The notes below the pieces were generated by a model. That model made no database searches. It worked only from the letters and a program-made list of their open reading frames with translations, and was not told the DNA's origin. DNA of 64,000 bases from Eledone cirrhosa (Eukaryota), in the NCBI GenBank assembly GCA_964016885.1, contig OZ024741.1, forward strand, positions 184,636,001-184,700,000. The letters run 5' to 3'. The translations under genes were made by a program, and so were the position numbers. This document shows, in pieces, positions 1-64,000 of this stretch (positions are counted from its first letter, which is position 1; each line of letters opens with the position of its first letter).

Positions 1-52
1 ACCACCGTCGTCGTCATCATCATCATCTTCACCAATGTCATCATCACCACCG

Positions 53-84
<32 letters not shown>

Positions 85-131
85 TCATCATCATCATCAT
101 CATAATCATCATCATCGTTGTCATCATCATT
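1..131. repeat. (CAT)n microsatellite, imperfect
   Basis: Direct reading of the sequence. Confidence 0.95.
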
Positions 132-497
132 TTCCTCTTATCCTTTTCATTTTTGTTAGACGATGCGAACGTTTCCTATCACAACCAATAAATGAAAAAC
201 ACACAAACACACACACACATGCATGAATATACTGATGCCTCTCGCACACGCACTTACACACACACTCACACACACACACACACATACATATATGCAGACA
301 AATACAGATGCCATCCCACCCCTACCCCCACCCTCCAAATACACACATGCACGCACATATAGATGCCTCCCTTACACGCACTTACACACACACTCACACA
401 AACACACACATACATACATGGACACAAATACAGATACCCCCCCTCCAAAAACATACACGCACACACACATATGCACGCATATATAGATGCCTCCCTC

Positions 498-536
<39 letters not shown>

Positions 537-544
537 TAACAGAC

Positions 545-3520
545 ATAGAGACACATACACACATATATAGAAACGCACAGAAACCCATATACAGAAACAT
601 ATACAACGATATACACACGACAAGACACACATACACACACATATATAGAAACGCACAGAAACCCACATACAGAAACATATACAACGATATACACACACAA
701 GACACATACACACATATATAGAAACGCACAGAAACCCACATACAGAAACATATACAACGATATACACACGACAAGACACACATACACACACATATATAGA
801 AACGCACAGAAACCCACATACAGAAACATATACAACGATATACACACACAAGACACATACACACATATATAGAAACGCACAGAAACCCACATACAGAAAC
901 ATATACAACGATATACACACCTCAAGACACATACACACACATATATAGAAACGCACAGAAACCCACATACAGAAACATATACAACGATATACACACACAA
1001 GACACATACACACATATATAGAAACGCACAGAAACCCACATACAGAAACAAATACAACTATATACACACACACAAGACACATACACACACATATATAGAA
1101 ACGCACAGAAACCCACATACAGAAACATATACAACGATATACACACCTCAAGACACATACACACACATATATAGAAACGCACAGAAACCCACATACAGAA
1201 ACATATACAACGATATACACACACAAGACACATACACACATATATAGAAACGCACAGAAACCCACATACAGAAACAAATACAACGATATACACACACACA
1301 AGACACATACACACACATATATAGAAACGCACAGAAACCCACATACAGAAACATATACAACGATATACACACCTCAAGACACATACACACACATATATAG
1401 AAACGCACAGAAACCCAGATACAGAAACAAATACAACCATATACACACACAAGACACATACACACATATATAGAAACGCACAGAAACCCACATACAGAAA
1501 CAAATACAACTATATACACACACACAAGACACATACACACACATATATAGAAACGCACAGAAACCCACATACAGAAACATATACAACGATATACACACCA
1601 CAAGACACATACACACACATATATAGAAACGCACATAAACCCACATACAGAAACATGTACAACGATATACACACACAAGGCACATACACACATATATAGA
1701 AACGCACAGAAACCCACATACAGAAACATATACAACGATATACACACCACAAGGCACATACACACATATATAGAAACGCACAGAAACCCACATACAGAAA
1801 CAAATACAACGATATATACAGCACAAGACACATACACACATATATAGAAACGCACAGAAACCCACATACAGAAACATATACAACGATATACACCACAAGA
1901 CACATACACACATATATAGAAACGCACAGAAACCCACATACAGAAACATATACGACGATATACACCACAAGACACATACACACATATATAGAAACGCACA
2001 GAAACCCACATACAGAAACATATACAACGATATACACACACAAGACACATACACACATATATAGAAACGCACAGAAACCCACATACAGAAACATATACAA
2101 CGATATACACCACAAGACACATACACACACATATATAGAAACGCACAGAAACCCACATACAGAAACAAATACAACGATATACACACACAAGACACATACA
2201 CACACATATATAGAAACGCACAGAAACCCACATACAGAAACAAATACAACGATATACACACACAAGACACACATACACACATATATAGAAACGCACAGAA
2301 ACCCACATACAGAAACAAATACAACGATATACATACCTCAAGACACATACACACACATATATAGAAACGCACAGAAACCCACATACAGAAACAAATACAA
2401 CGATATACACACACAAGACACATACACACACATATATAGAAACGCACAGAAACCCACATACAGAAACAAATACAACGATATACACACCTCAAGACACATA
2501 CACACATATATAGAAACGCACAGAAACCCACATACAGAAACATATACAACGATATACACACCTCAAGACACACATACACACATATATAGAAACGTACAGA
2601 AACCCACATACAGAAACAAATACAACGATATACACACCTCAAGACACATACACACATATATAGAAACGCACAGAAACCCACATACAGAAACATATACAAC
2701 GATATACACACCTCAAGACACACATACACACATATATAGAAACGCACAGAAACCCACATACAGAAAGATGTACAACGATATACACACACAAGACACACAT
2801 ACACACATATATAGAAACGCACAGAAACCCACATACAGAAACAAATACAACGATATACACACCACAAGACACACATATATAGAAACACACAGAAACCCAC
2901 ATACAGAAACATATACAACGATATACACACCACAAGACACACATATATAGAAACACACAGAAACCCACATACAGAAACATATACAACGATATACACACAC
3001 AAGACACACATACACACATATATAGAAACGCACAGAAACCCACATACAGAAACATATACAACGATATACACACCACAAGACACACATATATAGAAACACA
3101 CAGAAACCCACATACAGAAACATATACAACGATATACACACCACAAGACACATACACACACATATATAGAAACGCACAGAAACCCACATACAGAAACAAA
3201 TACAACGATATACACACCACAAGACACATACACACATATATAGAAACGCACAGAAACCCACATACAGAGACATATACAACGATATACACACACAAGACAC
3301 ACATACACACATATATAGAAACACACAGAAACCCACATACAGAAACATATACAACGATATACACCACAAGACACATACACACACATATATAGAAACGCAC
3401 AGAAACCCACATACAGAGACATATACAACGATATACACACGCAAGACACACATACACACATATATAAAAACGCACAGAAACCCACATACAGAAACATATA
3501 CAACGATATACACACCACAA
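545..3520. repeat. Minisatellite, ~73-79 bp unit, roughly 40 copies
   Basis: Unit AGACACATACACACATATATAGAAACGCACAGAAACCCACATACAGAAACATATACAACGATATACACACACA repeated head-to-tail, with CA-dinucleotide indels. Confidence 0.98.
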
Positions 3521-3747
3521 AGTAAAACAAAATTGAATAAGAAATACCCCCAAAAAACAGGAAAAATACGAAACAACCAAAATATCTGCATTGAGAAGTA
3601 TAATTGTTGTTTACACATCAGCTGTGACATCGAAACACGAAGAGAAAAATGAAAGAAGCTACCCTAAACTACACCACGTCCACCATATACACGCATGTAA
3701 CGAACGAATGAACTACAAAAACAACACAAATAACAGTCACAACAATT

Positions 3748-3784
<37 letters not shown>

Positions 3785-3899
3785 GCTGCTACTGCTGCTA
3801 CTGCTACTACTACTGCTGCTGCTACTGCTGCTGCTCCTGCTACTACTACTACTGCTGCTGCTGCTACTGCTGCTGCTGCTGCTGCTGCTGCTACTACTA

Positions 3900-3931
<32 letters not shown>

Positions 3932-4215
3932 TCTGCTACTACTACTACTACTACTACTACCACTGCTGCTGCTGCTGATGATGATGATGGTGAAGACGTT
4001 GATGATGATGCCGCTACTGGTGTTGCTGCTGCTGCTGCTACTACTGCTACTGCTACTGCTACTACTACTACTACTACTAGTACTACTGCTGCTGCTGCTG
4101 CTGCTTCTGCTGCTACTACTACTACTACTACTACTGATGCTTCTACTACTATTACTACTACTACTACTACTACTAATACTACTACTACTACTACTAATGC
4201 TACTACTACTGCTAC

Positions 4216-4250
<35 letters not shown>

Positions 4251-4253
4251 ATG

Positions 4254-4304
<51 letters not shown>

Positions 4305-4307
4305 ATG

Positions 4308-4352
<45 letters not shown>

Positions 4353-4353
4353 T

Positions 4354-4389
<36 letters not shown>

Positions 4390-4390
4390 A
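3748..4390. repeat. (CTA)n/(CTG)n compound trinucleotide microsatellite
   Basis: Direct reading; source of the spurious poly-Leu ORF 3591-4409. Confidence 0.97.
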
Positions 4391-4565
4391 AATATTAACC
4401 GAAACTTAACAAATGATAGAAAACAAAGGGAAAGAAGAGTATCAACATCAGCAACGACAACACAACACCAGTAAGAGTAACAACGACAACAACATGTTCT
4501 ACAACTGCTACAACAACCACAACTACAACTACAAAGATTACGTCACCAATGACAACCAGAACAAC

Positions 4566-4737
4566 AATAATTGTTTCTACTTTAGGCACAAGGCCAGACA
4601 TTACCCAGTGCATTACCGGTACTTAATTTATCGACCCCGTAAGGATGAAAGGCAAAGTTAACCTCGACGGGATTTGAACTCAGATCGTAAAGGGACGTAA
4701 CTGTGCTGCAAAGCATGGCGTCTGACCCTCTACCGAT
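4566..4737 (-). mobile_element. tRNA-derived SINE (octopus-type), near full length
   Basis: Minus strand has B-box GAGTTCAAATCCC, body GGTTAACTTTGCCTTTCATCCTTACGGGGTCGATAAA and a (TTA)n tail; many copies in the window. Confidence 0.9.
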
Positions 4738-5025
4738 AACAATAACAATGGCTATAGCAACTACTGCAACGACAACAACTACTACAACACCAACTATAAA
4801 TATTCCATCAGCAACATCAACCACTACTACAACATTAACAACAGTTACAACTGCAGCCACATGGGCAAAAGAAACTGCTCACTATAAGGACGTCTATTAC
4901 AACAGTCGCTACTTAATTAACAACACAGGTAACTACACACTACTACAACCTAATGGGGTGGCTTCTAACCGGTCATTTCATTAGTTAGTAATAGCAGCCA
5001 GATGTACTTTACCATTAAAAGAAAA

Positions 5026-5146
5026 TAACTTTTTCTATTTTTGGAACAAGGCCAGCAATTATTCAAGTGCATTACTGGTACTTTATTTTATCGACCCCGT
5101 AAGGATGAAAGGCAAAGTTAACTTCGGCAGGATTTGAACTCAGAAC
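5026..5146 (-). mobile_element. tRNA-derived SINE, 5'-truncated copy
   Basis: Same body as 4566-4737. Confidence 0.85.
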
Positions 5147-5275
5147 GACAGCACGTTTGTAGTCTTGAATATATTAATTCAAAACAGGATGTGAGAGCCA
5201 TGGTCAGTCCACTTTGGTTAAAGGTCTATTTGACCATAGACGAGCTAGGTCAAAACAATAGCTACCACAGTAACA

Positions 5276-5318
<43 letters not shown>

Positions 5319-5320
<2 letters not shown>

Positions 5321-8300
5321 TTTCTTTATTGGCCACAAGGGCTGACATCAAGAAAAACATTGCAGACGGCACAGGACGGTACGATGTGGGTTTTGTTCGT
5401 GTAAAGATTTTTATTATTTATATAAGAAAAGAAAAAGAAAAAGACATAGAAACATATATATATATATAAACAATAAAAATGAAATTGAAACAATGAAAAA
5501 TTCCCCAATAGGGAGGAAACCTCCGAGGGTTACTCGTGGCGAAAACCACACAAAAGACCACGGCCACCTTGACCACCAGGGCAAGCGCCCTGTCTCAATT
5601 TTTCCATCTCTCAAACTACAGGCGTATATTCAGAGCGAACCCGTTCACACGGACCATTCTCACAATATTCACCCACCTTTCAACAAACTTGCTATAAAGC
5701 AGCACTTGCATCTCCACCCTTATTTTCCTCTTCAAGTGAAACTTGAAAAAGTTAATTAGGGATTCGCCGAAGAGGAAAATGTCTGTCTTTAACCCTTTCA
5801 AACTTGTCCACCACGCAATCTCTTTAGCCATGGCCACCAGGCAGATGAAAACCGCCTGCCCTTCCTCCTCGAAGGAAGACGGCGAAACCATCTGCACAAT
5901 GGATTCAGTCGATAACCGGATCAGTCCTACACGCGACAGCAACTGTTCGACATAGCACCACAAAGTCAGCGTGCTCGACGAAACCGTCGTGCACGCACTG
6001 AACGAGTGCTCGCAAGACGGTTTCGTCGCTCTGCGCGCATCTCGGACAGGCTCGGCTGACGGCACTTCCGTGCCTGTAGAGCTTATCTCGAACCGGCAAC
6101 GCTCCCCGGTAGCACTGCCAGGCCAGGGATTTTTGGAAGTTATCCATAAGCACTGGGCTGAAAGTTCTCCGGAAGAGAGCAAACACCTGATCTTCTTCGA
6201 CGCCCAGGATCTCTCCGAGAACGTCGTCGCTCTTCCCCTCCACTAGTCCTCTATAGAACGCCGAGGTAGATGTTCCACCGATACTGGTGCCCACCTGGCA
6301 GAGGGCAGAGAGCGCCTGGAGACATTCCAGTTTCCAAGCGCTATCCCTCGGTCTTTTCCTGACCCAGGACTGCAGCTCAGTCAAGGAGACGAGCTGTGGG
6401 AAAACGTGCCTGGCGAACAGCGACCACACCTGTTCATCCTCAAGGAAGCACCACAGATGTCGCAGCCACAGCGCATGTTTGCGCATCATCAGCCATGGAA
6501 TGCCCAGTCCTCCACGCAACGGGTGTTGACAGCAGATGGATCGTCCGACCATGGGAGCGCGTCCCTTCCACAAAAAGTGGAAGAGGAGGCGCTCCCTTTT
6601 GGTGAGAGTTGGGGCGGGGCAAGGGACGACGGTGAGGTGGTAGCAGATGACGGACGCGATGTACGCATTCGCCACCTCCGCCCGGTCATTCAGGGACAGC
6701 TTCCTCTCGGCCCATTTCTGGGTGAGAGAGGCCACCTTGCTCGTCACCTCGCTCCAGTTTATCTCCATCCGGAGGTCCGGTCCGAACCAGAAACCGAGAA
6801 ATTTAACCGGGCCGTCCGCCCAACGCCCTACGATGCTGTCGGACGGCATGGACTTGCCTCTCCAGGTGGCGAGCTGCAGGCCCACCGACGTTTCCTGGTT
6901 TATCTTTGTTCCTGTCATCGCTTCGTATTCCTCGAGAGCCGTGCCGAGCATCTGGACGTGTCTGGTGCTGGACACCATCATGGTGAGGTCGTCGGCGTAA
7001 GCCGACTCGAATTTCCCGCATCCTAGTTCGTGTGGGACGCTCCTCATCGCCCCCAGTTTGTGCAGTAATGGCTCGAAGTCCAATACGTACAAGAGGGACG
7101 AGAGGAGACAACACGAGCGGACCGAGCGCATGATGCTGAACGGCTGCGACAGATGACCGTTCACCCTCAAAACTGAGCAGCTGTCGCTGTACCTCGCAGC
7201 GATCCAACCCCTGAAAACGGGCCCGAAACTGGCTGTCTCGAGGACCGCCGCCAGGTACCGATGGTCAACCCTATCGAATGCTTTGGATTGATCCAAGTTG
7301 ATCAGGGCCCCACCCTTGTCACGTTCCTTAACCACCCTCTCTATGATGTATCGCATGAGGTGGAGGTTGTCGTGGATGGATCTGTCCGGAATGGTGCATG
7401 TCTGAGCTTCACTCACCAGACGCTTGACGACAAGCACCAACCTCGTTGCTAATACCTTGGCAAAAATCTTGAACTCTGCGTTTAGCAGGGTTACGGGCCG
7501 GAAATTATCGATAACATCCCGCTTGTTCGGGTCTTTTCTCAGCAGCGCCACCGCTCCCCGGCTCACAAAACTGGGAATGCTCCCGTTCTGCTGCCAGTTG
7601 CAGTAGACATCTGCCAAGAGGTCACCGAACAAGTCTGGCATAAATGCATAAAGCTCGAAGGGCAGACCATCCAAACCTGGCGATTTACCCCTCGTGCAGT
7701 TAGTCATCGCTTTCCGTATTTCACCGGCTGTTATTGGCTTTTCGCAACACTGTGCTGTGGTCGTCGAGAGCCGAGGCAGTCCGTCGAGGTATGTATTGAA
7801 GTCCATACCCCGATCCGGGCTGCCGCTGCTCCCGAACAGTTCAGCTAAGTGCTTCTGAAAAGCTTCACACATCTCCTCGGGTTCGAGCAACACGCACCCG
7901 CTTTGGTCAGACAAAGACCGAATTGTGGCTTTGTTGCCACGTCGCGCTTCTGCCACCCGGGCTCATTGGACGGCTTTTGTCCCCTCGTGTTTCAGAGCAC
8001 GCGCTCTAGCTCTGACAACGAAGCCTTCGTGTTTTGCGTTGAATAATTGGTCGAGTGCCAATCTCGGCGCAAGCACGTCGGTTGCGATGCCTGTCCTAAA
8101 CGCCTCTTCTAGCTTTCTGACTAGCTCTCCTTCTACTCTATTTTCCTCTATCACTAGTCCTTTGCTAAACCTAATCGACTCTACTTTAATAGCTCTTTTC
8201 AGTGCGAACCACCGCCTGTTGTTGACGACCGCTCCCGTCAACGCCCGCTTAACTAATACGCTAATCTGGTCTCTGTAGGCTTTGTGCGCCGGGAAAGACG

Positions 8301-9340
8301 CGTTCAGCTTCCAGTAACCGGGCCCTTGTCTATGAAGTCTGTGTATGTCGATCTCACAGATCACAAATTTGTGGTCTGTGTAGTCGACTATTTTATATTG
8401 TGGACAACTTATACTAGCCTTATATAGTTCTCTGCAGAGTACCCTATCGAGATACGATCTGGATGACCCGATGCGGTTTGTCCATGTCCACATTGGCACA
8501 TTCGAGTGATCCAGTCTATACCTGTCAGACAGCTCAAAATGTCTGAGCAGGTTGGTGAGGCTCTTTCACCCTCCTCCCTATCCACTAGCCCCACACAATC
8601 CCAGCGTGCATCCAAGACACCGTTCCAGTCGCCCACTAACACTAAAGAGAGGAACGTTCCAAGAAAGTTCTCTAGACGTCTGAAGAAATCTGGCCGTCCT
8701 GCCCCTGGTGGGGCGTAGACGGCTACTAGCCTGAAAGAATTGCTTTCGCTGCCGGTCACGTCCAGCACAACCGACTTACTTTCTGGGTCTAGGAAGATGG
8801 GCCGTATGGCGAGATCCAAGCCTTTCCGAAAAAGCACCCCCACCCCCCGATCCTGGACGGTTGAGAGATGCGTATATATCGTAGACACCCCGAAGATCGG
8901 TGCGAAGACTCGTCCTTCGGAGATTCTGGTATCGCTGATGGCCACCAGATCTATGTTTAGTGACCTGAGGTCGTTGAGCAGGTGACCCTGCTTCCAAGAA
9001 TACCCCAGGCCACGCGCATTTATACTGCCTATTCTGAGTACGGCCATGTTGGATGAGAAACAGGGCAAGTGAGAAAGGGTCACTTACCTTGATCGTGTGA
9101 TGAAGAGACAGTAGAACCGTCCCTTTGGCTGGTCATGGGTGTTTCCAAGAGAATGCCAGTGTATATCCTCTTTGTAACCGACCCTCTGAAGTCTCCAACT
9201 GCGTTGGGTAATTTTTGTTTTAAAAGTTTGTACTGTTCTATTTTGATATCAATGATGCTTATGTTTGTCGGAGAGTCCTTGGTGTTGGTGGGGTGTAGTA
9301 GTTTTTTTCTGTGATGTCTGTGTGCTGCTTTATATATTGT
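5319..9340 (-). mobile_element. Tx1/L1-clade non-LTR retrotransposon copy 1, 5'-truncated within ORF1, inserted in (TAA)n
   Basis: APE-RT-zinc ORF2; 3' end CCTTGTGGCCAATAAAGAAATC followed by (ATT)n; (AAT)4 at the 5' junction. Confidence 0.93.
5616..9047 (-). pseudogene. Tx1 ORF2 (AP endonuclease + reverse transcriptase + C-terminal zinc motif), frameshifted
   Basis: GSINARGL, VYAP, GDWNG, SYLDR, TDHK, GPGYWKLN; KSPGLDGLP, NFRPVTLL, DQSKAFDRV, AYADD; CPRC..ETV. Split across ORFs 8409-9083, 7963-8499, 5905-7956 and 5616-6182. Confidence 0.95.
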
Positions 9341-9353
9341 AATAATAATAATT

Positions 9354-10561
9354 AGGAGAGTTAGGAGCGTATTAAAATCACATCTGAACAGTAGGAATGC
9401 CATAAGTGCAGTAAATTCCCGAGCTGTGTCTATTATTATGTACAGTGCGGGAATTCTGAGATGGAATGTTGCTGAACAAAAAGAAATGGATAGGAAGACT
9501 AGGAAGCTATTGACTAACTACAATATGTTCCACAAAAGGAGTGATGTCGATAGACTCTACTTAAGGAGATCTGAAGGTGGAAGAGGTCTTATCAGCATAG
9601 AGGACTCTGTTCTGATGGAGAAAAACAACCTGCACAAATACGTGACTGATAGTAGGGAGCCAATGCTCAGAATTGTACTGAAGGAGAGGACAATAGACCA
9701 GGGGATGTCCAAGGAGGAAATAACAACAAGGAGAAAGAGCAACCTTCATGAAAAATCCCTTCATAGTGCATTCTTTGAGAAAACTGAATTAAGAGATCCA
9801 CAGACATGGAACTGGTTGAGGAGACCTTAAAAAGGCTACAGAAGGAATGCTAATGGCTGCGCAAGAGCAGGCTCACAAAATAAAGTGGCTGAAACACCAT
9901 ATTTACAAGGAGGAGGCTAGCCCACTGTGTAGGATCTGTGGAGAGAGAGAGAGGAAACTGTGGCTCACATTGTATCCAAGTGTAAATACCTAGCCCAGAC
10001 TCACTATAAAGGCTGGAGACATGATGTGATGGGAAGGGTGATCCACTGGCACCTATGAAAAGTAAACAATTTGCCGCATTCTGAGAAGTGGTATGAGCAT
10101 AAGCCAGAGTCGGTGATGGAAAACGATCAGGTGAAGTGCTGTGGCATTTTAGGATACAGACGGACAAGAAACTCGAACACAATAGACCTGACCTGTTGGT
10201 TTTGGACAAGAAAAAAATATCGCGCATTATTGTGGATGTGGCCTGCCCATTCGACACGAGAGTGCAAGAGAAGGAGAGGGAGAAAATTAACCGATACCAG
10301 GACTTATGGGAGGTAAAAAGGATTTGGAACTGCCATGAAGTCAAAGTGGTCGCGATTGTCATAGGCGCACTAGGTACTATCTCAAAGAGTTTCCAGGAAT
10401 GGTTAAAGAAAATTGGCCCCGCCCCGCTTTTTGGAACACTTCTGAAGGCATGCTTGCTGGGAACAGCAAGAACCCCTGAAAATCTGAGGCTGCAGGTAGT
10501 GGCTTGGTATTCATTTCAACAAACTTTCCAGTTAACTAACATGAATGACTGAGACTCAAAG
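9354..10561 (+). mobile_element. R4/Dong-clade non-LTR retrotransposon (RLE endonuclease) copy 1, 5'-truncated, frameshifted
   Basis: RT C-terminus DRKTRKLL..SDVDRLY..RSEGGRGL, CRICG..ET..H zinc knuckle, RPD..DVACP..EK..RY nuclease motif, (AAT)n tail. Confidence 0.92.
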
Positions 10562-10839
10562 AACAATAACAATAATAATAATAATAATGATAATAATGCT
10601 TTCTTTATTAACCAAAAGGGTTTAACACAAAGTAGACATTAAGGACGATACAGGACGGTACAAATGGGCATTTCTGCGTGTAAAAAAACAAAAAACAGAG
10701 GATGTAATAATAGAACAATGAAAAAAATTCCCCAATAGGGGGGAGACTTCCGAGGGTCATTTGTGGAGAAAGCCCATTAAAAGGCCACAGTGACCCTTAC
10801 ACCAGGGCAAGTGCCCTCTCCCAGTTTTCCATCTTTAAT

Positions 10840-13800
10840 TTACAGACACATACTCAGAGTAGGCCCATTCACTCGGGCCATTCTAGTCTCTCTCACCCAT
10901 CTTTCAACAAAATGCTGGGAAGAGAGCACTTCCCTCTCTACCCTGATTTTACTTTTCAAATGAAATTTGAAAATATAATCAGGGCATCACCGAAGAGGTA
11001 AGTGCTCGTCTTCAGCCCTTTCAAACGTGTCCACCATACTATCTCTTTCGCCATGGCCACCAGACAGATAAAAACTGCCTGCCCTTCCCGGTTAAAGGAA
11101 GAGGGCGTGGCAATCCTCACGATGGTCTCAGCTGATAGCCGGATCCGTCCTACACGCGACAGCAGGTGTTCGACATAAACCCACAAGTCAGCCATGCTCG
11201 GACACTGGACGAGTGCGTGCAGGACGGTTTCGTCGCCCTGCGCGCATCGTGACATGCCCAGCTGGCGGCACCTCCATGCCTGTAGAGTTTATCCCGAACT
11301 GTAAAGCTCCTCGGTAGCACTGCCAGGCCGGGGATTTCTGGAAATTTTTCATAGGCCCCGGCCTGAAAGTTCTTCCGAAGAGATTGGCTAGTTGATTTTC
11401 GTCGACGTCGAGAGTTTCCCCAAGTACGTCGTCGCTCTTCCTCTCCACTAATCCTCTATAGAACGCCGAGGTGGAGTTTCCACCGATCACATTGCCGGAT
11501 TGGTCGAGGGCTGTGAGCGGCTGAAGACATTCCAGTCTCCAAGCTCTCGCTCTCGGTCTTCGCTTGACCCAGGACGGCAGCGCCATCAAGGAGACGAGCT
11601 GGGGAAAGACGCTTCTAGCAAACGGCGACCACACCTGATCACTGTCGAGGAAGAGGTGAAGATGACGTAGCCTGAGCGCGTGTCTGCGCATCATCAGCCA
11701 CGGAAAGCCCAGCCTTCCATGTAGCGGGTGTTGACAGCAGATGGACCGCCTGACCATCGGAGCGCGTCCCTTCCACAAAAAGCGAAAGAGCAAACGCCTC
11801 TGCGCAGTCAGGCGAGGCTTAGGACACGGTACGACGGTCAGGCGGTAGTAGATGACGGACGCGATGTACGCGTTAGCCACCTCCGCTCGACCTTTCAGGG
11901 TGACAGAAGTCACCCTGCTCGTCACTTCGTCCCAGTTTTTGTCCGTCTGGATGTCCGGACCGAACCAGACCTCTAGCAATTTAAACGGTCCGTCCGTCCA
12001 GCGTCCGTCCGAGCTGCAGGCACACTGACTATTCCTGGTTGAAAATTGCTCCTGTCACCGTTTCGTATTCTCTTAGTGTCGTGCCGATGGCCTCGATGTG
12101 TTTGGCGTTCGACATTACTACGGTGATATCGTCCGCATATGCTGACACGGATCTTCCGCCTCCTAGTGCGCGCGGGAATCCCCTCAACGTCTCCAGTTTG
12201 TGCAGTAATGGCTCGAGAGTCAATACGTACAAGAGGGACGAGAGGGAACATCCTTAGCGGACCGAGCACATGATGTTGAACGGTTCCGAAAGGTGACTGT
12301 TCACTCTTACCACAGAGCAGATGTCGCTGTGCATGGCAGCGATCCAGCCTCTGAAGACGGGCCAAAAGCCAGCCGCCTTCAGGACTGCCGCTGAGTAACG
12401 ATGGTCGACCCTATCGAAAGCTTTCAACTGATCTAAATTGATCAAGGACCCAACCGTGCCAATTTCCCTAGCTACCCTCTCTACGATGTATCGCATGAGG
12501 TGGAGGTTGTCGTGGATGGATCTGTCGGGAATGGGGCATGTCTGCGCCTCTCCCACCAGACCACCAACGACAATCGCCAAACTCTTTTCTAGCACCTTGG
12601 ACAAAATCTTGAACTCTGTGTTTAGCAGAGTTATGGGCCTGAAATTATCTATGTTATCCCCCTTCTTCGGATCTTTTCTCAGCAGCGCCACCACTCCTCG
12701 CCTCACAGAGCTGGGAATTCTCCCGTTCTGTTGTCAGTTGCAGTAGACGTCCGCCAAGAGGCCTCCAAACAAGTCTGGCATATGTACGTATAGTTCATAT
12801 GGCAGACCATCCAAACCAGGCGATTTACCCCTTGTGCAGCCAGACATTGCCTCCCGCATTTCAGCGGCTGTTATCTGATTTTCGCAACACTCCGCCTTAG
12901 TGGCCGAGAGCTGCGGCAGTCCGTCGAGGTAGACACTAAAGTCCATGCCTCGACCCGGTCCGCCGCTGCCCCCGAACAGCTGTGCGAAGTGTCGCTGAAA
13001 AGTTTCACACATTTTCCCGGGATCGAGTAAAATGAGCCCGTCGCGGTCCACCAAAGACCGGATCGTGGCTTTGTTGCTACGACGCGCCTCCGCCACTCGG
13101 ACCCATTGAATGGCTTTCGTCCCCTCGTGTATGAGAGCACGCACCCTAGCTCTGACAACGCAGCATCCGTGCTTTGCATTGAAGAATTTGTCAAGGGCCA
13201 ATTTCGCCGCAAGTACGTCGGTTGCGATGCCTTTGCTAAGCACTTCGTCTAATTTTCTAATTAGTTCTCTCTCTGCTCTATTTTTCTCTACAGCTAAAGC
13301 CTTACTAAACATAATGGACTCTATTCTAATCGCTCTTTTCAGAGCATACCACCACTTGTTGTTGACGATGACGCCGTCAAGGACCGCTTAACTAGTTTGC
13401 TAAACTGGTCTCTGTAGACCTTGCGCGCTCGTAAGGACGCGTTTAGCTTCCAGTAGCCGGGTCCTCGTCTATGAAGCCTATCTAAGTCTAGCACACAGAT
13501 CACGAATTCGTGGTCCGTGTAGCTGACTATCTTGAATTGTGGACAGCCTATGCTAGACCTATCTATTTCCCCACAATACTCTATCTAGATATGATCTGGA
13601 TGACACGATGCCGTTTGTCCAAGTCCACATTGGCGGATTCGGGAAATCCAAACGGTAGGTGTCAGACAGTTCAAAACGCCTGAGCAGGTTGGTGAGACTC
13701 TTGCACCCTCCTCCCCTATCCGCTAATCCCACACAGTCGCAGCGTGCATCTAAGATCCCGTTCCAGTCGCCCACTAACACTAAAGAGCGGGACGTTCCTA

Positions 13801-14187
13801 GAAAGTCTCCAGACGCCGGAAGAAATCAGGCCGCCCTGCTCCTGTCGGGGCATAGACGGCCACTAGCCTGAAAGCTTGCCCGTCTCCGCTGGTCACGTCC
13901 AGCACCACCAACTTACCTTCTGGCTCCAGGAAGATGGCCCGTATGGCGAGATCCAAACCTCTCCGAAAAAGCACAGCAACTCCTCCCCCCAATCCCGGAC
14001 GGCTGGGAGATGCGTACACATCGTAGCCGCCGAAGATCGGTGCGAAGGCCCGTGCTTCGGAGATTCTGGTCTCGCTGATAGCCACTACATCTATGTTTAG
14101 TGACCTGAGGTCGTTGAGCAGGTGGCCCTGCTTCCATGACGACCCCAAGCCACGCGCATTTATGCTGCCTATTCTGAGTTAGGTCAT
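10840..14187 (-). pseudogene. Tx1 copy 2 ORF2 (APE + RT + zinc motif), multiple stops and frameshifts
   Basis: Collinear with copy 1 ORF2: AISETR, VYAP, GDWNG, KSPGLDGLP, KAFDRV, AYADD, ETVLHALVQC. Confidence 0.95.
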
Positions 14188-14221
14188 GTTGAAATGGAGT
14201 GGGAAAGATGGGAAAGACCAC

Positions 14222-16089
14222 TTACCTTACTTCTCGTAGAGGAAGGATGGTTTCTCCAACCCTTTTCACTTGATCGTCTGGTGAAGGGACCGTTGAATCG
14301 TCCCTTCGGCTGGTCGTCGGCTGTTCTGAGAGTATATCCGAATATACTCTCCGGTTGAGTGTCCCTCCTAGGTCTCTGAAATCACCAACTGCGTTGGGGA
14401 ATTTCGTTTTAATGTTTGTGTATTGTTTCTGTGCTATTCTTACCAGCCTTATGTTTGTTGGTGTTTTTATTGGTGCTGGTATTATGTAGTCGTGCTGTGA
14501 AATATCTGTGTGTTCAATTAAGTAAGTCATTAGTTTCTTGTTGTGTGTATTTATTGCTGTTCATTTGTTTTTCTGGGGGTGGGGGGTGGTTCTGCTATTT
14601 TCTTGTCGTTGTTGCTTGGTGTGTTTTTTGTTGTTGTGTTTGCGATGCTGGTGCTTGTGGTGGTGGTGATGGTGTTGTTGTTGTTTGTGGTGGGGTTGTG
14701 CTGGTGGTGATGGTGGTGCTAGTGTGGGTAGTGATGGTGTTGGTGGTGTTGCTGCTTTAAGTCTCTTTGCAGTAGCACTTACCTTTTTTCATTTCTTCCT
14801 TCCCTTTTCGAAGGCGACGATGCGCTGCTTCTGCGTTTGAGCCTTATTGCGACCTTTTGAAATCCCTCTCCCACCTCACACTCCATGTCCGATTCTGTGT
14901 CGTCGGGGAGGGGTACCAGCTCCACTCGTTCACTTGTTGTTGTTGGTGATGTTTGCAGTGTAGTCTCTGTTGCAGCTGCCGTTGGTATTACTGTTGTTGT
15001 TGTTAATACTTCCACTGCTGCTGCTATTCTTGATTTCCGTGGCGTGGGTATGGGTTCCACGGACCTATCCTTCCTGGTTGCCGCCTGTCCTGTTGCTGGT
15101 AGCATTGGAGCCGGTTTCGGAAGGAGGGGGGGTCTCCTTTCTCTGGGTCTTCTCATTGCAGAAGGCCCTGAGGTGAGTCTTCGATCCAGAGCGAAAGCAT
15201 TTCGGGATTTTGCCCTCAACATTTATGGGCAGTTGAGTGCCGTTATCGAAGTCTATCACATCCGGAATAGCTTCGATGCACTCCTGGTTGGTTTGGATTA
15301 ACATCTCAATGGAGGTGCCGGCCCAATCTTCTCGTACTTTTTTCTGTACTTGCAGTACAGTTGTTTTGTCCTCGATTCCGACGAGGACAGACGCGGCCAG
15401 CCAAAAAGGGGCCTTCCTGGGGGGGAAGGAGTCAGTTTGACCCTCACAATTTTTTGCCCGCAGTAGGAGGGCACCAACACCATTTCCTCGCCACTTAGGG
15501 TTACTAAGGATTAAGCCTTTGCCTACTAGGGTGTGGCAGAAAGCACGTCCACGGTGGCATATTTCTTGCCTCGGGTGATATGCGTTTTCTGCTGCCACAC
15601 AGACCCTAAGGCTTCTTGTATTTGAGCCTCGGTGGCTCTTTCAACTCTACGGGATTTTGTGCTTACTGTACGGTACGTGACCGTACAGTGCTGTTGAGTT
15701 TCGAAAATATTTTCGGCTGCCTTGCAAACTGCTCGCTGTCCGGTTTTCGTCACCATCTTTTTTGCTTCCTGTAATTCCTCATTTGTTATAAGGATGGTTT
15801 CCAGGTTCTTTGCGATACCTGCAAACGAGATTGGTTTTTCTTTCTTGTTGTTGTTGTTGTTGTTGTCGTCAGCGCTGCTGTTACTTTTGTTGTTATTTGT
15901 TGTTACTACGACGGCCGCCGCCGCTGTTGCTGTGGTTGTTGTTGTTGTTGTTGCTGCTGCTGCTGTTGTTGTTGCTGTTTCTGCTGTTGCTGTTGTTGTT
16001 TATGCTGCTGCTGATGTTGTTGCGGCTGCTACTAGTGTTTTCCTTGATACTGTTGCTGCTGCTGCTGCTCTTATTACGTCTGACGTCAT
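14222..16089 (-). pseudogene. Tx1 copy 2 ORF1 (gag-like), frameshifted
   Basis: ATG at 16089 is in frame with ORF 15526-15756; Ala/Thr-rich N-terminus, PISFAGIAK, degenerate zinc knuckle CFRSGSKTHLRAFC, low-complexity linker; C-terminal block shared with copy 1 (PNAVGDFR). Confidence 0.75.
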
Positions 16090-16605
16090 GAAGAATACTT
16101 CATGACGTCAGACGAATGAAATGGCTTTCCGTATTTACCGCACACATTTTTCGTCGTTGTCGTCGTCGTGGAGAAATGTTCCACGGAATGCACGCTCTCT
16201 TGGTGAAATCTATCAGAAACTATATTTTCTTTTTCTTTAATAGCGTCGCTTGCGAAAGAGAAGAGAGGGAGAGAGACACATTTAGAGAAGGGAGGGAGAG
16301 AGACAATCTTCTCTCTGATGTAGGGACGATTGAGGAAGAAGAAAACGGAATGAGTGGGAGTGACTTGTGAAAATTTTTGTTTGTAGCCATGTTTTTTTTT
16401 TGTTTCAAATGAATATTGGGCACACAACCCCAATAAGTGGTTATTTAACCCCGAAGGGCCAAATAACGGGCTGAAAGACCCCTCTCACGAGGAGGAGGGT
16501 GTTTTTATCTACAATTTGATTAAAGTTTTAAACAAATTACAATTGTTATAGCGGTTAAAATTTACTATACCTTACAGAGACGAGCCTCCGTCAACCATAA
16601 CATTC

Positions 16606-16656
<51 letters not shown>

Positions 16657-16657
<1 letters not shown>

Positions 16658-17657
16658 GAAGAGGTCTTATCAGCATAGAGGACTGTGTTCGGATGGAGAA
16701 AAACAACCTATACAAATACGTGACCTATAGTAAGGAGCCAATGCTCAGAGCTGTACTGAAGGAGGGGACAGTAGGCCAGGGGATACCCAAGGAGGAAATA
16801 ACATCAAGGAGGAAGAGCAGCCTTAAGGGAAAATCCCTTCATAGTACCTTCTTTGAGAAAACTGAATTTAGAGATCCACAGACATGGAACTGGTTGAGAA
16901 GAGGAGACCTCAAAAAGGCTACAGAAGGAATGCTAATGGCTGCGCAGGAGCAGGCCCTCAAAACGAAGTGGTTGAAGCACCATATCTACAAGGAGGAGGC
17001 TAGCCCACTGTGCAGGATCTGTGGAGAGAGAGAGGAGACTGTGGCTCACATTGTGTCCGAGTGTAAACACCTAGCCCAGACCCACTATAAGGGCTGGAGA
17101 CACGATGTGATGGGCAGGGTGATCCACTGGCACCTGTGCAAAGTAAACAATCTACCACATTCTGAGAAATGGTATGAGCATAGGCCAGAGGCGGTGATGG
17201 AGAACAATCAGGTGAAGGTGCTGTGGGATTTTAGGATACAGACGGACAAAAAACTGGAACACAATAGACCTGACCTGGTGGTTGTGGACAAAGAAAAAAG
17301 ATCGTGCCTGATTGTGGATGTGGCCTGCCCGTTCGACACGAGAGTGCAAGAGAAGGAGAGGGAGAAAATTAACCGATACCAGGACCTAAAGTGGGAGGTG
17401 AAAAGGATTTGGAACTGCCATGAAGTCAAAGTGATCCCGATTGTCATAGGCGCACTGGGGACTATCTCCAAAGGTTTCCAGGGATGGTTAAAGAAAATCG
17501 GCCCCTTCACGCTTTTTGGAACGCTTCAAAAGGCATGCTTGCTTGGAACGGCAAGAACCCTCCGATACGTCCTGAATATCTGAGGCTGCAGGTAGTGGCT
17601 TGATATTCAATCCAACGGACTTTCCAGTTAACCAACATCAATGACTGAGATTCAAGG
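16657..17657 (+). mobile_element. R4/Dong-clade retrotransposon copy 2, 5'-truncated, C-terminal frame intact (ORF 16693-17583)
   Basis: CRICGEREETVAHIVSEC, RHD, RPDLVVVD, DVACP, EKINRY, PIVIGALG; (AAT)n on both sides. Confidence 0.94.
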
Positions 17658-17669
17658 AATAACAATAAC

Positions 17670-17738
<69 letters not shown>

Positions 17739-17937
17739 AACAGCAGCAACAACAACAACAACAATAAAAACGGCGAATGAGGGAGTTACATACAAAATAA
17801 AAACATCAATTGATAAATTAATTAATAAAACATAGACAAAAGATATTGAAAAATAAAATTTTGCTATCATAGGGGAAAAGACATTCAAGCTGGAACAACA
17901 CCAACAACATTTAGAAGGTTAAATAAAAAAAAATTAA

Positions 17938-18282
17938 AATAATGGTTTTATATATAGGCCCAAGGCCAGCAATTTTGGGGGAGGGTAAAGTCGATTAAAT
18001 CGACACACATAAAGGGCCGTAACTCTATGCTGCAAAGCATGATGTCCGACCATCTACCGATACTGCATATCTACCGCCCTATAAAAATAATTGTTTCTAC
18101 TTTTGGTACAAGGCCAACAATTATACCAGTGTATTACTGGTACTTTATTTTATCGACCCCATAAGGTTGAAAGGCAAAGTTAACCTTGGCGGGATTTGAA
18201 CTCAGACCGTAAAGGGCCATAACTCTTTGCTGCAAAGCATGGCGTCCAACCCTCTACCGATACTGCCAAATTCACCGCCCTA
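17938..18282 (-). mobile_element. Two tandem tRNA-derived SINE copies (first internally deleted)
   Basis: SINE tail and head motifs at 17938-18080 and 18086-18282. Confidence 0.85.
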
Positions 18283-18429
18283 TAACAATAATAAAGGACA
18301 AATTGACAGAGCAAAAACAAAAGGAGAACAATGAAAGAAGAGATCAGAGTAAGGAAGGTGAGAGAAAATGAAGAAGAAGTGATAGCTACAACAATAACAC
18401 AAACAACAAATACTTAGAAAGAAGTTGAA

Positions 18430-18560
18430 GGTAATGATGATAATGTTGATGAGCACAATGATGGCGGAATTGGTTGTGGTGGTGGTGATAACTATGGTGA
18501 TGATGGTGATTGTGATGATGATGATGATGATGATGATGATGAGGATGATGATGATGGTGG

Positions 18561-18607
<47 letters not shown>

Positions 18608-18712
18608 GTGGTGGTGAAGATGATGATGATGATGATGATGATGATGTCGATGAAGAAGAAGAAGAAGAAGAAGAAGAAGAAGAAGAAGAAGAAGAAGAAG
18701 AAGAAGAAGAAG
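18430..18712. repeat. (GAT)n followed by (GAA)n microsatellite
   Basis: Direct reading. Confidence 0.95.
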
Positions 18713-18781
18713 GCGACATCTTCAAGAGTAACACGAAGAAAAGGTAGAACAAGAATACAAATAATTGCGCATAGCAGTGAC

Positions 18782-18958
18782 AATAATAATTGTTTCTACT
18801 TTAGGCACAAGGCCAGCAATTAACCAGTGCATTACTGGTACTTTATTTTATCGACCCTGAAAGGCAAAGTTAACCTCGGCGGGATTTGAACTCAGAATGG
18901 AAAGGGCCGTAACTCTATGCTGCAAAGCATGGCGTCAGACCCTCTACCGATACTGCCA
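18782..18958 (-). mobile_element. tRNA-derived SINE
   Basis: Same family consensus, with a small internal deletion. Confidence 0.9.
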
Positions 18959-19094
18959 AGACAATAATAATGTCCTGAAGACTGACAATGCCAACGATAA
19001 CAACACCAACTCCAACAATAGCAACAACAGTTCAGTATAACAACACCTTGAAACCTAAAAAGAAAATGGAAACAAATATCCATCCACAAACACA

Positions 19095-19143
19095 CATACA
19101 TAATATATAAATATATATAGATGTATGTATGTATATATGTATG

Positions 19144-19205
<62 letters not shown>

Positions 19206-19316
19206 TTATATATGTATATATATATATATAGATGTATGTATGTATATATATATATATATATGATTTATATATGTATATATATATATATATAGATGTATGT
19301 ATGTATATATATGATT

Positions 19317-19363
<47 letters not shown>

Positions 19364-19483
19364 AAATATATATATGTATGTATATATATATATATAATAT
19401 AAATGTATATATATATATGTATGTATATATGTATATATATATATATAATATAAATGTATATATATATATATATATACATATAT

Positions 19484-19545
<62 letters not shown>

Positions 19546-19637
19546 ATATATATATATAAATATATATATATATAAATATATATATGTATCTATCTATGTA
19601 TCTATCTATTTATCTATCTATCTATCTCTCTCTCTCC

Positions 19638-19692
<55 letters not shown>
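19095..19692. repeat. (TA)n-dominated compound microsatellite
   Basis: Direct reading. Confidence 0.95.
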
Positions 19693-19696
<4 letters not shown>

Positions 19697-20261
19697 GAAA
19701 AACACTAACAAAGCAATTACAACAAAAAACAAAGACATTACAGAGAAGGGGAATAATAATAACACTAATAATAATAACACTAATAATGATAATAATAATA
19801 ATAATAATAATATTGATGATGATGATGATGATGATAGTAAACAATAAGAATAATGACAATATTAATGAAAATAATGTTGAAGAACCTGCGAACTTAACAC
19901 GTGTACGTTGAGTAAACGTCCTAGGCGTTACATGTGATCAAACGAAACGAAAATAACAAAACATAATCGCCGTGATGTTTTTTTCTATAAACAAGAAATC
20001 CTACCCCCAACAAAAAATAAAACAATGTAAAATAAAATGATATAACTAACGTAATGTAAAAAAAAAAAATCGAGAAAAAAATATATAAAGGAACAGGATA
20101 AAGGGGACATGAGCTGGGGAGGGTGGCAAAATGGAAGGACGATGAAAGAACAATAACAGGACAGGGACATATATAGGAAGGAAGGAGGTAGAGGAGAGGC
20201 ATCAATATATTTCAAATAAAATAGCATAATTAATTCAATCCACTACGAGAGAATGAATAAC

Positions 20262-20645
20262 GTACATACATACAAACAAAAAATATATGCATATACATAC
20301 ATACATAGACAAACATATATATATACAAACTACATAAATATATACTTACATACAAAAAAATATGTGCAAATACATAGACAAACATATATATACAAAGTAC
20401 ATAAATATATACTTACATACAAAAAATATGTGCTTATATATATATAGACTAACATATATATATACATACTTTACATAAATATATATATACAAAATATATA
20501 TGCATATACATAGACAAACATATATATACATATTTTACATAAATATATACATACAAAAAATATATGTATTTACGTTCATACGAAAAATATATGCATATAC
20601 ATACATACATAGACAAAAATATATGCATATACATACATATGCATA
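20262..20645. repeat. Degenerate AT-rich minisatellite (~60-75 bp unit)
   Basis: Recurrent CATAGACAAACATATATAT...TACATAAATATATA. Confidence 0.75.
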
Positions 20646-23600
20646 TATGCATTCGTACAGCCCTACAGACCACATGCATATATAGATGCATGCACACATA
20701 CATACATACATGCATGCATACATGCATGCATACATACATACACGTCGAGATCTAAATAGTATAGAATAGAATTTACAACAAGCTAGCACGCAATAGCAAT
20801 ATTGATATACATTATAAATATGGTTATCTTTATAATACGATTTATCTTATTATAATGGAAATATAATGATATTACAATATAATATAATATATTACAAATT
20901 ACATAATATTATAATATAATATTGCAAATACATATATGTCATTAAAGCGTTGTGTTGAAATAATATATAATTTATATATAATTCATCTACACATCTTCGC
21001 TAAAACGGTTCACAAACAGGCCTCTCTAAGTCTGAAGTGCCTCATATATATATGCACACACACACACACACGCGCACACGCACGCACACACACACACACA
21101 CGCACACACGCACACGCACACACATATATAAAGATAAAGAAATGGAAAAAAAGACAAGAAGAAAGTAACAGGATGTCTTACTTTCTCCTAGACATTTTTC
21201 CTTTTTTTTTCTTTTTTCTTTTTACCTTTTTCTTCGGTCTCGTGAGATTCTCGTTGCTATAAAAATCACAACACATTCTCCCAGTCGTCACATAAAATTA
21301 TATGTATACATGTTCTGGATTAATTGCTATAAGTTATTGTTTTGCTTATCTTTTACTCCACAGACAGCGTTTTAGCTAGTTTGTCAGACGTTGTGACCTC
21401 AGATCGACCGGCAGTAACGTTGATGCTCAGCTACTTACACGGTAATTTTCTTAGGAGGTTGTTCCGTTGATCAAACAAATGGAACATTCTATGTTGAAAC
21501 TGACGGAGGTCCATCCATCTCAATCAAGAAACATAAATAAGATACCAATTATTTGTTGATTTGTACAAATTTCCAGATACTCCTTCCTTGATTTTGTAAC
21601 AAAATATGAGCAAACATTCTTTAACGCCAAGAAAACTACGGAGACATTAGCAAAACAAATCCTCCGACTTATAAAGATAATTATTGTATTTCTAAAGAAA
21701 AGTCGAAAGTCCTAATTCTATAAGTTATTTTATTTTAAAACTGTAAATCTATAATGAAAATGCAACATAAGTGCCATATGAAACATGTTATAGCATAACT
21801 CTAGGTAAAAGTTTTGTTTGATGCAGATTGTGTCGAAAACCTTGAAACTGCATTTCTTACTGTACTGCTTCAAAGCAAATTCACCATACTGTCGATGACA
21901 TTAAAATGCACCCTATTTCACGATTACATGAATACAATGCTTACGAATTGCAGTTGTTAAACTGGTGGTTTAACTTGCTTTTATTAGATGTGACTTTAAG
22001 AAAACAATTTTACTGGGTTTGCTTTTAAGCGAAAGTTTAGAAGTTCATAGCACAGAAAATGATATAATTAATTGCATTGATAATTTTAGGAAAAATTACA
22101 ATATAACCTATGATAAATATATTGCATTTTGCAGTGATGAAGCAAAGAGAATAATCGGTTAAATTGTGTGACGCTGTAAAGGAAATCAAGAATATTGCTT
22201 GAAACTGTAACAGTAATCCTTACTTTCTTCATAGGTATCCTTAAATAGCAAAACATTTCAGTTATATTAAAACTGGGTTTAGTCAATGTACCTATGTCAT
22301 TGAAAGCCATTGAAATTATATGAAAATAATTGAGCAGTATCTAATGAAAACAAAACACAAAGAGAACAGAAAAGGAAAAAATGATAAAAAAAAGGATTCA
22401 GCAACAAAAAGAAAAATAGAAGGGGAGGGACAGACACCACGCCCAGTATGAACAGTACCTCAGTCGGCCCTGCGGACAAAAATCGTTACCGTGGAGAAGG
22501 GTCAGCAACACCGATGCAACCCCACGTCACGGGGCTCCCTCCTCAATCGGTGAGAGGTCTCTCCGATTTTACAGAGAAAATCAGCTGATCAGGGACCAAG
22601 GACGCCATTATGTGCTGATTGTACATTCTATCAAATCGCAGCCAGCCTTATGTCAAGACATATTTTTCCACACACGATTTATATGGCTATAGTGAGGTAA
22701 TATTGGGTCATACATTTTGATAATCCGACAGATTAAAAGATACGACATGCCTTTCAAGAAATAGCTACTCAGTCAATATTTTTGCAAAATTAAATAAATC
22801 ATGTTTATCTTCGCAAACTCAAATATAACAAAATACATATTCACAAACAAAATACATCTTTTGTAAAATCGTATTAGGTTTTCATGACAGAATAAGTTTG
22901 CTGTGCAGATTGGGTTGTCTCGTCTATATTATTGAGTGACAGTTGTATATAGTTTGAATAATATAGTTTTAATTATATCAGAAAAACACAGAAAAACACC
23001 CCACAAAAGTCATGAGCATTATGGCAGGATCCCCTTTAATCATAGATTTCTACTTGGTGTCCATAAAATAAAGTACCAGTCAATTACAATGGACGATTTA
23101 ATATTCCTATAAAGAATCATAGATGTGAAAAGAAATAAAATAGGAGATTAAAGCTTTCAGGGCTGACCTGGGAAAATAGCAATAACAATAACATTGTTTT
23201 CCGGGACAAGGGATAATTTTCCCTCGATTATTTTCCCTTCCCCACTTTTTCTTTACAAGTTTGTGGTCTTGTGCCGATAGGAGGATTGCTTAATGTGGTC
23301 GGTCGATCGGTTAATTTTAAGCAGACACATACACAGTAAATAATTATTCTTCAAATTGCCTCTTAATCAGAAGCTTTTGCAGTTCAGCCAAACAAAATAT
23401 ATATAAACAAGTCAAACAAACATAAAGCATGTCTACTGCTTTCTTTATTTAGCTCACTTGCCAAACAAGCTGTAGTTCGTTTATATATACATTAATATAT
23501 GTATGTCCGGGGGGGGGGGGGGGCGTGTTTCCAATGACAATAAACGTCATGATTTTTTAATAGTGATAATAATAAGAGTGGTACATGAGAAGCCAGATCA

Positions 23601-24159
23601 TGTATTATCCCAATAGATGAATTGCTGATGCAGGCAAAATTAATGAGCTTCATCAATAAGTGAATAAATAGATAACCAAATATAAATAAATATTCACATA
23701 AATAAATGAAATAAATAGATAGATAAAAAAGCAAATAAACAAAAGAGAAATAATTGAAAAAATAAACAGAGTGGGGTGAAAAAAAAAACAAGAAAGAAAC
23801 TATGTGAAAAATAGATGAAACGAAAGACGGCAATATGGAAGAAAACAAAGAAGGAAGGGGATAAAGAATGGAAAAGTGACTGTAGGAAAGAAAGAAAAAA
23901 AAAGTAAAAAAAGAAGAATATGAAGGATATTTTTGTAATGATTATTCTTTCAATCCACACCCTAGCCATTCGTCTATTCCATTATTCCTAACCACTTCAT
24001 ATAATGATACTGATAATTCTATCTTCATTAAACTATAACACTTAATTAGTCTTCGAGGCCTTCACTGACTACATCTTATATATTTACGACTTTCTCAAGG
24101 CAATTGTTTTGTGGAATCGTTAGAGCTTAAACATTTTGATCTGGCTCCTTATATTAATA

Positions 24160-24530
24160 ACTTCTCGTCCCACCGGAGTCAGTGTTGCCATTGGTATTTT
24201 CGGAGTTGATAAAATAATGTATCATCCCAGTATTGGAGTCGATGTATTTGACTTTCCTCTTTACACAAATTGTTGGCCTTGTGCCTAAATAAGAAATCAA
24301 CATTTGTGTCTTTATTAAAACAGTGAATTAATGGAACTGTTTAATTATCTGACAAAGTGCCTTGTGGTGTTTATTATAAGCTCTTTAGATTTTAACTCCA
24401 AATCCAGCCGAGTTCAACGTCGGCTTTTATCAGCAATAAAATAAAGTACCAGTTAAATACTGTGGCCGATTTAATTGACTACACTAACAGTCCCCTCACC
24501 AAAATAACTGCTCACTATTTTCCGGAATTC
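24160..24530 (+). mobile_element. Two old diverged SINE copies related to the main SINE family
   Basis: GATAAAATAA..CCAGT..TGGAGTCGATGTA..TTGGCCTTGTGCCTAAA and AAATAAAGTACCAGTTAAATACTG motifs. Confidence 0.6.
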
Positions 24531-24832
24531 GAAAATATTATTTACTAATTTTTTATATTATGCATTATACCGTTTCTTTCTTTCTTTTGCTTTTCTTCCA
24601 TACATTCATTCATTCTTTCTTTCTTTCAATGTTTCCTTCCTTTCTGACTTTCTTTTTATCTTTTATTTCATTCTTTGTTTTTTTCCTTACTTTTCGCTTT
24701 TCTTTGTGTTTCTTTCTGTTCTTCTTTTCTTCCTTGTTTATTCGTTAGATTCTTTTCTTCGTGCATATGTATGACGTCTCTCTCTCTCTCTCTCTCCAAC
24801 TTATGTGCCACCCTTTCCACAGACAATTAAAT

Positions 24833-24915
<83 letters not shown>

Positions 24916-25130
24916 CAATCAAGCTCTCGTCAGTCTATTTTCACAAACAATGTGCTAATTATGTCCTTTTTATCATTCATTTGTCAACACAACACCACAC
25001 CAAAACCCACCGCCACCGATACGACCACCACAGCCACCCATAACTAGACAGGCTCCCCCTAGTTTGGTAAACGCATTCTCAAAACAATTCATCATATTCA
25101 TCAGCTTCATCATTATAATCCTCATGGCAT

Positions 25131-25295
25131 GAGGACAGACATAGTTGTGTGGTTTAGAAGTTCATTTTGCAACCATGTGATTGTTTGTTTGATCCCACAG
25201 CGCAAGACCTTCGATACATGTCTTCTATAATGACATTGTGGGAACTTTAGCCTTTCAGTGAAATTTGTTATACAGAAACTTTGCTGAAGTCCGTT
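25131..25295 (+). mobile_element. Second tRNA-derived SINE family, diverged
   Basis: A-box-like GTTGTGTGGTTTAG, B-box-like GTTTGATCCC, body ending AGAAACTTTGCTGAAGTCCGT, followed by TA/CA/TG repeats. Confidence 0.6.
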
Positions 25296-25567
25296 ATATA
25301 AAAACACATACGCAGACCTGACACACAATGACAAACACACACGTGTGTGTATGTTTGTGTATGTACACATATATACATACATATAACACAAACATTTGCT
25401 CGTGGGAGGGATTCTTTGTGCATGTGTGTGTGTGTGTTTGAGAGTGTATGTGTGTGTGTTTGAGAGTGTATGTGTGTATGTGTGTTTCTGTAGACGTAAG
25501 CATAGTTTCGATATACATACATATAACACAAACATTTGCTCGTGGGAGTGATTTTGTGTGCATGTTT

Positions 25568-25634
<67 letters not shown>

Positions 25635-25932
25635 GTAGACGTAAGCTCAGTTTCGAAATCGTGAAGTCCTTCCCTCACTTGAAATGAGTAGACGTTTAGG
25701 TAATTTTCATTTGCTTAAGTACAACCTTTGAATGGACTGTACCTCTAATTCAAAGGTTCCTTTTACTACATCACGCCGAGTACTTTTGAGAATAACATTA
25801 AGGGAACGCATGTCTGTTGAACTGTAAAGCAAATAAGACGTTAAGTGAAAAAATAGGCCGCTTAGTTGATTAGCCAATTATGCGGTCATACGTAACTCTC
25901 AACATGAGAGTACATCATCCATTATATATATA

Positions 25933-25996
<64 letters not shown>

Positions 25997-26065
25997 TACA
26001 TGTATATCTATATCTCTATCTATCTATCTATCTATATATATAGAGAGAAAGGGAGGGAGAGGGAG

Positions 26066-26103
<38 letters not shown>

Positions 26104-26538
26104 CATATACGGGGTTGAGGGACACATGCGCACACATACACACATACACACATACACATACACACACACATGTATATATACAAGCACGAGGAAAACAATA
26201 ACAAAATCAACAGCAACGACAAAATAATGAATATGTTGTAAGCTGTTACAGCTAACGTTTTAATTGTCATCTATTAAGAAAGAGTTATATTCATAAAGAG
26301 ATTCATTCCCAGTTTTATCCTCCACCACCAACACCATCCTTATTATATTGTCTCGTTTTATTTCGCGGCCATTATCAAATTACGTCTTTACGCTAATTTT
26401 ATGAGAATTGTTTCTTGCTCAAGCTGAGAAACCAAAAGCTGTGATACTGTGAGGTTTGCTATCTAAACACGTGTATGTATGTTCCTCTTCGAATATATAC
26501 ATATGTTAGTGCGTGCGTGTTTGTGAGCGTATGTGTGA

Positions 26539-26608
<70 letters not shown>

Positions 26609-26650
26609 TTATATATATGCCTGTTTGTGTGTTTGTAAGCATATATATAT

Positions 26651-26737
<87 letters not shown>

Positions 26738-27191
26738 CACACACACATTCATACATATATGTATATGTGTGTGCACATTGATACACACACACACACATAT
26801 ATATATACATACACACACACAAACACATATGTATATGTGTGTGCACATTGATACACACACACATATATATATATACATATGTGCAGTACGTACGTATGTG
26901 TAGGTATACATACGGGCACACACGAATCCATATGCTTATTTATATTTTCTTGCTGATTGTACTCGATGTTATCGAAGTTAGCAGTTTTGCTTGTACGTTT
27001 TGTGATCGATATGTATTTATTGAATGTCTAAATCCACCTTATCGTAACGAATGTATGTTTATATGTGAATAAATGTTTATGAGAATGTATATATATATAT
27101 ATATATACTATAAATTCTATCAATCAGATCTCCATCAAATCGCGTCTACCACTTAAAAATATAAACAGATGGACATATTTGTTAAGTAATC

Positions 27192-27324
<133 letters not shown>

Positions 27325-28289
27325 GACTAATAAATAAACAAATAAAATAATATTATCACGACTGGAACACTTTTGATAATAGGTAAGCTGGATCAGATTT
27401 GATCTGGAGGTTAAACTACGAAAACAAAAACAGAAAGGAACTTTGATCATTTACATCTTGAGCTATGTATGCTCTCTGCCAGTAATTTTTGTTCAGACCT
27501 GAACAGATGTGAACATTACATATTTTACGAGAACATAAAATGAAATCACCTCCAATGGGAGGCGATGAAATATTTCGAATACAGATGGCGCTGCAAATTT
27601 TCATATCGTGTCAATATCTTTTGAAGTTGAAACACTTAATATCAATCATTAGGGCAATTAATTAACCCTTTTGCTCTCATAATGGCCGTTGATATATGAT
27701 GGGATGATGGTTCAATACTATAAAGACTTACTGCCTTTTCATTTCTAGAAGCCTCCATCAATCACTTACTTGTTTTAATGTTCCTATGTCATATAGCTTT
27801 TATATTTTACTCCCCTCTCCCCACACTATCTCTTATTATTGTGCTTCTTATTATGTACTTTTCTTTTACCACTTTCCATTAACTTTCACTCGCCACTCTT
27901 CTCCTCACTTTGCTTTTCTCTATCTTTCAACTCACTCTCTCGTTCTCTCTCCCTCTACCTCCTTTTATACATCTCTCTCTCTATATATAAGGAGAGAGGA
28001 GGAAAGAGAGAGGGAGAGAGAGAGAGTGAGAGAGCGAGTGAGAGAGAAAAGGAATTTACAAAATTTGAAATTATGTATATATATATATGTGTGTGCATAT
28101 ATGTGAGTGTGCGTCTCTCTTCTCCCTAACTGTCTCTCTATGTACATGCTTCACATTATTTAATAATAGATAATAAACCATAAAAATATGTATTACATAA
28201 TTATATGACACAAACATAATTATTAACTTTACACTTAACACTCTTTATATAAGTTATTAAGTTTAAAATAAAAATTGAATGAGGAGCGA

Positions 28290-28482
28290 TGGATTGACAA
28301 CATGCTTAGATCACCGGTCAAAATACCTTAGTGTAGTTTCCTATTCTTTATGTTCTGAGTTGATGTCCCACCGGTGTTCTCTTTAGCTGTCATCCTTTTG
28401 GAATCGAAAGAATAAAGTATAAGTTCAATACTGGAGTCGATAGAGTCTATACTTTTTGAAATTTAAGGCCTTGCGTTAGAAA
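28290..28482 (+). mobile_element. Old SINE copy of the main family
   Basis: TTCTGAGTT..CATCCTTTTGG..AATAAAGTA..TACTGGAGTCGAT..GGCCTTG. Confidence 0.65.
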
Positions 28483-29914
28483 TTATCCATATTAAATTTA
28501 CATTGTAAAACGAGAGAAGTGTGGTCGGTTGTAAAAATTGTTTGTGCAGAAAAACTGATTTCCAAGATTTTGTTACAACTTTTTATGTTCCGATTTTGAA
28601 ATTGAATTTTTTCGTCAAGGTTCACGCAGACGTTTTAATAGATACACCTATCGATGTTCATTGTGTAAAACTTTATCATTCAGTTATCTTCGGTCTGTCA
28701 ATAAGAATAAATTTATGCTTCACCGCTGAAACATGCTCGAAGTTATTCCATTACTCACTAAAAATTAGGCTCCAACCCACTACATGTCCATATTCTATTT
28801 TAATCAATTTTGTCATTGATCTCTCAGCATTTCATGAGCAAAACGAATTCATAAACAGTTGGGTATAATTTTATCCGCAGCATAGGTGTAATATATTTTA
28901 TTATTTTTGTTTAAAGGAACATTACGATTTGCTTTTCATGCAGAATAGACATGTGGTTATTCTTTAATTTAGTTAACCTCTATTTAAGATTGTTTCGTAA
29001 AGTAATATATCAATTATTAATTAGAAGTAGTAATTGATATGTCAAAGTATCAATTATTAATTAGAAGTAGTAATTGATATGTCAAAATATTTTGGAATAT
29101 TCTATGAGAAAAATATATAATATGCGTTGATGAATATAATATATTACCTACAGTAAAGAGGGGAGTAACCCTCGGCTTGTACCGCACTCATCGTTGTCAT
29201 TCTTATTGTTGCTACTGCTGCTACTATTTAATCGCAAGCCAGTTCTGATTGAACAAACACATAATCAAATGAATTCCAACTGCGACCACCCATGCACTAC
29301 ATTGTCCTTTGTATCTCTATAGTATGTTTCAATGAGATATAATGGAGATTTAGTCGTCATTTCTAGTAGGTTGCTCGACTACAAAGAAGTCCTTGCGTTG
29401 CATCACTTATTACACTGTTGCTGTTTTTAGTGATTTTGTTGTGTGCTCATAATTCAACCATAATCGTGTTGATCTATGTTGAAAGGCTTTCCAGCCATTA
29501 TCCTCTTTGTACATACACTATTGAAACACACACACATGCACATACACACATACACACACACACATGCACACAAACACACACACACATACACACATACTTT
29601 ACATGCACACATACACGCACACACACAAAACCACAGGCATGCCCACACGCATACATACACACATACGCATAGATTTATATCGAATAAACAAAGGCTATAA
29701 TAATTATTGACAAACAGAGGCTATAATAAAATACATTAACCTAAGATCCTGCGCAATTTGATCGAACCAAGAACCACTAGTTTTTAAAGCGATCTTCCTA
29801 GCCACACCAGAATATCGGCAGTTCGTATCTAATCGGTTGAAACGATCATGGTTAAAATCGGTAAAAGAATTAACGGATGACCCCACCATACACACCCACA
29901 CATCCATATATATA

Positions 29915-30776
29915 CGAGGTGTGTCAGAAAAGTTCCAGGATTGGTGTCACAAAAGATTTATTTCAAACCCAAACTTCACACTAAGAGTGTTCTGCTTCAA
30001 ATAATCCCCCTGGATTATGTAACTGTAATCTTAGCTCTCTGCCGCCATCAAATTTGTTTCATCATAATTTTATATACATCTCCACTGTTTCAGGTCGTCA
30101 AGAAATGAGCACAGAGCCTACGAACAAAGTTGAAGTTTCTGGTACGGTTGGGGAAAACTCCGTCAGAAGCACTGGGATTGCTGCAGCAAGTGTATGGAGA
30201 TGAGACGTGTTTTTGAGTGGTGCAAGATGATCCCAGGAGCGGAAGGCCCCCAACAACCAGGACTGAGGTCAACGTTAAGCGCGTCAGGCAGATGGTGCGT
30301 AGCGATCGTCGGCCGACTGTTCGACTGATGGCAAATGAGCTGGGTATGAATCGGGACAGCGTCTGGAAGATTCTCACTGAAGATTTGGACATGTGGAAAG
30401 TCTGCGCGAAGATGGTGCCAAAACTGCTGAACGATGACCAGAAGGGTCGACGCATGTAAGTGTGCCAGGACATCCTCGAACGTCTTGAAACCGAAGCAGA
30501 CTTGCTAGGGACAGTCATCAGCGGTGATGAGTCATGGATCTTCGAGTACGACCCGGAGAGGAACCGTTTTGAAGACGTGGACGACATCAAAAAGGCAGTG
30601 ACGATGGAACTGCAGAAGAATACTTCCAGGAGTGCATGCAAGCGTGGCAGAAAAGGATGGAAAAGCGCATTAGACTCAAGGGGGATTATTTTGAAGGAGA
30701 AATCTCTTAGTGTGAAGTTTGGGTTTGAAATTTATCTTTTGTCACATCAGTAGTGGAACTATTCTGACACACCTCG
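29915..30776 (+). mobile_element. Mariner (Tc1/mariner) DNA transposon, internally deleted
   Basis: ~75-bp imperfect TIRs (CGAGGTGTGTCAGAA... / ...TTCTGACACACCTCG), TA flanks; DDPRSGRP, WKVCAKMVPKLL, GDESWIFEYDPE. Confidence 0.93.
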
Positions 30777-31914
30777 TATATACGTATATATATATATATA
30801 TATAAAATAGTAATAATAATACTATTTATAGTTATATATATACTCTAAACAACTATAAACAGGAAAGTTCAGTAATTTCCTACTACCTTATTACCACTAA
30901 GAGAAATACCTCAATGTAAGAACATCAGTTGTTTTACAGAGTAGGAAAATAAATAAATTAGACAATTATCAAAGTTGTGTTCAAATCATTTAATAGCTGG
31001 CAATCGTTTCTTCAAATCTCTCGTTTGGAATCATCGGAGCATTATCAATGTTTGTACACGTAATTAACCTCCTATTCAACTGAACAATAATATAGATACA
31101 TATATATTGATGTTATGAGCAACAGTTTCGTATTTACAGGGTGGAATGGATGTGACATATATTTTACGAGAATTGTACAAAAATTCAAATTCAAATTAAA
31201 AGGTCAGAGTGGAATACATGCAACAGATAATACAAGAGAATAGTCTAATAATTAAAAAGGCATTGAGAAAGAGAGAGTACATTAGCAATACATATGCAAG
31301 CGTATAGCAAGTGCACCTGCGTTAGTCATATATATGAGAAGGAAATAGGCAAAGGTATAATGCATATATAGATAAATAAATAAATACTGTATGTTAAGCA
31401 AATATGTTAATGTATTAAAATCTATGGTGGATGTAATATGTTGATAGTGTTTGAATTTGTGTGTTGAGAAAAACAAAGTTACTGCAGTCTTTTTCATTAC
31501 ATATGTTGAATTATATTTTAGTTAATGTTTATATTGAATGTTTTAAGTTAGTTAAAGCAATGGATTGTAAATTAGTTTTATTGTATTCTTATTCATGGAC
31601 TATAGTTGTTCAACAGGTAGTTTTTTCAACGGTTAATTTCCGGAAGTGAGTAAAGGGAGCTAATGCGTAAGGGGAGGTAACTAGCTAATTAAATTCAGTT
31701 ATTTAAATTCTTTGCTCTAATACACATTATAATGTGATACAAGAGAATTTCTATGACATAATGTTATATATTTATACTTAATTTTAAATACAGTGTATTT
31801 TCCTATAATACATTAAAGGTCTCTTTAGATTGTTATCTATTCATTACTGGACAAGATATATGTTATGGAAAAATCGTATAGCTGTTTACATGACCGAGTA
31901 GTTAGATCATTTGT

Positions 31915-32031
31915 ATAATAATTGTTTCTACTTTAGGCACAAGGCCAGCAATTACACAGTACATTACTGGTACTTTATTTTATCGACCCCGTAAGGATGA
32001 AAGGCAAAGTTAACCTCGGCGGGATTTGAAC
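31915..32031 (-). mobile_element. tRNA-derived SINE, 5'-truncated at the B-box
   Basis: Family consensus; GTATAATAAT is repeated on both sides (likely TSD). Confidence 0.88.
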
Positions 32032-32253
32032 GTATAATAATATACATTATTGTGTTAAAAGTTAATCCCTTATATACAATGCTATTACATGTTATTAATT
32101 TAAATATTTAATTATATAATTATAAATATATACTTAGTTTATTATTACATATTACAGTAAATGTCTCTACATATTAAATATCCATTACTGTATATAATAT
32201 AATTAAGCTATAGTAGTTATATCAAAAGGTGGTAACTTTATGTTTAACTCTAA

Positions 32254-32366
<113 letters not shown>

Positions 32367-32489
32367 CAAAGAAAGTGTGGTAAGGAACCGGGTGTGGACC
32401 ATAAGCACCAGAGTACTCAATTCTTATGATAGTAGAGTGGGTAATAGGAAATGATGGGATCTAGCTGTCGAAACGACCGGAGCTCATCC

Positions 32490-32558
<69 letters not shown>

Positions 32559-32631
32559 GGGTATCCCATAAATTCATATACACTTCAACATCATTCTAAT
32601 AAAAGTGTCTACGCATTTTTGGGACATATAC

Positions 32632-32735
<104 letters not shown>

Positions 32736-33217
32736 GAAGAGAGGGGCTGGGGGCTAAATAGATAGAGAGGGAGAGATAAATATAATAGACAGATCGATAG
32801 TTATATACATAAATACACATGCCAATATTTATATACCAACACATATCTATTGTGTGTTAGCAATTAAGCAGTTCTATATTTGATGCTAATTTTTTTCCGC
32901 TTCCCTAATTCCTTCCACACTCCCTATGATTATCCGTCCTTATCTCTTGAATATTGCTTTAACTCTCTTTCTTTGTTACACTTAACTTTGGCTAACCAGG
33001 CTTGCAGGCCTTGATCTGTTATCTCTTTCTTCCTTTTTAACAATCCCTTGCTTCCGTTAGATTGCCGTCCTCAATTCATTCCCCACCCACTCACCCATCA
33101 TATCCCACTATTGATCTCTCTCTTTCACCAACTTTAACGTCTCTATCCACAAAAATACATCAATATATATATATCAATATATATATATATATCTAACCAT
33201 CAATACATCCTCTCTTG

Positions 33218-33308
<91 letters not shown>

Positions 33309-33646
33309 ATTCTATCTATCTATCTATCTCTATCTCACTGTCTTCCTCTCTCACATATATATATAAATTTAAGGGAGTATAAGTCAGACTAACTTTATGA
33401 TCAATATATCAAAATAATTCTCCCTGATTACAGAATAACTTATTCCAATATTGGTTGTTCCAATAATCTGAAATAATTAATATTGTTTCGTTTGTTCTAT
33501 AAACCGTCCGTGGTAGGGAGAGGAATATATGGGTTAGAATAACTTATTCTAGTCAGGATGTCATATACTCCCCTACATTGAGATTTTAACATGAGTTCAA
33601 TATGTTAAATTACTTCTCTAAGTGATTTCAGTGAGAGCTCCCCATT

Positions 33647-33724
<78 letters not shown>

Positions 33725-33743
33725 GCTCTCTCTCTCTCTCTCG

Positions 33744-33780
<37 letters not shown>

Positions 33781-34082
33781 ACTATTACTATTTAGTATCA
33801 CCATTATAGTCATGGGTTAACTTTTGCCTTTCATCTTTACAAGGTCGATAAAATGAATAGTAATAACAACAATCAAATAACCCCCCCCCACACACACACA
33901 CGCACATATATAAATACATATACATGTATATAAGTATTCATTGAAGTTGGTGGTTCACCACAGGATAGAATAGGTCATTCCCTATGATGCATGAGTAGGT
34001 AAAGCACTCAACGTAACGCAACTCATTTATATTTGATATAAGATAGTGTTGGTGGTGCGGGATACTGAGTTAATTACTATTA

Positions 34083-34377
34083 AATAAAGTGACAGGAGGC
34101 CGGTTTGCTGAAATTCCCTTAAAGTTTTTAATTTCGCAGACACTATATATATTTCAATGGCTAGTAAAATTCCAGCGACATCATCAATATAAACAAAATT
34201 TTATTTTTTGCCCCCGTGTACCCTCTTAGTTTGGGTTTACCATAATTCATTTATGACTGTTATACAATACACCTGATGATGTCGCTGAAATTCTACTGTC
34301 CATTGAAATATGTATAGTGCCTGCGAAAATAAAAACCTTAAGGGAATTTCAGCAGACCGGCCTCCTGTCACTTTATT
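34083..34377. repeat. ~105-bp inverted repeat pair, probable Penelope-like pLTR remnant
   Basis: 34083-34187 is the reverse complement of 34273-34377; right arm begins CTGATGA...GAAATATG. Confidence 0.8.
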
Positions 34378-34441
34378 CTATAAAATGGTGTAGGACATAA
34401 GAAGGGAGGGACACAAAAAAACCCCCAGTCACTGAGAAGGT

Positions 34442-34520
<79 letters not shown>

Positions 34521-34624
34521 TGTGTAGCTAGGATGTCCATAGGCGGTATGCCAGTTGAGCAGTCTAATACGCAAAAAATTGAGTTCCGATGCATCACTGA
34601 TTTTTCGTTTCTCTCTCTCTCTCA

Positions 34625-34694
<70 letters not shown>

Positions 34695-34988
34695 ATATAT
34701 ATATATATATATATATACAATATATTAACAAATGGAAACTATATTTATAAAACCATATTTATTTCATTATACATATTTCAAGGGCCACCAAAGTAAATCA
34801 TGGTGCGCTTTCTTCAGATAAAATATAATATAGGTTAGTTTTATAAATAAATATTGACATACCCTTAAAAAATGCAATCATTCTGGTTGAAATCTTCTGG
34901 ATAGTTACTCCAATAATTTGTTGAGTGCTTTATATCAGTTTTAAAAATATTTTGCTTGTTGTATCCCAACAAATAAAATATAACCTCT

Positions 34989-35066
<78 letters not shown>

Positions 35067-35107
35067 GTTATTGCTATTTAGTATCATTACAATTATAGTC
35101 ATAGGGT

Positions 35108-35870
35108 AGCTTTTGCTTTTCATCCTTGCGTGGTCGAAAAAATAAAGTACCAGTAACGCACTGAGGTGGATTTAATCGACTTACCCCTTCTCCAAAATTG
35201 CTGGCCTTGTGCCTAAATCAGGAATCATCATTGGTGGATTGGCAGTATCGGTAGAGGGTCGGACACCATGCTTTGACGCATAGAGTTACGGCCCTTGCCA
35301 TTCTGAGTTCAAATCCCGCCGAGGTTAACTTTGCCTTTCATCCTTACGGGGTCGATAAAATAAAAGTACCAGTAATACACTGGGCTAAATGCTGGCCTTG
35401 TGTCAAAAGCAGAAACAATTATTATTATAGTCATATCTGAGTTCAAATCCCTCCCAGGTTAAATTTGCCTTCATCCTTACGAGGTCAATAAAATAAAGTA
35501 CCAGTAATGAACTGGATATTTGCTGGCCTTGTGCCAAAAGTAGAAATAATTATTATAATCATATCTACTGTTCCCCTTTGTTCATTTTTCTATAGCTGGA
35601 TGTATTGCGTTTCGTTTTTGTATTTCCCCTAACGTCGTTCACCCCTGTGGCCAATAAACGAAATTATTATTTTTGTATTGGCAGACTCAATAGAGCGCCG
35701 GGCTAAATGCCATGTTGTATTTAGTTACGGCCTTGTAAGATCTTAATTCGAGTTCCAATGAGGTCAACAACATATTTCATCCTTCCGGATTGATAAAATA
35801 AAGTACCAGCTAAGTACTGGGATGGATGTAATCAACCTTACCCTCTCCCAAATTCTCGTTTCTAAATTTC
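35108..35870 (+). mobile_element. Cluster of four tandem SINE copies plus a Tx1-like 3' tip
   Basis: SINEs at ~35108-35230, 35237-35428, 35436-35558 and 35680-35870 (old); CCCCTGTGGCCAATAAACGAAATTATT at 35642-35668. Confidence 0.85.
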
Positions 35871-36083
35871 AGGACTTTTATCTATCATCAATGACGTTTA
35901 ATCACTTGGTATTAAGGCAAAATAAGCTTGCAGCTTATATAGATTTCTCTCTGCCTCTGCATACACATAAGTACACACAGACACACTCACACACACACAC
36001 ATATGTGTGTGTATGTGTGTGTGTATGAGTGTTTGTGTATGCATATACATATGTCTAGTCTGTTTAATATGTATCCATACAAT

Positions 36084-36120
<37 letters not shown>

Positions 36121-36135
36121 GCACATATATATATA

Positions 36136-36173
<38 letters not shown>

Positions 36174-36218
36174 TGTATGCATATACATATGTCTAATCTG
36201 TTTAATATGTATACATAC

Positions 36219-36275
<57 letters not shown>

Positions 36276-36327
36276 CACATATATATATATTTATATATAT
36301 ATTTACATGTGCAGGGGGAATTTATGT

Positions 36328-36388
<61 letters not shown>

Positions 36389-36913
36389 CCGTGCGTGCGC
36401 GTGTTGTGTATGTGCAGGGGCAGTCCCATTGCCAGGTCTTCAACACGACGCTCCCACTCTCTTTGAACTGTCCCATCACCTCTCTTAAACATATAAGATT
36501 GTCGTTTGTCATTTATAGGCAGCAGCACTTGACAACTTTCGCTACTGAACGCTCACCCCTCCACAACACACGTGTAGAATTATAGCTGTTTATTATACGA
36601 CCATGTATGTGTGGATGACCGTGAATGTGATAATGTGTACGGATTGAAAGTATGTATATAAAGGGTGATTGTGTATAGTGAATGGGCTGATTGTAAGTGT
36701 ATGGGAGTGAAGTGTAGCCTGTGAGTGTCAGTATATATCTGACTGGTATGTATTGTGAGGCTGGTTTTTGACCAGAGAGTTATTGTGGGGGGAAAAATTA
36801 TGTATATGTGTGTATATATGTACACACACACACACACATACACACAGACACAGGCACAGGCACACACATACACACTAAGAAAGAAACACACACGTATCTG
36901 CACACACACGTAC

Positions 36914-36952
<39 letters not shown>

Positions 36953-39093
36953 ATAGACAGAGAGAAAAATAAACTGAGTGACTGTATTGGTGAACCCAAC
37001 AAGAGACATTTAAGACATATTGAGTTGACATTTAAAGAGAGCGGGAGAGAGAGAGAAAGAGAGGGAGAGAGAGAGATGGTGGAAAGAGAGAAAGAGTTAT
37101 GTTTGTAGATGTAAGAGAATGAGAGAGGGTAAAGAGGAGGAGAGAGAGTGAGTGATGGGTGCTGATTGGTTGAATGGCATCGAGGAGAGTGATGTAGTGA
37201 GAGAAATATAAATACACAGGGAGAGCAACATTTGATAGATTAGGAGAGGGAGACTAGGGAGGGTCAGACTGAATAAGGATCAATTGATAAAATAAAAGAG
37301 AGAAGGGAGCAGTAGGTAAACAGGACAGAAGAGAGGGAGGAGAGAGAAAGCGAGAGATGGGGAGAAAGAGAGAGCGGCTGAAAGCGAGAAAGAGATAAAG
37401 AGTTATAGATAGATAGATAGACGGATAGATATGTTTCTTTATTAGCCACAGGGGCACAAAAGAAGGGGACAAATACAAAGGGGGAAGATAGACAGATAGA
37501 TAGATAGATAGATATATAGAGACAGGGAGAGAGAGGGGGGGGGGGCAGAGAGAATATGTGTATTTATGTGTGTGCGTGAGTCTGGTAGACATATTAGAAT
37601 AGTATACGTTATGCAGCTAAATAATTCAGATATGACATCGGCATTAAAACACATTAGTTAAGTTAGATAACAAACCATACTTTATACACGGACGGTTAAA
37701 TAGCCAACAAAGAATGAAATAGAAAATCACTGTATATCCGTGTGGGGTATGTTTGGGGTGAGGTGTTCCTCAAGAATCATTCTGCATCAAAAGCACATTT
37801 AAGTATGGGGCCTAGTATACTTGATATAAGTGAGAAATTAATTAAAATTACACCCAAATCGATTAAAAGAAATCATTTGCGTAAATCTGACTAAGACATA
37901 CAGGCGAGATAACTCCGAAATTCAAACTATTTAAACGTTAAATAGTTGGCTGATGTGTCATATATCTGGAACTTATTAGATTTCACCAAAATATAGTTTT
38001 ACCCGTATTTTTCAGGCCCTAAGTGACTAATCAGAAACAATTATGTAGTGAAAAAGAAAATGAATAATATTATTTTCATTTCCCGTGTAAATACGGGAGA
38101 CAACTCCCGAGATGTTTTAGTCGTCTTTTGATCTTATCAGCTAAGCTTATTTTGAAACAAGGTTTGGACTGTAAATGCGAAGGCGAGGAATAATGAAATA
38201 GTGGGAATGGGGGTAATAATACAGAAAAAAATGTGGGAACAAATGGGAAATAGCGAGAAGTGGTAGGTGGTAGAGGTGGTGGGGGACTGGTGTCATTAAG
38301 ATGCTACGAAGCAATGGCCATCTCGTCATATTCTTGTTCAAACAATATAGCTCTTCATGAAACATTACAATCTTGTTTGAGGGAGAGTTAGATAATATTT
38401 TTAGCAGGTCGAACCCCCGCGTATATGCTCTTTCGTTGGCTCGTCAGACGAACGTGGAGTGGGCAGCGGATGCTGTGACAAAAGAGATCAGATCTTCTGA
38501 TAAGAAGAGCAGAATTTTCTGGAAAGTATAGAAATGAAATTTCACACCCATCCACTTGATAAAATAAAATACAATAAAATAAAATAAAATAAAATAAAAT
38601 AAAATAAAATAAAATAAATAATAACAAAACCAAAAGAAAAATTAATAAAGAATAATTATCTTCTCCTGACAGCTGGCTGTTCTCTGGAATTAGCGCTCTC
38701 TTGTTAGAGGAGGTCAATAAATATAGTGGAGGATTAGGATGTAGGAAAGACATGTAGAGGAAGGGGAAGGTAAAGGAGGCAGAAGGTAGGGGAATGTAGA
38801 GGAGGGAGAAGGCAGGGGAATGAAGGAATGAAGAGGAGGTAGAAGGTTGAAAATGGGGTGAATGCAGAGTAAGGTAGCAAGATGGTAAGGGTGGATGGGT
38901 GAAGATAGGAAGGTAAGGGCAGTCATGAAATGGGAGAGGAGGTAGAAATTGAATAAAGAGAAAAAAAGGACAATGAGGTACTATCTATCTATCTATCTTA
39001 TTTATTAATGTTAAAGTTATTTTTATGTAAAACCCCCGCCGTCACGTCTTGTAATGTCCCATTTTTTTACGCCCCTGTGGCAAATAAAGAAAG

Positions 39094-39490
<397 letters not shown>

Positions 39491-40469
39491 TCTCTCTATC
39501 AATATATTTGTTTTTTTCTTTATTTTCGTGGGATGGGGTGTAGAGGACAGACCGGGAAAGAGAGGAGCAAAAGGGAGTGGAAAGAAGGGGAGTGGGAAGC
39601 GGAAGAGCATTGCGGGACAATAAAGTGGTGAGGGAAAAGGCGAAGAAAGATGCAATGAGAAGGGAAAATAATGCAGTAGAGGTAGAAGGGGGTGGTAGTG
39701 AATGAAGTAAATCTGGATTAGTTTGAACTACGCGGAAGAGAGAGGGAGGATAAAAATCAAAGAAATTTCTTTTAAATATAAATAAAACGTTTGCGACAGT
39801 CTAACAATAATAACCGAAGATGAAAGTACCTTTATATTTTATAACCAATATCATAAACCTCATGCTGTGCTGTTGTTTATGCCCAGCTCAGTCATGGCTG
39901 AGTAGACATATGATCAACAGCGTTCTAGACATGTACACCAAGGCCATCATTCTCTAGATACATTGCATATCTCATCCCCCTTTTTGTTAGCGGTAGGCTA
40001 TAATTTCAGGGAGATTTTGTTGCTATTTTCAACCAGGCCAAGCAGCCATGTGTATATTCCTCCAGTCTTGTATGCAGGTAAGTAGACAATTTGTGAAAGA
40101 AATACAGCGCTGAACTATACCAGTGTTTAGTTTAATAGTTATGAGTGCAGACATCCAACATCGAATCCAGACATCCAACGTTATCAACATAGAAAGAGAC
40201 TGTAAGTGGTAGGTAGCTCGAACCATTAAAATGAGCAACCAAATCTGCACTATCTCTCACTTTATCATCATAAAATGTAAGGGTGCACTTGATAAAATAT
40301 TAATAGATAACTTTAAAATTGGAGTTGAATCACAGTTGACCATGTATTCTCGATCAGGATTGACGTGGAGCCAAAGAACAACAATAACGACATTTCTTTT
40401 GATATGTAGTTTTGAAGAATCAACTTCTGTATGTTATATACCTTCTACAGAATATCCTATACTCTACAC

Positions 40470-40670
40470 CAAGCATGTGATACATGCGGCTCTTTACTAA
40501 CACAACTGCGGCCCGCATAAAGATTTTTACAGCACGAACATGTTTTATCTTCGTAATATAAATAAAATAAGAAATAGTTGTAATGTGCACAATTAGTTGT
40601 CGTGTGTGGCCCTTGACAACACATATGTGACCCATGTGGCCCTCGGGAGATCTTTAGTTTGACATGCCTG
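40470..40670 (+). mobile_element. hAT MITE derived from the 42019-44402 family
   Basis: Both ends match the hAT termini and subterminal regions; degenerate 8-bp TSD CTCTACAC/ATCTAAAC. Confidence 0.88.
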
Positions 40671-41314
40671 ATCTAAACTATATTTCGACCTGTAGTCCAT
40701 GTTTCCTTTCTATCGCACCTCATTCCCCCCCCCCCCCCTCTCTGTGATATTTGAATCTACTATGACTATCAGAATATCGGCCCACGAAATCACGATAAAC
40801 AATATCCGACATGTGTGGCAGAGGGCTCAATAGTTTGGATAAACCAGAGCTATAACGTTAAAATACCAACACACAGAGATCATGCCTAAAATCACCCGTG
40901 CAGCCGAAAAAGAACGACCAGGAAGATTCGGGTCACTCAAATAAAATATCAATAAATTAATACATTAAATGAATGTAAAAAACTCACCCGGACCCGCTAG
41001 AAGGATGTTAAAATCTAGCTTTATGGGTTTCTGCAATTCCTTAATCAAATCACTATCAGCCCACATAAAAAATATATATGACTTCTAGTGAGGAGACGAA
41101 CGAGGAAGAGCTTCTTCAACGAGTTTCCGTTCAAAAATACAGAGGGACCCACAGCCCAAAACGCACATGGTATTCGGCAAGGGAGGGAACCCCTATATTA
41201 GCGAAAGAATTCGGTGATGTGTAATTTATGTAAAAATACAAAGTATCACATATCGAATCAGAGTGCTCAACAGACGTGTTAAAATAAACAAGAATATATA
41301 TATATATATATATA

Positions 41315-41419
<105 letters not shown>

Positions 41420-41484
41420 TGCTTGTTAAAATAATTAAATTAAATTAATTCAACAGTTAAACACATATAGGAATAATAAGGTTG

Positions 41485-41985
41485 TTACCAAACATCCAGA
41501 AGATTGATAAGTCGACCCCAAATATGACTAATAGCTCTAGGAAAGCTATGAACGATACCACATCTTTTTAAATTTGATTTTGAAAGTAGGTTTATAATTA
41601 TTAATTTTCATTAGGCCTTTTTAGCTGTCTCGGGGGCCTAGTTTGGAGGAATCATAGATGGTGGGGAAACTGGTCTGAAGTTCGATCCTGGTCGGGAGTA
41701 GGGTTCCCAGTAACATTTTCAGTTTTTTCTTCTATGGGATGTAAAATAAAAACATAAAAAGATTACATGTACCATTACTTGACGAAGATTTAACCTAAAA
41801 CTAAGACCTTCACCGTCTCTAGTACCTACCGCTAGGTCACTGTGACAGCCACGCAAAACTACGGGAATTCATAATTATGAACCGACTTTCAAAATTTTCA
41901 ATACAAAATCATGTGGTGTCATTCATGTCTTTCGTAATGCTGCTACTTAAGGTCGACTTCTAAATCATTTGGGTGTTCCATAAAC
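41485..41985. mobile_element. Old MITE/foldback element with long imperfect TIRs
   Basis: AACATCCAGAAGATTGATAAGTCGACC mirrors GGTCGACTTCTAAATCATTTGGGTGTT; TTTTGAAAGTAGGTTTATAATTA mirrors TAATTATGAACCGACTTTCAAAA. Confidence 0.65.
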
Positions 41986-42018
41986 TACATCTTCGTTTTG
42001 TTTCTCATCTATCTAGAC

Positions 42019-44402
42019 TAGGCATGTTAAACATGCAGCCCTTTGCAAGCACAGCTGCGGCCCGCACAAAGGTTTTTACAGCGGCAGCATGTTTTATTTT
42101 TATAATATAAAATAAAACAAATTCCGATACGATTGTTTTTTTTTTGGTTTTTGTGTGTGTGTGTGATTTTTGTCAACTACTTTTAATTTCCGACAAATCA
42201 CGCGCAGCGCATTAAAAGTTTTAAGCAGAAAACTTTCTTTCAAAATTTCAAAAGTTTTTCTTTTAAAATGGCTAGTGCTCCTCCAGCTAAGAGAAAAAAG
42301 GAAATTGAACGAAGAAGGGCGAGTGTTTGAAGAAAGGTGGAAATTACAATAATTTTGCCCAATGGTGAACGTAAAAGTACACTGTTTAATTAGCAACAAC
42401 TGCATCACCACGCCAAAAGAGTACATTTTGAAAAGGCATTATGAAACGAACCATCGATCTTACGATAAATATGAAGGCCCAATGCGTGTTTCAAGACTCA
42501 AGGAATTGAAGGCTAACTTGACAGCAACAGACCTGTTTTATGTAAATTCATGAAGAGAATGTCGCTTCCATTAATGCAAACTATGAACTCAACCAAATGA
42601 TCGCCATGAGTGGGAAATCTTACAGTGAAGGAGATTTTGTAAAGCAATGCCTTGTAAAAACAGCTGAAATTGTATGACCAGAGAAAGCAGAGTTATTGAA
42701 AGACATTTCATTAACCAGGAACACTGTTGCTGAACAGATTAATGAAATATCAGGTGATCTGAAACAACAGTTGAATACTGTATCATCAAGGTTTGAATAT
42801 TTTTCTATTGTTATTGATGAGACCGTTAACATCACTGGAATAACATAACTTGCATTCTTCATCAGGGCCTGTGACAGCGAATTTAATATTTATGAAGAAC
42901 TGCATGACACTTTGAGAAGCCAGGACATCTTTGAGAAGGTCGAGCAGGTTCTGCATGACTATGATTTTCTTTAGTAAACTAGCATGGTTATCTACTGATG
43001 GTGCTGCGAATATGGTTGGCATATATAATGGTGTTACTGCCAAGTTACGAACAAAAATAGAAAGCTCGCATTCATATTCGTCATTTGCAGATTTTCACTG
43101 TATTATTCATCAGCAAAATTTGTGTTCAAAGATTTTAAAATTGCATAATGTGCTTAGCTTGGTCACAAAGACAGTAAACTATATCAGAGGCCGTGATCTC
43201 AACCGCCGTCAGTTCAGCCAGTTGTTCGAAAGATATGGATAATCAGTTTACCAATGTTCCATTCTACACAGAACTCCGCTGGTTGTCATGTCATAAAATG
43301 CTGAACAGATTCTATTAGTTGAGACAAGAAATAATTATGTTTTTTGGAGATGAAATGTCAAAACACAGATAAAATAAAAGCTGAAAGTTGGCTCCAAGAT
43401 CTGGCTTTGCTGTGGATATTACTGCACAATTAACTGATTTTAACTTGAAATTACAAGGTAAAGCAAACTCATCACTCACTTGTATGATGACATCAAGTGA
43501 TTCATTAGAAAACTAAGCTTATGGAAGTCACAGTTGTCAATTGAAAATTTAGTTCATTTTCCTACGTGCAAAAGCTGAAAAACACCGCCAATACTGAGTC
43601 TGTACTTAGCTTTGCTAAGAATGATAGTCACCTTGATTTGTTGCCAAAGGAATTTCAGCAAAAATGTTGTGATTGCTCATCTTTTCAACATCAGTTTGCA
43701 TTGTTCTCAGCACCATTCACCTTTGATGCTGCCAGGCAGAAGAAAGCCTGCAGATGGAGCTATTGGAAATGCAGTCAGATTCTATACATAGAGCAAAGTA
43801 TATTGAAGTGGGGATACCTGGTTTCTTTTTATACCTTCCTGAAAAGTTAAAAAAATTCAGAAAGTTTGTCACAAAGACTACAGCAATATTTGGTTCTACC
43901 TATGTGTGTAAACAGTTATTTTCCTTCATGAAATTAACAAAAACTTCTCAGAGAACAAGGCTGACTGATCAACACTTGCTATCTCTGATCAATGTCGGAA
44001 CTGTACAGGCATTTCAGCCAGACATACCAAAAATTGTCAACAAAAAGAAGTGTCAAGCCTGAGTACAAAATGGCTGAATAGTAGCAAATAAATGTTTAGT
44101 TTTGAACTGTTGTAATTTTTCTACAATGTATTTGTTACTGTTGCAAGCTGCAAGTATATGTTGTCATTTCAAATTTTAGTTTTTTGTCAAACCACTTCCT
44201 CCCTTTGTATTCATGAATGCTGCTAAAACATTTGTATGTACATTGTACGTTTCTAAATTTAAGTAACAAATTTTTCTGCAATCAATTTTATTAAATTACT
44301 TTAATTAGTTATAATGTGCACAATTAGTTGTCGTGTGCGACTCTCAGACAACACATATGTGACCCATGCGGCCCTTGGGGGACTCTCAGTTTGACATATC
44401 TG
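42019..44402 (+). mobile_element. hAT DNA transposon (Buster/SPIN/GTF2IRD2-like), full length, decayed transposase at ~42268-44062
   Basis: TIRs TAGGCATGTTAAAC / GTTTGACATATCTG; KRHYETNH, IDET, STDGAANMVG, FHCIIHQQNLC, FGSTYVCKQLFS; ATCTAGAC target. Confidence 0.92.
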
Positions 44403-44684
44403 CTTTATATCGAATTTAGATGTAGTAAGCAATATAAATTTGAAAGCATATGTATTTTTTAATTATTTAGGGACCCTAGTGGATGTTGAGGCCCTCAACT
44501 ATAGCTTTTTTACATTAAGACTAAATCCGGCACTCCCTAAAATGTATTTATGTTGTTCTTGCCAAATATTTAAGTCACTTTGTTCTATTTAAAACAGCTA
44601 AGATAAATAAGCGTTTATTAAACATATTATCGTAATTCTGTTTACAAATTTAATCTAAAATACGATGTACCAATTCCTTGGCTG

Positions 44685-44895
44685 GATTGCGCGTTGTGTT
44701 CGTGAGCACAACACTTCGTTTTACGTTGCTCCAGTATAATCAGCTGAAAATAAGTACCAACAATAGCTGGGATTTAACCCTGCGATGGACTGGTGTCCTA
44801 TCCAAGGGATATCTTCTACTCTCAGTCACTTGATGCCATGAGACCGGGATAAGCAGCGGCTTAACGAGCCTTAAATGGCTTAAGACAGACTTTTG
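44685..44895 (+). mobile_element. Ancient SINE with a conserved central domain (V-/Meta-SINE-like)
   Basis: ACCCTGCGATGGACTGGTGTCCTATCCAAGGG core and ACCGGGATAAGC..GAGCC..GGCT..AGACTTT tail. Confidence 0.6.
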
Positions 44896-45253
44896 ACTTA
44901 GACTTAGAACCAAATTTGCATTGCTACGTTGATGCAACACGGCTTATCTTGATCTTGCTCACGTTTCCGTAAATAGTATCACTGTAATCTCTTATGGCAA
45001 GAGCTGCGAGAAGAAAGTATCAGAACCATGACAAAGATTTACTAAAATACTAAAATGATGTATCATGATTAACAAGTAAAAACGCCCATCAGATATTGCA
45101 CCATGACTTCATGATCTTCAAACTGTTGAGAAAGTAGCCGGAAGCTGCAGAAAGAACGGAAGTCATGGAAAAATTGTAAAAATGAGTACAGCATATAACA
45201 TAAATTTCCATCTAGGAAAGTAGATTAACTGCATTGGAGTGCTGAGGGCTCTG

Positions 45254-45330
<77 letters not shown>

Positions 45331-46190
45331 CCCCCCCCACACACACACACACACAGACACACACACACACACACATGCACACATACACACACATGTGCTA
45401 TACGCACACACGTATATATATGGCTCTCTCTCTATCTATGTATATATATATATATACACACACACATATATATATATATATATACTCAAAGACCCTTATA
45501 TATATATATATGCGTGTGCGTGTGTGCATGCCTATGTATGCATATATATATTTATACTCGGAATTCTCCTTGAGTGCTTACTATTATTTGTGACTAATCC
45601 CAGTTTTTTTATTAAAAAAAGAACTCCGATAATATTGCTTATGCTGAACTAGTTTTTGTTGGGCTTTTTTGGAATGTTTTGATTGGTATTTCTTGTAAAC
45701 AGATTTTCGTTTCATTTCGGCTTCACTAGCATTGAGTCCACGTGTGTTAATTCAATTCAACACGCTGTTCTCTTGCCTGCTATTAAATTCTCCTCTGGAA
45801 TTTTAGCAGTGTAATTTACTTAACGTGTTGAGCACTACTGAGGAACGGTACAAACGTGACTAACCCCACTGAAAATGTTCGTGAAATAGTCTTTTAAGAC
45901 TATATAGTGCATTTGTAGATTTCCCAAATTTGAAGGCTAAGTATTTCATTCTTGATTTTATTTTGAGTTAAGATTGTATGGTTTTTTTTCCCCAGCTTAC
46001 ACAAAATCTGAGGATAAAATGTTTTCTTGACTTGGTTTGAATTAGGATGAATTATTTATCCCATATCTTACGTTAAAAATGTTTCATCTTCAGGCTATAG
46101 TCACTTATATGTCTGAATTATTGTCGGCTTTTTGCTTACATTAATTTATCTATTTTCATTTATATATATCTATATATATATATCTATATC

Positions 46191-46332
<142 letters not shown>

Positions 46333-46889
46333 GGTGTGTTGTGCGTGCGTCTGTGACATTAAAAAAAAAAACGAGAATGTGCTTCAGTTTGATCATTTTT
46401 TTTTCAAGGACTTTTTGTATTTCCTTATTAATCTTTCGTGCTAAATCTGGAACAGCAGCGTTCCTAAATCCACGTGTATATTAACGTTTCAAAGACTTCA
46501 CAGCTCCTTGTCCAGAATGAGAATGATCATGCAAGTAACATATTTATCTCGTGCTTAACAATGGTTGTAGAGTATCAAGGGAGTGGTAGGATATTGAGGA
46601 CGCCTGATTTGAAAGTTTTCAACGTTTGAAGCATGGCAATTATTATATGTTTTTCTGAATACTGTATCAGTGTGTTAATTTTGCTGTATATTCTTTTATA
46701 TTAGCGGTGCTCCCATAGTCGTTCTCCTTGCTTTATGAGGTGTTCTATATAGAATTGTAGTGTTATAGACTAATGTATGGAAATGTGTTGCAATAATTTC
46801 TTGTTGTAAGTGAATGATTATGTCGCAGATGTGTGCATGGCTAAATTCTGTTTTAAAGTTAACTGCATGAGTTTTTTGTTTAGTAAGGT

Positions 46890-47045
46890 GGCAAATTGAC
46901 AGAATCGTTAGAACATCGGCTAAAATAATTTGCGGTATTTGTTCCGGTTCTCTGCGCTTTGAGTTCAAATCTCATTCAGGTCAACTCTAGTCGCCATTTC
47001 TTGGACGCTGAGGGTAAATATAATACTCCATTACTGGGGACGATT
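46890..47045 (+). mobile_element. Old SINE copy of the main family
   Basis: TGACAGAATCGTTAGAAC..GCGGTATTT..GAGTTCAAAT. Confidence 0.65.
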
Positions 47046-47545
47046 CTTCTTGTATAATATTTTCTGTATTCACCTCGCTCTTAATATCTCATCTTTTATA
47101 GAAAATAATCGGCACGGTTTTGTCTTTCAATTGTCTTCACTGCTCATGTAAAAGTAAAGTCGGATGCGTTTTCGACAGACCTCGTATATATAAATGCGTG
47201 TAGTCTTAGTAGCTTAACACCAAACAAACCAGGTTATATACCATCATGATCAGCCTTCGGACTTTATACATACACACATACGTCCGTACGTATGTACGTA
47301 CATACATACATGATAGCAGGTTATATACCATCATGATCAGCCTTCGGACTTTATACATACACACATACGTACATACGTATGTACGTAGATACATACAAAC
47401 ATACGTACATACGTATGTACGTAGATACATACACACATACGTACATACGTATGTACGTAGATACATACATACATACATGATGGCTGCCCCCTCGTTATCG
47501 AGTATGGCTATTGCACGAAAAAAAGATAATAATAATAATAATAAT

Positions 47546-47750
47546 GCTTTCTTTAATACCCACAAGGGTTTACACAAAGTAGACATTAAGGACAGTACAG
47601 GACAATACAGGACGGTACAACTGGTCCATCCGTCCAGCGCCCGACGACGCCGTTGGACGGCATGGACCTGCCTCACCAGGTGCCAAGCTGCAAGCCCACC
47701 GACTTTTCCTGGTTGATCATTGCTCCTGTCACCGCTTCGTATTCTCTTAG
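47546..47750 (-). mobile_element. Tx1 copy 3: 3' tip fused to an internal RT fragment
   Basis: 47546-47620 matches the 3' end of copy 2; 47621-47750 matches the RT region of copies 1 and 2 (~6810-6930; ~11985-12077). Confidence 0.88.
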
Positions 47751-48896
47751 TCCCGAGCTGTGTCTATTATTAGGTACAGTGCGGGAATTCTGAAATGGAA
47801 TGTTGCTGAACAAAAAGAACTGGATAGGAAGGCTAGGAAACTATTGACTATCTACAACATCTTCCACAAGAGGATTGATGTCGATAGACTCTACTTAAAG
47901 AGATCTGAAGATGAAAGAAGTCTTACCAGTATAGAGGACTGTGTTCAGATGGAGAAAAACAACCTGCACAAATACGTGACTGACAGTAGGGAGCCAATGC
48001 TCAAAATTTTACTGAAGGAGAGGACAATAGACCAGGGGATGTCCAGGGAGGAAATAACAGCAAGGAGGAAGAGCAACCTTCATGAAATATCCCTTCTTAG
48101 TACCTTCTTTGAGAAAACTGAATTCAGAGATCCACAGGCGTGGAACTGGTTAAAGCGAGGAGACCTTAAAAAGGCTACAGAAGAAATGCTAATGGCTGAG
48201 CAAGAGCAAGCCCTCAGAACGAAGTGGGTGAAACATCATATTTACAAGGAGGCTAGCCCACTGTGTAGGATCTGTGGAGAGAGAGAGGAGACTGTGGCTC
48301 ACATTGTATCCGAGTGTAAACACCTAGCCAAGGCTGGAATCATGATGTGATGGGCAGGGTGATCCACTGGCACATATGCAAAGTAAACAATTTACCGCAT
48401 TCTGAGAAGTGGTATGAGCATAAGCCAGAGTCGGTGATAGAAAACGATCAGGTGAAGGTGCTATGGGATTTTAGGATACAGACGGACAAGAAACTGGAAC
48501 ACAATAGGCCTGACCTGGTGGTTTTAGACAAGGAAAAAAGATCGTGCCTGATTGCAGATGTAGCTTGCCCATTTGACACGAGAGTGCAAGAAAAGGAGAG
48601 GGAGAAAATTAACGGATACCAGGACTTAAAGTGGGAGGTAAAAAGGATTTGGAACTACCATGAAATCAGAGTCGTCCCGATTGTCATAGGCGCACTAGGT
48701 ATTATCTCAAAGAGTTTCCAAGGATGGTTAAATAAAATTAGTGCAGCCCCGCTTTTTGGAACACTTCAAAAGGCATGCTTGCTGGGAACAGCAAGAACCC
48801 TCCGATACGTCCTGAATATCTGAGGCTGCAGGTAGCGGCTTGATATTCATTTCAACAAACTTTCCAGTTAAATAACATCAATGTCTGAAACTCAAA

Positions 48897-48897
<1 letters not shown>
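47751..48897 (+). mobile_element. R4/Dong-clade retrotransposon copy 3, 5'-truncated
   Basis: ORFs 47760-48350 and 48347-48823 closely match copies 1 and 2; (AAT)n tail. Confidence 0.93.
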
Positions 48898-48940
<43 letters not shown>

Positions 48941-49351
48941 TATATCACATAAGAAACGGAGAATCAATGTTGCGACGAATAAAATTTACTAGACATATTA
49001 CAATCGTTTCTCTAGCGATCAGCTCGAGGCGCGATCAATGTAATGGTCGAACCTCATCTGAAATCGCAAGATCCTCAGATACCCCACGATTCCACGAGCC
49101 TACGAAGCAGAGTTTCAAAAATAATGTATATATATAAGAGAGTGTTGAAGTTTGCTTGAAGTATAGGCATAATTAAATCACTTCCAAGGTAATTCTATCT
49201 CGTGTTATTATTTTTACACTCCTTCCTACGTTCCACACACCCTATACGTCTCATTCTACATTTCCTCTCATATCTCTCTCATTACCACCTGATTCTGTTA
49301 CCCGGAGATTTACCCATCTGCATTGTTGAGGCTTCCAAACGACCAATTTTC

Positions 49352-49384
<33 letters not shown>

Positions 49385-49539
49385 ACTCACATATATAAAT
49401 ACCGATATACATACAAATACACAAACACATATATACATGTACACACATACATATATACATATGTACATAATCATATACATACACAAACCCCCCCCCCCCA
49501 CATACACACACACATACATATAGACACATATATATTAAC

Positions 49540-51490
49540 AATTAATGGTACTGTGATCGAATGTGGCTTTTTAGCCCGGCCAATGATCTTAAATGTTTTG
49601 CACAGAGTTGGCAACCACAACATTCACTGACAACAGCCGGCTGTGGTTGGACTTCATATACTTTCGCATGTTGTTTGAGCCTTCCTGCTGATCTACACTT
49701 TCTTCCACATGCTTGACAGGTATGATGAGCAGCATCTTCGACAGCAGCCTGGTAGTCAACCACTGGTCTCACTTTATGACTGCGAAGATGGCTTTCGAGT
49801 CCAGCTTTGCTAAGGCGGTGTCTCCCACAGACGCTGCATGTCAGCACCATAGGAGGACCTTCGCTGTCTGGATATGTAACAGCAACGCCTTTTCTCACAT
49901 CCCTTTTTATTTTCTCGTATACGATTCGAGATGTTTCAAAAGCAACTTTTCCCTCGTGTACAGTCTTTCTCCATTTATCACGATCAGCAGCTACGCTTTA
50001 CCATGTATCAGCAGAGATGTTAGCGTCTTTCAGAGAGGCTTTCAAAGAATCCTTATACCTCTTTTTGGTTTATCTGGAGGTCGTTTTCCAATACCTAACT
50101 CTCCATAAAAAGTTATTTCGGTATTCTAGAATCCTTCAGCCTGGCAAGGTGGCCACTCCATCGGAATCTTTGCTTAAGCACAAGAGCTTCTATACTTTCA
50201 CGCAGAGAGCTTTCCAAAATCTCGACATCACTGATGCGGTCCCTCTAGTGAAAGTCATGGATCCGTCTGATGGAAACGCTCCAATTGTTTAAGGTGGTGT
50301 CGAAATGTGACCCAGGTCTCGCAGGCATAAAGAAGAGAAGAGAGCACACATGTCTTGTAAACCTTTACCTTTGTCTTCTTGCATATGTCTCGCCGACCCC
50401 AGAGTCGCCTTTCTAGCTTTCCGAAAGCATCACTTGCTTTCCTAATCCTGAGTGGAAATTCCTTATCAAGATTGCTGTATCGATTGACAGTTCTCCCCAG
50501 GTAGACAAACTGATCAACCACTCCAAGTCATTTACCATACACATAGATATTTGGTTCACTGTAATGCTTACCAGGGGCGGGTTGGTACATGACGGTTTTC
50601 TTGAGATTGACAGTCAATGATAGGGCAGTGCAAGCATCAGAAAATGCATGGAAAATGTGCTGCATATCAATCTCTGTGTGCGCTACAAGATTGCAATCAT
50701 CTGCATACAAGGGGTCTCTTACGATTGAGGTAAATACTTTTGTTTTTGCAGCAAAGTGTCTGATGTTAAATATGCTGCAAGAGGTTTGAAAGTAGATGTA
50801 AAAGCCATGCTTGCGATTCCTGAATGCAATATAGAAAACCATCGCAAAGTATAAGGCAAACAGGCTCGGTGCTGGAATATCCCCCTGTTTCACTCCATTT
50901 TTCACTGAGATAGGCTCCGACATGGGAAGACCTAACCAAAGCAAGGAACTTATCAGGGCAACCAAGTTTCTGGAGAACCTTCCACAATGCATTTCTGTTA
51001 ACAGTATCGAAAGCTTTTGTCAGGTCAACAAAAACCTGATACAGATCCAAACCTAGTTCCACGCACTTCTCCTGGAGCTGTCTAGCTCAGAAGATCATAT
51101 CAGTAGTGCCGCGTCCCGCAGGAAAACCAGATTGACTTTCAGGAAGAACACAACCTGCGATGTGTGTCAGCAGACGGTCCAGAAGCACTCTACATAACAT
51201 TTTTCCTACGAGAGAAAACAATGATATACCCCTGTAGTTTCCACAATCATTCTTGTTACCATTTCCCTTGTTCAAGTACGAATTCACTAGACCATATCCT
51301 GCCAAACGAAGACTGAAGATGTTGCAGAATTCTCTCACCACCATATTGTAAGAGCTCTGCATGCCTAGAGACCTTCCACTTCTCAGCTTCGAGATAGCTA
51401 CTGCAACCTCCCCAAATGGCGGTGCTTCTGCGAGAGCTACTTTCAGACGTTTTTCAGGAATGAGATTGAGGAAATCTGAGGCAATTTTCT
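49540..51490 (-). mobile_element. RTE-clade LINE, 5'-truncated, decayed, with three C-terminal C2H2 zinc fingers
   Basis: NYRGISL, PESQSGF..GRGTTDMIF, FVDLTKAFDTV, GVKQG, YADD, FVYLG, LLYACETW; three CxxC..GL..H fingers. Confidence 0.92.
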
Positions 51491-53591
51491 AATGTGTTAG
51501 GTCATATATTCATTCAACGCAAGGATAGCTGCCAAAATATCAAAATGCCGTCAATGACAGTGTTGGGTAAATCTTTATGTGTTTGTGATAATGTACCTGC
51601 GTATCTGTGTTTATATGTAGAAATAATAAACATTTTCCAACACATGTTAATAATTCGTATGTTGTATATTGAGTAATTTTCTTCATCGATATGTGTATTT
51701 TTCTCTGTATATAAATATTTACTATTATACATATATTCAAATACTACTATTATACATATATTCAAATGTGTAAATAATATACTGTCCATTAACTGTATGT
51801 ATTTAGAACTAGTTCTGATATTAAACCCCATGACTGGTTTTGATGAATATCGAACCAACTGGTTCCCTTGTTACCTTACAATGCATCAACAATGTCTGTA
51901 GCAAGGAGACTTGTTATTAATATCTAAAGAATTGTGCCAACGGTCAACTCATTATTTTCGAAACTAACTATTTACAATCTAAATATGTGTTCCATCACAG
52001 GAATAAACAAATGTGTTTGTTAGCGATTCATTTTTGGTGGTATTACTTTTTCTGTTCATACATATGCATATATTTTTAATGTGTTTGTATAATATTTCAA
52101 TGAAATGTCTCATCGTTTATCATCTAAATGTTATATATTTTTAAAGATGTTGTATAATTAGACGTATGTAAGTGTATTTATAAGGGAAAGAAGCAATATT
52201 TAATAATAAAGATAATAAAGAAAGAGCAAGTCAATGTTTTATGTTTAGATACAGAATGCTTCGGCTGTTTTTGCACATAAAGCGTTTCTAGTTGTACTTC
52301 TCATTCTAGCCCGACCACACTCCTACCCCCACTATATGAGGTGTATTATCCTCTTGCTAAAACATCTGCTGAGCTTTCAAATTAATCTTAGTTGCAGTGA
52401 CAACCACCATTTGAAACGTTTTTAAATAGTAAAGAAATAGACTAGTGTAAGGAAATACTAGGAAGCCTCAATCAAATATATTTCACATGTGATATTGTTG
52501 TTGTTTCTGTCGTTATTTAACCCTAGCTATGCCGTTTCAAGAGATATATTTGATGGTGTATCTCAGCTGTAGTTATTCCATCTTTCTTATTTCATCGAAT
52601 CTGTTTCTTAAATTTCATTATGCGTCTCCCCTGTTTAGGAAATGATGGTGGTATAATGGAATTTATGGAGATGTGGCTGCTGATTCTAATAGCGTGCGAC
52701 TACACAGTGTCTCTATATCTATGACAATAACCACTTGATAGAGGATCTGTGTAACTCCACGGTAGATTTGGACAAGCTGTCCTGTGATATATAGGTAGTT
52801 CACTACCCTACGACCAGCCAGGCGTTATTTACACATCAGCTGCTTCAGACATTCACATAACTATGGGCTTCATTACACATTCTGACAAGCAGTCATTAAT
52901 ATAAAATAAAATTTGATGGCGACTGTTAGCAAACGCCCAGGTCAAGGTCCTTTAGATTGCTCAATTCGACAGAGACAAATGTTGGCAGTAGGACCATCTC
53001 ATGAGGTTCAACGCAAAGGGTCCATTTCAATCCTTCCCCAATGGAACAAATTTCTCATTGGAAAATAATGTAAATAGATGAATATTCGACAGACTGTTCT
53101 AACATCAACGTAATGCTTAACCAATTTCAATAAGGCATTGTGTATGGTTGAGAATTTCACAAAAATTTAATATAATTCTCATGTAGAATAAACCTGACAC
53201 TATGTCTAGGCCCTTGAATAGATGTCCTGTAAATCCAACAGGTTTCTACAAAATTTCCGCCATAACGCTTGGGTCAACACCTTGCTGTGTCAGAAAGAAA
53301 CTTACGCAAGGTGATTACAGATAAGCTGATATACTCAGCAATCCAACATGTTGTCTATCAATGTTTCTTCTTCCCAATTATTCCAATCAAGAAAGACAGT
53401 GATAAACAAGTAATATTTAAATATCTCAATTACTCATAGGTTTCAGGTTTTATAGATACGTAAATGGATGTATGATATCTGGTCCTAGGTTGCTTTATTT
53501 GTGTCCATGCTGTTAAAACGACTTGGGCCAGGATTACAATATTACTATTCTGTGAACTTTCTCCTACTTATACCACTTTATCTATATTTGT

Positions 53592-53593
53592 AC

Positions 53594-53627
<34 letters not shown>

Positions 53628-53636
53628 GCACACGCA

Positions 53637-53709
<73 letters not shown>

Positions 53710-53719
53710 ACACACACAC

Positions 53720-53800
<81 letters not shown>
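53592..53800. repeat. (CA)n microsatellite
   Basis: Direct reading. Confidence 0.97.
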
Positions 53801-53804
<4 letters not shown>

Positions 53805-55796
53805 TACACACAAAACCCTTCATGTTTATAATAAAAGAACAGATGCACGTTAGTGAACACCAACGCGATTTTAATTACAAAATAGAAAACAGAGATTAAT
53901 ACATAATTCAACAAAACCTGATATTTTACTAACCTAGCGTCAAGTTTCACCTTTCGATTCATCTGATGGAGTTGGCAAAATGTCTGTATATACAGTATTT
54001 ATAAAATTGTTGTTAAAGTCGATTACTTTTCTGTTACTTGTCTAATAGGAGATATTGCGCTCAACTAAGGTATATAACATTTGCTGTTAACATTTATTTT
54101 AGGTGCCATGCATAAGTTGATAAAGCTGCCTTGTGCTTCTCCTCTTCGTTTCCATGTTTGACTTACTGCTGTGTGCCAACCTAAAAATCTACGTTATAAT
54201 ATAAGTCTTTTCTGCTTGTGTACGCCTTCTTAAGAATGTGATATTGGCTTTGTAAAAACAGCTTTCATTCTTTCATTGCACAATTGCCACAAATAAACAT
54301 AAATCTATGCGCCTGCAATTAGAACTATTCTATTGTAAACTTACATATTATGATACTGCGAATGTTTCTTGTGCAGCTGTAGCTGACATTCCTATTTAGT
54401 TATTACATTATTTATGACACTTGGATAATTGAAAAACATTTATTAATTAATTTTAAACAGTTTCTGGCTATATTTTATAATCTGTCTACGAGTAGTAAAA
54501 TGGTTGTTTAAATCACGTTATATTCTGTTATATGTACAGCAAAAAATTCTCATATATCCTAACAAAAACTAGAGGCAACATATATATAAAAAGCTAGAAA
54601 TAAAATCAAAATACTTCCAGAAGAACAAACTTCATTTATCAAATTATAAGGGAGAAAGATGTGTCCAGATTGGATACTTGGACATTGACACTATGTTCAG
54701 TCTAATCACTAGACCCAACTGAATGTATAAAACGAGCTAAATGATTGGGGTACACTATCCTGTCCCCGAGAATCCGTGAATGATATAAATACTCACCAGC
54801 TGGTTACTGACAGTCTGAAACTTTAAGAAATGAAAATGTAGTCAACTTACACAAACATATAATAAGTTTGTTCTCTACTTGAGGTAATGAGCTCTTCTTG
54901 CTTTGTTTGGAATACTATATCGTTCAACATACCAACATATATAAATGTATACTCACACTCCTTCACACAAACACACATACACACATACATAGATATACAT
55001 GTATATGTACGGGAAATCTTATAAACGTAATTAATGAACACAAGACTATGGTCAAGATATTTCAGTGGGAACAAATCCGAAGCTCGTGGTTGTTAATCCA
55101 ACCTTTTAATTACATAACATTTTTTTAGCTGTCGAATCGAATATTAAGTGACACATCACTAACAACAACTCTCTTTTAGCTCGGCTGAAGCATAAAGTCT
55201 GATACAGAGACAGACACACCACTCCCAATATAAATAAATGCACGATGGGATTTGCTGCATAGATACCGGGTTTCAGATTACATCCACAAGTATTTATGTA
55301 ACCGAAGCTACCTTAGAAGCCTTTGCCATAATTTTTACACACTCGGATCGAACACGGAAGAATAGAGTTGAGAATAAAACATCTTAATCATACAAGTTTG
55401 TTTGTACCAATTTTATTCTACCATATATATAATATATCTTTACCCTATTTGAAGTAGTTCAGCGGCGGATAATGCTGAAACACTTAAACAAATGGCTCAC
55501 AATGTTTAGCTTCGTAATTCTGATTTCGAAACCCGGTCACGAAAAGATGGCATGTTTTTTATAACTATAAGCTATGCGCTTGCTTCGATTCAACCAATAA
55601 AATCTACACTAACCACTTAGAATTTATGGCTTTGAGTCAAAACGAGGAAGGAACTTCTAAATAATCTATTCTATTCTCTGTATTTTTGGTTTTGCTTTGC
55701 TCTGTATCTTTGAAATTTCAAAAGCTCTCATTGCAACATTTGCACCTCTCATGGCTTTTATTCCTCTCTTTCATCATCTCCACATACTACAAGCTG

Positions 55797-56037
<241 letters not shown>

Positions 56038-56293
56038 GGCACAAGCACACACACTGTCTGTTACTATTGCCTACTTTCTCTTTCTCTCCCCCTGTCGTTG
56101 AAATCATCGTGATCTTGTATTTTTAAGTAAGCATCACGTTCGTATTTATATGTTTTCATTTGACCTTTTAATCCATATTCGTTTATTTTCTATTTGTCTA
56201 TTCCTCTCACCCTCATTCTTATTTCCCTTTATATATATATATATATATACACACATACACACACACATATATATATACACACACATACACACG

Positions 56294-56365
<72 letters not shown>

Positions 56366-56443
56366 TTGACGGGACTAGCATATATACATACACACACAGC
56401 CACATTTATATATATGATGTATATATATATATATATGTGCGTG

Positions 56444-56494
<51 letters not shown>

Positions 56495-57001
56495 TAAAAT
56501 GCATACACAAAATTTGGTGCCAGTGTGTGTTTCTCCAAGACCCCAACCTTTCTCTAATCCCTAGTAACTGTTTCCAACATATTCCTGCTTTCCATCTACA
56601 AGAAGCTGTAACAATTGGAGAATATATATTTCTCTTCATGTTTGCATATGTATTACATTTTTTTTAACTGCTCTCTATTCTGACACACGAATGTATCTAT
56701 CAGATGGACAAAAGTGTATGAACTATAAAAGAATATATTTCGTTTAAAATGAGAGGATATGTTACACGATTGAATAAAAGAAATGTAAAGAAATGAAATA
56801 AAAAAGAATGTATTTCTTTTACACATATAATTGGGTCTGGTTATTTATAAAATCAGTCATATGCAGAAGCATACGCACTCTCACACACAAACATATTTAT
56901 GTAGGTATGTATACCCACTATCTATATATATAACTCTATATATATTTATGTCCAATCATGCAAATGTGTATATGTAAATACACACACAAACCTGGCATAT
57001 A

Positions 57002-57073
<72 letters not shown>

Positions 57074-57686
57074 CATAAATATAAACATAAATATAAATAT
57101 AATTATAAATATATAAATATATATATATATATACACACACACGCAAACACATACAAATACATATAAATATATATATATATAAGTGTATACTCACACAATA
57201 TAAATATATTCTTATATGTTTGTATTATACATTTAACATTCAAATATTCAACCTTAATTCTTTCGTTATCTTTCCTCGATACCTTGTTTGACATCTTTAT
57301 GCGTTTTCCAGAATCGTATTCCCAAATCAGAAGATAGATGTGGTAGGGCGGTTGAGTTCCCTACCACTCCGGAGAGTTAAAAAAAAAAATATGATTGTAG
57401 TTTATGTCGTCGCTATGTCTAGGAATATGGCAAGTTGAAGATAATCACTTCAGAATTCTCTGTATGTAACCCAACACCAATGGTCGCCTGTTTACACGGA
57501 TAATTGCTCATTAATTGTACCTCTACCAACAGAAGAGTTCCGTTTTCGACCGCGTAGAAATAAATCTTCATAAAACGTTTGAGATTCCGTCTATTGCCAT
57601 GCGTTATCTCGTTGACTCGCTTGTATGCATGTCTCGCGCTCAACCTCTATCTCTCTTTGCTTTCTCTAACGCGCACACACACACAG

Positions 57687-57733
<47 letters not shown>

Positions 57734-58480
57734 CGTACATACACATACACACACATAAATATACTTATATATATATTTTTATATACCAACATACATACAT
57801 GCAGACAAACATACATACATGCATACTTACATACATGCATATATAGATACATACATACATACATATATACGTACATACATACATACATACATACATACAT
57901 ACATACATACATACATACATACATACATACTTACATACATACATATGAGATATCAAGAAACCAACTTGGCAAAGAAAGAAACAAAATATAACTGAAAAGA
58001 AAAAAACATCAGACAAAATATAAATAATAACAACGATAAAATACCATCAACATATACTTTACATAACTTACCATCCATCACACCACACTCAAACCTATTA
58101 TTTGTCTTTAACGAATACCAAAATATATAGTTGTATAGTTTGTCTACCATAAACTATGAAAGTGTCAAAGTGAATGAAATATAAATTAGTCACACTAGAA
58201 AATCAATGTATGAAAAATCTTCTGCGTACATGAAATGTGTGTTATGTTATGTTTTTGGAAATGTGTAATAAAAGTAAAGTGATTTTCTTTGCATACATAC
58301 ATATATTTGGATGCACACACACACACGCATATATATATGTATATATACACACACATACATACATGTATATATATATTAGAAATGTTAGCTCTCGCCGTAT
58401 TTTGGCTAAAGAAATTAAAGAAATTATTTAGCCTGATAGTGGGGTTAAGAACCCTCGGAGAAATAGAAAAAGATGAGTAT

Positions 58481-58551
58481 TGACGTACATGGGAGTCGAA
58501 CCCACATCTTTGGTTATCCGGCCACTGCGCTACCATTTACACCAACACATC
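58481..58551 (-). pseudogene. tRNA-like sequence (inverted copy)
   Basis: A-box TGGTGTAAATGG, B-box GGTTCGACTCC, TTTTT 9 nt downstream; anticodon arm 1 nt short. Confidence 0.7.
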
Positions 58552-58748
58552 ACCCGTCTTTTTTCATTCAAATCAGAAGCTATAAACTTAGCGACTCTAA
58601 TGTCAGGTAAGAATATTTTCGAAACAGCGAGTTGATTTGAAATTATTAGAAATGTTAGCTGTCGCCGTATTTTGGCTAAAGAAATTAAAGAAATTATTTA
58701 GCCTGATAGTGGGGTTAAGAATTCTCGGAAAAATGGAAAAAGACGGGT

Positions 58749-58820
58749 GATGTGTTGGTGTAAATGGTAGCACAGTGGTCTAGATAACCAAAGATGTGGG
58801 TTCGACTCCCATGTACGTCA
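58749..58820 (+). pseudogene. tRNA-like 72-nt cloverleaf (nominal anticodon AGA, identity uncertain)
   Basis: GATGTGT-TG-GTGT-AAATGGTA-GCAC-A-GTGGT-CTAGATA-ACCAA-AGAT-GTGGG-TTCGACT-CCCAT-GTACGTC-A; several G-U pairs. Confidence 0.7.
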
Positions 58821-59222
58821 ATACTCATCTTTGTTCCATTTCTCCGAGGGTTCTTAACCCCACTATCAGGCTAAATAATTTCTTTAATTTCTTTAGCCAA
58901 AATACGGCGATAGCTAACATTTCTATTAATTTCAAATCAACTCGCTGTTTCTAAAATATTCTTACTTGATATATATATATATATATATATATAAGTAGAA
59001 GGAATATTTAATTTGTTGGAAATACAACAAATATAAATGTTTATAACTGAATCAGAGCACTCGACCGTAATATCTGGAGTAAATATTCAATGATATTCAT
59101 TTGCATACACATATTAATAATTTTAAATATCTGATTTTTTTCTCTTCCCTTCACTTTCCAGGAAAAACGTGAACCGTTAAGGTATATTATCCTTAGTTAT
59201 ATTATCCTTGGGTATATTATCC

Positions 59223-59330
59223 TTGTATTTTATCTGATGATAGCGTACGAAAATGTTGGTACCCTTGATATATATATAATTGAATAAATATGGTTTTAAA
59301 AATATAGCTTCCATTTATTTAATATCATTG

Positions 59331-59335
<5 letters not shown>
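59223..59335 (+). ncRNA. Penelope-like pLTR with degenerate hammerhead ribozyme
   Basis: CTGATGA-stem II-GATA (GAAA mutated); homologous to 60760-60867. Confidence 0.55.
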
Positions 59336-59363
<28 letters not shown>

Positions 59364-59717
59364 TTAATACATTAACAGAGAAAGCTTTTAGCGATACTCT
59401 GACCAACTCCATTTCACTCAACACACATTAGGATATACCTGAGTATAATCCCAATTATGTGTTTGGGGTGCTAACTATATAGTATTCCGTGGACAGTTGG
59501 TTGTATTATTTTATATGAGACATAATTAAATAAATCACTCTTTCTTTCCATACGATCGTTTCGTTATAAGGTTTCTACAACGTGGGAGAAATAATGTTCA
59601 AGCTATGTAGAAACTTGTATATAATCCATAGATATACACACAAGTGGGCCCTTATAACTCATATATATATATATTTATATATATACATATATATATACAT
59701 ATATATATATATATACG

Positions 59718-59773
<56 letters not shown>

Positions 59774-59774
59774 C

Positions 59775-59869
<95 letters not shown>

Positions 59870-59882
59870 TATATATATATAC

Positions 59883-59964
<82 letters not shown>

Positions 59965-59966
<2 letters not shown>

Positions 59967-60146
59967 CAGAGTAAATATCACGGACGCTCTATCTCAAAAT
60001 TATTTTTGAAAAGCATTAGAAATGCGCAACCGGTAAAACTTAAAACCAAAACTGAATACTAACCAATACAATTACTAATTCTCACTTACTCCTAATTAAA
60101 CTATTTTTCACTGTGAACAATTTGTCAGCATTTTCTATTCCGTTTA

Positions 60147-60150
<4 letters not shown>
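59965..60150. repeat. ~185-bp unclassified repeat embedded in (TA)n, copy 1
   Basis: Direct repeat of 61064-61250. Confidence 0.9.
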
Positions 60151-60210
<60 letters not shown>

Positions 60211-60271
60211 CATACATACATATATATATATACATACATATATATATATATATACATACATAATTCATACA

Positions 60272-60315
<44 letters not shown>

Positions 60316-60449
60316 TGTATGTATGTATTATGTATGTGTGTATATATACATACACACCACACACACACATATATATATTTATATATATATATATAAATAT
60401 AAATTATCGAGAATCGCATTTCGGCTCACAAAATAACGAAAAACATTCT

Positions 60450-60502
<53 letters not shown>

Positions 60503-60579
60503 ATCAAAAGGGATATTCAAAAAATATAAATGTTTATAACTGATTCAGAGCACGCCACAGTTTTTCTGGAGTATAATGT

Positions 60580-60863
60580 TCAATGATATTAAATAAATGG
60601 AAACTATATTTATAAAAGCCTATTTATTCTATTTTATATATTTCAAGAGTACCAACATTTTGGTATGCTTTCATCAGATAAAATACAAAGTTTCCAAGTA
60701 AAACTTGAACCGTTAATATATCTTTTTATTGGTTATGTCAAAATTTATAGAACAAACTTTTTATTTCATCTGATGAAAGCGTACCAAAGTTTTGGTACCC
60801 TTGAAATATATATGATAGAATAAATATGGTCTTATAAATATAATTTCCATTTATTTAATATCA

Positions 60864-60867
<4 letters not shown>
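60580..60867. ncRNA. Inverted pair of Penelope-like pLTRs, each with a hammerhead-like core
   Basis: Plus strand: CTGATGA AAGCGTACCAAAGTTTTGGTACCCTT GAAA TATATA at 60770-60812; minus-strand copy at 60635-60677. Confidence 0.7.
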
Positions 60868-60906
<39 letters not shown>

Positions 60907-60986
60907 AACAAGTATGGCCCCGACGGCAGAGCTCAAGCCGTTGCGACGGCTATTTCTGGACTAAATATATATATATATAACAAATA

Positions 60987-61034
<48 letters not shown>

Positions 61035-61063
61035 CAAATAATATATATATATATATATACAGA

Positions 61064-61250
61064 TTAGAGCAAACATCACGGGCGCTCTATCTCAAAATTA
61101 TTTTTGAAAAGCATTAGAAATGCGCAACCGGTAAAAATTAAAACTAAAACTGAATACTAACCAATACTTATTACTAATTTTTACTTATTCCTAATTAAAC
61201 TATTTTTCACTGGGAACATTTTCTCAGCATTTTCTTTTCATTTTACCAAT
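61064..61250. repeat. ~185-bp unclassified repeat embedded in (TA)n, copy 2
   Basis: Direct repeat of 59965-60150. Confidence 0.9.
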
Positions 61251-61409
61251 ATATATATATCTATATATGTATATATATATAACAAATAGTTTATCGCTCT
61301 ACGTGGTTGAATACAATAAATGTAATCAGAGTTTTTCGAATATTACTAATATTCGATGCATAATTGCAAACGCATCGAATATTATTATTAATATTCGAAA
61401 ATCTCAGAT

Positions 61410-61523
<114 letters not shown>

Positions 61524-62530
61524 AGGGAGAAATAGAAAAGAAGCAATTCTGATTGGTTGTTCAACACTGAGATTGGTTGCTATAGCTGTGGTAGTTGATA
61601 GTATCATCAACAACAGCAAGAGGTGAAATTTATACATTTACTATATTAAATCATTTTAGATCCAAATATTTTAATTATTAATTTCAATTATTTTATATTA
61701 AAACAATTAAAATTATTTCAATTTATAATTCTTCCATTATTCATCCACTGATATACCGTTCACATTCTTAAAATCTTCGGAGCGGCTCTTGATATCGAAA
61801 TTTTGTAAAATATACCAAGTTCTGGGGAAGGTTGTGAAAAAGTCCTTAAAAATTATATATTTATTTTTTCTCATTGAAAGGCTCTATGTATACATAGATG
61901 TGAACCTGGGTGACAAATGCTTAACACATAACTAGTTAATAGGTCCGTTAATTCAACAAATAATTACAACGACATTAATTCTAGTTTCACATTTCCATTT
62001 TTTGCCACGGCTCTAAGACGTAGAAGTAAATTGATGTTTTCTCATTTTTGCATAGAATGTTACAAACACTAAAGTTTCTTAAACCTTTTGTCACCTAATT
62101 TGGTATATAAAATATAGTAAAAGAGTGCAGCACTTAAGTTGTGCATGGGTGAATTGTTGGTCCATATTCCATTTTCTTAAAACGTTTCCAGTTTTAGTAA
62201 ATTTGACTGACGGGTTGATAAATTATAAAGATGTTCTCTGATTGTTTGTTCTTGTAGCAGTTGGTGAGTGATATATTTTAAGCATCGACTCAACGTCTGA
62301 ACGCAATGGAATGAAATTTCCATTGTCACTGCCTCCGCCTCTCTCGCTCTCTCCATCTATCACTATTATAAGGAAATGGGGGTCCACGTGTTGGCTGCCC
62401 TGCGGCGCCGGCGGACAGAATAGAGAAGCCTTACTGTCAAGTTATTCAACGTTTATGAAATTCACGTAAGCGAGTAGTCTGCACAGAAAAAGTAAAGATT
62501 CTTGGTTGATTGATCTGTAAACATATTACA

Positions 62531-62597
<67 letters not shown>

Positions 62598-63039
62598 GTA
62601 TAGGTCACCATAATGAAACAACAACAACATCAAATAGTTGTGGTGACCTTATGACACATTTAACAAAAGAAATTATCAAATTCAATAAGTAGATATAAAT
62701 AAAACAATCTATTAAGAGAAATAGATATTTCCGTCACAATATGCATCTTTAGTGCATAGCTAGTCCATGAAAATTTAAGGATTTGAACAAATATTCGTAA
62801 GAATTGTTTAGAAAAAGAAAAATGAGCTCAAATTCTTTAAGATGGAATTATAGATAGGGAATAAAATTGAACAGAAGAAAAAAACTTGTGTAGGATGCTT
62901 AGTTACATACTAATATGGTAGTTCTCTTTTGTTTTTCGTATTTATCCGAATGTACAATGCAACAACCACCTCCGAATATGTTTACAAATAAACCAATATA
63001 CAGTAAAATATACCAACCAATATACAGTACAATATTATT

Positions 63040-63720
63040 CTTGAATCTGGTCAGAATAATTACAGGGATGTTCAGTTATTTCAGGGATATTTGCATGAAT
63101 TTAATGAAATATGCATAAGTCATGAAAGAAGAACTTTATTTCAGCAAAAAACTGGCATGAATAATCTTGAATCCGTTCGTGGCGCATCAACCCAATGAGT
63201 CTGCTGTTAGCATTGATGACTGTTTTAATACGATGTCTGAACCGTTGGCATACCCAAATCAGGTGATCTGTATCTATTTTGGACATTGTGCTAGTTATAG
63301 CAAACCTCAAAGAATTTATAGTGCTATGGGGATGTTGATTGACTTCCTTCTGGACTATGCCTCACACAGGTCTGAAGAAATAGGCCATGTGACGTGATTG
63401 TGGAAACTGATCCATTTATGGGTCGTCTTGACCTTATGTGATGATGCATAATTTTGTTCCCAGGTGTACGGACTTTCGTTGCTCAGGCTCACCGCCCAAG
63501 GCCTCACAACCACCACCAACACCTCCTTACGCCCCGAGAAAAGATGTGGGGGTGCCATGAAATCTCCTTCGCTGTTCATGACTCTCAGAACTATCACAGA
63601 TGTCAGTAAGTTTGTGTGCATGATAGTATCTCTTTAGAGTTTCTGCGTAATCATTTGTTATTCCTTCACTGAGGAAAAGCCAAATATTCCAGACTCTTGG
63701 ATGATTCAACTTGCTCACCA
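63040..63720 (-). mobile_element. Decayed Tc1/mariner (maT/DD37D-like) transposase remnant
   Basis: VMNSEG..PPHLF, YTWEQNYASSH (QD.A..H), WPISSDL (WPP.SPDL), CQRFRHRIKTVINAN. Confidence 0.8.
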
Positions 63721-64000
63721 AGTGCTATGCACGGTTCAGTATGGTCCTAGGGAATTAGTCTGCTCTCAGTAGGCACGTATAGGCGGGGGATGAAAACGGA
63801 ATGAGGACACCTTCCCAAATTAGTGAGTCTGCTATTTTATTGGATACCCTAACCTTTTGACATCTTATAGTCATTTATTGGTGTTGATTTCAACTAGGTG
63901 CCCCAGGCTATGCTTCTATTTTTATATCCTATGCTTGTACTGTTTCTTACGATTTGGGACCTTGCGGCCAATAAATGAAATTCTTAATTCTTAACATGTG

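Follow-up and report, generated by a model that had tools for sequence, protein, structure and literature searches.

Known systems

In Bombyx, the elements TRAS and SART insert into the telomeric (TTAGG)n repeat with opposite orientations and build up mixed arrays, according to excerpts of PMC7265360 and PMC10088271. Keno (Tx1 clade, APE-type) and Utopia (RLE-type) both target U2 snRNA genes and evolved in parallel (excerpt of PMC4640811). The R4-clade elements Dong, DongAg and DongBg target (TAA)n and have a single ORF with RT, CCHC and RLE (excerpts of PMC3812793 and PMC3774820); the latter excerpt also reports a 5' HDV-like ribozyme for Bombyx Dong, and Dong-R4 is an abundant, recently active class in Octopus vulgaris (excerpt of PMC13282606). 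Among Tx1 families specific to simple repeats are Kibi at (TC)n, Koshi at (TTC)n, crocodilian families at (TTCC)n/(TTTC)n and telomere-specific elements of anole (excerpts of PMC4494074 and PMC10088271). The excerpt of PMC4494074 assigns a target preference to a Tx1 family when more than 20% of its flanks are of one kind.

Layout of the array

The window analysed here is a stretch of 64,000 nt of Eledone cirrhosa DNA (GCA_964016885.1, OZ024741.1, 184,636,001-184,700,000, forward strand). In what follows, T is a Tx1-like copy, D a Dong-like copy and R an R4-type copy. The order at 5277-17710 is (AAT)14–Tx1-like(−)–(TAA)4–R4/Dong-like(+)–(AAT)n–full-length Tx1-like(−)–(AAT)17–R4/Dong-like(+)–(AAT)n (Table 1), and the element and tract coordinates confirm both the order and the strands given in the preliminary description. 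The array can be read with high confidence as four retrotransposon copies stacked in a single (TAA)n microsatellite, probably the product of separate, independent insertions in an order that is probably due to chance.

Table 1. Features of the array and of the third site (positions in the window)
Feature	Position	Strand	Details
(AAT)14, T1 tail plus target	5277..5318	+	
T1, Tx1-like LINE, 5'-truncated upstream of ORF2, decayed	5319..9339	−	RT frame 5908-7962; RVT_1 E 6.5e-20; zf-RVT
(TAA)4, target remnant between T1 head and D1 head	9340..9351	+	belongs to neither family's sequence
D1, R4/Dong-like RLE element, last ~1.2 kb of ~4.9-kb unit, older type	9352..10560	+	nearest sampled sibling 95.7%
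AAC/AAT/GAT tract with D1 and T2 tails (tail to tail)	10565..10597	+	
T2, full-length (6008 bp) Tx1-like LINE with ORF1 region, APE and RT, frameshifted	10598..16605	−	nearest sibling 94-95.6%
(AAT)17, target tract between T2 head and D2 head	16606..16656	+	
D2, R4/Dong-like 3' 1.0 kb, young subfamily	16657..17657	+	open CCHC/RLE frame 16552-17580; zf-RVT; nearest sibling 99.9%
D2 tail (AAC/AAT) to 17708, then (AAG)10	17658..17740	+	
Third site, (AAT)6 tail plus T remnant	47526..47751	−	79 bp of 3' end and 133 bp of RT region, joined
Third site, D3 fused directly to T remnant, (AAT)14 tail	47751..48939	+	

By sequence comparison T1 and T2 are 78% identical, and D1, D2 and D3 are 87-89% identical to one another (D1 vs D2 89%). 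The 5' ends differ between T1 and T2 and likewise among the D copies, so the array is not a tandem duplication. That the copies were diverged and variously truncated had been proposed from the start; the divergence and the differing 5' ends bear this out, except that T2 is full-length, its base 6008 being the 5' end reached at other loci too. The (TAA)4 at 9340 was considered as element sequence and rejected – other copies of both families run on there with non-TAA sequence.

The Tx1-like and Dong-like families

In T2, an APE domain lies at the start of ORF2 (Pfam PF03372 Exo_endo_phos, E 1.6e-6, 13801-14178), with an RVT_1 match at 12257-12733. The counterpart of the APE in T1, frame 8412-9083, aligns to T2, though without a Pfam match. 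Among solved proteins, the RT of T is nearest to L1 ORF2p (E 3e-41, vs 6e-19 for R2), its C-terminal zinc domain matches zf-RVT, and its top homologues are APE+RT proteins of about 1300 aa. A separate upstream ORF1 with a CCHC knuckle is a feature of the Tx1 clade, and CX2CX4HX4C occurs in the ORF1 frame of L049, a natural full-length copy. The APE, the L1-nearest RT, the zf-RVT domain and the CCHC-bearing ORF1 agree with the initial identification of an APE-type element and place it in the L1 group. The nearest fish proteins are 32-33% identical to T; in a quick RT tree, built without named Tx1 references, T stood on its own long branch and formed no starred group with others. One homologue, Tetraodon BAC82605.1, is presumably a Kibi/Koshi-type deposit, which a look-up did not confirm.

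D copies were located by sequence patterns; DNA similarity words were too common. The natural copy L034 has a single frame of 1137 codons with one stop, in which RT, CCHC and a PD..D..K restriction-like endonuclease follow in that order, as expected of the RLE-type element first named. The nearest solved proteins are R2, and among the matches listed none of 120 homologues bears an R4 or Dong name. D appears to be R4/Dong-like, judging from its architecture, its target and a presumed N-terminal likeness. At least two abundant R4 families are present (D and E, about 41% amino-acid identity), with a common target and 5' UTR. No relevant Rfam match to an HDV-like ribozyme was obtained at the 5' end of D in six full-length-head loci, a search that divergent ribozymes would escape.

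In a sequencing run from another organism (run X1), the summed depth of T bins was of the order of 1e5 and that of D bins about 1e2-5e2, with contigs that show presence, not absence. These depths hint at T reaching high abundance in the absence of the D family.

Targeting of TAA tracts

Genome-wide, 2387 of 2584 full-length 5' ends of the T3-type Tx1-like subfamily abut (AAT)3, which exceeds the 20% level used for Tx1 target preference. In a hand count, AAT adjoined all 18 full-length D heads and, among D heads in general, 85 of 96; exact D 3' ends with a tail number 8344. Copies of either family are flanked by TAA at the two ends, and the polarities within the tract are fixed and opposite: the Tx1-like tail is (ATT)n on one strand and the Dong-like tail (TAA)n on the other. 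The shared target, opposite strands and complementary tails described for the window are supported. There are ca. 83,000 perfect (AAT)6+ runs in the genome, and roughly half of those sampled touch a retroelement. The tracts are used by two or more R4 families and by several Tx1-like subfamilies, as well as by a SINE and others.

All neighbour samples were taken in coordinate order from the first 95 Mb of contig C1, and the junction frequencies rest on them; the second T sample was chosen by 5' end and has some loci in common with the first. Another element lay across the tract from the T head in 73 of 90 cases and from the D tail in 81 of 97, in line with the proposal that each insertion goes on offering target.

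Target-primed reverse transcription is the established mechanism for such elements. Under it, the Tx1-like APE would nick the (AAT)n strand, where the tail of the RNA would pair with the free end, and the Dong-like RLE would nick the (TTA)n strand. With the two nicking opposite strands, unlike neighbours would have to face one another either by their heads or by their tails. An insertion would divide the tract and append a tail, and target would remain on either flank for whichever element seeks TAA. The microsatellite would in this way be self-renewing and open also to a SINE, the second R4 family and further elements, and a preference for long, fresh tracts could produce stacks.

Direct fusions and partner ages

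Three head-to-head pairs of three had been counted in the window. T1-D1 and T2-D2 are such pairs with TAA between them, but the third (47546-48896) is a direct fusion without TAA, in which an internally deleted 206-bp T remnant meets D3 with a 1-base overlap. By hand count, direct T|R4 fusions of truncated heads account for 7 of the 31 head-to-head pairs in the D-focal set and 7 of the 23 in the T-focal set. Some of these fusions – about one-quarter of T-R4 head pairs, including that at 47751 – could each come from one event, in which Tx1-like and Dong-like particles prime opposite strands of a single TAA break and the two cDNAs become joined at their heads. If so, they would represent twin priming in trans between unrelated clades. 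The polarities of the elements allow it, and some fused partners are no more than 1 point apart in age, although others are up to 5 points apart. Loss of the tract at the head is as frequent without a partner: 7/31 partnered vs 4/25 unpartnered D heads (p 0.74) and 7/13 vs 6/7 truncated T heads (p 0.33), and the fusions were therefore rejected as proof of coupling. Internal deletions are also common in sampled T and D copies, and target is retained between T1 and D1 and between T2 and D2. Coupled insertion is thus very unlikely.

Partner ages in the C1 samples were uncorrelated for head-to-head T–R4 pairs (rho 0.03, 37 of 44 pairs scored), D being younger by more than 2 points in 20 and T younger in 3. 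They were correlated for tail-to-tail pairs (rho 0.46, p 0.014 uncorrected, 28 of 34 scored). The comparison suggested at the outset accordingly speaks for independence head to head and counts against full independence tail to tail. D2 is much younger than T2 (nearest sibling 99.9% vs 95.6%) and would be the last arrival in the array, well after T2. The empty orthologous site that had been called for was sought in contigs of four public runs against 4740-18400; none was among the joints listed, which were SINE or paralogue jumps.

Neighbours of T and D copies

The preliminary description held that the families alternate strictly, and a reciprocal targeting in which each prefers the tract beside the other would have this result. 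The T-D-T-D order of the window suits it, and unlike pairs are slightly over-represented in pooled chains (107/199, p 0.10). In the first T sample there were also few T beyond T heads (6/59 vs 26/96, p 0.014); this deficit was rejected once 32/90 had been obtained in the second sample, selected on 5' ends, and it likely stems from a 3' pattern that captures some subfamilies but not others.

Beyond the 90 T heads of the second sample were R in 30, T in 32, a SINE in 6, other elements in 5 and none in 17. Beyond 97 D tails were R in 35, T in 26, a SINE in 11, other elements in 9 and none in 16. With Fisher p values of 0.76 (R), 0.21 (T) and 0.37 (R vs T), these samples from C1 fit independent targeting, and neighbour type does not depend on whether a copy is itself T or D. 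Like neighbours are as common as unlike ones, and the R4-type copies beyond one-third of T heads do not confirm a more-than-chance pairing. R–R was the commonest of all adjacent pairs (RR 66, TR 57, RT 50, TT 26), and among 34 four-element runs purely of T and R there were RRRR 6, TRTR 3, TTTT 1 and RTRT 0. Head-to-head pairs numbered 31 vs 26 tail-to-tail (D-focal) and 23 vs 14 (T-focal), with a pooled p of 0.18. Reciprocal targeting is refuted as a strict rule, and it is still less probable than coupled insertion.

An urn model with no preference gave near-observed neighbour frequencies (R 0.36-0.43, T 0.21-0.25) from 17,000-25,000 starting tracts. With the ca. 48,000 starting tracts implied by tract counts it gave too few (0.27), and the model would then require insertion to favour only some of the tracts.

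The least credible reading, that a T-D unit moved or was duplicated as a composite by 3' read-through transduction or segmental duplication, has a parallel in a few sampled loci that are mutual duplicates (L043/L045, L040/L044, L129/L131) and is excluded for this array by the identities (T 78%, D 89%), the differing 5' ends, the strong D2/T2 age difference and junctions that vary among sampled pairs.

Independent insertion remains the preferred reading, and the alternation in the window is likely chance. Adjacency, order and head-to-head ages all fit independence, and alternation with head-to-head pairing does not stand as the novelty of the locus; not being a rule, it has no importance of its own.

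Comparison with known systems

D resembles Dong, DongAg and DongBg in its single RT-CCHC-RLE ORF and in having TAA on both sides. It differs from them in that at least two abundant families (D and E) have a common target and 5' UTR, and in lacking an Rfam ribozyme match. T resembles the Kibi, Koshi, crocodilian and anole Tx1 elements – it is specific to a simple repeat, with an APE-RT-zinc ORF2 and a CCHC-bearing ORF1 – but differs in its (TAA)n target, its low identity to the nearest fish proteins and its long separate branch. What is new may be this (TAA)n-specific Tx1-like lineage, which was not found in the literature searched. It would extend the range of targets catalogued for Tx1, a result that transposon specialists could put to modest use. 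The large shared 'safe haven' of (AAT)n tracts bears on the growth of microsatellites and TE stacks, and on how such stacks come to be mis-annotated as composite elements.

As with Keno and Utopia, a Tx1-like APE-type element and an RLE element share one target. Theirs is a gene with an identical 3' flank, hence the same orientation, and mixed stacks are not described in the excerpt of PMC4640811. An APE/RLE pair on the two strands of one trinucleotide repeat would offer a simple setting in which to compare how strands are chosen in vitro. The array is like TRAS and SART in that two site-specific LINE families occupy one simple repeat with opposite orientations and are mixed within arrays. TRAS and SART both belong to the APE elements of the R1 clade, carry poly(A) tails (shown for SART1) and are confined to telomeres (excerpts of PMC7265360 and PMC10088271), whereas here APE and RLE elements with repeat-matched tails occupy tens of thousands of interstitial (TAA)n sites.

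Structure of the array

Re-reading of the sequence confirmed the order and strands of the elements at 5278-17710, where the preliminary description had seen Tx1-like copies (family T, an APE LINE) and Dong-like copies (family D) alternating strictly on opposite strands of one (TAA)n tract. The genome searched comprised 3.0 Gb in 1796 contigs, with the window on contig C2.

Features of the array and its surroundings (window coordinates)
Feature	Position	Strand	Remarks
Minisatellite	549-3520		149/226-bp periods, AC-rich units
SINE	4569-4740	minus	abundant
(AAT)14	5277-5318
T1	5319-9339	minus
(TAA)4	between T1 and D1		target
D1	9352-10560
Tract	10565-10597		between D1 and T2
T2	10598-16605	minus	full-length
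Palindrome	16077-16114		38 bp, near-perfect, in the 5' region of T2
(AAT)17	between T2 and D2
D2	16657-17657		followed by its tail, then (AAG)n
Third pair	47751 (joint)		T remnant (206 bp, internally deleted) joined to D3
Another decayed LINE	49545-51488	minus	RT pieces, C-terminal C2H2 fingers; no tie to a TAA tract

Identity is 78% between T1 and T2, and 87-89% among the three D copies. The account of the copies as truncated does not hold for T2: it is full-length, since copies at other loci stop at an identical base, with AAT beyond it. The (TAA)4 is target rather than element sequence, since other copies of both families have a different sequence at this position. The third head-to-head pair is present, but its partners are fused directly, without TAA between them.

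Identity of the elements

T matches APE, RT and zf-RVT domains, has a CCHC knuckle in ORF1, and among solved proteins is closest to L1 ORF2p (E 3e-41; R2, 6e-19). Its best longer homologues are APE+RT proteins of ca. 1300 aa at 31-33%, those with names being from fish. In a quick tree of 52 rows T lay alone on a long branch without starred support, so its clade placement is provisional; in how it works T resembles Tx1. T subfamilies (T2 compared with loci L049, 1510-7315, and L092) have ORF2 in common at 73-89%, with ORF1 and 5' regions scarcely alignable, like L1-type 5' exchange.

A full-length D copy of 4.9 kb (L034) has a single long frame with RT, CCHC and PD..D..K motifs. Its closest proteins are R2, and none of the 120 homologues listed carries an R4 or Dong name. 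Family E, a second R4 family, has 41% amino-acid identity to D and no blastn match in the body; the 5' UTRs, in the first 330 bp of the copies, are nonetheless homologous (71-92% identity, 48 pairings of 13 D and 4 E heads; E at L102, L095 and L144, D at L032, L047, L103, L117 and others). This likely reflects a 5' module swap between neighbours in a stack. The D protein (L034, 4720-6636) has unnamed public homologues at 66-70%, versus ca. 41% to E, which, with low D depth in a public run from another organism, hints that D arrived recently.

Targeting and polarity

Genome-wide counts with exact patterns were 2606 for one type of T 3' end, 8344 for D 3' ends and 83,318 for the ends of perfect (AAT)6+ runs (44,308 + 18,251 + 20,759). 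(AAT)3 directly follows 2387 of 2584 T3-type 5' ends. By hand count, AAT adjoins every one of the 18 full-length D heads and 85 of the 96 D heads. Polarity in the tract is fixed – only two inverted neighbours of any R4-type family (R, comprising D, E and rarer ones) occurred among 59 T loci (L038, L079) – and therefore unlike neighbours lie opposite without any pairing rule. Rough weighting of 80 sampled tracts gave 10,000-16,000 T copies and about 22,000 R copies.

Neighbours within tracts

Samples followed coordinate order in the first 95 Mb of contig C1 (tracts, first 15 Mb), with three duplicated locus pairs kept: the first 60 T 3' pattern sites (59 real; the false match L052 was dropped), 96-97 of the first 100 listed D 3' ends, and the first 90 T 5'-pattern sites. 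This second T sample, picked by 5' end, overlaps the first in some loci. Neighbours were called with a library of natural copies, so that some scored as none may be unrecognised elements.

In the hand-curated sets, T tails (n=59) faced T in 15 cases, R in 14, a SINE in 13 and none or an inverted element in 17; T heads (n=59) faced R in 23, T in 6, a SINE in 15, none in 13 and an inverted element in 2. D heads (n=96) faced T in 31, R in 36, a SINE in 4 and none in 25; D tails faced T in 26, R in 36 and a SINE in 11, the remainder being other or none. R was no more frequent beyond T heads (23/59) than beyond D tails (36/96; p 0.87), and head-to-head pairs were no commoner than tail-to-tail (31 vs 26; 23 vs 14; pooled p 0.18). 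The sole significant contrast, T beyond T heads (6/59) versus D tails (26/96; p 0.014), was gone in the second sample.

There, with one code scoring both sets, 90 T heads faced R 30, T 32, SINE 6, other 5 and none 17, and 97 D tails R 35, T 26, SINE 11, other 9 and none 16 (p 0.76 for R, 0.21 for T, 0.37 for R vs T). Neighbour type is thus independent of an element's own family (R 30/90 and 35/97), and strict alternation falls. Across all chains (123 merged stretches), adjacent pairs were RR 66, TR 57, RT 50 and TT 26 (p 0.10); among the 34 runs of four elements that consisted of T and R alone, the counts were RRRR 6, TRTR 3, TTTT 1 and RTRT 0. At the observed frequencies TRTR would follow some 3% of T copies; given the estimated T and R copy numbers, a few hundred such arrays would be predicted genome-wide. 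The array is real, and likely arose by independent co-targeting, as nothing out of the ordinary and under no rule of alternation.

Stacks are the norm, with another element across the tract from 73/90 T heads and 81/97 D tails. An urn model without type preference fits neighbour rates at 17,000-25,000 starting tracts and is too low at 48,000, so the targets would be only a subset of tracts, probably long ones. Besides T and D, the stacks contain family E, R4-like families of lower abundance, a SINE and three further elements with tails. The abundant SINE, found at many loci besides the window, has an end resembling the T 3' end, an (ATT)n tail, T's polarity and frequently a T neighbour; T may be its partner LINE. 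Elements X, Y and Z adjoin AAT tracts in T's polarity (L142, L122 and L091 beyond D tails; tract loci L171-L250, n=80); X presumably resembles a CR1 3' end, and Z a Penelope 3' end. At two duplicated loci 1.2 Mb apart (L043 ~4540, L045 ~4525) a copy of T stops short and gives way to TTAGGG repeats, which suggests telomerase-healed breakage.

Ages of partners and proposed mechanism

Identity to the nearest sampled sibling served as an age proxy, in place of dated divergences: T1 95.2%, D1 95.7%, T2 95.6%, D2 99.9%, D3 95.0%. For the T2 3' end, the best of the 40 siblings scored, out of 2949 genome candidates, reached 94%. D2 was inserted long after T2, given 99.9% versus 95.6%. Head-to-head partners do not correlate in age (rho 0.03); scores were available for 37 of the 44 pairs, and three of these were seen from each side. 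Tail-to-tail ages correlate (rho 0.46, p 0.014 uncorrected; 28 of 34 pairs), which counts against strict independence; we read fresh tails favoured by new insertions as a candidate cause. No empty site for the array was found among the listed joints (contigs of four public runs, 4740-18400).

The families have a target in common, opposite fixed polarity, family-blind neighbours and unequal ages. By established target-primed reverse transcription, T's APE would nick the (AAT)n strand, and the (AUU)n tail of T's RNA would pair with the nicked end; D's RLE would nick the (TTA)n strand. Every insertion would leave tract on either side.

Direct fusions

T/R head joints lack TAA in 7/31 D-focal and 7/23 T-focal pairs (by hand). 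Unpartnered heads lose the tract equally often (D 4/25, p 0.74; truncated T 6/7, p 0.33), and internal deletions are common. To explain such fusions, no more is needed than loss of target during insertion or a subsequent deletion. Coupled priming in trans, which could also fuse partners directly, is unlikely. L079 (5743-8500) carries an inverted D segment joined to a T head that is truncated, an arrangement such as twin priming would produce.

Comparison with known systems

TAA is a known target of Dong elements (PMC3812793, PMC3774820). Tx1 families target TC, TTC, TTCC/TTTC and telomeric repeats (PMC4494074, PMC10088271); the figure and supplements of PMC4494074 may list more. Dong-R4 and L1-Tx1 are abundant in coleoids, with recent activity in Octopus vulgaris; the accessible text holds no target data (PMC8967140, PMC13282606), and that of PMC4758252 and PMC2684134 nothing further on the subject. 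A search outside Repbase Reports and most subscription papers found no published report of a TAA-specific Tx1, and a Tx1-like lineage specific for (TAA)n is possibly the residual novelty. Sharing of a target has precedents: in U2 genes one site is common to Keno (Tx1, APE) and Utopia (RLE) (PMC4640811), and one telomeric repeat receives TRAS1 in one direction and SART1 in the other, the two forming mixed arrays (PMC7265360, PMC10088271).

Follow-up and report, generated by a model that had tools for sequence, protein, structure and literature searches.

At positions 47526..48940 of the window, a stretch of 64,000 nucleotides of Eledone cirrhosa DNA, two retrotransposon remnants lie head to head within one microsatellite. 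Read from left to right they comprise an (AAT)n tract, a Tx1-type LINE stub on the minus strand, one T common to both elements, an R4/Dong-type LINE on the plus strand and a second (AAT)n tract (Table 1). Direct reading and comparison with natural copies confirmed this order, the 1-nt overlap and the lack of a linker, all of which had been proposed in a preliminary description of the window. The Tx1-type stub measures 206 nt and carries an internal gap of about 1.35 kb. Its 133-nt reverse transcriptase (RT) piece maps 1434-1566 nt from the Tx1 3' end, the two pieces meet over a common AA, and 1.34-1.36 kb is absent relative to the closest copies, in agreement with the deletion of some 1.3 kb reported earlier. 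The R4/Dong-type part, about 1.15 kb (1147 nt), is approximately 93% identical to its nearest sampled copies, relative to which it has deletions of 3 nt and 13 nt, the latter shifting the frame.

Table 1. Features of the fused pair and of its host repeat (window positions)
Feature	Position	Strand	Remarks
Left part of older host repeat with internal A/AAT/TA microsatellite containing the pair	47440..47525	+	
(AAT)n tract at Tx1 3' end, (ATA)6.7	47526..47545	+	ATT tail/target of Tx1 on minus strand
Tx1-type LINE, 3'-terminal ~75 nt with native 3' end	47546..47620	-	92-97% identical to same end of most close copies
Tx1 internal RT-region piece, 133 nt, same subfamily as terminal piece	47619..47751	-	Best genome match 97%
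T common to Tx1 and R4, 1-nt microhomology, no AAT linker	47751..47751	.	From natural copies; unique in genome
5'-truncated R4/Dong-type LINE: RT thumb, CCHC finger, restriction-like endonuclease region, 3' UTR	47751..48897	+	
(AAT)n tract at R4 3' end, (AAT)14.3	48898..48940	+	
Right part of same host repeat	49535..49900	+	82-88% identical to other copies

In natural copies the Tx1 sequence continues at the joint as ...CTCTTAGT-GTAGTGCC and the R4 sequence is preceded by ...GCAGTAAAT-TCCCGAG, which means that the two elements overlap by the single T at 47751 and that AAT is absent from the joint. A search for the 25-nt junction that tolerated up to 2 mismatches located it once in the 3.0-Gb genome. 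An amplified composite element was rejected on these grounds, the joint being spanned by none of the other 39 scored matches, and a shared internally deleted Tx1 family was set aside since, among the Tx1 matches scored, none of the 39 others covers both Tx1 pieces in one match. Both outer borders of the pair fall within AAT and no non-repeat target-site duplication surrounds it. The left and right parts of the host repeat occur in this order, 179-1404 nt apart, at five other places of the sample described below; the flanks are thus two halves of one older repeat, the outer flanks are continuous and the pair lies in one tract. None of 40 scored candidates proved to be a close duplicate of the left flank that could represent a second haplotype in the assembly.

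The window holds two further head-to-head Tx1/R4 pairs, both with linkers. An array at 5277-17710 consists of Tx1 (-), R4 (+), Tx1 (-) and R4 (+) separated by AAT linkers, and its last R4 (16658-17657) has zero private changes in 900 nt and is very recent. An abundant SINE (window 18786-18962, and many other loci) has an end that resembles the Tx1 3' end and shows the polarity of Tx1 in AAT tracts.

The two LINE families

An intact relative of the R4-type element has a single ORF of 1141 aa that matches RVT_1 and lacks a match to Exo_endo_phos (no APE domain). Motifs of the CRIC..H..C and RPD..D..K types are visible in the R4 translation and mark a C-terminal CCHC finger and a restriction-like endonuclease; the C-terminal region also matches the R2 structures 9dou/9nl3 weakly (E 0.006-0.012). 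In the sample 154 native R4 3' ends are followed by at least 3 AAT units. The intact Tx1 relative encodes, behind an ORF1 region, an ORF of 1204 aa with Exo_endo_phos (APE), RVT_1 and zf-RVT, and full-length Tx1 copies reach about 6 kb. Both families possess intact young copies. Counting 3' ends by motif with at most 1 mismatch gave 12,777 for R4 and 9,529 for Tx1. Searches for other Tx1 subfamilies gave counts of 818, 1221 and 2041.

A search for protein homologues recovered almost no named clade members. The Tx1 label, taken from the preliminary description, is provisional and follows architecture and target specificity, not an RT tree. The family resembles the Tx1-clade elements Kibi and Koshi in being a two-ORF element with APE endonuclease, RT and zinc finger that inserts into simple repeats. 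Kibi targets TC and Koshi TTC, whereas the present family targets (ATT)n, which is absent from the list in PMC3812793 as far as the available text of that source extends. The same text describes Dong, of the R4 clade, as TAA-microsatellite-specific LINEs. The R4-type family shares with Dong the single ORF, the RT, the CCHC finger, the PD..D-type endonuclease region, the AAT tail and target and the many 5'-truncated copies, but it shares its target with a Tx1-type family of opposite polarity, and its putative placement in R4/Dong likewise follows architecture and target, not a tree. Dong-R4 and L1-Tx1 families are given as recently active in Octopus vulgaris in the accessible part of PMC13282606.

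In addition, a second abundant AAT-targeting R4-like family (L118:1618-6528 and others) starts its 5' UTR as the first does and has a different ORF, and at least two rarer R4-like families are also present. Fragments of another RT family lie in (ATAC)n repeats at L119, L182 and L184, a possible further microsatellite specialist.

Polarity, linker loss and age in the sampled copies

The sample comprised 80 of 87 regions anchored at R4 3' ends and 80 of 97 anchored at Tx1 3' ends, all within the initial 60 Mb of contig C1; after merging, these made up 115 segments of 1,403,509 bases (1.40 Mb), to which 87 short loci from similarity searches were added. The sample represents 0.05% of one haploid assembly, from one contig. 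Anchoring at 3' ends brings no bias at 5' joints and leaves lost 3' ends under-sampled. In what follows R4-type takes in the second abundant R4-like family and two minor ones.

In the 1.40-Mb sample 111 of 112 adjacent Tx1/R4-type pairs share one AAT polarity, R4 reading with AAT and Tx1 with ATT. Head-to-head and tail-to-tail pairs are about equally frequent (58 and 52), which is what one expects if new copies enter at both sides of an existing one. Because the polarity in AAT is fixed and opposite, any Tx1 followed by an R4 is head-to-head, so that such pairs are routine and their geometry is not diagnostic. Pairs were curated by hand; two rows lacking AAT at the joint itself were kept as linker-bearing since another simple repeat follows the AAT. 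Most head-to-head pairs keep an AAT linker and ten of the 58, one of them ambiguous, do not. The question raised earlier of whether such breakpoints are distinct or shared has a clear answer in this 1.40-Mb, one-contig sample, each of the ten fused pairs having its own.

The linker is also absent at 14 of 100 R4-type 5' ends whose neighbour is unique DNA, a SINE or another R4, a class from which 9 artefact rows had been dropped, and this proportion does not differ from 10 of 58 (p=0.65); leaving out the tandem cases gives 12 of 44. All 83 recognised full-length Tx1 5' ends in the segments keep their AAT, and truncated Tx1 5' ends have lost it about half the time, whatever the neighbour. A simulation of deletions alone, built on 63 of 69 internal deletions, predicts about 5.8 fused pairs in 58 against the ten seen (p=0.06), although its outcome depends on four deletions longer than 2 kb and is unscaled for the age of the younger partner. 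The expectation that linker-less joints would be commoner than linker loss elsewhere was thus not borne out, and there is no excess in their number that calls for a new route; the refuting condition set in the preliminary description, linker-less junctions no commoner than deletions predict, accordingly weighs for the most part against co-insertion.

Age was expressed as private bases, that is, bases unseen in the 3-5 closest sampled relatives, for which 328 of 390 copies (window copies aside) gave enough data; 30 artefact or duplicate rows were set aside in the counts of age and linker loss. The density of internal deletions increases with age, from 0.02 per kb in the youngest bin to 0.18 in the oldest for Tx1 and from 0.025 to 0.10 for R4-type copies, about four- to eightfold. 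The 5' linker is lost in 12 of 131 copies with less than 1% private divergence and in 28 of 160 older ones (p=0.04). Away from the sampling anchors, loss of the 3' end was found in none of 29 copies below 1% and in 13 of 60 older ones; four of these 13 are tandem joints that the insertion of a neighbour could have made. Of the 58 pairs, 45 could be dated. When the younger partner is below 1%, 3 of 33 are fused; when even the younger partner exceeds this age, 5 of 12 are (p=0.02). Co-insertion would also give part of this trend, since a single draw has a higher expected age than the minimum of two draws.

The pair at 47526..48940 belongs to the oldest age bin. Its R4 part has 34 private differences in 1139 (3.0%) and its Tx1 part 5 in 210 (2.4%; p=0.82); these matching ages fit one event, with little power given a 95% interval of 0.8-5.5% for Tx1. 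In four other fused pairs of the same subfamilies as the present one (R4 C with Tx a) the Tx1 is the younger partner, with 24 private differences in 2791 (0.86%) against 47 in 2281 (2.06%) for R4 (p=0.0004), and linker-bearing pairs behave likewise (0.53% against 1.58%). The pooled offset supports sequential insertion and is not decisive, as the age measure may be biased between families. Discordant ages were found in 2 of 8 fused and 17 of 37 linker-bearing pairs, a difference that is not significant (p=0.44). The youngest fused pair with both ages measured stands at no less than 0.85% pooled divergence (8 pairs), and 26% of copies lie below 0.5%.

Fused pairs are distinguished by their lengths. 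Of 10 fused pairs, 6 consist of two short partners (Tx1 below 2 kb, R4 below 1.3 kb), compared with 3 of 48 pairs with a linker. When the templated case described below (L139) is removed, 5 of 9 remain against 11% by deletion simulation (p=0.001) and about 21% under a hand-calculated sequential model (p=0.02), numbers that are small and depend on cut-offs set after the data had been seen. Moreover, where the fused Tx1 is short, its R4 partner has less length than the R4 in all linker-bearing pairs (p=0.004) and than that beside a short linked Tx1 (p=0.045). Subfamily may confound this excess, since at the loci of this older R4 subfamily a short Tx1 likewise adjoins 4 of the 5 short R4s that keep a linker. 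We could not explain the pattern away. Most internal deletions are below 1 kb, too small to make the present pair from a full-length pair in one step.

Overlaps at the fused joints are as long as those at internal deletions, with a median of 2 nt in both (p=0.71, overlap in BLAST alignments being used as a proxy). Two of 52 tail-to-tail pairs are fused with both 3' ends lost (L190 at 2690/2705 and L208 at 5530/5536), and at L142 two R4 copies of opposite polarity are joined 5' to 5'. None of these three joints is possible from priming at one AAT tract; joints of this kind can thus form with no second RNA. An inversion by twin priming on the same RNA was ruled out for L142 (6301/6315), where there are two R4 copies, each with its own tail.

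Origin of the linker-less joint

The Tx1 and R4 stubs were probably inserted one after the other in one AAT microsatellite, the AAT between them being lost afterwards. Microhomology-mediated joining would have removed the linker plus some of the adjoining ends, in an order and at a time that we infer. The opposite orientation, the outward tail on each part and the microhomology at the joint are all present at this locus, and all three are equally the default outcome of sequential insertion plus loss. As to when the linker disappeared, a later chromosomal deletion is quite possible, though short of an even chance, as the pair is old and carries three other deletions; a somewhat more tentative alternative is that the linker went as the second, 5'-truncated copy joined its target, the target duplication being lost. 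The sequence cannot tell these two apart.

For sequential insertion followed by loss we count the polarity rule, the similar frequencies of linker loss in head-to-head pairs and elsewhere, the link between loss and age, the matching overlap lengths, the joints at L190, L208 and L142, the pooled age offset and the precedent of R2. According to the available text of PMC2718515, 5'-truncated R2 copies combine microhomology with deletion of upstream target, and the accessible parts of PMC2718515, PMC4245944 and PMC11371274 give microhomology and target loss at truncated 5' ends as known in R2 and other LINEs; snap-back and flank-templated junctions are described for R2 in what is available of PMC11371274. 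The joints seen here resemble truncated R2/R1 junctions in their 1-8 nt overlaps at the 5' joint, in upstream target loss and in the occasional copying of nearby DNA (PMC2718515, PMC11371274, as far as their available text goes). They differ in having another LINE as the upstream DNA and in the scale of the losses that they imply, hundreds to thousands of bases. Against the sequential reading we count the excess of pairs in which both partners are short, the shorter R4 beside a short fused Tx1, the small size of internal deletions, the 5.8 pairs predicted against ten, the ages at the locus, which do not differ, the less frequent age discordance of fused pairs and the tandem nature of 4 of 13 lost 3' ends. 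If correct, sequential insertion with loss makes the joint a product of the usual decay, or of inexact joining, among clustered LINEs that target microsatellites, of use chiefly as a gauge of how often junctions are lost.

The preliminary description had raised instead the possibility that the pair arose by twin priming on two elements, in one co-insertion at a cut AAT tract. Here the ATT-ending strand would have primed the R4 RNA and the AAT-ending strand the Tx1 RNA, whose AUU tail would pair perfectly with it; the two truncated cDNAs would then have been joined over one base, and the internal gap of the Tx1 part would stem either from a jump along the template or from deletion afterwards. 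The geometry allows this, with native 3' ends on both sides and continuous outer flanks, the joint is a one-off, the ages of the two parts are compatible, intact young copies exist in both families, and the excess of doubly short pairs speaks in its favour. There are also partial precedents. Twin priming on two RNAs has been proposed for antisense tRNA/5S/Alu-L1 chimeras (PMC13174262, in its available part), and bridges of two L1s with two tails have been reported in tumours (10.1101/2024.08.27.596794, in its available part). L1 twin priming, whether as same-RNA 5' inversions or as two-RNA chimeras, resembles the present pair in its outward tails and in truncated 5' ends joined over microhomology, so far as the accessible text of these two sources describes it. 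In the L1 cases, according to the same text, a common target-site duplication and cross-species timing prove one event; the target here is pure repeat, so one genome can offer no such proof. A further difference is that both partners here are autonomous LINEs with different endonucleases. A literature search of partial coverage found no report of cross-clade or head-to-head twin priming.

Nevertheless co-insertion is unlikely to have made this pair. Linker-less joints show no numerical excess, linker loss increases with age, and other routes lead to equivalent joints. All dated fused pairs are at or above the 0.85% floor in spite of the many young copies, the one clearly young fused Tx1/R4 pair (L139) has a Tx1 part copied from flanking DNA, the four other fused pairs show a pooled age offset, and the agreement in age at the locus has little power. 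The resemblance of the R4 breakpoint to that of another R4 in the window (copy 1), which had been put at about 60 nt, was measured at 62 nt, the R4 start lying inside that of copy 1 by this distance (9355 against 9417). It carries little weight as evidence: of the sample's 110 truncated R4 5' ends, 3 lie no more than 76 nt from the breakpoint position. Derivation of the pair from copy 1 was rejected, since the two R4 copies are 89% identical and different Tx1 subfamilies adjoin them. It is similarly doubtful, though conceivable, that up to about one tenth of the head-to-head Tx1/R4 pairs, this one included, are single two-clade events in which one element, APE-type or restriction-endonuclease-type, rode on the cut of the other; the surplus of doubly short fused pairs is what speaks for it. 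Were co-insertion true, the free second-strand end of one LINE's cut would be usable by the RNA of another clade, and L1 with its passengers would not be the only case of two-RNA twin priming. With more than 12,000 R4 and more than 9,500 Tx1 3' ends on complementary strands of one target, this genome is a good place to test second-strand priming.

The Tx1 part could also have been copied from nearby chromosomal DNA during the joining of the R4 5' end, with no Tx1 RNA involved. Such a route was seen once in the sample, at L139:2313-3150 (G000:C1 about 29,463,100-29,463,970), where a young R4 of 503 nt has 101 nt between the upstream (AAT)n and its 5' end; these are identical to the Tx1 3' UTR beyond the tail of the same R4, start at an internal A-run and are joined over 6 nt. 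There the free strand of the target likely copied the downstream flank before joining the cDNA. A Tx1 stub in two pieces would fit template hopping, but the Tx1 copies of the window are 85-89% identical and offer no donor, the best match among 40 scored genome candidates is 97%, and no Tx1 lies beyond the R4 tail at the locus; this missing donor appears largely to refute a templated origin, which we regard as very improbable. Least probable of all is an assembly mis-join between two repeats: in 4 of 8 public runs, all of them contigs, X3 and X4 from one sample have exact matches to the left flank and none listed bridges the joints, as contigs break in repeats, the runs X1 and X2 being of too small a share to count as evidence, whereas the outer flanks are two halves of one host repeat, 14 other linker-less joints have distinct breakpoints and private changes are at a similar level in both parts.

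Some other junctions of the sample deserve mention. A second young R4 (L133:4515-4700) carries at its 5' joint a patchwork of pieces from the downstream flank and from R4, which suggests repeated template switching; the tandem-repeat context may contribute. At L162:6234-6327 there is a 94-nt inverted duplication of the snap-back type at an R4 5' end. At L123:7130-7980 a Tx1 of 749 nt lies reversed inside ORF1 of another Tx1, where the sequence is rich in AAC. Its target duplication measures about 16 nt and it lacks an ATT tail, which suggests that the Tx1 tail derives from the target.
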